From an uncultured bacterium (GTDB lineage: Bacteria; Margulisbacteria; WOR-1; CAVSGV01), in contig OY969425.1 in NCBI GenBank assembly GCA_963699255.1, positions 180,001 through 212,000 of the forward strand: a stretch of DNA of 32,000 nt, in the 5' to 3' direction. The translations under genes and the position numbers were made by a program. The notes under the pieces are model-generated. The model saw only the letters and a program-made list of their open reading frames with translations. It did no database searches and was not told the DNA's origin. This document shows, in pieces, positions 1 through 32,000 of this stretch (position 1 is the first letter of the stretch; every line of letters starts with the position of its first letter).

Positions 1-321
1 GGATATAAACAATATACAGAAAGAGATCCTGGCGAAGAAAGCCGGCGGGGACAATAAGAATACGGCCAGCATCAATATCCAGACGCCGAAGATCACTTCA
101 GAGACGCCAATGTTCAGCACAGGCGCTCCAACAGCCCCCAAAAAACAATACGCCTATACAGCATAGGCCTGCAACCGCGAACATCAGCATTGTCTATCTC
201 TTTAGGACCTGCAACAGAATCACGGCAATCGTCGGTATCTAGTGTCGGCTCCACATGACAGATTGCCGATGAACCATACATATAATATGATCTCTTTTTG
301 TGTTAAAATCCTGGATCAGCA

Positions 322-1020
322 ATGGGCAGAGTATTGACATATATTTATTCGGTGATCTTTTGGGCATATCTTCTGCTCTTCTTCACACTGGTGCCGCTCT
401 TCGCCCTGCCGTTCTCCTTGATATTCGGGCTGAAGCGGTCTTTCAGGACTTTTTTCAAGATATTCGTCAAATTCGGGCTGTTCATTTTAGGCTGTTTTCC
501 GTCCGTTGAGGGGCTTGAGAACATGCCCCGGGGCAAAAATGTCATCCTTGTATCAAATCACCCCAGCTTCATGGACCCGTTCCTTCTTAACGCGGCCCTG
601 CCCGGGTTCTACAATTTCATAGTTTCAGCCAGATTGCTTGATAATCCTTATTCAATGGTGGCAATAAGGGGCGCAGGCCTTGTGGTGAAGCGCTACGGAC
701 ATTCCCTGTATGGTTCAAGCGCGATGATCAGGACCGTGAAAGCCATAAATGCCGGCGACTCGTTCATTCTGTTCCCGTCCGAGCGCGCCATTCTAGGAGG
801 CCGCATCGATAAGATAAACCCCGGCTTTTATAAGGTGATTGAGGATGCGAGTGCAGTCATCCTGCCTGTGTTCATCAAGCAGGAAATAAGGTTCACATTT
901 ATACGGAAGCCGTTCAAGGCAAAAGTGGTCATCGGAAAGCCGCTGGATAAACATAATGTACTATATGTAAGAGACAACGCCATTAAACAGGCAGTAGAAT
1001 TTCTAGGGCAACAAGTGTAA
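322..1020 (+). CDS. plsC: 1-acyl-sn-glycerol-3-phosphate (lysophospholipid) acyltransferase family protein
   Basis: 232-aa ORF with a hydrophobic N-terminus. It has acyltransferase motif I NHPSFMDP (HX4D) and a later LFPSERA block resembling the FPEGTR motif of PlsC-type enzymes. Confidence 0.75.
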   Translation: MGRVLTYIYSVIFWAYLLLFFTLVPLFALPFSLIFGLKRSFRTFFKIFVKFGLFILGCFPSVEGLENMPRGKNVILVSNHPSFMDPFLLNAALPGFYNFIVSARLLDNPYSMVAIRGAGLVVKRYGHSLYGSSAMIRTVKAINAGDSFILFPSERAILGGRIDKINPGFYKVIEDASAVILPVFIKQEIRFTFIRKPFKAKVVIGKPLDKHNVLYVRDNAIKQAVEFLGQQV

Positions 1021-1067
1021 CCCGCCTGTGTCTAAAACCCCTTCTGTCCCTCGTTAATGCTCGGGAC

Positions 1068-1092
1068 ATCTCCCCCTTAGTAAGGGGGAGAT
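1068..1092. repeat. perfect 25-nt palindrome ATCTCCCCCTTA-G-TAAGGGGGAGAT (REP-like hairpin)
   Basis: Read directly from the sequence. It has the same architecture (pyrimidine run, CCTTA-N-TAAGG, purine run) as the hairpin at 5240-5262. Confidence 0.7.
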
Positions 1093-1094
1093 AC

Positions 1095-1124
1095 AGAGGG
1101 GGTTATTAAGCCCTCTTATTCTTA
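1095..1124 (+). terminator. possible intrinsic terminator downstream of plsC
   Basis: Stem AGAGGG (1095-1100) pairs with CCCTCT (1111-1116) and is followed by the T-rich TATTCTTATTTAT. The stem is short and the T-run is interrupted. Confidence 0.35.
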
Positions 1125-1176
1125 TTTATCCGCCTTATGCCGTTTGCTGAAAGCCTTATTCTACAAGCTAAATCCC

Positions 1177-1214
1177 ATGCAAGTTTTACCCCTCTTCTTA
1201 CGAATAATACAGTG
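1177..1214 (+). promoter_or_regulatory. sigma-28-like promoter motif, copy 1
   Basis: ATGCAAGTTT-tacccctcttctta-CGAATAATACAGTG, 14 nt upstream of the ATG at 1228. It is one of six aligned copies in the window. Confidence 0.5.
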
Positions 1215-1227
1215 TAGGGGAGCTAAG

Positions 1228-1428
1228 ATGCCACAAAACGAAACTAATGGTGTACAACAGTCTCAAAATAAGCAACAGGAAAATCCTGCTGCGAAGAAAG
1301 TTATGGCAAATCAACCAAACAGAATGGCGAAGCCATCCGATGAGAGGTCGGATCAGCCGGACCTGAACATTACCGCACGGGTGGAACTTGAAGGCATGAA
1401 GCCGCCCATTGCCAACTGTATTGTCTGA
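1228..1428 (+). CDS. hypothetical protein (66 aa), no recognisable family
   Basis: The ATG at 1228 has AGGGGAG 5 nt upstream. The ORF-track TTG start at 1144 would read through the promoter-like motif, so the shorter start is preferred. The protein is Q/N/K-rich with no hydrophobic segment. Confidence 0.5.
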   Translation: MPQNETNGVQQSQNKQQENPAAKKVMANQPNRMAKPSDERSDQPDLNITARVELEGMKPPIANCIV

Positions 1429-1442
1429 GGAGCACAAAAGCA

Positions 1443-1763
1443 ATGAACGCGATAACCGGCATAAATAAACAGATAAACCCCAACCAGGGTGTTGGGGTAA
1501 ATCCGACAACACAGCCCCAGAAGAGCGAGGGCAAAACGAATAATTCAGGCATAAATTTTAACAATGTATTTGAGATCGTGAGAAGGAGCCTTGACGGGGT
1601 TATGGTGGTGGCGGAGAACAACAGGACGGGCGGCGCTGATTTCAGGAAGGAAAAGCTGGAGATAGAGGAAAAGAGGAAGTTCAAGACCGACCTTGAAGAA
1701 GCCCAGGAGATACTGAACCAGATAGCAAAGGTCATGGAAAAGCACGGCAAAGCTGTAAAGTAA
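1443..1763 (+). CDS. hypothetical protein (106 aa), no recognisable family
   Basis: Starts 14 nt after the previous stop, with GAGGAG upstream. The N-terminal half is Q/N/P/G-rich. The C-terminal half is a charged helix-like segment (EKLEIEEKRKFKTDLEEAQEILNQIAKVMEKH). Confidence 0.6.
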   Translation: MNAITGINKQINPNQGVGVNPTTQPQKSEGKTNNSGINFNNVFEIVRRSLDGVMVVAENNRTGGADFRKEKLEIEEKRKFKTDLEEAQEILNQIAKVMEKHGKAVK

Positions 1764-1769
1764 AATCGC

Positions 1770-1807
1770 ATGCAAGTTTTGTGCCGGTCGTTACGATAGA
1801 TATAGTG
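1770..1807 (+). promoter_or_regulatory. sigma-28-like promoter motif, copy 2
   Basis: ATGCAAGTTT-tgtgccggtcgtta-CGATAGATATAGTG, 37 nt upstream of the ATG at 1844. Confidence 0.55.
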
Positions 1808-1843
1808 GAAGACAAAATTATAAAAATAAGGAGGTGAAATAAT

Positions 1844-2191
1844 ATGAGTTACGGAGCAGAATACGCGACCAAGAAAACGGGGGAAAATATATTAGACAAT
1901 GCTCTTACAGTGGCAGGTGACGGAGTCGATGACATCGCGCACGTTTTGGCCGATGTTGAAGCGAACGGCGGTAAGATCAATAACGGCAACGGCCAGTCAG
2001 GGTTAACTGTTGCACATAACCATGGACTCGACACTTCGGTTCCAGAGATAGATATATCAACCGCAGCGGGAGCGATGGTTGTTGACGATTTAATGCAAAA
2101 GATCTCTACGGAAGTCCAGACTGCATCACAGATGCTATCTGCGGCGAACAATTTGACCAAGACGGCATCAAGGATATTGAGCCAGGGATAA
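1844..2191 (+). CDS. hypothetical protein (115 aa); candidate abundantly expressed structural subunit (inference only)
   Basis: Strong SD AAGGAGGTG, its own promoter motif upstream and a strong terminator downstream (monocistronic). No signal peptide. The C-terminus is amphipathic (VDDLMQKISTEVQTASQMLSAANNLTKTASRILSQG). Confidence 0.7.
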   Translation: MSYGAEYATKKTGENILDNALTVAGDGVDDIAHVLADVEANGGKINNGNGQSGLTVAHNHGLDTSVPEIDISTAAGAMVVDDLMQKISTEVQTASQMLSAANNLTKTASRILSQG

Positions 2192-2217
2192 TCTTTCCTG
2201 GGGGATTTTGACTTGAC

Positions 2218-2257
2218 AGGCGGTAGCTAAGGCAACTTAGCTGCCGCCTTTTTCTTT
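2218..2257 (+). terminator. rho-independent terminator
   Basis: A 14-bp stem, AGGCGGTAGCTAAG (2218-2231) with CTTAGCTGCCGCCT (2236-2249), includes one G-U pair. The loop is GCAA and the tail is TTTTTCTTT. Confidence 0.85.
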
Positions 2258-2267
2258 ATAAGGAATA

Positions 2268-2296
2268 CCGACAGCTTACCGCTAACGGCTTACAGC
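2268..2296. repeat. GCTAAC/ACGGC/CAGC word repeat, outer upstream copy of the four-helix-bundle cassette flank
   Basis: CCGACAGCTTACCGCTAACGGCTTACAGC shares its words (GCTAACGGC, CTTACAGC) with 2423-2490, 2853-2909 and 5691-5763. Confidence 0.6.
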
Positions 2297-2422
2297 AAAT
2301 GAATTATAAGTGTCGAAAATAGCTTCAGTTGGCGAAAGATTAATGATCTGTTCATCTAGGAGTAATCAAATTTTGTTGATTAATCAGCAAAAATCACATG
2401 GAATTGATTTGGCAAAGAAATT

Positions 2423-2490
2423 GCTGTGTTAGCTTATGGCTTACAGCTAACGGCCAACAGCTCAATAGCCGTATGCCGTAAGCTGTTAAC
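2423..2490. repeat. upstream inverted-repeat flank of the four-helix-bundle gene
   Basis: GCTGTGTTAGCTTATGGCTTACAGCTAACGGCCAACAGCTCAATAGCCGTATGCCGTAAGCTGTTAAC. GCCAACAGC is the exact reverse complement of GCTGTTGGC in the downstream flank. AGCCGTATGCC recurs at 5718-5728. Confidence 0.65.
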
Positions 2491-2510
2491 TCATACAAGG
2501 AGGATTATCC

Positions 2511-2870
2511 ATGGCTTTTAGATTTCGTAACTTTGCAGTGTATGTAAATTCCAGAAAGTTTATTAATAAGGTTTATGGAATTACAAGACAATTCCCACAA
2601 AATGAGCAATTTGGATTAACGGCTCAGCTACGAAGATCGGCGTTATCAATAGCTTTGAACATAGCTGAGGGTTCTGATAGAGGGTCTGATAGAGACTTTA
2701 ATAGATTTATTCATATGGCTATGGGTTCGATGAATGAGGTTGTTGCAGCATTAGATATTGCGTATGACAACAATAATATTCATAAGCCTTTATATGACTC
2801 AATTATTGCAGATGCTGAAATTGTGATTAAACAACTCAGCAATCTGAGCAAAAAGCTGAAAAGCCGTTAG
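2511..2870 (+). CDS. four-helix-bundle protein (23S rRNA intervening-sequence protein family)
   Basis: 119 aa with family-typical blocks FGLTAQLRRSALSIALNIAEGSDRGSDRDFNRFIHMAMGSMNEV. SD is AAGGAGG. Inverted repeats flank the gene. Confidence 0.85.
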   Translation: MAFRFRNFAVYVNSRKFINKVYGITRQFPQNEQFGLTAQLRRSALSIALNIAEGSDRGSDRDFNRFIHMAMGSMNEVVAALDIAYDNNNIHKPLYDSIIADAEIVIKQLSNLSKKLKSR

Positions 2871-2909
2871 CCTTATGCCGTTAGCTGTTTGCCGTAGGCT
2901 GTTGGCTAA
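2853..2909. repeat. downstream inverted-repeat flank of the four-helix-bundle gene
   Basis: AGCTGAAAAGCCGTTAGCCTTATGCCGTTAGCTGTTTGCCGTAGGCTGTTGGCTAA. It starts within the last codons of the gene and is partly reverse-complementary to 2423-2490. Confidence 0.6.
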
Positions 2910-2914
2910 ACTTC

Positions 2915-2951
2915 ATGCAAGTTTTCTCCATCTTCTTACGAATATATAGTG
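2915..2951 (+). promoter_or_regulatory. sigma-28-like promoter motif, copy 3
   Basis: ATGCAAGTTT-tctccatcttctta-CGAATATATAGTG, 40 nt upstream of the ATG at 2991. Its spacer closely resembles that of copy 1. Confidence 0.55.
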
Positions 2952-2990
2952 TAACCAGGATCATGAGGGATCAATAAAGGGGGAGTAAAA

Positions 2991-3299
2991 ATGGCATTCG
3001 AAGGAAATATAGCACCGGTTCAAGTTACGGAGGGATTGAATAATGTGCATTATGACGTTAAGAGGGCGCTGAGGGTCACTCAGGCCGATATAGACACGAT
3101 AATCTCTGATATGGCTGACGAAACTAAAACCACTATTACGATCGATGGAAGGACAATAAGTAAATCAGATACGGTAACCTTGCAACTCGCGGTCAGCGAC
3201 AAGATGAACAACCTTCAAAACCAGACAACCACAATACTTTCGGTATTTCAGCAAATGTACACAATGGAAAAATCACTTGGCAATTCATCTTCCGGATGA
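2991..3299 (+). CDS. hypothetical protein (102 aa), no recognisable family
   Basis: SD is AAAGGGGGAG. No signal peptide. The C-terminal half is Q/N/T-rich and helix-like (LQLAVSDKMNNLQNQTTTILSVFQQMYTMEKSL). Confidence 0.65.
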   Translation: MAFEGNIAPVQVTEGLNNVHYDVKRALRVTQADIDTIISDMADETKTTITIDGRTISKSDTVTLQLAVSDKMNNLQNQTTTILSVFQQMYTMEKSLGNSSSG

Positions 3300-3321
3300 T
3301 AATGAAGGAGCGGGATAATTA

Positions 3322-4689
3322 ATGTCTTTCGATCTCTTCGGTGGGATTTCGGAATTATCGTTGCAACAGCCGATCCAGCCTGTACAACTGCAGGCTCCGG
3401 ATGCGACGAAAATATTCCTACATTCGGGCCAAGGGGAAGACCCTGCGCAGTACCAGTCTTTCATCAAGGCGGTAAGCGATCTTGCGCAGGCATTCAAGTT
3501 CCTTCCTCAAGACGATCAGCAGTATTATCAAACCGGGACGGGCAAAGCATATTCCAATCTGGATTTTTCTCCGGATGCTTCCGACTGGAACCTCCTGACA
3601 GGCGCTGACAATCAGGGCTGCGCTGACAATTATGACAGCTCCATTCTGGACGAGATCAACAGCTACTTTAACTGGAACGATATAAAATCTATCGGAAGCG
3701 GGCAGAGCTACTATCAGATAGCTGGAAGCGGGGCGATAAGCTCATATTCGGATGAACAGGCCTTTGACCTGATGTGCTCGATGACGGAGTCAAAAGACAG
3801 GGTTTTCGGCGTTTTAAAAGAGATATTCGGCGATCCGAGCAATTTGACCGATGACAACGCGGTGATACAAAAAATTACCGATTGGCTTGGCCAGTATACC
3901 CAGGTTGATCCTCATAACCTCGGTATATTGAAGGTGTTCTTCGGGATGCAGTCGGATTTTATAGATACGCTTGATGCTTACATGAACAGCCAGACATATT
4001 GGGGGAGCAATAATACTTTCAGCGACACATTAATGACCAAGGTTGGATCATACATTTCCACCCTTACAGGGGACAAACAAACTGCGGCGGAATCATTGGA
4101 GTCAGATTGGTTAGCGCCGCCTTCCCGATGGGATACAGTGGGGGGGGTATCGGTCGATGATCTTGCCGATACCGACGGTAGCTGGGTAAAATTCTTCCAG
4201 GATAAAATGACCGAATTTGCCACAAAAGAGATCATAAGATCTGTTGTGTGCAATCTGTCGAATCTGTCGTCAAATCAAAAATACACAAAAGATAAAGCGG
4301 ACTATGAGGAAAAAAAGGACGACCTGATACAGGATGAGATCTGGCTCCAGAGGATGCAGGCAAAGGCTCTCGCGGAATCCAAAAGATTCCTTCAGAAACT
4401 TCTTGGCAGAAAGAAAAGCCTTTCAGTGTCAGGCAGAGGAAGATCAAGTTCTGTTGGGGCAAGGGGCAGGTCGACCGGCGCGGGAGTAAAGGCTGTTGCC
4501 AGGCCGTCCAAGCCTGTTATAAGAGCGGCTGCGAGATCGGTCGTAGGACCTACAATAAGGTCATTAGTTGGCGCTAAAGCAAGGAGCGCGGCAGCGTCAA
4601 GCGCTCGAAGCAGCAGTGTTGCGTCGAGATCGCCGAACCAAGCCGTTCAGGCCAAGAAAAATCCAAGAGACGAGAAAAAGGTGATATAA
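3322..4689 (+). CDS. hypothetical protein (455 aa) with Arg/Ser/Ala-rich basic C-terminal tail
   Basis: SD is GAAGGAG. The acidic, aromatic-rich body is followed by ~90 aa of low-complexity basic sequence (RGRSSSVGARGRSTGAGVKAVARPSKPVIRAAARSVVGPTIRSLVGAKARSAAASSARSSS). A G8 tract lies at 4140-4147. Confidence 0.7.
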   Translation: MSFDLFGGISELSLQQPIQPVQLQAPDATKIFLHSGQGEDPAQYQSFIKAVSDLAQAFKFLPQDDQQYYQTGTGKAYSNLDFSPDASDWNLLTGADNQGCADNYDSSILDEINSYFNWNDIKSIGSGQSYYQIAGSGAISSYSDEQAFDLMCSMTESKDRVFGVLKEIFGDPSNLTDDNAVIQKITDWLGQYTQVDPHNLGILKVFFGMQSDFIDTLDAYMNSQTYWGSNNTFSDTLMTKVGSYISTLTGDKQTAAESLESDWLAPPSRWDTVGGVSVDDLADTDGSWVKFFQDKMTEFATKEIIRSVVCNLSNLSSNQKYTKDKADYEEKKDDLIQDEIWLQRMQAKALAESKRFLQKLLGRKKSLSVSGRGRSSSVGARGRSTGAGVKAVARPSKPVIRAAARSVVGPTIRSLVGAKARSAAASSARSSSVASRSPNQAVQAKKNPRDEKKVI

Positions 4690-4690
4690 A

Positions 4691-5185
4691 ATGGGCGCTG
4701 AATTTTCAACCAACTTAGGATTAGCCAATAGCGCCACCAAGCAATACGCGATAGCCAAGCAGGCCCAGCCGAATAATAAGAAGGTGGGGGATGAATCTTC
4801 TCTTACAACGGAGAAAGGCGGCGTGTACGGTGAAAAGCTTGTGGACATGGCGAATCCGAGCATAGATGAGTATGTCACCGCTCTTGCCACGCAGGATGAG
4901 GCCTCCAAGGCCAGGAAAAAATACAAGCCTACGGTAGAATCGCTGCAAGAACGCCTGGAAGGGGCGCTCGAACAACGTTACGATAATGCCCACAACATGC
5001 TTGCCGAAGCGTTTTACGGGTTCCAGGTAAGCACCTGCAACTCCCTGCTTGGGCTGCTTGGCGCAGATCCGGCAGATCTGGAAGCCATCAGGAAGAAAGC
5101 GTACGAGCAGGCAAAAGGCAAAGTACAGGCAGGGTATGAAAGGCTGGCAACCGCTTACGCGGAATACGAGATTTACGCCTCATAA
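4691..5185 (+). CDS. hypothetical protein (164 aa), no recognisable family
   Basis: The ATG lies 1 nt after the upstream stop (TAAAATG), with AAGGTG upstream, so it is probably translationally coupled. The composition is helical and charged. Confidence 0.65.
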   Translation: MGAEFSTNLGLANSATKQYAIAKQAQPNNKKVGDESSLTTEKGGVYGEKLVDMANPSIDEYVTALATQDEASKARKKYKPTVESLQERLEGALEQRYDNAHNMLAEAFYGFQVSTCNSLLGLLGADPADLEAIRKKAYEQAKGKVQAGYERLATAYAEYEIYAS

Positions 5186-5239
5186 ACCTATCCCCGGTTT
5201 GATTACTGTCATTATCTACTAGTTTTAGTTGTGCGACTG

Positions 5240-5262
5240 CCCTCTCCTTACTAAGGAGAGGG
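5240..5262. repeat. REP-like hairpin CCCTCTCCTTA-C-TAAGGAGAGGG
   Basis: Perfect 11-nt arms read directly from the sequence. The design matches 1068-1092. No T-run follows. Confidence 0.65.
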
Positions 5263-5278
5263 GTGAAGAGGTGAGGTG

Positions 5279-5287
5279 TGATATAAT
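5279..5287 (+). promoter_or_regulatory. extended -10 element TGATATAAT, possible leaderless promoter for ORF 5294
   Basis: TGnTATAAT ends 6 nt before the A of the ATG at 5294. No SD lies at a usable distance. Confidence 0.3.
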
Positions 5288-5293
5288 TGAGCT

Positions 5294-5689
5294 ATGGCCA
5301 GCAACAAGCGCAAAAAAGCTCAACAGAGGATCTTAAGCGAGGTCAAGAGCCAGCTGCATATAAAAGCCAAAAAGCTCGGAATTGAGTATAATTTTTCCGA
5401 TCTTAATTTTGAGACAATGAAACTGGATGCCGCTAGACGCATACTGGACGACCTTAACTCCGAAAAATCCAATCTTGAATATGAGCTGTACATGAAGGGC
5501 ATCCTGGACAAGGAAAGCACCATAAAACTTGAGAAGATACAGACCTATATAAGTAAGGCTCAAAGGGTCATCGGCAAATACGAAAAAACCATCGGTAAGA
5601 TCGCTGAAAAGGCCGCCCCTAACAAGGAAAAGACCAGGGAAGCGGTCAAGAAAATCACCATAACCCCGAAAATATCAGTACACAGATAA
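5294..5689 (+). CDS. hypothetical basic coiled-coil-like protein (131 aa)
   Basis: Lys-rich with heptad-like composition (MASNKRKKAQQRILSEVKSQLHIKAKKLG...). No family recognised. Confidence 0.55.
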   Translation: MASNKRKKAQQRILSEVKSQLHIKAKKLGIEYNFSDLNFETMKLDAARRILDDLNSEKSNLEYELYMKGILDKESTIKLEKIQTYISKAQRVIGKYEKTIGKIAEKAAPNKEKTREAVKKITITPKISVHR

Positions 5690-5690
5690 G

Positions 5691-5763
5691 CAAACAGCAT
5701 ACGGCTAACAGCTAAAAAGCCGTATGCCTTAGCCCGCAGGGCGTGCCGTGAGTTGTTAGCTAA
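5691..5763. repeat. solo copy of the cassette-flank repeat, containing a 10-bp hairpin
   Basis: CAAACAGCATACGGCTAACAGCTAAAAAGCCGTATGCCTTAGCCC...GTTGTTAGCTAA. GCATACGGCT (5697-5706) pairs perfectly with AGCCGTATGC (5718-5727). It shares words with 2423-2490 and 2853-2909, but no four-helix-bundle gene is present here. Confidence 0.6.
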
Positions 5764-5766
5764 TCC

Positions 5767-5805
5767 ATGCAAGTTTTTGGCTTCAAAACACGATAATATA
5801 TACGG
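5767..5805 (+). promoter_or_regulatory. sigma-28-like promoter motif, copy 4
   Basis: ATGCAAGTTT-ttggcttcaaaaca-CGATAATATATACGG, 49 nt upstream of the ATG at 5854. Confidence 0.55.
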
Positions 5806-5853
5806 AACAGGGTATAAGAATATCAGGGTATCAACGTATCAGAGGAGAGAGAA

Positions 5854-8847
5854 ATGGTAATAAGTACCGATCAAATAAACCAGACAAAAAATTCAAACAA
5901 ATCCGAAGACTCCGATAATTCTGCTGTTGCCAAGGAACTGAGGAAGATAGAACAGCTTAAACGGCTTCAGCAGCAGCAAATGGACACGAAATCTTACGAC
6001 AAACTGATCAACGATGCAAAGCATCTTGAAACATTAAACAACGAGAAAGGATATCAGGCAAAACTACAGAAAGATCAGGGAATAAAGGTCCTCTCAAGAT
6101 TAGCAAAAGACCTGGCAGGCCTCGGGATAAACCTAACACCCAATTCGCTAAAAAAATCTTCGACCGGCAAGGTCAACGAGGAACTTGAAAATATATTCAA
6201 CAAGACGCTCTTTAAAGAAGACAAGAGTGAAATAACAAAGGAAGCCGTTAAGAGATCGCAGAACAAGGAAGAACAGCAGGGTGAACAGGAGCATCAATCG
6301 GAGAAAAGGGCGGATATCAAAAACCTGTTGAACTCTTTAGACGTGCAGGAAGCCGTTCAGCAGTATTCAAGCGCTTATGCGCAGGAAGCCCTTCAATCAA
6401 ACCCGCAGGCAAGAGAAAAGCTGGCGGAGGCGCAGGACAAGTTAATAAAGAAAGGTTTTTCCGAAAAGGATGTAGAAATACTCGAGAAATCCGTAAAGAG
6501 GTCATTGGACACTGAATTTGTTTCCAGGATCCAGGATAGCTTCATTCAGCAAATATTTTCTCCAAAGAACGCCTTTCAGCTTGTCGCGTCGGAAGAATCC
6601 GGCGGCCTTTTTGGAAAGGTCGTTGAAGAAGACGCCAATAAAATAAGGGACAACTTAACAAAAGAAAACATCAAGATAACGCAGAACGGGGAGGAGAAAA
6701 AATCGAAGCAGCTGGAGGATCAAGAGAAAAATGCGGATATCAACAGGCTGGCGAATTCTTCTGCCGCGAAAGAAGATATCCAGCAGTATTCGAACGCTTA
6801 TGCGCAGTATGCCGCTGCGTCATCCCCGGAAGCGAAAGAGAAGCTGGAGGACGTGCAGGACAGGTTAAGGCAGAAAGGCTTTTCCGAAAAGGACATTGAG
6901 ATACTTGAAAAGGCCGTAAAAAGATCTTTGAGCACCGATGGTGTCTCCAAGAATCAGGATGACCTTACCCAGCACATGTTCTCGCAAAAGAGCGTCTTTC
7001 AGGTCGGCCTGGAAACGGAAAGCCTTAATGGAATGTTCGAAAGGATCGGCAAGGAAAGCCGCTTGGAAGCGAAGGAAAACTCAACCAAAGAAGATGTCAG
7101 GCAAATGCAGGGCGGAGAGGAGAAAAAAACAAAGCAGCTGGAGGATCAGCAGAAAAAAACGGATATCAACAAGCCGTCAGACTCTTCTGCCGCGAAAGAC
7201 GTTGTCCAGCAGTATTCGAACGCATACGCACAGTTTGCCGCCGTGTCATCCCCGCAAGCCAGGGAAAATCTGGACTACGCGCAGAACAGGTTAAGAGAGA
7301 AAGGATTTTCTGAGAAAGACATCGTTGTACTCAATAAAGTCGTGAAGAGATCTTTGAATGCCGGGCACGCTCCCGAACTCCAGGACAAGGATGCATTTTC
7401 TCCGAAGAACGCTTTCCAGCTTATTGTGGCGTCAAAGGAGCTTGGCGGCATTTTTGAAAGGATCATCAAAGAAAATAACGATAAAGTGGAAGATAGATCA
7501 ACAAAGGGAGAGGGCAAAAGCGCCCATGGCTTGGATAGGAAAGGGAAGGAGCATGTTGGCTCCAGAGAAGATAAAGCGGACATAAAAAAGTCTGATAGCT
7601 CTTCCGATGTGAAAGAGGCTGTTCAGCAGTATTCGGCCGCTTTTGCGCAGAGTGCTGTCTCGGCATCCCCGGAAGCCAGGGAGAGACTGGACGATGCCAG
7701 GAACAAGCTGAAAAGCAAAGGCGTTTCCGAAAAGGACATTATTAGCATCGAAAGGACCGTAAAAAGATCTTTAAGAACGGACTATTCCTCCGAGATCAAG
7801 GACAGCCTTACAAAACACATGTTCTCTCCAAAGAACACTTTCGAGTTCGTTGTTACCTCAAGGCAGCTGAACAACGCGTTTGAGGGGGCGATCAAGGCTG
7901 AACAACTCTCGGGCGTGAGCGGCGACCAGCAGGTAGTGAACGATCAAATGGCGCGTGCCGGCGAAGCATCCCGCGAGGAAATTAAGGATTTCATAAAGGA
8001 CGCGGTTGAATCCAAACTTATGGAGCGCCACATTTCCAACAGGAACAACAGGAATGAGGTAAAAAAACTGGTTGATCTGGGCCATAAGGTAGGGTTCAAT
8101 TTCAATGAATTCCTCAAAACATGGGAGAGTAAAAAGTTCGATCTGGGCCTGTTCGTTCTTGAGATCGAAAACACGTACAAGGCGCAAAACACGGGTGAAA
8201 TTTCCATAGGGGAGGTCAGCACCGGCGGGGTGAAGGACAAGAACGGCTACGAGATGACGAAGGACGAAGAACGAGAGCTTTTGATCAACCAGCTGAGGGC
8301 GGAGCTCATGAAAAAAGCCATAACCGGGGATCCTTTCGCGGTGTTCAGTTTCGCTCCGAAGATAAGAAAGCTGAAGAACGGGCTCATAAAGCTGGGGCTT
8401 GAGACGGAAGCTTTTAACAAGATAGAGAAAGAAGCGAAAGCGCTTGCAAGGTACAGGACCCTGGAGATGCTTAAGGGCGCGTTCCTGGAGAGGTCGACCT
8501 ATTACGAACTTTCAGGCCCGGCATATAATCTGCTCAAGAACAAGCAAAAGGGCCTTGTTTCCAACCTTAAGAACCTTGACCTGGAATTCTCGAAAGAGGA
8601 GCTTAACATGTTAAGGGATGACGCGAACAGGCAGATGCACGACCACGCGATAATCGAGCTGAAATCCGCCGTGGCTATCCTTGCAAACGGGGATAATCCG
8701 ACACTTGAAGAGAAAGTTCCATTGATGATCAAGCTAATACAGCGTCTCAGGGAGGAATCAGATTTCAGCCACGGGGTGGGCGAAGATCTGGATGAAGTGA
8801 TATACAGGTATAATAACGGCCAAAAAGCGGTCAAGGAGCACGCCTAA
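5854..8847 (+). CDS. large hypothetical protein (997 aa) with four ~140-aa internal repeats
   Basis: SD is AGAGGAGAG. The protein is highly charged (K/E/Q-rich) with no signal peptide or TM segment. Repeats share QQYSxAYAQxAxxSxPxAxExLxxAQxxLxxKGFSEKDIxxLxKxVKRSL. Confidence 0.8.
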   Translation: MVISTDQINQTKNSNKSEDSDNSAVAKELRKIEQLKRLQQQQMDTKSYDKLINDAKHLETLNNEKGYQAKLQKDQGIKVLSRLAKDLAGLGINLTPNSLKKSSTGKVNEELENIFNKTLFKEDKSEITKEAVKRSQNKEEQQGEQEHQSEKRADIKNLLNSLDVQEAVQQYSSAYAQEALQSNPQAREKLAEAQDKLIKKGFSEKDVEILEKSVKRSLDTEFVSRIQDSFIQQIFSPKNAFQLVASEESGGLFGKVVEEDANKIRDNLTKENIKITQNGEEKKSKQLEDQEKNADINRLANSSAAKEDIQQYSNAYAQYAAASSPEAKEKLEDVQDRLRQKGFSEKDIEILEKAVKRSLSTDGVSKNQDDLTQHMFSQKSVFQVGLETESLNGMFERIGKESRLEAKENSTKEDVRQMQGGEEKKTKQLEDQQKKTDINKPSDSSAAKDVVQQYSNAYAQFAAVSSPQARENLDYAQNRLREKGFSEKDIVVLNKVVKRSLNAGHAPELQDKDAFSPKNAFQLIVASKELGGIFERIIKENNDKVEDRSTKGEGKSAHGLDRKGKEHVGSREDKADIKKSDSSSDVKEAVQQYSAAFAQSAVSASPEARERLDDARNKLKSKGVSEKDIISIERTVKRSLRTDYSSEIKDSLTKHMFSPKNTFEFVVTSRQLNNAFEGAIKAEQLSGVSGDQQVVNDQMARAGEASREEIKDFIKDAVESKLMERHISNRNNRNEVKKLVDLGHKVGFNFNEFLKTWESKKFDLGLFVLEIENTYKAQNTGEISIGEVSTGGVKDKNGYEMTKDEERELLINQLRAELMKKAITGDPFAVFSFAPKIRKLKNGLIKLGLETEAFNKIEKEAKALARYRTLEMLKGAFLERSTYYELSGPAYNLLKNKQKGLVSNLKNLDLEFSKEELNMLRDDANRQMHDHAIIELKSAVAILANGDNPTLEEKVPLMIKLIQRLREESDFSHGVGEDLDEVIYRYNNGQKAVKEHA
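6301..7900 (+). repeat. four tandem coding repeats of ~417-426 bp inside ORF 5854-8847
   Basis: Repeat starts (xADIxx) lie at about 6301, 6724, 7150 and 7567. Divergent at nucleotide level but clearly alignable at protein level. Confidence 0.8.
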
Positions 8848-8860
8848 AGCATGAAAAAGC

Positions 8861-8898
8861 ATGCAATTTTTGGCTGTTTTTTACGATATATATATAGG
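8861..8898 (+). promoter_or_regulatory. sigma-28-like promoter motif, copy 5
   Basis: ATGCAATTTT-tggctgtttttta-CGATATATATATAGG (13-nt spacer, G to T in the -35 block), 21 nt upstream of the ATG at 8919. Confidence 0.45.
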
Positions 8899-8918
8899 AA
8901 GGGGTAGGGGGAAATTAT

Positions 8919-10217
8919 ATGGCAGACCAGACTATAAATAATACACAACCGGCAAGACAGCCGATAAATCTGTTGCCGATGGCTCCTAGGGGCAAGAATG
9001 TTCAGGTCCAGTCTAATGAACAGTTATCCGGGAAGACAGAGCTTGCAACATCCTATATTGTGACTATTTCCACTGCCGCAAACAAAGAGCCCGAACAGGA
9101 AAATACTATTAAGGTCATAATTTCAAGCGTGGGAGGATGGTTTTCAAAAGCTGGAAAAACTATGGCAAATTGGGCGGGTGGCGCATGGGATGCGATCTCC
9201 GGCCTGTTTAACAAGGTAGGGAAGGCGGAAGAAGAAATAGATAAGGCACAAAGGGAAGGCGACAATAACAAGGCCGAGGAATTAGCAAAAGAATGCTTAA
9301 AGAACGATGTCGGAGCTGCAAATGTTGATGAAATGAGCGGGGAAGAAGCGATCGCGTTTGTAGAAAAGATCGATGATATCCACGAAAAAATGGATGCGGC
9401 AATAGTGGCTGTGAACAGGGGTGAGTTCACAAAGTTAAAGGTTGAACTTGAAAATATACTTGCTGAGCTTAAGGGTGTGAAGGAAAAGGCAAAAATTCCT
9501 GAGCAGGCTCAATTCAAAATAACTGCTGCTGTTAAAGTGTCCAACGAGGGAACCAATTTCTTTGTTGAAAAGATTAAAATAGAAGTTGAAGATATCAACA
9601 AGCAGGGCAGATCACCAGAGAGCGAGAAAAAAATAAATGAATTAAATAATCAATTGGTGGCAATAACTATGCCAGATCGATCCATAAAAGAAAGTTTGCT
9701 GGCCCTTCAGATATCTGCGGAAGCAATAGCCGGGATAGACGAAAATATCGGCAAAGCAGGGGAAGTTGCTGCAGAGATCATTCAGGTTGCTGCGGTAAAA
9801 GGATATAAGCTTGATAACTTCGCTCAACTTGCGAGCATAGCCGGGGTCGGGAGCGGAGATGCGGTTGAGAGCGATGAAGAAATCGGAGTTGTTGATGGTG
9901 CTCAGCTGGCAAGGAACTTTCATCCCATATCCAACGATCTTACGGAAAAGGTGGTCACGATGTTGCGCGAGAACAGAGAGGAACAGGACAGGCTTGATAA
10001 CAAGGCTTACGAAAAAAAAGAACTGGAAGTTCAAATGGAAAATAAGCAAGACGAAAAACAATATCTGGTAAAGATCGCTGAAAAAAGAAGGCAGCTTGGT
10101 AAATTACAAAAACAGCTGGAACAGATCATTAAGCCCGACCTGGCAGAGCAAGAAAAGATTAATAATATCATTGGCCAGATCATTGAAAATATCAATAAAC
10201 CCACGCCCTTAACTTAG
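8919..10217 (+). CDS. hypothetical protein (432 aa), no recognisable family
   Basis: G-rich SD (GGGGTAGGGGG). A Gly/Trp-rich amphipathic segment (GGWFSKAGKTMANWAGGAWDAISGLF) is followed by long charged helix-like regions. Confidence 0.7.
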   Translation: MADQTINNTQPARQPINLLPMAPRGKNVQVQSNEQLSGKTELATSYIVTISTAANKEPEQENTIKVIISSVGGWFSKAGKTMANWAGGAWDAISGLFNKVGKAEEEIDKAQREGDNNKAEELAKECLKNDVGAANVDEMSGEEAIAFVEKIDDIHEKMDAAIVAVNRGEFTKLKVELENILAELKGVKEKAKIPEQAQFKITAAVKVSNEGTNFFVEKIKIEVEDINKQGRSPESEKKINELNNQLVAITMPDRSIKESLLALQISAEAIAGIDENIGKAGEVAAEIIQVAAVKGYKLDNFAQLASIAGVGSGDAVESDEEIGVVDGAQLARNFHPISNDLTEKVVTMLRENREEQDRLDNKAYEKKELEVQMENKQDEKQYLVKIAEKRRQLGKLQKQLEQIIKPDLAEQEKINNIIGQIIENINKPTPLT

Positions 10218-10272
10218 CTTTAATAATACCCCGTTCCCTTTACAAGATGATGTGTAAATCTCGATGATCAGA

Positions 10273-11481
10273 TCAGGAGAATAGGCCCTCTAGGGCTGCC
10301 CAGTACATGGTGGCGTTTTGTATCGAAAATCTTTCCTTAACGGCATCATAAGCGTTCTGCCCGATCCGCTTTCTTAGATCGGGGTCCAGCAGTTTTTCCA
10401 GGTAAGTTCCCCATTCGCCCTGATGGGCAATGAACCCGGTTTTCCCGTGTTCAATATAATTCCCATAGACAATAGGGGAGCAAACAGACGGGACTTTCAT
10501 CGCGCTCATTTCTTCCCACTTGAGAGGCGATTTTCCGTAATTGAAAGCATCATCAGTTAAAGGGCATATGGCTATGTCTCCCGAAAGTTCTGTCAACGAT
10601 AAAGGATAGGTGTTTATGTCAGAGTGCCAGGGGGACCATGTAACCCTGTCACTTATTTCGTGGAATATCGCGGGAAAGTTCACACCCTGGAACACATATT
10701 CAACTTCCGGGTGCTTTTTCGCAAAAGATATCAATTCCTGTTTCACCATTGTAAGGTCAATGTAGTGGGATGCTCCTCCCTGCCATACTACTCTCAGTTT
10801 TCCGTCATTCTTTTTCTTCATCGGGAGGAACCTGTCAAAGTCCACAAGGTTTGGCAGGACAGTTATCCCGCCCTCGGGGCGATATTTCCTTAATTCATCC
10901 TTCAGCTGCGGGGTGGCCACTGTTATGAGGTCGACTTCTTGAATGATCTTTTGCACTGTCATTAGCGTCAATTGATTGGCTGCAATGTTAAACGTTTCCC
11001 GCGCGCCTCCCCACAAAAAAGTTCTGTGCTTATCTTTCCAAATGGAAACTGTCGCGGACCCGTCCGGATCCATGCGAAAAAGTTCTTTATCTCTCTCCTG
11101 GATCGTGGGCATCAGGATATCCACTTGTTGCTTGCTTAAATGCAGATTACCCACTTCTTTAGTGCCGAGCATGCAATATGAGGGGTTCCAGGGGCAAACA
11201 TTAAAAATGTCATCATCAAAATCCGCCACTACTTTTTGGGACTTTTCTCGCCCGCGCTTGATCGCCTTGAGTAATTTATAGTGATTCTGGGTGGTCGGAT
11301 AAGATTGAATAACTATATCAGCCTGCTTGATTTCATTAGCAAGCTGTTCTTTATCAGGATGATCCAGGTCATATATGGATATGTCTTTGCCTAGAATGTT
11401 CTTTAAATAGCCATATGGCTGTACTATGCGATAATATTCATGCGCTAAACTCTTATCTAATGATAAAGCAATGACTTTCAT
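10273..11481 (-). CDS. GT-B fold glycosyltransferase-like protein (paralog B)
   Basis: 402 aa. The C-terminal half (KSPLKWEEMSAMKVPSVCSPIVYGNYIEHGKTGFIA...RIGQNAYDAVKERFS) resembles the nucleotide-sugar-binding half of GT-B enzymes. The family is not assignable by eye. Its ATG overlaps the upstream stop (ATGA). Confidence 0.5.
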   Translation of the reverse strand: MKVIALSLDKSLAHEYYRIVQPYGYLKNILGKDISIYDLDHPDKEQLANEIKQADIVIQSYPTTQNHYKLLKAIKRGREKSQKVVADFDDDIFNVCPWNPSYCMLGTKEVGNLHLSKQQVDILMPTIQERDKELFRMDPDGSATVSIWKDKHRTFLWGGARETFNIAANQLTLMTVQKIIQEVDLITVATPQLKDELRKYRPEGGITVLPNLVDFDRFLPMKKKNDGKLRVVWQGGASHYIDLTMVKQELISFAKKHPEVEYVFQGVNFPAIFHEISDRVTWSPWHSDINTYPLSLTELSGDIAICPLTDDAFNYGKSPLKWEEMSAMKVPSVCSPIVYGNYIEHGKTGFIAHQGEWGTYLEKLLDPDLRKRIGQNAYDAVKERFSIQNATMYWAALEGLFS

Positions 11482-12689
11482 AATAAACTAATATCCTCAA
11501 GGGCCGCCCAGTACATAGCGGCGTTTTGTATCGAAAATCTTTCCTTAACGTCATCATAAGCATTTTGCCCGATCTGCCTTCTTAGATCAGGGTCCAGCAG
11601 TTTTTCCAGGCAAGTTCCCCATTCGCCCTGACGGGCAATGAACCCGGTCTTTCCATGTTCAATAAAGTTGCCGTAGACAATAGGGGAGCAAACAGACGGG
11701 ACTTTCATCGCGCTCATTTCTTCCCATTTGAGAGGGGACTTTCCGTAATTGAAAGCATCATCAGTTAAAGGGCATATCGCGATATCCCCTGCGAGTTCTG
11801 TCAACGATAAAGGATAGGTGTTAATGTCCGAGTGCCAGGGAAGCCAAGTAACCCTATCTGCAATTTCATGAAATATCGCCGGGAGCTTCGTACCCTGGAA
11901 CACATATTCAACTTCCGGATGCTTCCTGGCAAAAGAGATCAATTCCTGTTTCACCATTGTAAGGTCAAGATAGTGAGCTGACGGCCCCTGCCACACGATC
12001 CTCAGCTTCCCGTCGTTCTTTTTTTTCATCGGGAGGAACCTGCCAAAGTCCACAAGGTTTGGCAGGATGGTTATCCTGCCCTGGGGGCGATATTTCCTTA
12101 ATTCCTCAGCGAATTGCGGGGTAGCCGCTGTTATAAGGTCGACTTCCCGCATGATCTTTTTTATGGTCTCCAGCCTTGCCAGGTTCTCCGCGATGTCAAA
12201 CCTATCCCCATCTTCACCCCACAAGAACGATCTGTGCTTATCTTTCCACATGTAAGCGTTCGCCGATCCATCCGGGTTCATTTGAAACAGTTGTTTATCG
12301 TCTTCCCTGATCGAAGGCATCAGGTCGTCAACTTGTTTCCTGTCCAAATGTAGATTGCCCACCTCTTTGGTCCCAAGCAAGGCATAAGAGCAATGCCAGG
12401 GGCACACATTGAACGGGTCATCGTCAAAATCCGCAACGACTCTTTGCTTTTTATCTTTTCTGCCCATGATCGCTTTGATCAGCCTGTATTGATCATGCGT
12501 GTATGGCTCGTGGAAAACTACCACATCAGCCAGTTTAACCTCATTGCCAAGCTGTTCTTTATCAGGATGATCCAGGTCATATATGGATATGTCTTTGCCT
12601 AGAACGTTCTTAAGGTAGCCATAGGGTTGAAGTATCCGGTAAAATACTTTTGGCGAATTCTTTTCTATTAATAAAACAATTATCTTCAT
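11478..12689 (-). CDS. GT-B fold glycosyltransferase-like protein (paralog A)
   Basis: 403 aa, collinear with and highly similar to the downstream paralog, with long identical stretches in the C-terminal half. Confidence 0.5.
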   Translation of the reverse strand: MKIIVLLIEKNSPKVFYRILQPYGYLKNVLGKDISIYDLDHPDKEQLGNEVKLADVVVFHEPYTHDQYRLIKAIMGRKDKKQRVVADFDDDPFNVCPWHCSYALLGTKEVGNLHLDRKQVDDLMPSIREDDKQLFQMNPDGSANAYMWKDKHRSFLWGEDGDRFDIAENLARLETIKKIMREVDLITAATPQFAEELRKYRPQGRITILPNLVDFGRFLPMKKKNDGKLRIVWQGPSAHYLDLTMVKQELISFARKHPEVEYVFQGTKLPAIFHEIADRVTWLPWHSDINTYPLSLTELAGDIAICPLTDDAFNYGKSPLKWEEMSAMKVPSVCSPIVYGNFIEHGKTGFIARQGEWGTCLEKLLDPDLRRQIGQNAYDDVKERFSIQNAAMYWAALEDISLL

Positions 12690-12723
12690 GATAGATCGGT
12701 CATTTCCATGTTCCCACTTTCGG

Positions 12724-13359
12724 TCAATAATATCCCGTTCCTTTTATCCTTTTCTCGCCAAGATGCGCCGTGCTGTTCAGCAGCGTCACTATCGGGGCGT
12801 TGCCTATTTCAATGATATTGATGCAGGTATTGTCCTGCCTTATGCGCCAGAAATTGTTCAGGTCAATGTGCATATAATGGAAAAGAACTCCCCTGTTCAA
12901 TCCGCCGTGGCCGACAACGCAGAAGGTCTTTCCGCTGTGTTTTTCGATCAGAGATTCGATAGTCGTTACGCCCCGTTTTTGCATTTCCTCAAGGCTTTCT
13001 GCGTCCGGAATGAGCGTCTTTCCCGGGTCTATGAGCCAGCCTCCGTATAGGGCGGGATATTTTCTGCGGATCTCGTCGAATTTCATGTCTTCCCAGATGC
13101 CGTAATCGCGTTCTATTAGACCGGAGATCTTTGTGACATCCAGTCCGTGCGGTTTTGCGATGATCTTAGCCGTTTCGTATGACCGTGATAGCGTGGATGA
13201 ATATATCGCGGAGAAATCCTCTTTGGCCAGGAAATCCGAAAGCGCCTCCGATTCTTCTATGCCGAGCTCGCTTAGATGCGATTCTCCCTGTCCCTGGTAG
13301 CGCTGCTCAAGATTCGCCTGGGTCTCACCGTGGCGAAGGAGGAAAAGTCTAGTGGGCAT
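12724..13359 (-). CDS. histidine phosphatase (phosphoglycerate mutase-like) family protein
   Basis: The N-terminal RHGET catalytic motif (LFLLRHGETQANLEQRYQG) and a later GHGG block are typical of the GpmB/CobC-type family. Confidence 0.8.
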   Translation of the reverse strand: MPTRLFLLRHGETQANLEQRYQGQGESHLSELGIEESEALSDFLAKEDFSAIYSSTLSRSYETAKIIAKPHGLDVTKISGLIERDYGIWEDMKFDEIRRKYPALYGGWLIDPGKTLIPDAESLEEMQKRGVTTIESLIEKHSGKTFCVVGHGGLNRGVLFHYMHIDLNNFWRIRQDNTCINIIEIGNAPIVTLLNSTAHLGEKRIKGTGYY

Positions 13360-13372
13360 ATATCAACTCGCT

Positions 13373-15160
13373 TTATGATCCCTTTAGGATCCTTTTGTAC
13401 AACGCTTTGTGTTCCTGAAGGATCTCTTTTGGAAGGGTGTTGCCGAACATCTCAAAGAACCTCTTCTGGTCCTCGAGTTCCGCCAGCCACTCCTGCTTTT
13501 TTATCTCAAAAAGCTTCTTTAACGCGCCTTTTGCCATTTTTAAACCGGTCATATCCAGGTCTTTCAGGTTCGGAATATAGCCGATCGGCGTCTGGACGGC
13601 GTCAACCTTTGACCTGCAGCGGCCGATTATCCATTCAAGCACCCGGAGGTTCTCGCTGAATCCCGGCCAGAGGAAATTACCTTTCTCATCCATCCTGAAC
13701 CAGTTGACGTTGAATATCTTCGGAGGCCTGTTCATCAGTTTCCCCATCTTCAGCCAGTGGTGGAAATAATCAGCCATGTTATATCCGCAGAAAGGAAGCA
13801 TCGCCATAGGGTCGCGTCTCAGCTCACCCTGTTTGCCGTACTGCGCCGCGGTCCTCTCCGATGCCATTGTCGCGCCTATATATACGCCGTGCTGCCATGT
13901 CGTGGCTTCATAGACGAGCGGAGCAGTGGTCGCCCGCCTTCCGCCGAATATGATCGCGCTTATGGGCACTCCGTGATGGTGTTCGATCCTGTTCGTTATG
14001 GACGGGCATTGGGACAGGGGCGCGGTAAATCTGCTGTTGGGATTGGCGCCTCTTATCTGGTTCCCGCTTTCATCGATCATGCCCGGTTTCCATTGTTTCC
14101 CCGTCCAATCCGTTCCTTCGGACGGGACCGGCCCATCGGCACCTTCCCACCAAACGGTCTTGTCTTTTTTTAACAGTACGTTGGTGAATATGGTGTTTTT
14201 TTGTATCGTTGCTACGGCATTAGGGTTCGTCTTGCTGTTCGTTCCCGGCGCAACACCGAAAAATCCTGTCTCCGGATTTATGGCCCAAAGAGACCCGTCT
14301 GTATCTACTCGCATCCATGCTATATCATCGCCGACCGTCCATATCCTATATCCCTTCACCATCAAGCCTTTTGGCGGAATGAGCATGGCAAGATTTGTCT
14401 TTCCACAGGCGGAGGGGAAAGCGGCCGCGATGTATCCAATGTATCCGCTTGGGTCCTCTATCCCCATTATAAGCATGTGCTCGGCCATCCAGTTCTCTTC
14501 TTTTGCCATGTAGCTTGCTATCCTGAGCGCCAGGCACTTTTTTCCGAGAAGGACATTCCCTCCGTATCCGGAATTGACGCTCCAGATGGTGTTATCTTCC
14601 GGGAAGTGAAGGATCAATCTTTTGTTGATATCGAGCTCGGCTTTGCTGTGAAGACATTTCGTGAACTCCCCGTCGCTTCCCAGCTTGTCCAGTATTGATT
14701 TGTCGCACCGGCACATTATCAGCATGTTCAATACAACATAGATGCTGTCGGTAAGTTCGATCCCTATCTTGCTGAAGGGTGATCCGATCGGGCCCATTGA
14801 AAAGGGGATAACATACATTGTCCTTCCCTTCATCGATCCCCTGAAATAACTTTTTGCTTTCGCATAAGCGTCCTTCGGGGGCATCCAGTTGTTCGTCGGG
14901 CCGGCGTCTTCCCGTTTTTTTGTGCAGATGTAAGTTAAATGTTCCGTCCTTGCGACATCGTTCAGCGCGGTCCTGTGGTAAAGGGATCTCGGGAGTTTTT
15001 TCTGGTTAAGCTCGATTATCTCGCCGGTTGCGATAGCTTCTTTAGTGAGACGGTTTTTTTGTTCTTCCGAACCGTCCACCAAGACGATACGATCAGGCCG
15101 GCACAGCGCCGCCATCTGCCTCACCCATTGATCCAGTTTTTGATGCTTTGATCTGCTCAT
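13373..15160 (-). CDS. pckG: phosphoenolpyruvate carboxykinase (GTP)
   Basis: 595 aa with the kinase-1a loop FPSACGKTN plus other conserved GTP-PEPCK blocks (YGGNVLLGKKC, WMRVD). Confidence 0.92.
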   Translation of the reverse strand: MSRSKHQKLDQWVRQMAALCRPDRIVLVDGSEEQKNRLTKEAIATGEIIELNQKKLPRSLYHRTALNDVARTEHLTYICTKKREDAGPTNNWMPPKDAYAKAKSYFRGSMKGRTMYVIPFSMGPIGSPFSKIGIELTDSIYVVLNMLIMCRCDKSILDKLGSDGEFTKCLHSKAELDINKRLILHFPEDNTIWSVNSGYGGNVLLGKKCLALRIASYMAKEENWMAEHMLIMGIEDPSGYIGYIAAAFPSACGKTNLAMLIPPKGLMVKGYRIWTVGDDIAWMRVDTDGSLWAINPETGFFGVAPGTNSKTNPNAVATIQKNTIFTNVLLKKDKTVWWEGADGPVPSEGTDWTGKQWKPGMIDESGNQIRGANPNSRFTAPLSQCPSITNRIEHHHGVPISAIIFGGRRATTAPLVYEATTWQHGVYIGATMASERTAAQYGKQGELRRDPMAMLPFCGYNMADYFHHWLKMGKLMNRPPKIFNVNWFRMDEKGNFLWPGFSENLRVLEWIIGRCRSKVDAVQTPIGYIPNLKDLDMTGLKMAKGALKKLFEIKKQEWLAELEDQKRFFEMFGNTLPKEILQEHKALYKRILKGS

Positions 15161-15189
15161 AAGTTACAAACCTCCTGTTAATATTAAAT

Positions 15190-15274
15190 GGATTGAGATA
15201 AGAGATTTGAGATCGGAGATCAGAAAAAAGAATATATCTCTACTCCACTCTCTAATCTCTATTCTCTAATCTCC
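15190..15274. repeat. long imperfect palindrome with a purine-rich arm and a pyrimidine-rich arm (GAGAT / ATCTC words)
   Basis: The arm GGATTGAGATAAGAGATTTGAGATCGGAGATCAG faces ATCTCTACTCCACTCTCTAATCTCTATTCTCTAATCTCC. It fills the hisA-pckG intergenic gap. Confidence 0.6.
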
Positions 15275-15286
15275 AGTTATTAGATT

Positions 15287-16015
15287 TTACTGTATTTTGA
15301 GGGCGTCTTCAAGGGAGAATTTTCCTTCATATAGAGCTTTGCCGATAATGCAGCCTGCCACCCCTTCGATATTTTTGATCTTTTTTATATCATCAAGGGA
15401 CGATATTCCGCCTGACGCGATTACAGGGATCTTTATTGAAGACGCCATATCTTCGATCGCTTCAAAATTCGGACCCTTTAAGGCTCCGTCCCTTGAGGTA
15501 TCGGTAAAGATTATTGTTCTTACTCCCATATCCTCCAGGTCTTTCGCGAAAGTTTTTGCGTCGATGTCCGTGACATGTGTCCATCCGTCCGTTGCCACGC
15601 GTCCGCCGGAAGCGTCAACTCCCACGGCGATCTTGTCGCCGAATTTCGCTGCGATGCTTTTTACAAAGCGTTTGTCCACGACTGACCTTGTTCCCACGAT
15701 CACTCTTTTTGCCCCGCAGCCCAGGAGGAATTCTATGGTTTCAACGGTCCTTACTCCGCCGCTTACCTCAAAGTTGATCTTGAACGACTCGATTATTTCC
15801 CTGATGATCTCCAGGTTCTCCTGGAAGCCGGTCTTTGCCCCGTTTAGGTCAACAAGGTGCATCCATTTTGCGCCGAGGTTCACCCACCTCTGGGCGGCTT
15901 CAAGCGGGCTGCCTGAATATACGGTTTCCGCGTCGAACTTTCCCTGGAAAAGCCGGACGCATTTGCCGTCAAGTATATCCACTGCCGGTATTATGTTGAA
16001 TTTGCTCATTTGCAT
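15287..16015 (-). CDS. hisA: 1-(5-phosphoribosyl)-5-[(5-phosphoribosylamino)methylideneamino]imidazole-4-carboxamide isomerase
   Basis: The N-terminal IIPAVDILDGKCVRLFQGKF and the overall (beta/alpha)8 HisA pattern. An alternative ATG at 16009 gives an ATGA overlap with the hisH stop. Confidence 0.9.
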   Translation of the reverse strand: MQMSKFNIIPAVDILDGKCVRLFQGKFDAETVYSGSPLEAAQRWVNLGAKWMHLVDLNGAKTGFQENLEIIREIIESFKINFEVSGGVRTVETIEFLLGCGAKRVIVGTRSVVDKRFVKSIAAKFGDKIAVGVDASGGRVATDGWTHVTDIDAKTFAKDLEDMGVRTIIFTDTSRDGALKGPNFEAIEDMASSIKIPVIASGGISSLDDIKKIKNIEGVAGCIIGKALYEGKFSLEDALKIQ

Positions 16016-16638
16016 GACCTGGCGAAATTATCCAGGACCTTCAGCCCCATATCGCCGCTTTTCTCGATGTGGAACTGCACCCCGAAGATCTTGTCCTTGA
16101 CTATCGAGGAACAGAAATCCGTGCCGTATTCAGTTGTTGTCGCTATTATCGATCCATCGTCAGGGATGACGTAATAGGAATGCACAAAGTACATCATTGA
16201 TCCGTTCTCCACGCCATCGAAATAAGGGGTTTGTTTTTTGACCTTTATTGAGTTCCATCCCATCTGCGGCACTTTTAGGCGGGATGAAAGGGGAGGATGG
16301 AAGCTGAACTTTTTTACCTTGCCCGGCAAGATGCCGAATCCTTTAAGGGATCCTTCTTCGCTTTCATTGAATAACAGCTGAAGCCCCAGGCATATCCCAA
16401 GAAAAGGCTTGCCCATGGCTATCTCCTCTATGATCGTGCCTTCAAGGTTGGAAGCCCTCAGTTCCGATATTGCCGCGTCAAAAGCCCCGACACCCGGAAG
16501 TATGACCCCCGAAGCGCTTTTTATGGCATTTCTGTCCTTGGTGATGATTACGGAGTGCCCTAATTTTGTTAAAGCCTTCTCCACGCTCCTGAGGTTGCCC
16601 ATCCCATAATCAATGATAACGATCATAACCCTATTCAT
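16006..16638 (-). CDS. hisH: imidazole glycerol phosphate synthase, glutamine amidotransferase subunit
   Basis: The IIDYGMGNLRSVEKAL N-terminus and the GVGAF and catalytic-Cys (LGICLG) blocks. The start was moved to ATG 16638 (GAAGGGG upstream) because the ORF-track start at 16785 overlaps glk. ATG 16626 is an alternative. Confidence 0.88.
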   Translation of the reverse strand: MNRVMIVIIDYGMGNLRSVEKALTKLGHSVIITKDRNAIKSASGVILPGVGAFDAAISELRASNLEGTIIEEIAMGKPFLGICLGLQLLFNESEEGSLKGFGILPGKVKKFSFHPPLSSRLKVPQMGWNSIKVKKQTPYFDGVENGSMMYFVHSYYVIPDDGSIIATTTEYGTDFCSSIVKDKIFGVQFHIEKSGDMGLKVLDNFARSCK

Positions 16639-16661
16639 CACCCCTTCGATCCGGCGTAATA

Positions 16662-17567
16662 TTACTCCGGAAGAACCCTCATGCAGATGGCTATTGCACC
16701 CATTACGCCGGCATTGTTTTTTAGCTTCGCAGGAACAATTATCAGGGATTTTCTGGACGCTTCCATTGAATATTGTTTGGCCCAATGTTTCACGGGGTCG
16801 AGAAGAAGCCTGCCCATGTTCGAAACGCCGCCGCCGACCACAAAAATGTCAGGATTAAGTATGTTATTCAAGTTAGCGATGCCTATGCCTATGTATTTTG
16901 CGGCTTTTTCAATCGCATTTTTAGCCCTTTTGTTGCCGCGTCTGGCCGCCAATTCGGCTTCCAGCGCGTTTTTCTGGCCTGCCATCCTTGCTATGGCGGG
17001 GCCAGCAGCCAGGGCTTCCAGGCAGCCGCGGTTGCCGCAGCCGCACTTTGGGCCTTTTGGGTCGATCACCATATGGCCTATCTCCCCGGCTGTGCCGATG
17101 GAGCCCGTATAAACCTTGCCGTCGATTATAATTCCGCCCCCGATGCCTGTGCTTAAAGTGATGTAAATAAGGTTCCTGAAGCCTTTTCCCGCGCCGAAAC
17201 TGAATTCGCCGAAAGCGGCAGCGTTGGCGTCATTTTCAACGTAGATTTTTTTCTTAAGTTCCCTCTGCAGTATGGATTTGATGTTGACATTCTGCCATCC
17301 GGGAAGGTTAGGAGGGGAAACGACGATCGCCTGTCCCAGGATCGGTCCCGGAGCGCCGATACCGATCTTTGATATCCTCGATAGCGGTATCCTTGCCTGT
17401 TTTGCCGCAAGGCTAATGGACCTGATGATGTTCTTGATGACCTTTTCCGGACCGAGTTTAGCCTGCGTGTCTATTCTGACAGTGGAGATGATCCTTCCTT
17501 CTGAATCAGACAGGGAAGTAAGTATTTTTGTCCCGCCGAGATCCACTCCGATGATCATGTTCAGCAT
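16662..17567 (-). CDS. glk: ROK family glucokinase
   Basis: The DLGGTK N-terminal ATP-binding motif, the ROK signature and the zinc motif CGCGNRGCLE. Confidence 0.85.
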   Translation of the reverse strand: MLNMIIGVDLGGTKILTSLSDSEGRIISTVRIDTQAKLGPEKVIKNIIRSISLAAKQARIPLSRISKIGIGAPGPILGQAIVVSPPNLPGWQNVNIKSILQRELKKKIYVENDANAAAFGEFSFGAGKGFRNLIYITLSTGIGGGIIIDGKVYTGSIGTAGEIGHMVIDPKGPKCGCGNRGCLEALAAGPAIARMAGQKNALEAELAARRGNKRAKNAIEKAAKYIGIGIANLNNILNPDIFVVGGGVSNMGRLLLDPVKHWAKQYSMEASRKSLIIVPAKLKNNAGVMGAIAICMRVLPE

Positions 17568-17590
17568 TATATCATAAAATAAACGGAATA

Positions 17591-17745
17591 CGGGAAATTG
17601 GGAATATGGGAATACAGTTTAGGAAATTAGGGAAAAAGGAAATCAAGGAAAGAAGGTGTGCGTTAGATCTTTCTTTTGTCTTCACTTTCCATTTTTCCCT
17701 CATCCCCAAACCGTATCCCTGTATCCCGGTATCCCTCTTTTCCCG
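17591..17745. repeat. ~155-nt imperfect palindrome with a purine-rich arm (GGGAA words) and a pyrimidine-rich arm
   Basis: CGGGAAATTGGGAATATGGGAATACAG...AGGGAAAAAGGAAATCAAGGAAAGAAGG faces CTTTCTTTTGTCTTCACTTTCCATTTTTCCCT...CTGTATCCCGGTATCCCTCTTTTCCCG. The outermost CGGGAAA/TTTCCCG pair perfectly. It fills the gap between the membrane-protein gene and glk. Confidence 0.6.
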
Positions 17746-17750
17746 ATGTT

Positions 17751-19325
17751 TTACTTTGTCTTTACTACACTGAAATATTTTCTGGGGATCTCATACTTTT
17801 CGATGAGGAGTCGATTTCTGGCGTTCCTTTTGAGGAAGATTATGGCGTACCGGTCGGCAAAGACGGGCGCCCAGCGCGGATCGGATATGCGTTCGATCAG
17901 GAATTTTTGCCCCCAGGGCGTGAAGTCGCGATGGGAGAAGAATATCGCGTTAAATCTATATAATTTATCCTGTTCATCGAATATCGCGCTGTTTTCCTGG
18001 AGCGGGACGTAGATATCGCTAAAAAAGGATCCCGGATAAGCTTCCGGTCGGTTGTCGGTGAAAACTTTTTCCTTAGGATAAAGATGGTAGATCAAATAAC
18101 CCCCGATATCATAATTATTCAGGATCGGTCCCCGCAAGTTTTCTTTTATGAAAAAATCAGCCGATCCATTGACCCCCGGCGCCAGACCAGGAACGAATTT
18201 GTCAGGGGAAAAAATACGCTGGTAATGGCTGGATACGGTAGCGCCAAAAATAAGAAAGGACAGAAGAACGACCGACGCTTTGGCAAGCGAAGAATTCAAT
18301 TCGATCTTTGCTGCCAGCCCTTGTTTTATGTTATATGCAATGATCGGCAGGGCGAACAGTCCAAAAACTGTAAAATTTCGAATGGCCAGCCAGGCCATGA
18401 TGCTGAACGCCGCGCCCAGGCAAAAATATGCGAACGAAAAACCGCGGCGATTTGTGATCAATGCCAGAATGAAGCTGAAAACAAGCGCCGAGAAAGCTAT
18501 CTTAAAAAGCAGCAGGTTCGGATTGCTTATAAAGCCGAGTTTGTCCAGGAACCGGACCGACTGGTTCTCAACGATCCGGTAGCTGTAATTTTCGAATATC
18601 CTGAAAGGAGATAATAATCCTTTTAAGCCGAAGGGGTTTATTAATGTCGCCAGGATCACAGCGGCAAAAATGGTCCCCAGCTCCTTTGCCCTTGTCCTTA
18701 TCGCGTCAGAAGGGATTGCGATCTCAGAGACTGAAAAAATGCCGACAAGCGCGGGCCCCAGAATGAAATATATGTGGGCGTTGACCCATAAGGCCTGAAT
18801 GAGCGGCAAAATAACAAGCCATATATATGAAAGGGCTCCGGATCTATAATGCCAGAGGAGCCAGAGAAAAACCGCGCAAAAAAAGTAGCTGAAGACCTCC
18901 GGCCGGATCTCGGCGCGTTCAGCAATAAGCGGGATCAGCAGCAGGGAAACAGGCGCCGCTATTTCAAGGCCGGATTCTTTCCATGCCAAACGGAAGAAAA
19001 GCCAAAAAGTGATAAGGCTTACCATTATAAAGAAAAGGGAAAGCCCGTAAAATCCCGCCATCCTGTTTATCAGGAAGAAAATTACGCCGCTTCCCCAGTG
19101 ATGGTTTAAAACGGCGAATTCAGGATGCGTGTATGAATAGAAATTTGTATTCAGTACCCCGAAGTTTCCCTGCAGGATCATCTGGCCGTTCTTTATGTGC
19201 CGGCCCAGATCGGCGGTGGTAAGATCTATGGGACGGACAAGAAAAAGGCCGTACCAGCCAAGCAATAAAAGCGCGATAATAATATGAAAGGACTTTGTTG
19301 CTTTTGCTTTTCTTTGGCGTTCCAC
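17751..19325 (-). CDS. polytopic integral membrane protein, possibly GT-C-like glycosyltransferase
   Basis: 524 aa with a GTG start, more than 10 hydrophobic segments and a soluble C-terminal domain. The architecture resembles lipid-linked-sugar (GT-C) transferases, but I recognise no diagnostic motif. Confidence 0.35.
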   Translation of the reverse strand: MERQRKAKATKSFHIIIALLLLGWYGLFLVRPIDLTTADLGRHIKNGQMILQGNFGVLNTNFYSYTHPEFAVLNHHWGSGVIFFLINRMAGFYGLSLFFIMVSLITFWLFFRLAWKESGLEIAAPVSLLLIPLIAERAEIRPEVFSYFFCAVFLWLLWHYRSGALSYIWLVILPLIQALWVNAHIYFILGPALVGIFSVSEIAIPSDAIRTRAKELGTIFAAVILATLINPFGLKGLLSPFRIFENYSYRIVENQSVRFLDKLGFISNPNLLLFKIAFSALVFSFILALITNRRGFSFAYFCLGAAFSIMAWLAIRNFTVFGLFALPIIAYNIKQGLAAKIELNSSLAKASVVLLSFLIFGATVSSHYQRIFSPDKFVPGLAPGVNGSADFFIKENLRGPILNNYDIGGYLIYHLYPKEKVFTDNRPEAYPGSFFSDIYVPLQENSAIFDEQDKLYRFNAIFFSHRDFTPWGQKFLIERISDPRWAPVFADRYAIIFLKRNARNRLLIEKYEIPRKYFSVVKTK

Positions 19326-19385
19326 AAATTTATTATAGCATATCCGGCCGATTTTCCATGCAGGCTAAAGAATACATTAATATGA

Positions 19386-19414
19386 TTGCAATGTTATAAA
19401 TATAATCATATAAT
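19386..19414 (+). promoter_or_regulatory. sigma-70-type promoter TTGCAA-N17-TATAAT
   Basis: TTGCAA (19386-19391), a 17-nt spacer and TATAAT (19409-19414), 50 nt upstream of the ATG at 19465. Confidence 0.5.
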
Positions 19415-19464
19415 ATGCAACGAGGATCCAAAAAGGAATTTATCCTTATATAAGGAGGTTTTTT

Positions 19465-22017
19465 ATGTCAAAGAAAATGGTTTTTTGCCTCTGTATTCTC
19501 CTTTCCATCTTTTCCTTTTCCGTTTTTGCAGCAATACCGCGGACTATTTTTTATCAGGGGAAGCTATTGGATAAAGCAAGCAACCTTCCTGTCACCGAGA
19601 CCAAGGACATAACATTTACAATATACAGATCTTCTGACGGATCATCGCTTTGGTCACAGAAAATATCGATTACCCCGGATAGTAACGGGAATATCAGCCA
19701 GATCATAGGGCCTATCCCGGCCAGCGTTGATTTTAGCAGCGCATATGAGATCGGGCTCAATGTTGACGGGGAAGAGATGTCCGCGCGGCAGCAACTGACC
19801 GCGGCTCCTTATGCTTTAAGGGCGATGGTGGCGGATTCTCTCGCAAGCGGAGGGTCCAAAACAGCGGGGATGGGCGTTATGTCCGGCACAGCTGCAGACT
19901 ATGCGACATTGAGCGGCACTTCGTCGAACTGCGTCGGCGCTGCGAGGACATCCAACTACGCAGCATTGAGCGGAACTTCGTCCAGCTGTACCGGCTCTGT
20001 TTCTTATGCATCTTTGAGCGGAACTTCGTCCAGATGTACCGGCTCTGTTTCTTATGCATCTTTGAGCGGAACTTCGTCCAGATGTACCGGCTCTGTTTCT
20101 TATGCGATATTGAGCGGGACTGCATCCACATGTTCCGGGCCAGTTCCATATGCGACATTGAGCGGGACTGCGTCCAACTGTTCAGGAATTAGCGGAACCG
20201 CAAATTATATTTCAAAATTTACAGCCGCAAAAACACTTGGGAATTCGATCATTTATGATAATGGCACAAACGTGGGCATCGGGAAGACGGGTCCTGGGGC
20301 CAAACTGGATATAGGAGGCCTTGCGGAAAATGCTCAAGGGTTAAGGGTCATTAACACAAACAAGCAGGATATTTTCCTTGTTCCTCTATTAAGTGGCTGG
20401 GGATACAATCATCTGTCTAATGCTGGTGATGCCGGCATCTTTTATGAATCAACCGGATTAGTAATTGGTCCATGGGAAAATGCTTACAAGGGTATTCGTA
20501 TTGATTCATCCGGCAATGTGGGCATCGGGGCGCCGACTCCAGGGGCGAAGTTGGATGTTATTGGTTCTGTGAGGATTGCCGATGGGACTCAGGGCGCAAA
20601 CAGGGTCTTGATTTCGGACGCGAACGGCTTAGCCAGCTGGAAGGCTCTTTCCAGTATATCGGGAGCAGGGATGGGAGTTATGGCCGGGACAACTGCAGAC
20701 TATGCAGCATTGAGCGGATATTCTTCAATGTGTACAGGAACTGCTAAGACAGCCACCTATGCGCTATTGAGTGGAACCGCGTCGAATTGTATCGGACCTG
20801 TAAGGTATTCTGCTTTATCAGGGGTAGCCAGCGCATGTTCCGGTAATGCAAATACAGCAAACACAGCAAATACTGCAAATGTAGCCATCGCGGCAAAATA
20901 TTCTGTGATGAGCGCCGTTTCTTCAATGTGTGTGGGTACCGCGAATTTGACCTCAATTAAGGTCACCGCCGGGACACCGGGCGCGGGTAAGGTCCTGACC
21001 TCAGATCAATACGGCAATGCTACATGGCAGACCTCCAGCAAAGTATCAGGGATGGGTATCATGTCCGGCACATTCGCAGACTATGCAACCATGAGCGGGA
21101 TATCATCAAATTGTACAGGAACTGCTAAGACAGCCACATATTCTTTATTGAGTGGAACGGCGTCGAACTGTGTCGGCAGCGTGAATACAGCGAAATATGC
21201 TGCTTTATCGGGGGTAGCCAGTGTTTGTACAGGGGCTGTAAATATGGCAAATACAGCCAATATAGCAAAATATTCTGCAATGAGCGCAGTATCTTCGATG
21301 TGTGTGGGTACTGCGAACTTGAGCTCACTTCGGGTTACCGGAGGCACTCCGGGTGCGGGCAAGGTTTTGGTTTCGGATGCGAACGGATTAGCTACCTGGC
21401 AGACACCCGCCGGTGGCTCTCAATTGACGGTGAGGGGGAGAACATCCCGACTCGCTAAATTTGCCGATGGGCTTGATATGAACGCATCATCAAATACAAT
21501 TGAATACTCATCAATTTACGAACACAATGGCCTTGTTGGTATTGGATGTAATCCAGGAGTAATGACTTATACGGTATTAAATGTATTGGGCAGTTCAGAG
21601 TTAATTGGCGATGTTAGAGTTGATGGGCAGGTGACGATCACCGGAGGCGCTCCGGGTGCGGGCAAGGTCTTGATTTCGGATGCGAACGGATTAGCTACCT
21701 GGCAGCCCCCTATAGTAACCACTACAGCCACGGCTTCTGTAACAGCCATAACCAGTGCTTATACGGTTCTTCCTACAGATTCCATTATATTATGTACAGC
21801 TAATTACTTTACAATTACCCTTCCGTCAGCTGTCGGGCTCAAAGGGAAAATGTATACGTTTAAAAGGGTGTATGGCAATAATGCCCCCGGCCCGATATCG
21901 ATAGTAACTACCGGCCAACAAATGATAGACGGGGCGGGATCTTATAGTTTGAACAATAATAATTTTGTAGTAATAGTTTCGGATGGAGCTAATTGGCAAA
22001 TTATATCAAAGGGATAA
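19465..22017 (+). CDS. secreted tail-fibre-like repeat protein (putative surface adhesin), 850 aa
   Basis: Signal peptide MSKKMVFCLCILLSIFSFSVFA and SD AAGGAGG. It has 14 copies of a ~16-aa single-Cys repeat (YAxLSGTxSxCxG), GNVGIGxxxPGAKLDV motifs as in phage tail-fibre-like proteins, and four GxPGAGKVLxSDxNGxAxWQ motifs. Confidence 0.6.
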   Translation: MSKKMVFCLCILLSIFSFSVFAAIPRTIFYQGKLLDKASNLPVTETKDITFTIYRSSDGSSLWSQKISITPDSNGNISQIIGPIPASVDFSSAYEIGLNVDGEEMSARQQLTAAPYALRAMVADSLASGGSKTAGMGVMSGTAADYATLSGTSSNCVGAARTSNYAALSGTSSSCTGSVSYASLSGTSSRCTGSVSYASLSGTSSRCTGSVSYAILSGTASTCSGPVPYATLSGTASNCSGISGTANYISKFTAAKTLGNSIIYDNGTNVGIGKTGPGAKLDIGGLAENAQGLRVINTNKQDIFLVPLLSGWGYNHLSNAGDAGIFYESTGLVIGPWENAYKGIRIDSSGNVGIGAPTPGAKLDVIGSVRIADGTQGANRVLISDANGLASWKALSSISGAGMGVMAGTTADYAALSGYSSMCTGTAKTATYALLSGTASNCIGPVRYSALSGVASACSGNANTANTANTANVAIAAKYSVMSAVSSMCVGTANLTSIKVTAGTPGAGKVLTSDQYGNATWQTSSKVSGMGIMSGTFADYATMSGISSNCTGTAKTATYSLLSGTASNCVGSVNTAKYAALSGVASVCTGAVNMANTANIAKYSAMSAVSSMCVGTANLSSLRVTGGTPGAGKVLVSDANGLATWQTPAGGSQLTVRGRTSRLAKFADGLDMNASSNTIEYSSIYEHNGLVGIGCNPGVMTYTVLNVLGSSELIGDVRVDGQVTITGGAPGAGKVLISDANGLATWQPPIVTTTATASVTAITSAYTVLPTDSIILCTANYFTITLPSAVGLKGKMYTFKRVYGNNAPGPISIVTTGQQMIDGAGSYSLNNNNFVVIVSDGANWQIISKG
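19991..20105 (+). repeat. perfect 48-bp tandem repeat, ~2.4 copies, in-frame (SVSYASLSGTSSRCTG)
   Basis: CCGGCTCTGTTTCTTATGCATCTTTGAGCGGAACTTCGTCCAGATGTA occurs at 19991-20038 and again at 20039-20086. A third partial copy runs to 20105. Confidence 0.9.
20664..21404 (+). repeat. two ~370-bp paralogous coding blocks within the 850-aa protein
   Basis: Block 20664-21033 and block 21047-21404 both run from GMGxMxGTxADYAxxSG to GTPGAGKVLxSDxxGxATWQT. A shorter third block starts at ~19868. Confidence 0.75.
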
Positions 22018-22044
22018 AATCAGTTTTATTTTTGAGCCATAATT

Positions 22045-22953
22045 TTGAAATTTAAGTTTCGGGGGTATTTTGTGCTCAAAAGGGCATTGATCATTCAGGT
22101 TGTTTTGCTGCTTTTTTCCCCCATCGCAAGCGTGTCAGGCTCTTTTGCTTTCACAATGAACAGCCAAAATTATGTTTTGCCGGCGGGTACAATTGGCGGC
22201 GTGGGCACACTTGAAACTTCCACTTCATTAAGCTATGAGCTTTACTCCAGTATCGGGCAGGTATCCCCGGTAGGGTCGTCGGATAGCGGTAGCTATTCGC
22301 TGCGTTCAGGCTATGTTTGCACGCTTTTTGATGATATCTATATTTACAATGTCAATATAGATGGCAGTACCGCTTCGTCGGCGACATCAATTTCAGATAA
22401 GCCTGTTATTTCGGCTGACATACTTGATGAGTGCTTAACACCGGGCTCAACAAGCGTTGAAGTGTATGTGGACGGCAAAAAATATCTTGTGGGACTTGTA
22501 AAGACTGGCCATAAAAAATATCATTTTTCGTGCAGCCCGGGAGCATTAATTAGCGGCGTGACACATGAGGTGGAGATCCGAGCCACAAACCTTGGAGGCT
22601 CAGCCGACTATTTCGGACTCAAGCAGCTTAAGCATCCCGGCATACTTTCCATCACAAGCAAGCCGAAGAACGTGCCGAATCCTTTCAGACCGAAGCACGG
22701 CGAAGGGACAACGATAATGTACGATCTTTCTTCTGATACCGGCACAAAACTGATCATTTACGACATAACAGGCAAAGCGGTGTGTCAGAAGTCCTTTGAT
22801 CCCGGAGATGAAGGCGGGAGATCAGGCCTGAACAGCGTCTTCTGGGACGGGAAAAACGACTTTGGGGAATATGTCGGAAATGGAGTGTACATATTTATTA
22901 TTACCTCTGGCAGCAAGATGCTTTCCAAGGGTCAAATGATGGTTGTGGACTAG
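22045..22953 (+). CDS. secreted protein with C-terminal FlgD-Ig-like / T9SS-CTD-like domain
   Basis: C-terminal block NVPNPFRPKHGEGTTIMYDLSSDTGTKLIIYDITGKAVCQKSF...NSVFWDGKNDFGEYVGNGVYIFIITSG. The likely true start is GTG 22072 (GGGGG 6 nt upstream), giving signal peptide MLKRALIIQVVLLLFSPIASVSGSFA. Confidence 0.65.
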   Translation: MKFKFRGYFVLKRALIIQVVLLLFSPIASVSGSFAFTMNSQNYVLPAGTIGGVGTLETSTSLSYELYSSIGQVSPVGSSDSGSYSLRSGYVCTLFDDIYIYNVNIDGSTASSATSISDKPVISADILDECLTPGSTSVEVYVDGKKYLVGLVKTGHKKYHFSCSPGALISGVTHEVEIRATNLGGSADYFGLKQLKHPGILSITSKPKNVPNPFRPKHGEGTTIMYDLSSDTGTKLIIYDITGKAVCQKSFDPGDEGGRSGLNSVFWDGKNDFGEYVGNGVYIFIITSGSKMLSKGQMMVVD

Positions 22954-23003
22954 GCCCCTCATACCACTTTTCCAGTTCTTCTCCTATCGATTTATTGATT
23001 AAA
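22666..23003 (+). repeat. dispersed duplication, copy 1 (CTD-coding segment plus ~50 nt 3' flank)
   Basis: High nucleotide similarity to 24470-24812. The shared 3' flank words are TTCTTCTC and ATTTATTGAT. Confidence 0.7.
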
Positions 23004-23105
23004 TTGAAAAAATGAAAGTCCCCTATACTTTTACTAACTATCTCCTTTACGGCATGGAAGTATATACCATGCCTGTCATAAGGCAGTCGGCAAATTTCAA
23101 AATTC

Positions 23106-23143
23106 ATGCAAGTTTGATCCCCCATAACCCGATTATATAAGTG
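23106..23143 (+). promoter_or_regulatory. sigma-28-like promoter motif, copy 6
   Basis: ATGCAAGTTT-gatcccccataacc-CGATTATATAAGTG, 89 nt upstream of the ATG at 23232. A small CCCCG-GAAAG-CGGGG hairpin lies in the leader. Confidence 0.5.
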
Positions 23144-23231
23144 TAAGGCCCCGGAAAGCGGGGCAGCCATCTGCAAGAAAAGAACAAAGCTAGAGGTGGC
23201 AATGTTCTTTTCGGTTTTTAGGGGGGAGCAA

Positions 23232-24239
23232 ATGAGGAATACGGTTCTAAAGTTAACATTTTTAGCGGTATCATTGGTAATATTGATGATATCCGCATCC
23301 TTTGCTGATGACGGCTCAGTCAACGCACCCTCGGTAGACATAACAGAAGTAGGGATGGGAGCGCGCCCGATAGCGCTTGGGGGAGCATACACGGGCCTTG
23401 CTGATGACGCATCGGCCATATTCACGAATCCGGCAGGGCTTGCCAGGCAGAACAGCCTCTCTTTTGTAAGCATGAGTTCACAGATATTGAACACCGTAGA
23501 CTACAAGCTGATCGGATTTTCATATCCGACGCAATACGGTCATTTAGGGATCGGATATGTTGGGGCATCAACACCGGCAGGCTCACATATATATTATGTA
23601 GGGGGAGTAACAACCGAAGGCGGAGCAATGGATTATACGAACCAGATGTTCATCCTCTCATATGGTAAAGATATCAGCGAGCAAGTCGGGGTAGGGGCTA
23701 ACGTAAAGTTTCTTTCACAGGGGCTTTCGGGGAGCATAAGCAATGCACCGACCGCAAGCGGAATGGAGCTGGACCTTGGGGCGATGTATGCACCGACCAG
23801 CAGGTTGACCGTTGGAGCCACACTTCAAAATGTGGCTGGATCGCTTGATTGGTCCACCGGGGAGAAAGAAACGCTTCCCAGGCTGTTCAAGCTGGGATGT
23901 TCATATAAAGCTATTGAAAATGTGCTGGTCGCGCTGGACACGGACTTCGACCTGGACGGAGGAAGGGATATGGTGGCACACGGCGGAGCCGAATGGCAGG
24001 TAATACCACTTCTCGCGCTGAGGGCCGGGATCGACCAGAAAGCGGCGTCGATCGACGAGGGGACCACAGGGACATCAACGAATTATCTGCTTGGCATAGG
24101 CCTTACGCTGGACGGGTTCAGGTTCGATTACGCGTACAGGCAGGATCCTAATTTTTCTGAGCTATCAACGCATTATTTCTCGATCTGTTACACGGGCGGT
24201 CCTGAGGAGCCGGTAAAACAGGCATCGGAAATAATATAA
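23232..24239 (+). CDS. outer-membrane beta-barrel protein, PorV/PorQ-like (or FadL-like)
   Basis: Start moved to ATG 23232 (SD AGGGGGGAG). Signal peptide MRNTVLKLTFLAVSLVILMISASFA. The N-terminal block GARPIALGGAYTGLADDASAIFTNPAGLA is typical of the PorV/PorQ and FadL-type barrel families. The rest shows an alternating beta-strand pattern. Confidence 0.55.
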   Translation: MRNTVLKLTFLAVSLVILMISASFADDGSVNAPSVDITEVGMGARPIALGGAYTGLADDASAIFTNPAGLARQNSLSFVSMSSQILNTVDYKLIGFSYPTQYGHLGIGYVGASTPAGSHIYYVGGVTTEGGAMDYTNQMFILSYGKDISEQVGVGANVKFLSQGLSGSISNAPTASGMELDLGAMYAPTSRLTVGATLQNVAGSLDWSTGEKETLPRLFKLGCSYKAIENVLVALDTDFDLDGGRDMVAHGGAEWQVIPLLALRAGIDQKAASIDEGTTGTSTNYLLGIGLTLDGFRFDYAYRQDPNFSELSTHYFSICYTGGPEEPVKQASEII

Positions 24240-24274
24240 GGCCGATCGGTTACAAGAATGATTTGAGGTGTTTT

Positions 24275-24757
24275 ATGGTTAAAAAAATAGTTATTTATTT
24301 GAGTGTTTTGCTGCTTTTCTTTTCCGCTGTAAGCGCGGCAGGATCTTTCGCGTTCGCAACGGAGGACCAAAGTAATATCATGCCCGCGGGGGCCGTCGGC
24401 GGCTCAGCTGACCTTAACGGTTTAACACAGATTCAACATGCCGGACTTTTTTCGGTAACAAGCTGGGCAAAGAACGTGCCGAATCCATTCAGGCCAAGGC
24501 AAGGTGAAGGGACAACGATAATATATAACATTTCAGCTGATACCTGCACAAAACTGATCATTTATGACATAACCGGCAGAGCGATATGGCAGAAGTCTTT
24601 TGATCCCGGAGAGGAAGGCGGAAAAGCAGGCCAGAACAGTGTCTTCTGGGACGGGAAAAATGACTTTGGAGGATACGTTGGGAATGGAATATACATATAT
24701 ATGGTAATATCCGACAGCAAGATACTTCACCTTGGCCATATGGCGGTAATGAACTAG
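24275..24757 (+). CDS. small secreted FlgD-Ig-like / T9SS-CTD-like protein (short paralog of 22045-22953)
   Basis: ATG 24275 has GAGGTG 4 nt upstream. Signal peptide MVKKIVIYLSVLLLFFSAVSAAGSFA. It shares the same N-terminal and C-terminal segments as the 302-aa paralog but lacks the central ~140 aa. Confidence 0.65.
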   Translation: MVKKIVIYLSVLLLFFSAVSAAGSFAFATEDQSNIMPAGAVGGSADLNGLTQIQHAGLFSVTSWAKNVPNPFRPRQGEGTTIIYNISADTCTKLIIYDITGRAIWQKSFDPGEEGGKAGQNSVFWDGKNDFGGYVGNGIYIYMVISDSKILHLGHMAVMN

Positions 24758-24812
24758 TCTGCGCCTTTCTTTCAATTCTTCTCTGCCTCAATGTAATTTA
24801 TTGATGATGCCC
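24470..24812 (+). repeat. dispersed duplication, copy 2
   Basis: See 22666-23003. The two copies bracket the PorV-like gene. Confidence 0.7.
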
Positions 24813-24844
24813 TCCGGCTGACAAAATGACCCCACAAAAACCTC

Positions 24845-24873
24845 TTGACAACTTTTTGAGTTGTCTATATAAT
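24845..24873 (+). promoter_or_regulatory. consensus sigma-70 promoter of groESL (TTGACA-N17-TATAAT)
   Basis: TTGACA at 24845-24850, a 17-nt spacer and TATAAT at 24868-24873. Confidence 0.75.
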
Positions 24874-24899
24874 TAGCACTCGTGTCTGTAGATTGCTAA
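24873..24899 (+). promoter_or_regulatory. CIRCE operator (HrcA binding site)
   Basis: TTAGCACTC-gtgtctgta-GATTGCTAA against the consensus TTAGCACTC-N9-GAGTGCTAA (one mismatch). It overlaps the -10 and TSS region of groES. Confidence 0.85.
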
Positions 24900-24920
24900 T
24901 TAAGAAAAGGAGGGGTTTAT

Positions 24921-25228
24921 TTGGCAAAGAAGTTAACACCATTAGGGAACAGGGTTGTTGTAAAGGCAGCGCCAAAAGAGGAGGAAAAAACAAAGTCAGG
25001 AATAATTCTTCCCAATACAGGCGGTGACAAAGAAAAGGTGATGGAAGGCACGGTCATTGCTGTAGGGACTGGAAGATATTTGGAAAACGGACAAAAAGTT
25101 CCACTTGAAGTAAAGGTGGGAGATAAAATCTTATTTGATAAGTTTGCACGGTCATTGGCGGAGGTATGGGTTGAGGGAGAAGAATTTTCGTAATTAGTGA
25201 TGAAGATATTTTTGCAGTTAAGTCCTAA
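24921..25228 (+). CDS. groES: co-chaperonin GroES with an apparent 1-nt frameshift near 25184
   Basis: TTG start with AAGGAGG upstream. The 0-frame ends EEFS-stop at 25193. The frame starting at 25184 reads [14 protein letters not shown]-stop (25226-25228), which is the conserved GroES C-terminal strand. Confidence 0.85.
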
Positions 25229-25259
25229 TCGTATATTATAAATAAGGAGGGTAAGTAAA

Positions 25260-26906
25260 ATGACAGCAAAACAAATGTTATTTAATGATGAAGCATGGAG
25301 GGCGCTGGAGAGAGGGGTTAACAAAGTGGCAATGGCGGTCAGGGCCACTCTCGGGCCAAGAGGAAAGAACGTAGTGCTTGAGAAGAAATGGGGCTCGCCT
25401 ACGATAACGAATGACGGCGTGACCATTGCAAAGGAAATAGACCTTGAAGATCCATTCGAGAACATGGGCGCGCAGCTCCTGAAAGAGGTGGCGTCAAAAA
25501 CCAATGATATCGCGGGCGATGGAACTACAACGGCGACCGTGCTTGGTTATGCGATTTTCAAAGAAGGATTAAAGAACGTGGTCTCCGGCGCGAACCCGAT
25601 GGCATTAAAGCGCGGGATAGAAAAAGCGGTAAAAGCCTCAGTGGCAGAACTCAAAAAATTGAGCATATCGGTGGAAAATAAAAAAGAGATCGCGGACGTC
25701 GCCACCATATCCGCGAACAACGATGCTGAGATAGGCAACCTTATAGCCGACGCCATGGAAAAGGTGGGCAAGGACGGCGTCATAACCGTTGAGGAATCAA
25801 AAGGGATAGAAAACGAACTTGATGTGGTCGAAGGCATGCAGTTCGACAAAGGATATGCATCGCCTTACATGATAACGGATCGTGACAGAATGGAAGCGGT
25901 GCTTGAAGATTGCTTCATCCTTATGACGGACAAAAAGATCAGCGCCGTGAAGGATCTTCTTCAAACGCTAGAAAAAGTGGTTCAGGCGAGCAAGCCCCTT
26001 CTTATCATTGCTGACGAGATAGAAGGAGAAGCGCTTGCGACCATAGTGGTGAACAAGCTTAGGGGAACGCTAAACTGCGTTGCCGTGAAAGCACCGGGTT
26101 TTGGCGACAGAAGGAAGGCCATGCTGGACGATATAGCGGTGATAACTGGTGGCGAGGTTATATCAGATGAAAATGGTAAGACATTTGAAAATATTATGGA
26201 CGCTTATTTTGGAAAGGCAAGAAAAGTTATTGTTGGGAAAGAAAAAACTCTTATTATTCAGGGGGCGGGCACGAAGGAAGCGCTTAAGGCGAGGATGGCC
26301 CAGATAAAGAAAGAGATCGAAACTTCCGATTCTTCCTATGACAAAGAAAAGCTCCAGGAGCGGCTCGCGAAACTTTCCGGTGGAGTTGGCATAATCAAGG
26401 CAGGAGCAGCTACGGAAACAGAGCTAAAGGAAAAAAAGCACAGGATAGAAGACGCTCTGTCGGCGACAAGGGCCGCGATAGAAGAAGGGATCATTCCTGG
26501 AGGCGGAAGCGCCTTGATACACCTGATACCTGCTCTTGAAAAGCTTGAAGGTACACTGACTGGTGATGAGAAAGTGGGGGTGAGTATAGTCAGGAAGTCG
26601 ATGGAGGAGCCGCTAAAGCAGATAGCCAATAACGCAGGATGGGAAGGTTCGGTAGTTGTTGATTATATAAGCAAAAAGAAAAAGCTTGGCGTTGGCTTTG
26701 ATGCGCAAAAACTTGAGTACTGCGAGGACATGATAAAAGCTGGAATTGTTGATCCGGTGAAGGTCACAAGATCGGCACTTCAGAACGCCGCGAGCATAGC
26801 AGCGATGCTTCTCACGACCGAAGCGCTTGTTGCCGAAAAGCCTGAGGAGAAGAAGGAAATGCCGGCGATGCCGGGAGGCGGCGGTTACGGCGGGGACATG
26901 ATGTAG
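25260..26906 (+). CDS. groEL: chaperonin GroEL
   Basis: 548 aa with the canonical blocks ([11 protein letters not shown], the GGG-rich C-terminal tail [10 protein letters not shown]). Confidence 0.97.
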
Positions 26907-26944
26907 AAAACAGAAGAGCTAGACGAGCTAGAGGTTTAATAAGT

Positions 26945-26974
26945 GGAAGGCCCTGATATAGATCGGGGCCTTCC
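26945..26974. terminator. bidirectional hairpin between convergent groEL and ORF 26978-27946
   Basis: GGAAGGCCC (26945-26953) pairs with GGGCCTTCC (26966-26974) around a 12-nt loop, followed by TATTT. Confidence 0.55.
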
Positions 26975-26977
26975 TAT

Positions 26978-27946
26978 TTAGTAGCCTTCCGCCTGTAGGA
27001 AGTAACTCAGCCATACGGTCTCCCCTGGCTTTACCATCATCACGTTCTTTGAATTGAACGAATTTCTTCCGCGCAGTACGGGCGTAAAACCGAGAAAATC
27101 ACCTCTGTCCGGATTCGTCCAGGTAACGATCTTTTGCGGCATAGTACCCGAATCACCGTTTCTGAGTATTATATGTATCTTCCTCTGATCCGGATAAGAG
27201 ATCGTGAATATATTCCTTTCGCCTGTACCGCAGAAATGCCAGTCTCTGGATATCCTTTCGCCAAAATCATCGCCCCTGAAAACCTTATCCGTTCTCTTTT
27301 CCCAATCTGTCTCATCATGATAATTAAGTCCGTCAAGGCCTGATATCTTCATTCCATTTTGCCAGGGGAAATAGATCTGCGATGCCATATCCAAAGGGAC
27401 ATCCTTAGGGTTCTTACTGTTATCCAGGTTCGTAAAACCAAGACGGTATTGCAATATGTCTTCTTTGAGCAGCGTTAATATCATATCAAAGCGGTAGTAG
27501 AAAGGATATTGGACATAAGGATACTTGTCCTGAATATCGTTCAGGGCCTTATTGAATCTGCCGGGGATGTTGGAGAACTGCATACTTACGGAGGTAAGAG
27601 CTTCCTTCTTTCGCTCGTCTATGGATGTGATGTTTGACCATTGAATATCCCGCAAAAATCCCTGAGGGGGCATTCTGTAGAGGTTGCCATTGAATTTATA
27701 TTGCATATTGTTCTTGATGTTCGGTTTCGTGCTTAGGGCTCCGAATATCGGGGCACAGGGAAGAGTGCATTGCGGCGGATCGCCATTATCATTGAAGAGG
27801 ACGGCATGTCTTTCTTTCCCCTTTTCCGCCATCCACCAATCCATGCGAGCGCCTTCGGTAAGTATTTTAATGCGTGACCTGCCGTTTTTGAGGATATATA
27901 CCGGTTTTGTCATTCCAAAGCCGTTTTGTATCAGCTTGTTGCCCAT
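26978..27946 (-). CDS. aldose 1-epimerase (galactose mutarotase-like) family protein, tentative
   Basis: N-terminal YILKNGRSRIKILTEGARM resembles the family pattern (L.N....v.i...GA.l). The central block PIFGAL...YKFNGNLYRMPPQGFLRDIQW resembles (P.fG...f.f.G..Y.l..HGF.R...W). Confidence 0.4.
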   Translation of the reverse strand: MGNKLIQNGFGMTKPVYILKNGRSRIKILTEGARMDWWMAEKGKERHAVLFNDNGDPPQCTLPCAPIFGALSTKPNIKNNMQYKFNGNLYRMPPQGFLRDIQWSNITSIDERKKEALTSVSMQFSNIPGRFNKALNDIQDKYPYVQYPFYYRFDMILTLLKEDILQYRLGFTNLDNSKNPKDVPLDMASQIYFPWQNGMKISGLDGLNYHDETDWEKRTDKVFRGDDFGERISRDWHFCGTGERNIFTISYPDQRKIHIILRNGDSGTMPQKIVTWTNPDRGDFLGFTPVLRGRNSFNSKNVMMVKPGETVWLSYFLQAEGY

Positions 27947-28058
27947 CTTATATAGTTCGATCCCCCTCTATGATATATATCGATAAAAATGGCGGAAAAT
28001 CGCAGAGAAATATTGCATTTTTATTGGTTTTTTAGCTGTATTTTTGGGATTTAAGGGG

Positions 28059-29483
28059 CTATAGAATAAATCTCGGGTCCAATCGTGATTCGTTCTGTTT
28101 CATGACTTTTGCGGCCTCTTCAGTGCCTGGTTTTCCGCTTCTTATATTGGCAATGTCTTTATATTGCTGGACGCCGGGTTGGATGAAAGGATCTTGTCCC
28201 AGAAGTAGGCCGCTAAGAGCTATAGCGTTCATTTCTATCTGGAAGAACATACCCATTGTGTAAGCGGAAAGGTCGGGAAGTATGTAGCTCATTACAGGGA
28301 TTCCCCCTTCGTAATGCGCGTCACGCAGGCCTTCTACGAAAGCCGTATTCGCGAAATGCAGCGTCTTTTTATCAAGGTACTCAACCGGCGTTCCTTTGCC
28401 GGGGATAATCACGTCAATGCCCGGATTTTCTACCATCAAGAATGTTTCGATAATGTTCCTTTTGCCCATCTGTATCATCTGGCCGTTCGCATGCGCCATT
28501 TCGGTGTAGTATTCCGGTGATATCCATAGGCCTTCGCCGTTTTTGCCTTCGCTTTCGGGTCCCAGCTGCTGCATCCATGATGTGACGCTTCTCAGGTCGT
28601 ATGTGCCAGTGGAGGCGACCTCAATGTCCTTGTTCATATGCTTGTGAGCCAGATAACGCATCACGGCCCTGTTCATCGCAATGTTCTTTTCAAAAGGCAG
28701 GTCCCTTGTTCGTTCTTCCCCGCGGCGGGCTCCGGCGATGAATTCTTTTATGTTAACTCCGGCAACAGCGAGAGAAAATAATCCGACAGGGCAGGTAACA
28801 GAAAATCTTCCGCCCACATTGTCCGGCACTGAAAAAGTCCTATATCTTTTTTCTTCGGCAAGTTTTCTTAGTGAACCTTTTTTAGCATCAGTGATGGCGA
28901 CGATCTTTTTTGCCGCTTCATCCATAGAAAAGCTTTTTTCCATAAGCTCTTTGATGATAGCGAAAGCTATCGCCGGTTCAACTGTCCCCCCGGACTTGGA
29001 GATGACGTTCCCGCCGATCCTTCTTCCTTTCATCAGTCCAAGGATCTTTGCGGTATAAGCGGGGTCCATGTTCTGTCCCAGGAAAAAGATCCTTGGCGTG
29101 CCGCCTCTCTCTTCTTTTGAGAGAAGATTGAAAGTTTCAATGCTGCCCCTTACTGCTTCGATAGCGGCGCGTATGCCCAGGTATGATCCGCCGATGCCAA
29201 TAGACCAGAAATCATCTATATCTCCCGCAAGCTTTTTGGCCGCAGATCCGATCGCCTTGATCTCGCCGTCGGAAATGAATGGGCTTTCGGTCTTCCAGCC
29301 GGTCATGACCGTTTCACCGTCTTTTAAAAGGCCACTTTTACCTTCCAGCAGGAGATCGTGCAATTCAATGACACGCTTTGCTTCTTTATTGAATCGGGGA
29401 TGTTCAGTGATGTGTTTGCCGTTAAATGCGCCGAATCTCCTGAAATCCAATAGTATCGGTTCTTTGTGTTCGCTCATACACAT
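28059..29483 (-). CDS. pgi: glucose-6-phosphate isomerase
   Basis: 474 aa with the SIS-domain block WSIGIGGSYLG and a general PGI layout. The start could also be ATG 29477. Confidence 0.85.
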   Translation of the reverse strand: MCMSEHKEPILLDFRRFGAFNGKHITEHPRFNKEAKRVIELHDLLLEGKSGLLKDGETVMTGWKTESPFISDGEIKAIGSAAKKLAGDIDDFWSIGIGGSYLGIRAAIEAVRGSIETFNLLSKEERGGTPRIFFLGQNMDPAYTAKILGLMKGRRIGGNVISKSGGTVEPAIAFAIIKELMEKSFSMDEAAKKIVAITDAKKGSLRKLAEEKRYRTFSVPDNVGGRFSVTCPVGLFSLAVAGVNIKEFIAGARRGEERTRDLPFEKNIAMNRAVMRYLAHKHMNKDIEVASTGTYDLRSVTSWMQQLGPESEGKNGEGLWISPEYYTEMAHANGQMIQMGKRNIIETFLMVENPGIDVIIPGKGTPVEYLDKKTLHFANTAFVEGLRDAHYEGGIPVMSYILPDLSAYTMGMFFQIEMNAIALSGLLLGQDPFIQPGVQQYKDIANIRSGKPGTEEAAKVMKQNESRLDPRFIL

Positions 29484-29536
29484 ATTATTTTATTTGCTTT
29501 ACACTTAAATGCAAGTCAAATAATTCAGCCTAAACA

Positions 29537-30859
29537 TTATTCGTGCAATTCGACTTCTTCCGGCCCCCCAGGCACATAAAATTTGTGACCAGCGGCGAGG
29601 CCTACAAACTCGATCTTAGTGCCGTCTGGCGTAAGTTTGAGCGGTATTCTGCCCCGTGGAAGCTTCCCGGTTAATTTCATTTTTTTAACCGTCTCTTCCG
29701 TGAATATAATTGTTTCACCCGCTATTTGTTTCGCTTCATCGGCTAGTTCTTTGGTTGAAGAGACGACGATCACAGGGGTACCAAGGCCTCCCGCGCCCAG
29801 CCTTATCACGGCTCTTTGAACGCTCCCCATATTTCCTCTTACTATGAGCTTTTTCGCATCTTTCCGGATCCCCTGAAGGTAAAGTTTGCATGTCTTCTGC
29901 CTGATGTCAGTTTGATATTGCAGCCCCATACAGACATCCTGCCAGTTTATGCCGCCGCTGCTTCTCAGCCCGTTAAAAACTATATTTGACAATTCCCCAA
30001 ATTGCCTGTGTTCGATATTGCCTTGAGTTGTTAAAGTCATAGCCCTTGTCCATATGCCGTTGATATTGTAGGGGCTTATCATTGAGCCTTTCGGCATACC
30101 CGGAAGGTACATAAAGACATGGTCCTGAAATTCCTGGTATCGTTCCTTGCCGAACAGGGGATAAGCCAGGGCTGAAAATTGCTCGTATGAATCGTTCCAT
30201 TCAAAGCCGCACGCTCCGCCCATAAAAGCTGCTGCAACGCCCTGACCGCCCGAAAGCCCGCCGTGGACCGTATTATCGTGCCTTGTCGACAGAGTGAAAA
30301 TATTCCCTAACGAATAATCGGCTCCGCTTACAATACTTCCGAATATCGTCGCCGCTGCTGTGCTCATGATAGATGATGCCCTTTCTCTGCTTTTAAGCAC
30401 CGGAGGGATGGTAAGCGCGGTCATCTTGACCCCTTTAAGCCCGAAATATCCCAGCACCCAGTTGACCGCGGTCCTGTCCTCGAATGTCCCGAAGGGAAGC
30501 TCTCCTTTGGTCGTTTTAGTGAAACCGTACGGCAAACTGACGAAGGTGTTCGCCTCAGGATCATCATTGGCTTCAAGCGAGAATCTCCAGCGATAATTGG
30601 TCGCAAATGTGCATGTCACGGGATTCACTCCGGACAGAACTCCTTTGTTCGCGATCGCTGCTTTGCACCCCGGAAGATCGACGGATCCGAAAAAATCGAT
30701 CCTGCTTGGCATGGTTATGTATATCCTGCCGGTCCCAAGCCACTCCCTTGCCTGCTCCAGAAAGATACGCCCTATTCCATGCAGTTTCCTGCCGTTCAAT
30801 CTGCCGTTTTCCAGTCTCTCCGGCACCGGCCCCAGAAAATACGTTTTCCCGATTTCCAA
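29537..30859 (-). CDS. hypothetical protein, weakly GHMP-kinase-like
   Basis: 440 aa with a TTG start and AAGGAG 6 nt upstream. ITMPSRIDFFGSVDLPG resembles GHMP N-terminal motif I (P.RI.F.GGGTDLP). The Ser/Ala-rich segment RASSIMSTAAATIFG is only a degenerate match to motif II. Confidence 0.3.
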   Translation of the reverse strand: MEIGKTYFLGPVPERLENGRLNGRKLHGIGRIFLEQAREWLGTGRIYITMPSRIDFFGSVDLPGCKAAIANKGVLSGVNPVTCTFATNYRWRFSLEANDDPEANTFVSLPYGFTKTTKGELPFGTFEDRTAVNWVLGYFGLKGVKMTALTIPPVLKSRERASSIMSTAAATIFGSIVSGADYSLGNIFTLSTRHDNTVHGGLSGGQGVAAAFMGGACGFEWNDSYEQFSALAYPLFGKERYQEFQDHVFMYLPGMPKGSMISPYNINGIWTRAMTLTTQGNIEHRQFGELSNIVFNGLRSSGGINWQDVCMGLQYQTDIRQKTCKLYLQGIRKDAKKLIVRGNMGSVQRAVIRLGAGGLGTPVIVVSSTKELADEAKQIAGETIIFTEETVKKMKLTGKLPRGRIPLKLTPDGTKIEFVGLAAGHKFYVPGGPEEVELHE

Positions 30860-30874
30860 ATGTTTCTCCTTGCT

Positions 30875-31969
30875 CTATTGTTTGTACGTTACTAATTCCA
30901 GCGGCGGCCTTGCAAAACCGTAATTGCCGGTTTGCGCGAGCTCCAAATATCCGTCGCCGTAGATCGGCGCGTTGTCCAACAGGTTATAAGCGATCTCACC
31001 TGTAATAAATCCTGTTGTCCTATTTGCGTCTTCCGCTGTCAGGTATTTGAGTCCTAATTTAGCGTAATTCGCCCGGTTAAGCAGGTCGAGCATCGCGGCT
31101 TTCTCTCCGCCCTCACCCAGGGGGAATGCGGCTCCGCCAAGAGAATGGATCTTATCGATGAAAGCCTTTTGTCCTTCATTCCCGTGATACGCGGGGCAGC
31201 ATTTCCATCTTCTAATGGAATGTTCCCTGTAAGCTTTCGCGACTTCCGAAAAATTCAGGCTTCCGCCATTTGAGCCTTCTATGAACGGGGAAACTTCTCT
31301 GCCGGTTATTTCAAATTGATCCATATATACATTGTTAAATGCAGGATCATCGGCCTGTCTGCACCAAGTATCGTTTATAGGAGCTCTTTTCACGTTTTCA
31401 GCAGGCCTGTTGAAAAGTACAAGATGCATGTTATCTTTAATGTTGCGGTGATGACCTTGAAGGTCCAGGCGTCTTGCCATGCCGCCGAATATTCCGGGAG
31501 CGTTCATGATAGATAAATGGCCTCCTGATACTACCTGTTGGGCTTCCTGGAATCCGGTTTCCCTGTCGAATTTATATTTTTCAATATATCCGCCCTGGCT
31601 GAATATAGTCCCAAGGTCCGCGCCCGTATTCAGAAGAAAATGCAGGCTTGTTAATGACTTGAACACCAGAAGATTTGACATTCCCATTCCGCCGAGAGCG
31701 GTCAAGGGATTATAATCGGTCATATGAAGTGCAAGGCCTGAAAGGCCTGCCTGAGAATACAAGTACGGGAATACATATGAAAGAGGGGCCGGTTGAAAGT
31801 CTCCGCCGTCCTTGGATATCTCGACCATGCCTCTGCTGTCAAGTCGGAATTTGTCGGTCTTTCTGTTGAAAGTTACCTGTTCTTTCATGAATTTCCCAGC
31901 GTCATAGACCAGAGTATCCGGATCATCAGATACTGTGATTTTAAAAGTAGGGCCAAAATCGCATCCCAA
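30875..31969 (-). CDS. hypothetical protein, weakly GHMP-kinase-like; 5' end may lie outside the window
   Basis: PLTALGGMGMSNLLV resembles GHMP motif II (PxGSGLGSSAA). The ORF-track start is TTG 31969, but the frame stays open with no stop up to the window edge (31999). Confidence 0.3.
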   Translation of the reverse strand: MGCDFGPTFKITVSDDPDTLVYDAGKFMKEQVTFNRKTDKFRLDSRGMVEISKDGGDFQPAPLSYVFPYLYSQAGLSGLALHMTDYNPLTALGGMGMSNLLVFKSLTSLHFLLNTGADLGTIFSQGGYIEKYKFDRETGFQEAQQVVSGGHLSIMNAPGIFGGMARRLDLQGHHRNIKDNMHLVLFNRPAENVKRAPINDTWCRQADDPAFNNVYMDQFEITGREVSPFIEGSNGGSLNFSEVAKAYREHSIRRWKCCPAYHGNEGQKAFIDKIHSLGGAAFPLGEGGEKAAMLDLLNRANYAKLGLKYLTAEDANRTTGFITGEIAYNLLDNAPIYGDGYLELAQTGNYGFARPPLELVTYKQ

Positions 31970-32000
31970 GATCGAACATCCCGGAAGGTTCAGAAGATTT

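What the first reader, a model, noticed from the sequence alone, without database searches (positions are those of the whole stretch)
1177..10217. ORFan gene cluster split into five units, each headed by the same sigma-28-like promoter motif
Five + strand copies align without gaps:
- 1177: ATGCAAGTTT tacccctcttctta CGAATAATACAGTG
- 1770: ATGCAAGTTT tgtgccggtcgtta CGATAGATATAGTG
- 2915: ATGCAAGTTT tctccatcttctta CGAATATATAGTG
- 5767: ATGCAAGTTT ttggcttcaaaaca CGATAATATATACGG
- 8861: ATGCAATTTT tggctgtttttta CGATATATATATAGG

Each lies in an intergenic gap 14-49 nt upstream of a start codon that has a good SD. The conserved blocks AAGTTT and CGATAA resemble the sigma-28 (FliA/SigD/WhiG) consensus TAAAGTTT-N11-GCCGATAA. 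The GTTT-to-CGAT distance is 14 nt here (13 in one copy) against 13 in E. coli.

The nine proteins they drive are 66, 106, 115, 102, 455, 164, 131, 997 and 432 aa. None has a signal peptide, TM helix or family I can recognise. All are charged, Q/N-rich and helix-prone. No flagellar, chemotaxis or secretion-machine gene is present in the window.

A dedicated alternative-sigma regulon of unknown non-Sec proteins could encode a novel filament, appendage, exported-substrate set or developmental structure. Which of these applies is inference.
Basis: partly seen in the sequence, partly recalled or inferred. Interest (0 to 1): 0.85.

Follow-up and report, generated by a model that had tools for sequence, protein, structure and literature searches.

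The report
FliA-type promoters driving unknown late genes
The repeated motif is a real sigma-28 (FliA)-like promoter used throughout the uncultivated phylum Margulisbacteria, and it drives a deeply conserved cluster of proteins with no known relatives in bacteria whose annotated flagellar gene set lacks the usual filament and switch genes and has only a shortened rotor gene.

Summary
Five + strand copies of CATGCAAGTTT-N13/14-CGAWW sit where stated, with none expected by chance. A sixth copy lies at 23106, upstream of a PorV-family outer-membrane gene.

The motif is not private to this cluster. It recurs at orthologous gaps in relatives and in more than 230 loci, almost all from Candidatus Margulisiibacteriota (Saganbacteria, WOR-1, Termititenax, marine cells). 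It is intergenic and co-oriented with the downstream gene. It also differs from the canonical TTGACA/TATAAT promoter of groES in the same window.

The window's own 1.77 Mb genome encodes a divergent FliA/WhiG-like sigma factor. That gene sits inside a flagellar basal-body/type III export operon with a sigma-70-like promoter. FliG there is cut down to about 130 aa. A published annotation table finds no FlgK, FlgL, FliD, FlgM, FlgN or FliM in this clade.

The nine proteins have no Pfam, NCBIfam, PDB or fold match. Two were modelled and are all-alpha. Their gene order is conserved across the phylum.

Best reading: these are the "late" sigma-28 class of a remodelled flagellar system, probably export substrates and their helpers. 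The promoter class is well supported. The identity of the sigma factor is likely. The function is inference.

The parts
1176..1216 (+). Promoter copy 1 (CATGCAAGTTTT-N13-CGAATAATACAGTG). It heads the P1-P2 unit.
   Evidence: An orthologous copy is present in L003:7866 and L005:6287.
1228..1428 (+). P1, 66 aa. No known family. Polar, Q/N-rich.
1443..1763 (+). P2, 106 aa, pI 9.3. Polar N-terminal half and charged C-terminal half (read from the sequence). Its place and size fit an anti-sigma (FlgM-like) role, but no homology was found.
   Evidence: The role is inference.
1769..1809 (+). Promoter copy 2. It heads P3.
1844..2191 (+). P3, 115 aa, acidic. It has its own promoter, a strong SD (AAGGAGGTGA) and its own terminator. 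It is duplicated in tandem in L007. Its C-terminal 50 aa are conserved as far as Termititenax.
2218..2259 (+). Intrinsic-terminator-like hairpin (14 pairs) followed by a T run, after P3.
2511..2870 (+). Inserted gene for a 23S rRNA intervening-sequence four-helix-bundle protein. It is not part of the regulon. Present at this site in L003 and L007, absent in L005 and in the JGI contig.
2914..2953 (+). Promoter copy 3. It heads the P4-P5-P6 unit.
2991..3299 (+). P4, 102 aa, acidic. A weak homologue is detected in a Saganbacteria locus (L043).
3322..4689 (+). P5, 455 aa. An all-alpha core and a long helix, then a variable basic R/K/A/S/P tail ending in a conserved KDEKKVI.
4691..5185 (+). P6, 164 aa, acidic. 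72-84% identical among close relatives.
5279..5293 (+). Extended -10-like element TGaTATAAT, 6 nt before the ATG of P7, with no SD. This suggests a sigma-70-type, leaderless start. Conserved in L003 and L005, and more loosely in L007 (ATATAATAAT).
5294..5689 (+). P7, 131 aa, pI 9.9. Conserved phylum-wide (invariant NLEYE).
5766..5806 (+). Promoter copy 4. It heads P8.
5854..8847 (+). P8, 997 aa. Four internal repeats spaced about 140 aa apart, then a conserved all-alpha C-terminal module. The family is usually about 550 aa, with 281 representatives at 50% identity.
8860..8900 (+). Promoter copy 5 (ATGCAATTTT variant, spacer one base shorter). It heads P9.
8919..10217 (+). P9, 432 aa, acidic. 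Weakly conserved (26-33% identity) in L003, L007, L075, L161 and L234.
23105..23145 (+). Promoter copy 6, outside the cluster.
23232..24239 (+). PorV/PorQ-family outer-membrane protein driven by copy 6. It is flanked by two proteins with type IX sorting domains (22045-22953 and 24263-24757).
   Evidence: NF033709, 102.6 bits, cutoff 90; TIGR04183.

Best explanation
**Promoter.** The motif is the promoter recognised by the FliA (sigma-28) family sigma factor of Candidatus Margulisiibacteriota.
- The -35 box is CATGCAAGTTTT and the -10 box is CGATAA/T.
- A conserved T-G about 8 nt further on is the likely transcription start.

**Hierarchy in the window's own genome.**
- fliA lies inside a flagellar basal-body/type III export operon: flhB-like, flgF, flgG, flgA, flgH-I, fliA, flgB, flgC, fliE, fliF, truncated fliG, fliH, fliI, fliJ.
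- That operon is preceded by a sigma-70-like promoter.
- This gives the classical order: sigma-70, then basal body plus FliA, then the motif promoters, then the late genes.

**What replaces the usual late genes.**
- A published annotation table for this clade finds none of the usual late genes (hook-associated proteins, cap, FlgM, FlgN). Its flagellin row is blank for every genome, so it is uninformative.
- The late class is instead a phylum-wide set of unknown proteins.
- Its conserved core is this cluster: six transcription units, five headed by the motif and one (P7) by its own leaderless sigma-70-type start.

**Most likely role (inference).** The cluster encodes substrates of the flagellar-type export apparatus, together with their helpers and possibly an anti-sigma analogue. 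These would build or decorate whatever has replaced the filament.

**Status of each step.**
- Shown: the motif, its conservation, its promoter-like placement, and the presence and context of fliA.
- Inferred: that FliA reads the motif, and that the proteins are exported.
For: **The motif is real.**
- Strict pattern: 4 matches, 0 expected. With the two variant copies (1770, 8861) there are six copies in the window, all + strand and intergenic.

**Footprinting in relatives.**
- The motif is kept at orthologous gaps in relatives whose proteins are only 37-62% identical.

**Phylum-wide distribution.**
- At least 117 genome loci, of which 101 are from Margulisiibacteriota, Saganbacteria, WOR-1, Termititenax or unlabelled MAGs.
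- At least 120 metagenome loci.

**Promoter-like placement.**
- 4 of 110 copies lie inside ORFs, against 85% of random positions.
- 77 of 110 have a co-oriented ORF of at least 120 aa starting within 250 nt.
- A T (93/109) and a G (78/109) are conserved 10-11 nt after CGA.

**Separate promoter class.**
- groES in the window has TTGACA-N17-TATAAT plus a CIRCE-like repeat.

**Resemblance to sigma-28.**
- AAGTTT-N14-CGATAA here, against AAGTTT-N13-CGATAA in the E. coli consensus TAAAGTTT-N11-GCCGATAA (established knowledge).

**FliA is present.**
- P0231: 245 aa, longest contig 1,770,855 bp, the same contig as the window proteins.
- Its best family is FliA_WhiG (E 2.9e-39, 135 bits). The next unrelated family is SigBFG at 86 bits.

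**Context of fliA.**
- L245 carries the flagellar operon with a 130-aa FliG remnant and no motif. TTGATT-N17-TATAAT lies before flgF.

**Physical link between motif and flagellar genes.**
- In L172 the motif drives a 413-aa unknown protein and an FlhB-like gene directly upstream of flgF...fliA...fliF.
- The 413-aa gene is again motif-driven in L176 (there followed by the FlhB-like gene) and in L181.

**Published annotation (PMC6349859, Suppl. Data 2).**
- Saganbacteria have FlhA/B, FliP/Q/R, FliF, rod, L/P rings, FlgE, FliN and FliA.
- They have no FliG, FliM, FlgK, FlgL, FliD, FlgM or FlgN.
- Two of those genomes (METM01, METP01) carry the motif (L016, L070, L072).

**Nature of the motif-driven proteins.**
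- 86 of 102 lack an N-terminal hydrophobic signal.
- Their first 25 residues are enriched in N, Q, T, P and S and depleted in L, compared with control ORFs.

**Conservation of the cluster.**
- Gene order P3-P4-P5-P6-P7-P8-P9 is kept in Termititenax, marine single cells, Saganbacteria and WOR-1.
Against: - No transcription start has been mapped, and no experiment ties FliA to the motif.
- The spacer is 1 nt longer than the E. coli consensus. The -35 box (CATGCAAG) extends beyond the known sigma-28 -35 box.
- TGCAAG-N17-CGA also resembles extracytoplasmic-function (ECF) sigma promoters.
- P0231 scores below NCBIfam's curated cutoff for FliA_WhiG (135 bits against 189.6).
- The regulon includes Sec-dependent surface proteins: PorV, beta-helix, cadherin-like and an L,D-transpeptidase. 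This would equally fit an envelope regulon.
- The rest of the genome could not be searched for other sigma factors, flagellin, MotAB or FliM.
- The flagellin row of the published table is empty for all 46 genomes, so that row is unreliable.
- Nothing shows that the nine proteins are exported. The two that were modelled are plain helical bundles with no informative match.
Confidence: 0.6

Rival explanations
1. The motif is read by a different alternative sigma factor, for example an ECF-type one. The regulon would then be a cell-envelope or surface programme unrelated to the flagellar apparatus.
For: - TGCAAG-N17-CGA has the spacing and the CG-type -10 box of ECF promoters (from memory: B. subtilis sigma-M TGCAAC-N17-CGTG, sigma-W TGAAAC-N16-CGTA).
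- Annotated regulon members are envelope or surface proteins: PorV family, type IX sorting-domain neighbours, YkuD, beta-helix, cadherin-like and transglutaminase-like.
- An ECF sigma gene lies 3.5 kb from a motif copy in L139.
Against: - The -10 box is CGAT(A/T) (T in 102 of 109, then A in 89 of 109). That is the sigma-28 signature rather than the ECF CGT.
- The -35 box lacks the ECF AAC.
- No sigma gene is the first gene after any of 102 motif copies, whereas ECF sigmas are usually autoregulated.
- The ECF gene in L139 is on the other strand and has no motif upstream.
- The motif is physically tied to a flagellar operon in at least two contigs.
Confidence: 0.2
2. The nine proteins stay in the cytoplasm. 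They would form or regulate an internal structure (cytoskeletal, nucleoid-associated or storage) switched on as a developmental stage. The parallel is chlamydial sigma-28, which drives the histone-like gene hctB.
For: - No signal peptide, no transmembrane segment, and helical-bundle models for the two proteins modelled.
- P5 ends in a 90-200 aa basic R/K/A/S/P tail of the kind that binds polyanions.
- P7 is very basic (pI 9.9).
- No secretion-machine gene lies next to the cluster in any lineage.
Against: - The polar N-termini are biased in the direction reported for type III signals.
- The genome keeps a full export gate, ATPase, rod, rings and hook but shows none of the usual exported late proteins. 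The apparatus therefore needs substrates.
- The same promoter drives genes next to the export operon.
Confidence: 0.25
3. The cluster is simply the ordinary flagellar late gene set (FlgM, FlgN, FlgK, FlgL, flagellin, FliD, FliS), diverged beyond recognition.
For: - The number and sizes of the genes are roughly similar to flgMN, flgKL and fliDST, and they lie behind sigma-28-like promoters.
- KEGG-based absence calls can miss divergent genes: FliG is listed as absent, yet a remnant exists.
Against: - Rod, ring, FliF, FlgC and FliA proteins of the same organisms are recognised at E 1e-20 to 1e-110.
- None of the nine gives a Pfam match even at E <= 1 to flagellin, Flg_bb_rod, FliD, FlgM or FliS.
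- P5 ends in a disordered basic tail instead of the terminal helix of axial proteins, and the modelled P8 C-terminal module gives no match to any solved flagellar protein.
- tblastn with FliC and FlgK probes finds nothing in 1.7 Mb of motif loci.
Confidence: 0.1
4. The upstream block is the binding site of a transcription activator that overlaps the -35 region, and the housekeeping sigma factor reads the AT-rich -10 box.
For: - The conserved upstream block is 12 nt, longer than a normal -35 box.
- GATAAT/TAATAT within CGATAATAT resembles a sigma-70 -10 box with a G at -14.
Against: - The C-G-A triplet is present in every copy found here and in relatives, and it was fixed in the collection-wide pattern. 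It is not part of a sigma-70 -10 box.
- The block shows no dyad symmetry typical of activator sites.
- The fixed 13-nt spacer and the combined similarity to sigma-28 are explained more simply by a dedicated sigma factor.
Confidence: 0.07

Closest known systems
Sigma-28 (FliA/SigD/WhiG) class 3 flagellar promoters, consensus TAAAGTTT-N11-GCCGATAA
   Same: - The AAGTTT and CGATAA blocks.
- A two-box architecture with a fixed spacer.
- A FliA-family sigma gene embedded in a basal-body operon that has a sigma-70-like promoter.
- The promoters head many short units of proteins without Sec signals.
   Different: - The spacer is 1 nt longer.
- The -35 block is extended to CATGCAAGTTTT.
- None of the canonical targets (flagellin, FlgK/L, FliD, FlgM, chemoreceptors) was found among more than 200 downstream genes.
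- The sigma factor itself scores below the family cutoff.
Sigma-28-dependent non-flagellar proteins exported through the flagellum (Campylobacter jejuni FedA-D, CiaI, FlaC; recalled from memory)
   Same: Small proteins without signal peptides and without flagellar homology, co-regulated with the late flagellar genes by sigma-28.
   Different: In Campylobacter they accompany a complete, rotating flagellum. Here they appear to replace the late class, and they form a cluster conserved across the phylum.
Reduced, filament-less flagellar basal bodies thought to act as exporters (Buchnera aphidicola), and the flagellum-to-injectisome transition (recalled from memory)
   Same: The export gate, ATPase, MS ring, rod and hook genes are kept. 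The annotated gene set lacks filament, junction and cap genes, and part of the rotor/switch is missing.
   Different: Here the L and P rings and FliA are kept. FliG is shortened rather than absent. A large, conserved sigma-28-type regulon of new proteins exists. No secretin or needle genes were seen.
Chlamydial sigma-28 regulon (late gene hctB, a histone-like protein; recalled from memory)
   Same: A FliA-family sigma factor used for genes that are not flagellar. One target here (P5) has a long basic tail.
   Different: Chlamydiae lack a flagellar basal body. Their regulon is small and tied to a developmental cycle. There is no sequence similarity.
ECF sigma promoters (AAC at -35, CGT at -10, spacer 16-17)
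   Same: Overall spacing (TGCAAG-N17-CGA), a T-rich stretch after the -35 box, and envelope proteins among the targets.
   Different: AAG in place of AAC, and CGAT in place of CGT. No autoregulated sigma/anti-sigma pair was seen behind the motif.

Membership tests
Sigma-28 (FliA) dependent promoter | -10 element GCCGATAA with the essential CGA core | tested here: met
   CGA is present in every copy found in the window and in relatives and was fixed in the collection-wide pattern. The next bases, free to be A or T, are T in 102 of 109 and A in 89 of 109. The GC that precedes it in the consensus is replaced by TA or CC.
Sigma-28 (FliA) dependent promoter | -35 element TAAAGTTT | tested here: inconclusive
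   GCAAGTTT matches 6 of 8 positions. AAGTTT is kept, but TA is replaced by GC, and three further upstream bases (CAT) are conserved.
Sigma-28 (FliA) dependent promoter | Spacer of 11 nt between the two octamers (13 nt from GTTT to CGA) | tested here: not met
   14 nt in five of the six window copies and 13 nt in one. This is 1 nt longer than the E. coli consensus.
Sigma-28 (FliA) dependent promoter | A FliA/WhiG-family sigma factor encoded in the same genome | tested here: met
   P0231 comes from the 1,770,855-bp contig that also carries the window proteins. Its best NCBIfam hit is FliA_WhiG (E 2.9e-39, 135 bits), which is below the curated cutoff of 189.6.
Sigma-28 (FliA) dependent promoter | Transcription starts 6-9 nt after the -10 box and depends on FliA | not testable with these tools
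   Only an indirect sign is available: a conserved T-G 10-11 nt after CGA.
Sigma-28 (FliA) dependent promoter | Heads late flagellar genes (flagellin, hook-associated proteins, FlgM) | tested here: not met
   None among 102 downstream ORFs by Pfam. tblastn with FliC and FlgK probes over about 1.7 Mb of motif loci finds none. The motif does head a gene pair adjacent to the basal-body operon.
Flagellar late proteins (FlgM, FlgN, FlgK, FlgL, flagellin, FliD, FliS) | Sequence match to the family models | tested here: not met
   Pfam at E <= 1, NCBIfam and PHROGs give no flagellar family for any of the nine. PDB profile searches of the P5, P8 and P7 families are empty.
Type III (flagellar) export substrates | No Sec signal; a disordered polar N-terminus acting as the export signal | tested here: inconclusive
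   86 of 102 motif-driven proteins lack a hydrophobic N-terminus. Residues 2-25 are enriched in N, Q, T, P and S and depleted in L relative to 204 control ORFs. This is compatible with export but not specific to it.
Type III (flagellar) export substrates | Demonstrated export through the apparatus | not testable with these tools
   Needs secretome or imaging data.
ECF sigma promoter | AAC in the -35 box, CGT in the -10 box, and an autoregulated sigma gene downstream | tested here: not met
   The boxes read AAG and CGA. No sigma gene is the first gene after any motif copy. tblastn finds sigma genes only in L172 (FliA) and L139 (ECF, other strand, no motif).
PorV/PorQ family (type IX sorting) | Match above the curated cutoff of NF033709 | tested here: met
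   This applies only to the gene behind the sixth copy (23232-24239): 102.6 bits against a cutoff of 90.
Prophage or mobile element | Phage or mobility genes, variable location | tested here: not met
   There are no credible PHROG hits. The chromosomal position next to His_Phos-PEPCK-HisF-HisH is the same from this genome to a marine single-cell genome.

The most novel reading that the evidence does not exclude
Saganbacteria and related Margulisiibacteriota have turned the flagellum into a non-rotating type III export organelle. The evidence for loss of rotation is that FliG has lost its torque domain and that FliM, the hook-associated proteins and the cap are not annotated in this clade. They kept the sigma-70 to FliA hierarchy. 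The FliA-controlled late class, centred on this nine-gene cluster, would encode an entirely new distal structure or effector set. If so, this is an exaptation of the flagellum independent of the injectisome, in the sister phylum of Cyanobacteria.
Probability: 0.3. Interest if true: 0.9.

Novelty: new variant of a known kind. Interest (0 to 1): 0.78.

Why it matters
**A readable regulatory code.** The motif gives an uncultivated phylum a regulatory signal that can be read directly from DNA. One short motif marks dozens of transcription units per genome, and almost all of their products are proteins of unknown function.

**A link to a machine with no obvious cargo.** The motif ties these proteins to a flagellar-type export apparatus that appears to have lost its rotor domain and its usual exported parts.

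**Testable questions.**
- What does a filament-less flagellar basal body export?
- How are new functions of the flagellum assembled in evolution?

The nine conserved proteins and FliA itself (P0231) are concrete candidates for expression, structure determination and imaging.

**If the export idea is wrong.** The finding still defines the largest coherent set of co-regulated 'dark' genes in Margulisbacteria.

Tried and rejected
**Homology searches on the nine proteins (all negative)**
- Pfam, NCBIfam and PHROGs: nothing.
- PDB profile searches for the P5, P8 and P7 families: nothing below E 0.07.
- AlphaFold2 of P5 (pLDDT 59) and of the P8 C-terminal module (pLDDT 75), followed by Foldseek against PDB. 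The best hits were a pore-forming toxin at E 0.5 and alpha-catenin at E 0.045, with TM-scores of 0.09-0.15. These are not real matches.
- An exhaustive profile search of the P8 family found 281 representatives, so the family is well defined. The 150 best hits that are listed are all strong matches to the family itself, and the library carries no annotation, so the search gave no link to any known family.

**Searches around the cluster**
- No secretion machine or regulator lies next to the cluster in 12 distant loci. Only GT2, TPR and housekeeping genes were found.
- Rfam on the whole window: no hit.

**Searches for sigma factors and flagellin**
- A regex and tblastn search for sigma factors and flagellin in the first 117 loci found nothing.
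- The sigma factor was found only after the metagenome scan.

**Readings rejected**
- Housekeeping promoter: groES has a canonical sigma-70-type promoter.
- Prophage or mobile element: the synteny is fixed and there are no phage families.

**Access limits**
- The source record itself could not be reached, so no whole-genome count of the motif was possible.
- The Termititenax genome paper is not held.


Full report
**1. The observation**

- The strict pattern ATGCAAKTTT-N13/14-CGAWWA gives 4 matches in the window, with 0.00 expected from 100 dinucleotide-preserving shuffles.
- The two remaining copies of the five (1770, 8861) are one-base variants.
- Aligned, the conserved block is C-ATGCAAGTTT-T, a 13-nt spacer, then (T)ACGAWW followed by an ATATA-like stretch.
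- The nine ORFs have the stated sizes. None has a Pfam, NCBIfam or PHROG match.

- A gene at 2511-2870 for a 23S rRNA intervening-sequence four-helix-bundle protein (Pfam E 5e-30).
- A strong terminator after the 115-aa gene.
- A separate promoter-like element for the 131-aa gene: an extended -10 (TGaTATAAT) ending 6 nt before an ATG that has no Shine-Dalgarno sequence. It is conserved in L003 and L005, and more loosely in L007.

**2. The motif is conserved, and not only here**

- The 455-aa protein has 18 metagenomic homologues at 36-62% identity.
- Their contigs carry the whole cluster in the same order and at the same chromosomal place: giant protein and acyltransferase upstream, histidine phosphatase and PEPCK downstream.
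- In those relatives the motif sits at the orthologous gaps. It also lies upstream of the giant-protein gene, both in relatives and in DNA just left of this window (L002:1932).

Two collection-wide scans used CATGCAAGTTTT-N13-CGAWWNWWW.
- By my reading of the record titles, 101 are from Candidatus Margulisiibacteriota, Saganbacteria, candidate division WOR-1, Candidatus Termititenax, marine single-cell genomes or unlabelled MAGs. About 16 are scattered hits consistent with chance.
- The metagenome scan also hit its limit, at 120 loci.
- One MAG alone has at least 10 strict copies in the truncated list.

The window therefore comes from a Margulisiibacteriota genome (a single 1,770,855-bp contig), and the motif is a property of the phylum.

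**3. It behaves as a promoter of a separate class**

- Across 110 copies, only 4 lie inside an ORF of 120 aa or more, against 85% of random positions in the same loci.
- 77 of the 110 have a co-oriented ORF of at least 120 aa starting within 250 nt. Most of the rest precede small ORFs.
- Positions not fixed by the search pattern are also conserved: C at +15 (83/109), T at +37 (93/109) and G at +38 (78/109). The last two form a pyrimidine-purine pair about 8 nt after CGATAA, which is where a transcription start would be expected.
- In the same window, groES is preceded by TTGACA-N17-TATAAT and a CIRCE-like inverted repeat. The primary sigma factor therefore uses canonical promoters, and the motif belongs to another class.

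**4. Which sigma factor**

*Sequence resemblance.*
- Both boxes resemble the sigma-28 consensus TAAAGTTT-N11-GCCGATAA (established knowledge). AAGTTT and CGATAA are kept.
- The spacer is 1 nt longer, and the -35 block is extended upstream.
- The spacing TGCAAG-N17-CGA also recalls ECF promoters. However, the AAC and CGT hallmarks are replaced by AAG and CGA.

*Published annotation.*
- The supplementary annotation table of Matheus Carnevali et al. 2019 (PMC6349859) lists FliA (K02405) in nearly all Margulisbacteria and Saganbacteria genomes.
- Two of those assemblies (METM01, METP01) are among my motif loci (L016, L070, L072).

*A FliA-like gene next to a motif copy.*
- A probe search of the metagenome loci found a FliA-like gene in L172.
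- There the motif drives a 413-aa unknown protein and an FlhB-C-terminal-like gene.
- A TTGATT-N17-TATAAT promoter follows, then flgF-flgG-flgA-flgH-flgI-fliA-flgB-flgC-fliE-fliF.
- The 413-aa gene is again motif-driven in L176, where the FlhB-like gene follows it, and in L181, where the contig ends within it.

*FliA in the window's own genome.*
- Searching the protein collection with the L172 sigma factor returned P0231: 245 aa, 67% identical, with longest contig 1,770,855 bp. That is the contig of the window proteins.
- Its best NCBIfam family is FliA_WhiG (E 2.9e-39, 135 bits). This is below the curated cutoff of 189.6. The next unrelated family, SigB/F/G, scores 86 bits.
- Its neighbourhood (L245, from the same sample as other contigs of this organism) is: flhB-like, flgF, flgG, flgA, panD, a flgH-flgI fusion, an unknown 90-aa gene, fliA, flgB, flgC, fliE, fliF, a 130-aa fliG remnant, fliH, fliI, fliJ.
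- L245 has no motif copy, and a sigma-70-like promoter precedes flgF.

This is the classical flagellar hierarchy: sigma-70 makes the basal body and FliA, and FliA then reads its own promoter class.

**5. What is unusual**

- The same published table lists no FliG, FliM, FliK, FlgK, FlgL, FliD, FlgM, FlgN, FliS or FliT in any of its Saganbacteria or marine Margulisbacteria genomes. The FliS row, like the flagellin row, is empty for all 46 genomes, and the FliT row for nearly all, so those rows say little.
- Export gate, ATPase partners, MS ring, rod, L and P rings, hook and FliN are present.
- The absence calls are not fully reliable. The flagellin row is empty for all 46 genomes, and I found a FliG remnant.
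- That remnant covers only the N-terminal 40-45% of FliG models and lacks the C-terminal domain. In other bacteria the C-terminal domain carries the torque-generating surface (established knowledge).
Rod, ring and MS-ring proteins of the same organisms are recognised at E 1e-20 to 1e-110.
- The canonical sigma-28 targets therefore seem to be missing rather than merely diverged.

**6. What the motif drives instead**

- Of 102 first-downstream ORFs across the phylum, only about a dozen have any Pfam domain. These are beta-helix, cadherin-like, Big_9, YkuD, transglutaminase, SH3, EF-hand, DUF4116 and a type IX sorting-like domain.
- None is a housekeeping, flagellar or sigma gene.
- 86 of the 102 lack an N-terminal hydrophobic segment.
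- The first 25 residues of the signal-less ones were compared with 204 control ORFs from the same loci. They are enriched in N (+0.88 log2), Q, T, P and S, and depleted in L (-0.94), H, M, F, R and E. From memory, this is the direction reported for type III secretion signals. It also fits any disordered N-terminus.
- In the window, the sixth copy drives a PorV/PorQ-family outer-membrane protein (NF033709, above cutoff), flanked by two proteins with type IX sorting domains. PorV-like genes behind the motif recur in other loci.

**7. The cluster itself**

*Conservation.*
- tblastn of the window proteins against the motif loci shows the order P3-P4-P5-P6-P7-P8-P9 in many lineages. In the more distant lineages an extra gene of about 360 aa sits between P7 and P8.
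- It is present in Termititenax persephonae (L068), a marine single-cell genome (L075), several Saganbacteria (L029, L043, L063, L065) and WOR-1 (L045). It is also present in many unlabelled contigs, with motif copies interleaved.
- In L075 the cluster is again followed by histidine phosphatase, PEPCK, HisF and HisH.
- About 27 of roughly 220 motif loci fall in this cluster, so it is the main hot spot of the motif.

*The proteins.*
- P5 has a conserved helical core, a long helix and a basic tail of variable length that ends in KDEKKVI.
- P8 has a conserved helical C-terminal module preceded by a variable number of repeats spaced about 140 aa apart. There are four here and usually one elsewhere.
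- The P8 family has 281 representatives at 50% identity among 1.84 billion proteins.
- Structure models are helical bundles (pLDDT 59 and 75) with no significant PDB match.

**8. Interpretation**

*Well supported:* a promoter class distinct from the housekeeping one, conserved across a phylum, that heads this cluster and many other genes of unknown function.

*Likely (about 0.7):* FliA reads it. The grounds are the similarity of both boxes, the presence of FliA in this very genome, the hierarchy of promoters, and the physical link of motif-driven genes to the flagellar operon.

*Inference (about 0.4-0.5):* the cluster proteins are substrates, chaperones and perhaps an anti-sigma analogue of the flagellar-type export apparatus, replacing the lost late class.

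*Rivals:* an ECF-type envelope regulon, a cytoplasmic developmental structure, unrecognisably diverged ordinary late genes, and an activator site. Each is listed with its evidence.

**9. Novelty**

- Full-text searches for Margulisbacteria or Saganbacteria combined with flagella or sigma factor found no description of this motif, this cluster or the reduced flagellar gene set.
- I class the finding as a new variant of a known kind: a sigma-28-type late regulon with an entirely novel content.

Noticed in passing
window 2260-2910: The gene for the 23S rRNA intervening-sequence four-helix-bundle protein (2511-2870) is embedded in low-complexity GCTAACGGC / GCCGTTAGC-type repeats (2281-2299, 2432-2464, 2870-2905; also 5697-5715). 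It is present at the same spot in L003 and L007 but absent in L005 and a JGI contig, as if it were an insertion.
   Followed up: partly
window 5279-5296; L003:11940-11964; L005:9950-9973; L007: The 131-aa gene (P7) has no Shine-Dalgarno sequence. It is preceded by an extended -10 (TGaTATAAT) ending 6 nt before its ATG, which suggests a leaderless mRNA from a sigma-70-type promoter inside the motif-driven cluster. The element is conserved in L003 and L005 and more loosely in L007.
   Followed up: partly
window 1060-1100 and 5240-5266: Two similar G/C-rich hairpins (CTCCCCCTTAGTAAGGGGGAG and CCCTCTCCTTACTAAGGAGAGGG) lie just upstream of transcription-unit starts. L003 has a related one. Their function is unknown.
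   Followed up: no
window 3322-4689 (residues about 365-455): P5 and its homologues end in a basic, serine-, alanine- and proline-rich disordered tail of very variable length (about 90 to 200 aa). The last seven residues, KDEKKVI, are conserved.
   Followed up: partly
window 6225-7774: P8 contains four tandem repeats spaced about 420 nt apart (63-79% identical at DNA level). Most homologues are about 550 aa with a single unit, so the repeat number varies between species.
   Followed up: partly
window 10273-12689 (- strand): Two tandem paralogous genes (402 and 403 aa; up to 90% identical over 300 nt) have only a faint glycosyltransferase-like signal. They are absent from this position in L003 and L007. 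A 68% identical homologue lies next to the cluster in L161.
   Followed up: partly
window 22045-24757: A PorV/PorQ-family protein and two proteins with type IX (Por_Secre_tail) sorting domains occur in a Margulisiibacteriota genome. As far as I recall, this is outside the group where type IX secretion is usually described. The two cargo-like genes are paralogues (80% identical over 300 nt).
   Followed up: partly
window 19465-22017: An 850-aa ORF with no family match contains 48-nt tandem repeats (19957-20196) and several longer internal repeats.
   Followed up: no
window 24846-24900: groES/groEL is preceded by a textbook TTGACA-N17-TATAAT promoter overlapping a CIRCE-like inverted repeat (TTAGCACTC-N9-GATTGCTAA).
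   Followed up: yes
L245:8475-8985 (same organism as the window): FliG is reduced to 130 aa (N-terminal part only). About 42 further FliG-like residues can be read in another frame before fliH, so this is either a frameshift or a decaying gene. The C-terminal domain is absent either way.
   Followed up: partly
L245:2885-4881: Two oddities lie inside the flagellar operon of the source organism. An aspartate decarboxylase (panD-like) gene sits between flgA and flgH. FlgH and FlgI are called as one 552-aa fusion protein.
   Followed up: no
L172:9166-10407; L176:10867-12150; L181:1-1164: A motif-driven 413-aa protein with a Q/A/P-rich N-terminus lies directly upstream of an FlhB-C-terminal-like gene and the basal-body operon. 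Its position and composition would suit a hook-length-control (FliK-like) role, but no homology was found.
   Followed up: partly
L075:3481-7409 versus window 12724-16785: The cluster's right-hand neighbours (histidine phosphatase, GTP-dependent PEPCK, HisF, HisH) are the same in this genome and in a marine single-cell genome of the phylum. This is unusually deep synteny.
   Followed up: partly
L002:1983-9845 (just left of the window): A 2620-aa protein has only a transglutaminase-core match near its N-terminus. Its gene is also preceded by the motif. Relatives carry one or two such giant genes at the same place.
   Followed up: partly

Follow-up and report, generated by a model that had tools for sequence, protein, structure and literature searches.

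The question raised by this locus is whether a short motif, found repeatedly near one end of a 32,000-nucleotide stretch of DNA from an uncultured member of the Margulisbacteria (the whole stretch is referred to below as the window) and again directly upstream of a gene for an outer-membrane barrel, is a promoter, and if so, how widely that promoter is shared. The Margulisbacteria form a sister lineage of the Cyanobacteria without cultivated members, and to our knowledge nothing has been established experimentally about their gene regulation. A conserved alternative-sigma promoter would make a regulon readable from genomes. The first-pass annotation of the window had proposed that a sixth copy of the motif, placed before the barrel gene, links that gene to a cluster of ORFans at 1-10 kb.

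The blocks of this sixth copy, ATGCAAGTTT-gatcccccataacc-CGATTATATAAGTG, are indeed present as exact matches at 23106-23143 on the + strand. The element CATGCAAGTTT has five exact copies in the window (at 1176, 1769, 2914, 5766 and 23105) and one further copy with a single mismatch (at 8860), all six on the + strand, against 0.8 expected from shuffles, none of 100 of which reached six. The five upstream promoter copies, which with the sixth belong to what we call class II, occupy 1176-1214, 1769-1807, 2914-2952, 5766-5804 and 8860-8897, all on the + strand. The copy at 23105 and four of the upstream five have 14 nt between ATGCAAGTTT and CGA(T/A); the common 14-nt spacing that had been ascribed to all five thus holds for these four and fails for the copy at 8860 (CATGCAATTTT), where the gap is one nucleotide shorter (13 nt) and a G is replaced by T. 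Two short blocks are all that the window copies share, and their spacers and flanks are unrelated.

The two blocks resemble the promoters recognized by the flagellar sigma factor, sigma-28. The E. coli -35 element for this factor is TAAAGTTT, the -10 element of sigma-28 promoters is GCCGATAA, and the fliC promoter of P. aeruginosa has TCTAAAG at -35 with 14 nt from AAG to the -10 element (PMC12784957). The window motif shares with these promoters a bipartite architecture, the AAGTTT of the -35 element and a CGAT(A/T)A core in the -10 element. It departs from them at the beginning of the -35 element, where GCAAGTTT retains AAGTTT but not the initial TA (GCAA in place of the sigma-28 TAAA), and in the gap from AAG to the -10 element, which is 15 nt rather than the 14 nt of P. 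aeruginosa fliC. The -35-like element of the barrel copy is an exact CATGCAAGTTT at 23105-23115. Its -10-like element, CCCGATTA at 23128-23135, fits GCCGATAA at six of eight positions, including the CGA that is present in all window copies, and is followed up to 23143 by a conserved start region, TATAAGTG. The register of the P. aeruginosa fliC promoter would place the transcription start site at about 23143. Two other promoters in the window have the canonical housekeeping form, namely a perfect TTGACA-17-TATAAT at 24845 for groES and TTGCAA-17-TATAAT near 19387 for a fibre gene, and the motif therefore represents a separate class.

Across the 1.77-Mb Margulisiibacteriota genome to which the window belongs, the motif occurs at 15-19 co-oriented sites. 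A CGA(T/A)-A/T-rich sequence lies at the fixed gap in 14 of 16 ATGCAAGTTT sites, and each of the 15 sites of TGCAAGTT, the class II signature, is co-oriented with a Shine-Dalgarno sequence and an ORF 50-150 nt downstream. The pattern TGCAAGTT-N14-16-CGAT has 12 matches in this genome and 5-22 in each of 47 genomes of the same class, whereas in those 47 genomes the same words at a spacing of N12-14, and likewise a reversed control, are found only 0-2 times per genome. The absence of the motif from orthologous PorV-like genes in relatives had been named as a possible refutation, and the orthologs were found to carry it over a range of 35-84% protein identity: it is kept upstream of the barrel gene in L111 (84%), L112 (72%), L114 (67%), L024/L025 (58-61%) and L027 (35%), and it is present at the best class-level matches (L062-L065, L080 and L081). 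Lower-scoring paralogs are without it. The supposition that the motif is a promoter is thus borne out by the comparative hallmarks, namely a fixed bipartite architecture, a co-oriented Shine-Dalgarno sequence and ORF, and an enrichment across the class that is specific for the spacing. We regard it as likely that 23105-23143 is a promoter of the FliA/sigma-28 family, that the barrel belongs to a genome-wide regulon and that the leader adds a second layer of control; these sequence comparisons point to a flagellar-type character of the sixth copy and to its probable dependence on such a sigma factor.

Two other origins of the motif might be considered. It might be an RpoD housekeeping promoter with an unusually long spacer (-35 ATGCAA, -10 GATTAT or TATATA), or an operator overlapping one, a reading to which we give a small probability. 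ATGCAA is similar to the TTGCAA of the neighbouring fibre-gene promoter, the downstream half of the motif is A/T-rich and TATA-like, and both of the FliA-like sigma factors of the genome score under the cut-off for their family. However, a TATAAT-like hexamer would in every case lie behind a spacer of 19-23 nt, compared to 17 nt in the canonical promoters of this genome, the invariant CGA and AAGTTT are hallmark positions of sigma-28 and not of sigma-70 promoters, and the enrichment of the motif depends strictly on its spacing. Alternatively, the likeness between the region upstream of the barrel gene and the copies at 1-9 kb might reflect only the common descent of duplicated DNA, such as the end of a repeated cassette, with no shared regulation. 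A cassette of 1144 bp comprising the promoter, leader and barrel gene (23100-24243, + strand) is in fact 100% identical by blastn to positions 1260765-1259622 (- strand) of the genome, with identity setting in 6 nt upstream of the motif. Such boundaries count also for the promoter reading, and in the relative G001 the identical block starts 17 nt before the -35 element. The restriction of the likeness among window copies to two short blocks speaks against descent of this kind, as do the persistence of these blocks at orthologs with as little as 35% protein identity, in spite of changes in the sequence between them, and the recurrence of the same words 5-22 times per related genome. No homologous flanks or target-site duplications were seen around the motif copies, and we consider duplication as the source of the likeness to be very improbable.

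If the motif is a sigma-28-like promoter, its distribution bears on what it connects. The class II promoters head at least 15 units in the genome, among them the flagellar genes fliK-flgE-flgG (behind one site), a small ORF before rpoN and the gene for a protein of 2,620 aa; fliK-flgE-flgG are the only flagellar genes downstream of class II sites, and most of the others are without known family. These units, and an exact second copy of the promoter and barrel gene 1.06 Mb away, do not agree with the proposal that the motif links two accessory loci. From the genome-wide sites, the enrichment in the class and the conservation at orthologs, we infer instead that the class II motif probably marks a regulon rather than a private bridge between two loci, and the sixth copy by itself is an expected member of that regulon. 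The narrower claim of co-regulation between the barrel and the 1-10 kb cluster fared better, since the promoter hallmarks and their conservation at barrel orthologs make it likely on comparative grounds. As a whole, the first-pass interpretation is supported in part.

The genome encodes two candidate sigma factors of the FliA family, each within a flagellar basal-body operon, as is the case for sigma-28 systems. The two genes lie at 88369-89106 and, on the minus strand, at 265709-266290 of the genome. One encodes a FliA/WhiG-like protein of 245 aa that aligns with TIGR02479 over its entire length, scoring 135 bits (below the cut-off of 189.6 bits), and whose gene adjoins flgI and flgC. The other, of 194 aa, has FliA-like regions 2 and 4, is encoded downstream of flhA and has FliA/WhiG as its best match at 77 bits, likewise below the NCBIfam cut-off of 189.6. 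Phylogenetic profiling found both at 56-73% identity in nearly all genomes of the class, so that co-occurrence assigns neither to the motif, and no promoter of class I or II was found before either gene. Class I (TGAAATTT) is a second and larger sigma-28-like class with the form TGAAATT(T/C)-N13-ACGATA and ~50 sites in the genome. The existence of two related promoter classes together with two FliA-like sigma factors differs from the sigma-28 class 3 systems. Class 3 regulons of those systems consist of late flagellar genes (flagellin, hook-associated proteins, motility and chemotaxis), whereas the genes here are mostly for proteins without family and a PorV-like barrel. A six-frame search of the genome gave no match to Flagellin_N or Flagellin_C, and with a flagellin gene undetectable, the regulon cannot be counted among the classical class 3 regulons of flagellar systems. 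A FliA-family sigma factor is retained by the non-flagellate chlamydiae for late developmental genes (the chlamydial sigma-28 regulon, e.g., hctB). The present case resembles that one in the probable service of a sigma-28-type factor and promoter to genes beyond filament and motility, but differs from it in that the basal body and export gate are kept (FlhA, FliK, rod and P ring) and in the cargo of the regulon. The promoter is evidence that a PorV-like carrier barrel shares a regulon with basal-body genes and with many uncharacterized proteins, in an organism that lacks detectable flagellin.

The barrel gene itself (23232-24239, + strand) begins with an ATG preceded by the Shine-Dalgarno sequence GGGGGGAG (23221-23228, + strand) and encodes 335 aa with a signal peptide. 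Its designation as PorV-like is upheld by a score of 102.6 bits to the NCBIfam PorV/PorQ family NF033709 (cut-off 90; residues 35-320) and by the fold: an AF2 model (pLDDT 87.7, pTM 0.82) has as its top Foldseek match 8gl6_F, from the T9SS RemA-CTD complex (E 1.4e-11, TM 0.67/0.62), followed by FadL, TodX and TbuX; a phmmer search of PDB sequences gave no match. The protein thus shares with the type IX secretion (T9SS) protein PorV of Flavobacterium johnsoniae (8GL6 chain F) the family model and a FadL-like barrel fold, but it scores far under the equivalog cut-offs for PorV (30 vs 250 bits, NF033710) and PorQ (47 vs 220), and its host lies outside the Bacteroidota. Nothing contradicts the view that it is the only outer-membrane barrel in the window, but genome-wide it is one of 13 PorV-like paralogs, and SLH domains are fused to several of these. 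The promoter is carried by only the two 100% identical copies among the 13; outside the identical cassette, the flanks of the second copy are only ~80% identical by blastn.

As in the T9SS, the barrel is flanked by proteins with a type A C-terminal sorting domain (CTD). The gene upstream (22045-22953, + strand) encodes a paralogous protein ending in a T9SS type A sorting/FlgD-Ig domain (TIGR04183, 28.1 bits against a cut-off of 23; FlgD_ig), and downstream a small paralog with the same TIGR04183/FlgD_ig domain (24275-24757, + strand) is ~79-80% identical at the DNA level to the 3' portion of 22045-22953 and, with a gap of 35 nt, is probably co-transcribed with the barrel gene. The same arrangement of a PorV-like barrel and CTD-protein neighbours is seen in relatives. 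The genome has no PorU sortase, the NF033707 matches covering C-terminal sorting domains only, and its matches to SprA are weak (<=38 bits) and fall in half-size proteins of ~1,130 aa. The barrel had been read as a hint of how the ORFan products might reach the cell surface. Its place in a module of PorV and CTD cargo favours instead a role with its own neighbours, which have signal peptides and CTDs, over one with ORFans that have no signal.

What is new at this locus is the conserved leader behind the promoter, consisting of a 5' hairpin, a box and a terminator-like hairpin with an antibox in its loop. The hairpin noted in the first-pass annotation at ~23150-23164 is real and spans 23148-23164 (+ strand, about +6 of the predicted transcript), with arms GCCCCG (23148-23153) and CGGGGC (23159-23164) that form six G-C pairs around a GAAAG loop; to judge from the sequences of relatives, it is one part of the larger conserved leader. 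Compensatory changes are found in it in L114 (GCCUUG/CAAGGC), L062 (GGCC/GGCC) and L063 (GGCCC/GGGCC). The box that follows, GCCATCTGCAA (GCCAUCUGCAA; 23166-23176, + strand), hardly varies among 21 leaders that follow class II promoters in relatives. The terminator-like hairpin (23177-23219, + strand) has its 5' arm at 23177-23186, its 3' arm at 23203-23212 and a U-rich tract up to 23219, and its loop contains the antibox AGGTGGC (23194-23200), the complement of the box. Over the 21 leaders, the box:antibox complement exceeds that of all 2000 shuffles, and a compensatory change (GUC/GAC) is found in L026b, L100 and L096. On alignment A5, which contains the five close leaders to which the structure-pair counts apply, 98.8% of the cells of the terminator-like hairpin are paired, versus 46-60% when the structure is slid, and covariation among these five sequences is small (one compensatory pair and three wobble changes). 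MAFFT alignments of the distant leaders (A2/A3) were out of structural register, for which reason no covariance model was built and the box:antibox pairing was scored by script. In relatives the leader precedes genes for PorV-like proteins and CTD cargo. A strict box-antibox pattern independent of the promoter gave seven sites, four of them genuine leaders and three within coding sequence, and the leader is therefore restricted to the class and sporadic within it.

Taken together with the promoter, these elements suggest a scheme in which RNA polymerase with a FliA-family sigma factor would start near 23143, produce a 90-nt leader and continue through the barrel gene and probably also through the small gene with the CTD domain. 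The barrel would then belong to a "late" regulon that extends over the genome, comprises at least 15 units and includes the 1-10 kb ORFan cluster, the 2,620-aa gene and fliK-flgE-flgG, and, together with related cargo genes, would be subject to a second layer of control in which the box can pair with the antibox that lies in the loop of the terminator-like hairpin, immediately upstream of the ribosome-binding site. The two leader folds are near-isoenergetic (-33.0 and -32.6 kcal/mol) and probably mutually exclusive, and since this is so, some factor acting on the box might control the access of transcription or translation to the gene. The attenuation logic proposed here has much in common with known terminator/antiterminator leaders (riboswitch platforms and the targets of ANTAR, PyrR and T-box systems), including a U-tract hairpin between promoter and ribosome-binding site, an upstream segment that can form an alternative helix and two states of similar stability. 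The competing helix here, however, pairs with the terminator loop, in contrast to the stem arm of known attenuators, and no aptamer-like domain or known protein-binding motif was recognized. Searches of Rfam 15 gave nothing relevant for the window leader at E up to 10 or for 16 related loci at E up to 1. We have here, then, a short conserved leader RNA with a switch-like architecture and no catalogued relative. Two more specific assignments were considered and set aside: for the leaders L092 and L099, which contain GGGGCAAACC, a c-di-GMP-I riboswitch was unsupported by Rfam, and the loop sequence of the GGA-containing hairpin that might have been a CsrA-type site is not conserved.

It is possible, though we would not count on it, that the leader does not act as a transcription attenuator, in which case the 5' hairpin might stabilize the mRNA while the downstream hairpin frees or masks the Shine-Dalgarno sequence or is non-regulatory. 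When box and antibox are paired, the minimum-energy fold is predicted to pair the U-rich 3' arm with GGGGGGAG, and the terminator stem of the window leader is weak and rich in A/U, so that it may terminate poorly. The equivalent hairpins of L027, L096, L091 and L107, however, are rich in G/C and have U-runs after them, as true intrinsic terminators do, and the box is conserved far beyond what pairing alone requires. We propose, tentatively, that the leader is an uncatalogued switch RNA of the Margulisbacteria by which a trans-acting factor gates sigma-28-like transcription into genes for PorV-like carriers and CTD cargo. A real switch would constitute a new attenuator family and would be a lead to whatever regulates the display of surface proteins in a minimal type-IX-like system outside the Bacteroidota. 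If true, the switch RNA and two FliA-like sigma factors matched to two promoter classes would make up a two-tier regulatory circuit, coupling a filament-less flagellar basal body to that surface-protein system. The second copy of the barrel gene offers one more observation that runs against a non-attenuator function of the leader: a 16-bp terminator with a perfect antibox lies after it as well, and the 5' box may also act on this terminator.

The 38-nt string that the first-pass annotation placed upstream of the PorV-like barrel gene is present exactly, at 23106-23143. CATGCAAGTTT occurs in the 32-kb window as five exact copies and one with a single mismatch, all on the + strand, against 0.8 copies expected, and none of 100 shuffles reached six. 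The six aligned copies share two invariant blocks, CATGCAA(G/T)TTT and CGA(T/A) followed by an A/T-rich stretch, separated by spacers that are unrelated in sequence and 14 nt long in five of the six (13 nt in the 8860 copy). A gene for a 23S rRNA-intervening-sequence (four-helix bundle) protein (2511-2870) lies within the ORFan cluster at 1-10 kb, between two of the copies there.

Of the 16 ATGCAAGTTT sites in the genome, 14 are followed at the fixed distance by the CGA(T/A) block, and a slightly relaxed pattern finds 15 TGCAAGTT sites together with three or four TGCAATTT sites. Each of the 15 TGCAAGTT sites points toward a Shine-Dalgarno sequence and an ORF that lie 50-150 nt further on in the same orientation; the genes headed by sites of this type, which we refer to as class II, include fliK-flgE-flgG, a small ORF upstream of rpoN, and the gene for a 2,620-aa protein that ends just before the window. 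When 121 genomes of the phylum, 47 of them of the same class, were scanned with shortened-gap and reversed controls, TGCAAGTT-N14-16-CGAT gave 12 matches in the host genome and 5-22 per genome in the same-class genomes, whereas the same words at N12-14 gave 0-2 matches, as did the reversed pattern. The enrichment is thus ancient and spacing-dependent, the behaviour that a bipartite promoter should show.

The housekeeping promoter of this host is canonical, as seen in the perfect TTGACA-17-TATAAT before groES (24845-24873) and in TTGCAA-17-TATAAT (19387-19415) before a gene for a fibre-like protein, and the motif is of a class distinct from it. At its invariant positions, AAGTTT matches the sigma-28 -35 element TAAAGTTT and CGAT(A/T)A the -10 element GCCGATAA; AAG and the -10 octamer are separated by 15 nt, compared to 14 nt in the fliC promoter of P. 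aeruginosa (PMC12784957). In this register transcription would be predicted to start near 23143. There are five sigma-70-family proteins in the genome, for two of which FliA/WhiG is the best family. One, of 245 aa, can be aligned from end to end with the FliA/WhiG model, at 135 bits against a cut-off of 189.6, and is encoded inside a long flagellar operon, adjoining flgI and flgC; the other, of 194 aa, has FliA-like regions 2 and 4 and is encoded downstream of flhA. The flagellar set includes FlhA, FliK, FlgE/F/G-like proteins, FlgI, FlgC and RpoN, and six-frame searches of the genome found no match to Flagellin_N or Flagellin_C (the latter at E up to 1). From these likenesses we infer that the class II promoters probably depend on a sigma-28-like factor.

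A second, larger family of promoters, TGAAATT(T/C)-N13-ACGATA(T/A)AT, has about 50 co-oriented sites genome-wide (for example G000:C1:52566, 1051879 and 3414), none of them in the 19-25 kb region of the window. Genes headed by such sites include rpoD, one for a sigma-54 activator and one for a further PorV-like paralog of 862 aa; the sites differ from class II at two -35 positions and are equally sigma-28-like. The presence of two FliA-like sigmas and two such promoter classes suggests a one-to-one pairing between them. Conservation does not discriminate between the possible pairings, since both sigmas are conserved throughout the taxonomic class (56-73% identity).

Loss of the motif at orthologous barrel genes had been proposed as grounds for doubting its role; we find it kept at orthologs ranging from 84% to 35% identity. 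Relatives of the barrel come from Candidatus Margulisiibacteriota MAGs. The motif and the whole leader, 5' hairpin included, are preserved in the close metagenomic orthologs at loci L111 (84%), L112 (72%, with TACAAGTT) and L114 (67%), in those of the related genome G001 (58-61%), and in one barrel copy of a Margulisiibacteriota MAG at 35%. In the other copy of that MAG the barrel directly follows a gene for a protein with a C-terminal sorting domain (CTD) and the motif heads the operon; in the related genome G006 the barrel is also directly 3' of a CTD gene. At class level, the best-scoring short-form matches (L062-L065, L080 and L081) are each preceded by the motif at a distance of 67-284 nt, and the lower-scoring long-form paralogs are without it. 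Among the 13 PorV-like paralogs of the host genome the motif stands at just two identical copies.

These two copies form a duplicated cassette. On the single 1.77-Mb contig (47.5% G+C), of which the window covers 180001-212000, the stretch 23100-24243 of the window has a 100% identical counterpart at 1260765-1259622 on the opposite strand, from 6 nt 5' of the motif to 4 nt past the stop codon, with flanks of about 80% identity only. G001 (protein identity 61%) also has two barrel cassettes, separated by 12 kb (L024 and L025, 3846-5269), which are perfectly identical over 1,424 bp, from 17 nt before the -35 element exactly to the next same-class promoter, and their flanks have diverged. Promoter, leader and gene therefore behave as one homogenised unit in two genomes independently; this concerted evolution presumably proceeds by gene conversion.

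The leader behind the promoter, conserved and switch-like, is the new element found here. The hairpin described earlier is real, with six G-C pairs (23148-23153 with 23159-23164) around a GAAAG loop, and it is one part of a larger conserved structure. An almost invariant box, GCCAUCUGCAA (23166-23176), is followed at variable distance, in the window and its relatives, by a second hairpin and U-run immediately ahead of the ribosome-binding site; this hairpin carries, in its loop or loop-stem junction, a sequence complementary to the box (AGGUGGC at 23194-23200 here, GCAGAUGG(C) elsewhere). A compound pattern, a class II promoter followed within 8-38 nt by CATCTGC, has 18 occurrences, spread over 11 of 65 class genomes, with no match in the reversed control. 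Summed over 21 leaders, the best box:antibox runs reach 142, compared to 114.3 +/- 4.0 in shuffles, none of 2000 of which attained that value, and in 13-14 of the 21 the U-run lies 4-18 nt beyond the end of the antibox. A double GUC/GAC change in box and antibox is present in three leaders, which come from two genomes, and the 5' hairpin shows a compensatory change (GCCCCG/CGGGGC to GCCUUG/CAAGGC). When the five close leaders are aligned, the proportion of cells that pair is 98.8%, falling to 46-60% with the partners slid; these leaders show little covariation (a single compensatory pair).

The fold of the window leader is clearly more stable than those of its shuffles (z = -3.1), and it has two nearly isoenergetic states: one (-33.0 kcal/mol) pairs box with antibox and the U-rich arm with the Shine-Dalgarno sequence, and the other (-32.6 kcal/mol) forms the terminator-like hairpin. 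Across the family the minimum-energy fold is now one state, now the other. Because the antibox abuts the 3' arm, the geometry suggests that the two helices exclude each other. The leader might act by attenuation. No Rfam family matches it, here or at the related loci. Box-type leaders precede genes for PorV-family barrels, T9SS type A sorting-domain proteins and other signal-peptide proteins. The only other such hairpin in the host genome is a very strong terminator (G000:C1:1259591, - strand; 16-bp stem, -26 kcal/mol; seen in L018 and L028), immediately after barrel copy 2 and before fibre-protein genes. Its loop contains GCAGAUGGC without a mismatch, with GCAGATGGC perfectly complementary to the leader box, which could act there as well. 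Three leaders with the box and without antibox or terminator, L092:1470-1512(-), L099:1559-1705 and L099:2867-3010, have a different conserved segment in common, ACCTCGACAGGC...GGTCGATCGGGGCAAACC, with no Rfam match.

The first-pass annotation had read the shared motif as a link between the barrel and the ORFan cluster. The sixth copy appears to be a genuine conserved promoter of the sigma-28-like class, and co-regulation of the two loci is therefore likely; the regulon comprises at least 15 units, so that the motif makes no private connection between them. The closest partners of the barrel are the CTD proteins encoded on either side of it, two paralogs (22045-22953 upstream, 24275-24757 downstream), each with a T9SS type A sorting/FlgD-Ig domain at its C-terminus. 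Given the canonical promoter before the Cys-repeat fibre-like gene (19465-22017, 850 aa), the barrel gene may also be reached by transcription running on from the operon upstream. Paralogs of this fibre-like protein adjoin both barrel cassettes of the genome. No PorU sortase was found in the genome, and its SprA matches are weak and lie within proteins of about 1,130 aa. As a matter of speculation, the signal-less ORFans, if exported, would more plausibly leave through the retained flagellar-type export gate. Within the CTD protein upstream of the barrel, the N-terminal region (22045-22330) has a weak match to the PamT model, which describes a CPR-type pilus protein (25 bits against a cut-off of 240, E 1e-5).

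The barrel gene itself (23232-24239) starts at an ATG preceded by GGGGGGAG and encodes 335 aa with a signal peptide. The protein passes the NCBIfam PorV/PorQ family cut-off of 90 (102.6 bits), stays far under the equivalog cut-offs of PorV, PorQ and PorV2, and in Pfam has only weak FadL-superfamily matches. An AlphaFold2 model built with 60 homologs is confident (pLDDT 87.7, pTM 0.82), and its closest solved structure is chain F of 8GL6 (E 1.4e-11, TM 0.67), in which a type IX secretion complex binds a RemA-CTD substrate, followed by FadL, TodX and TbuX; from its length, we take chain F to be PorV. The longer members of the 13 paralogs are fusions of a barrel with S-layer-homology domains. Many are of 550-650 aa (G000:C1:227130, 818227, 522322, 281036 and 1342056), and their database homologs P0044-P0101 likewise join the barrel to an S-layer-homology domain, an architecture that points to tethers between outer membrane and wall, with a PorV-like barrel as their base.
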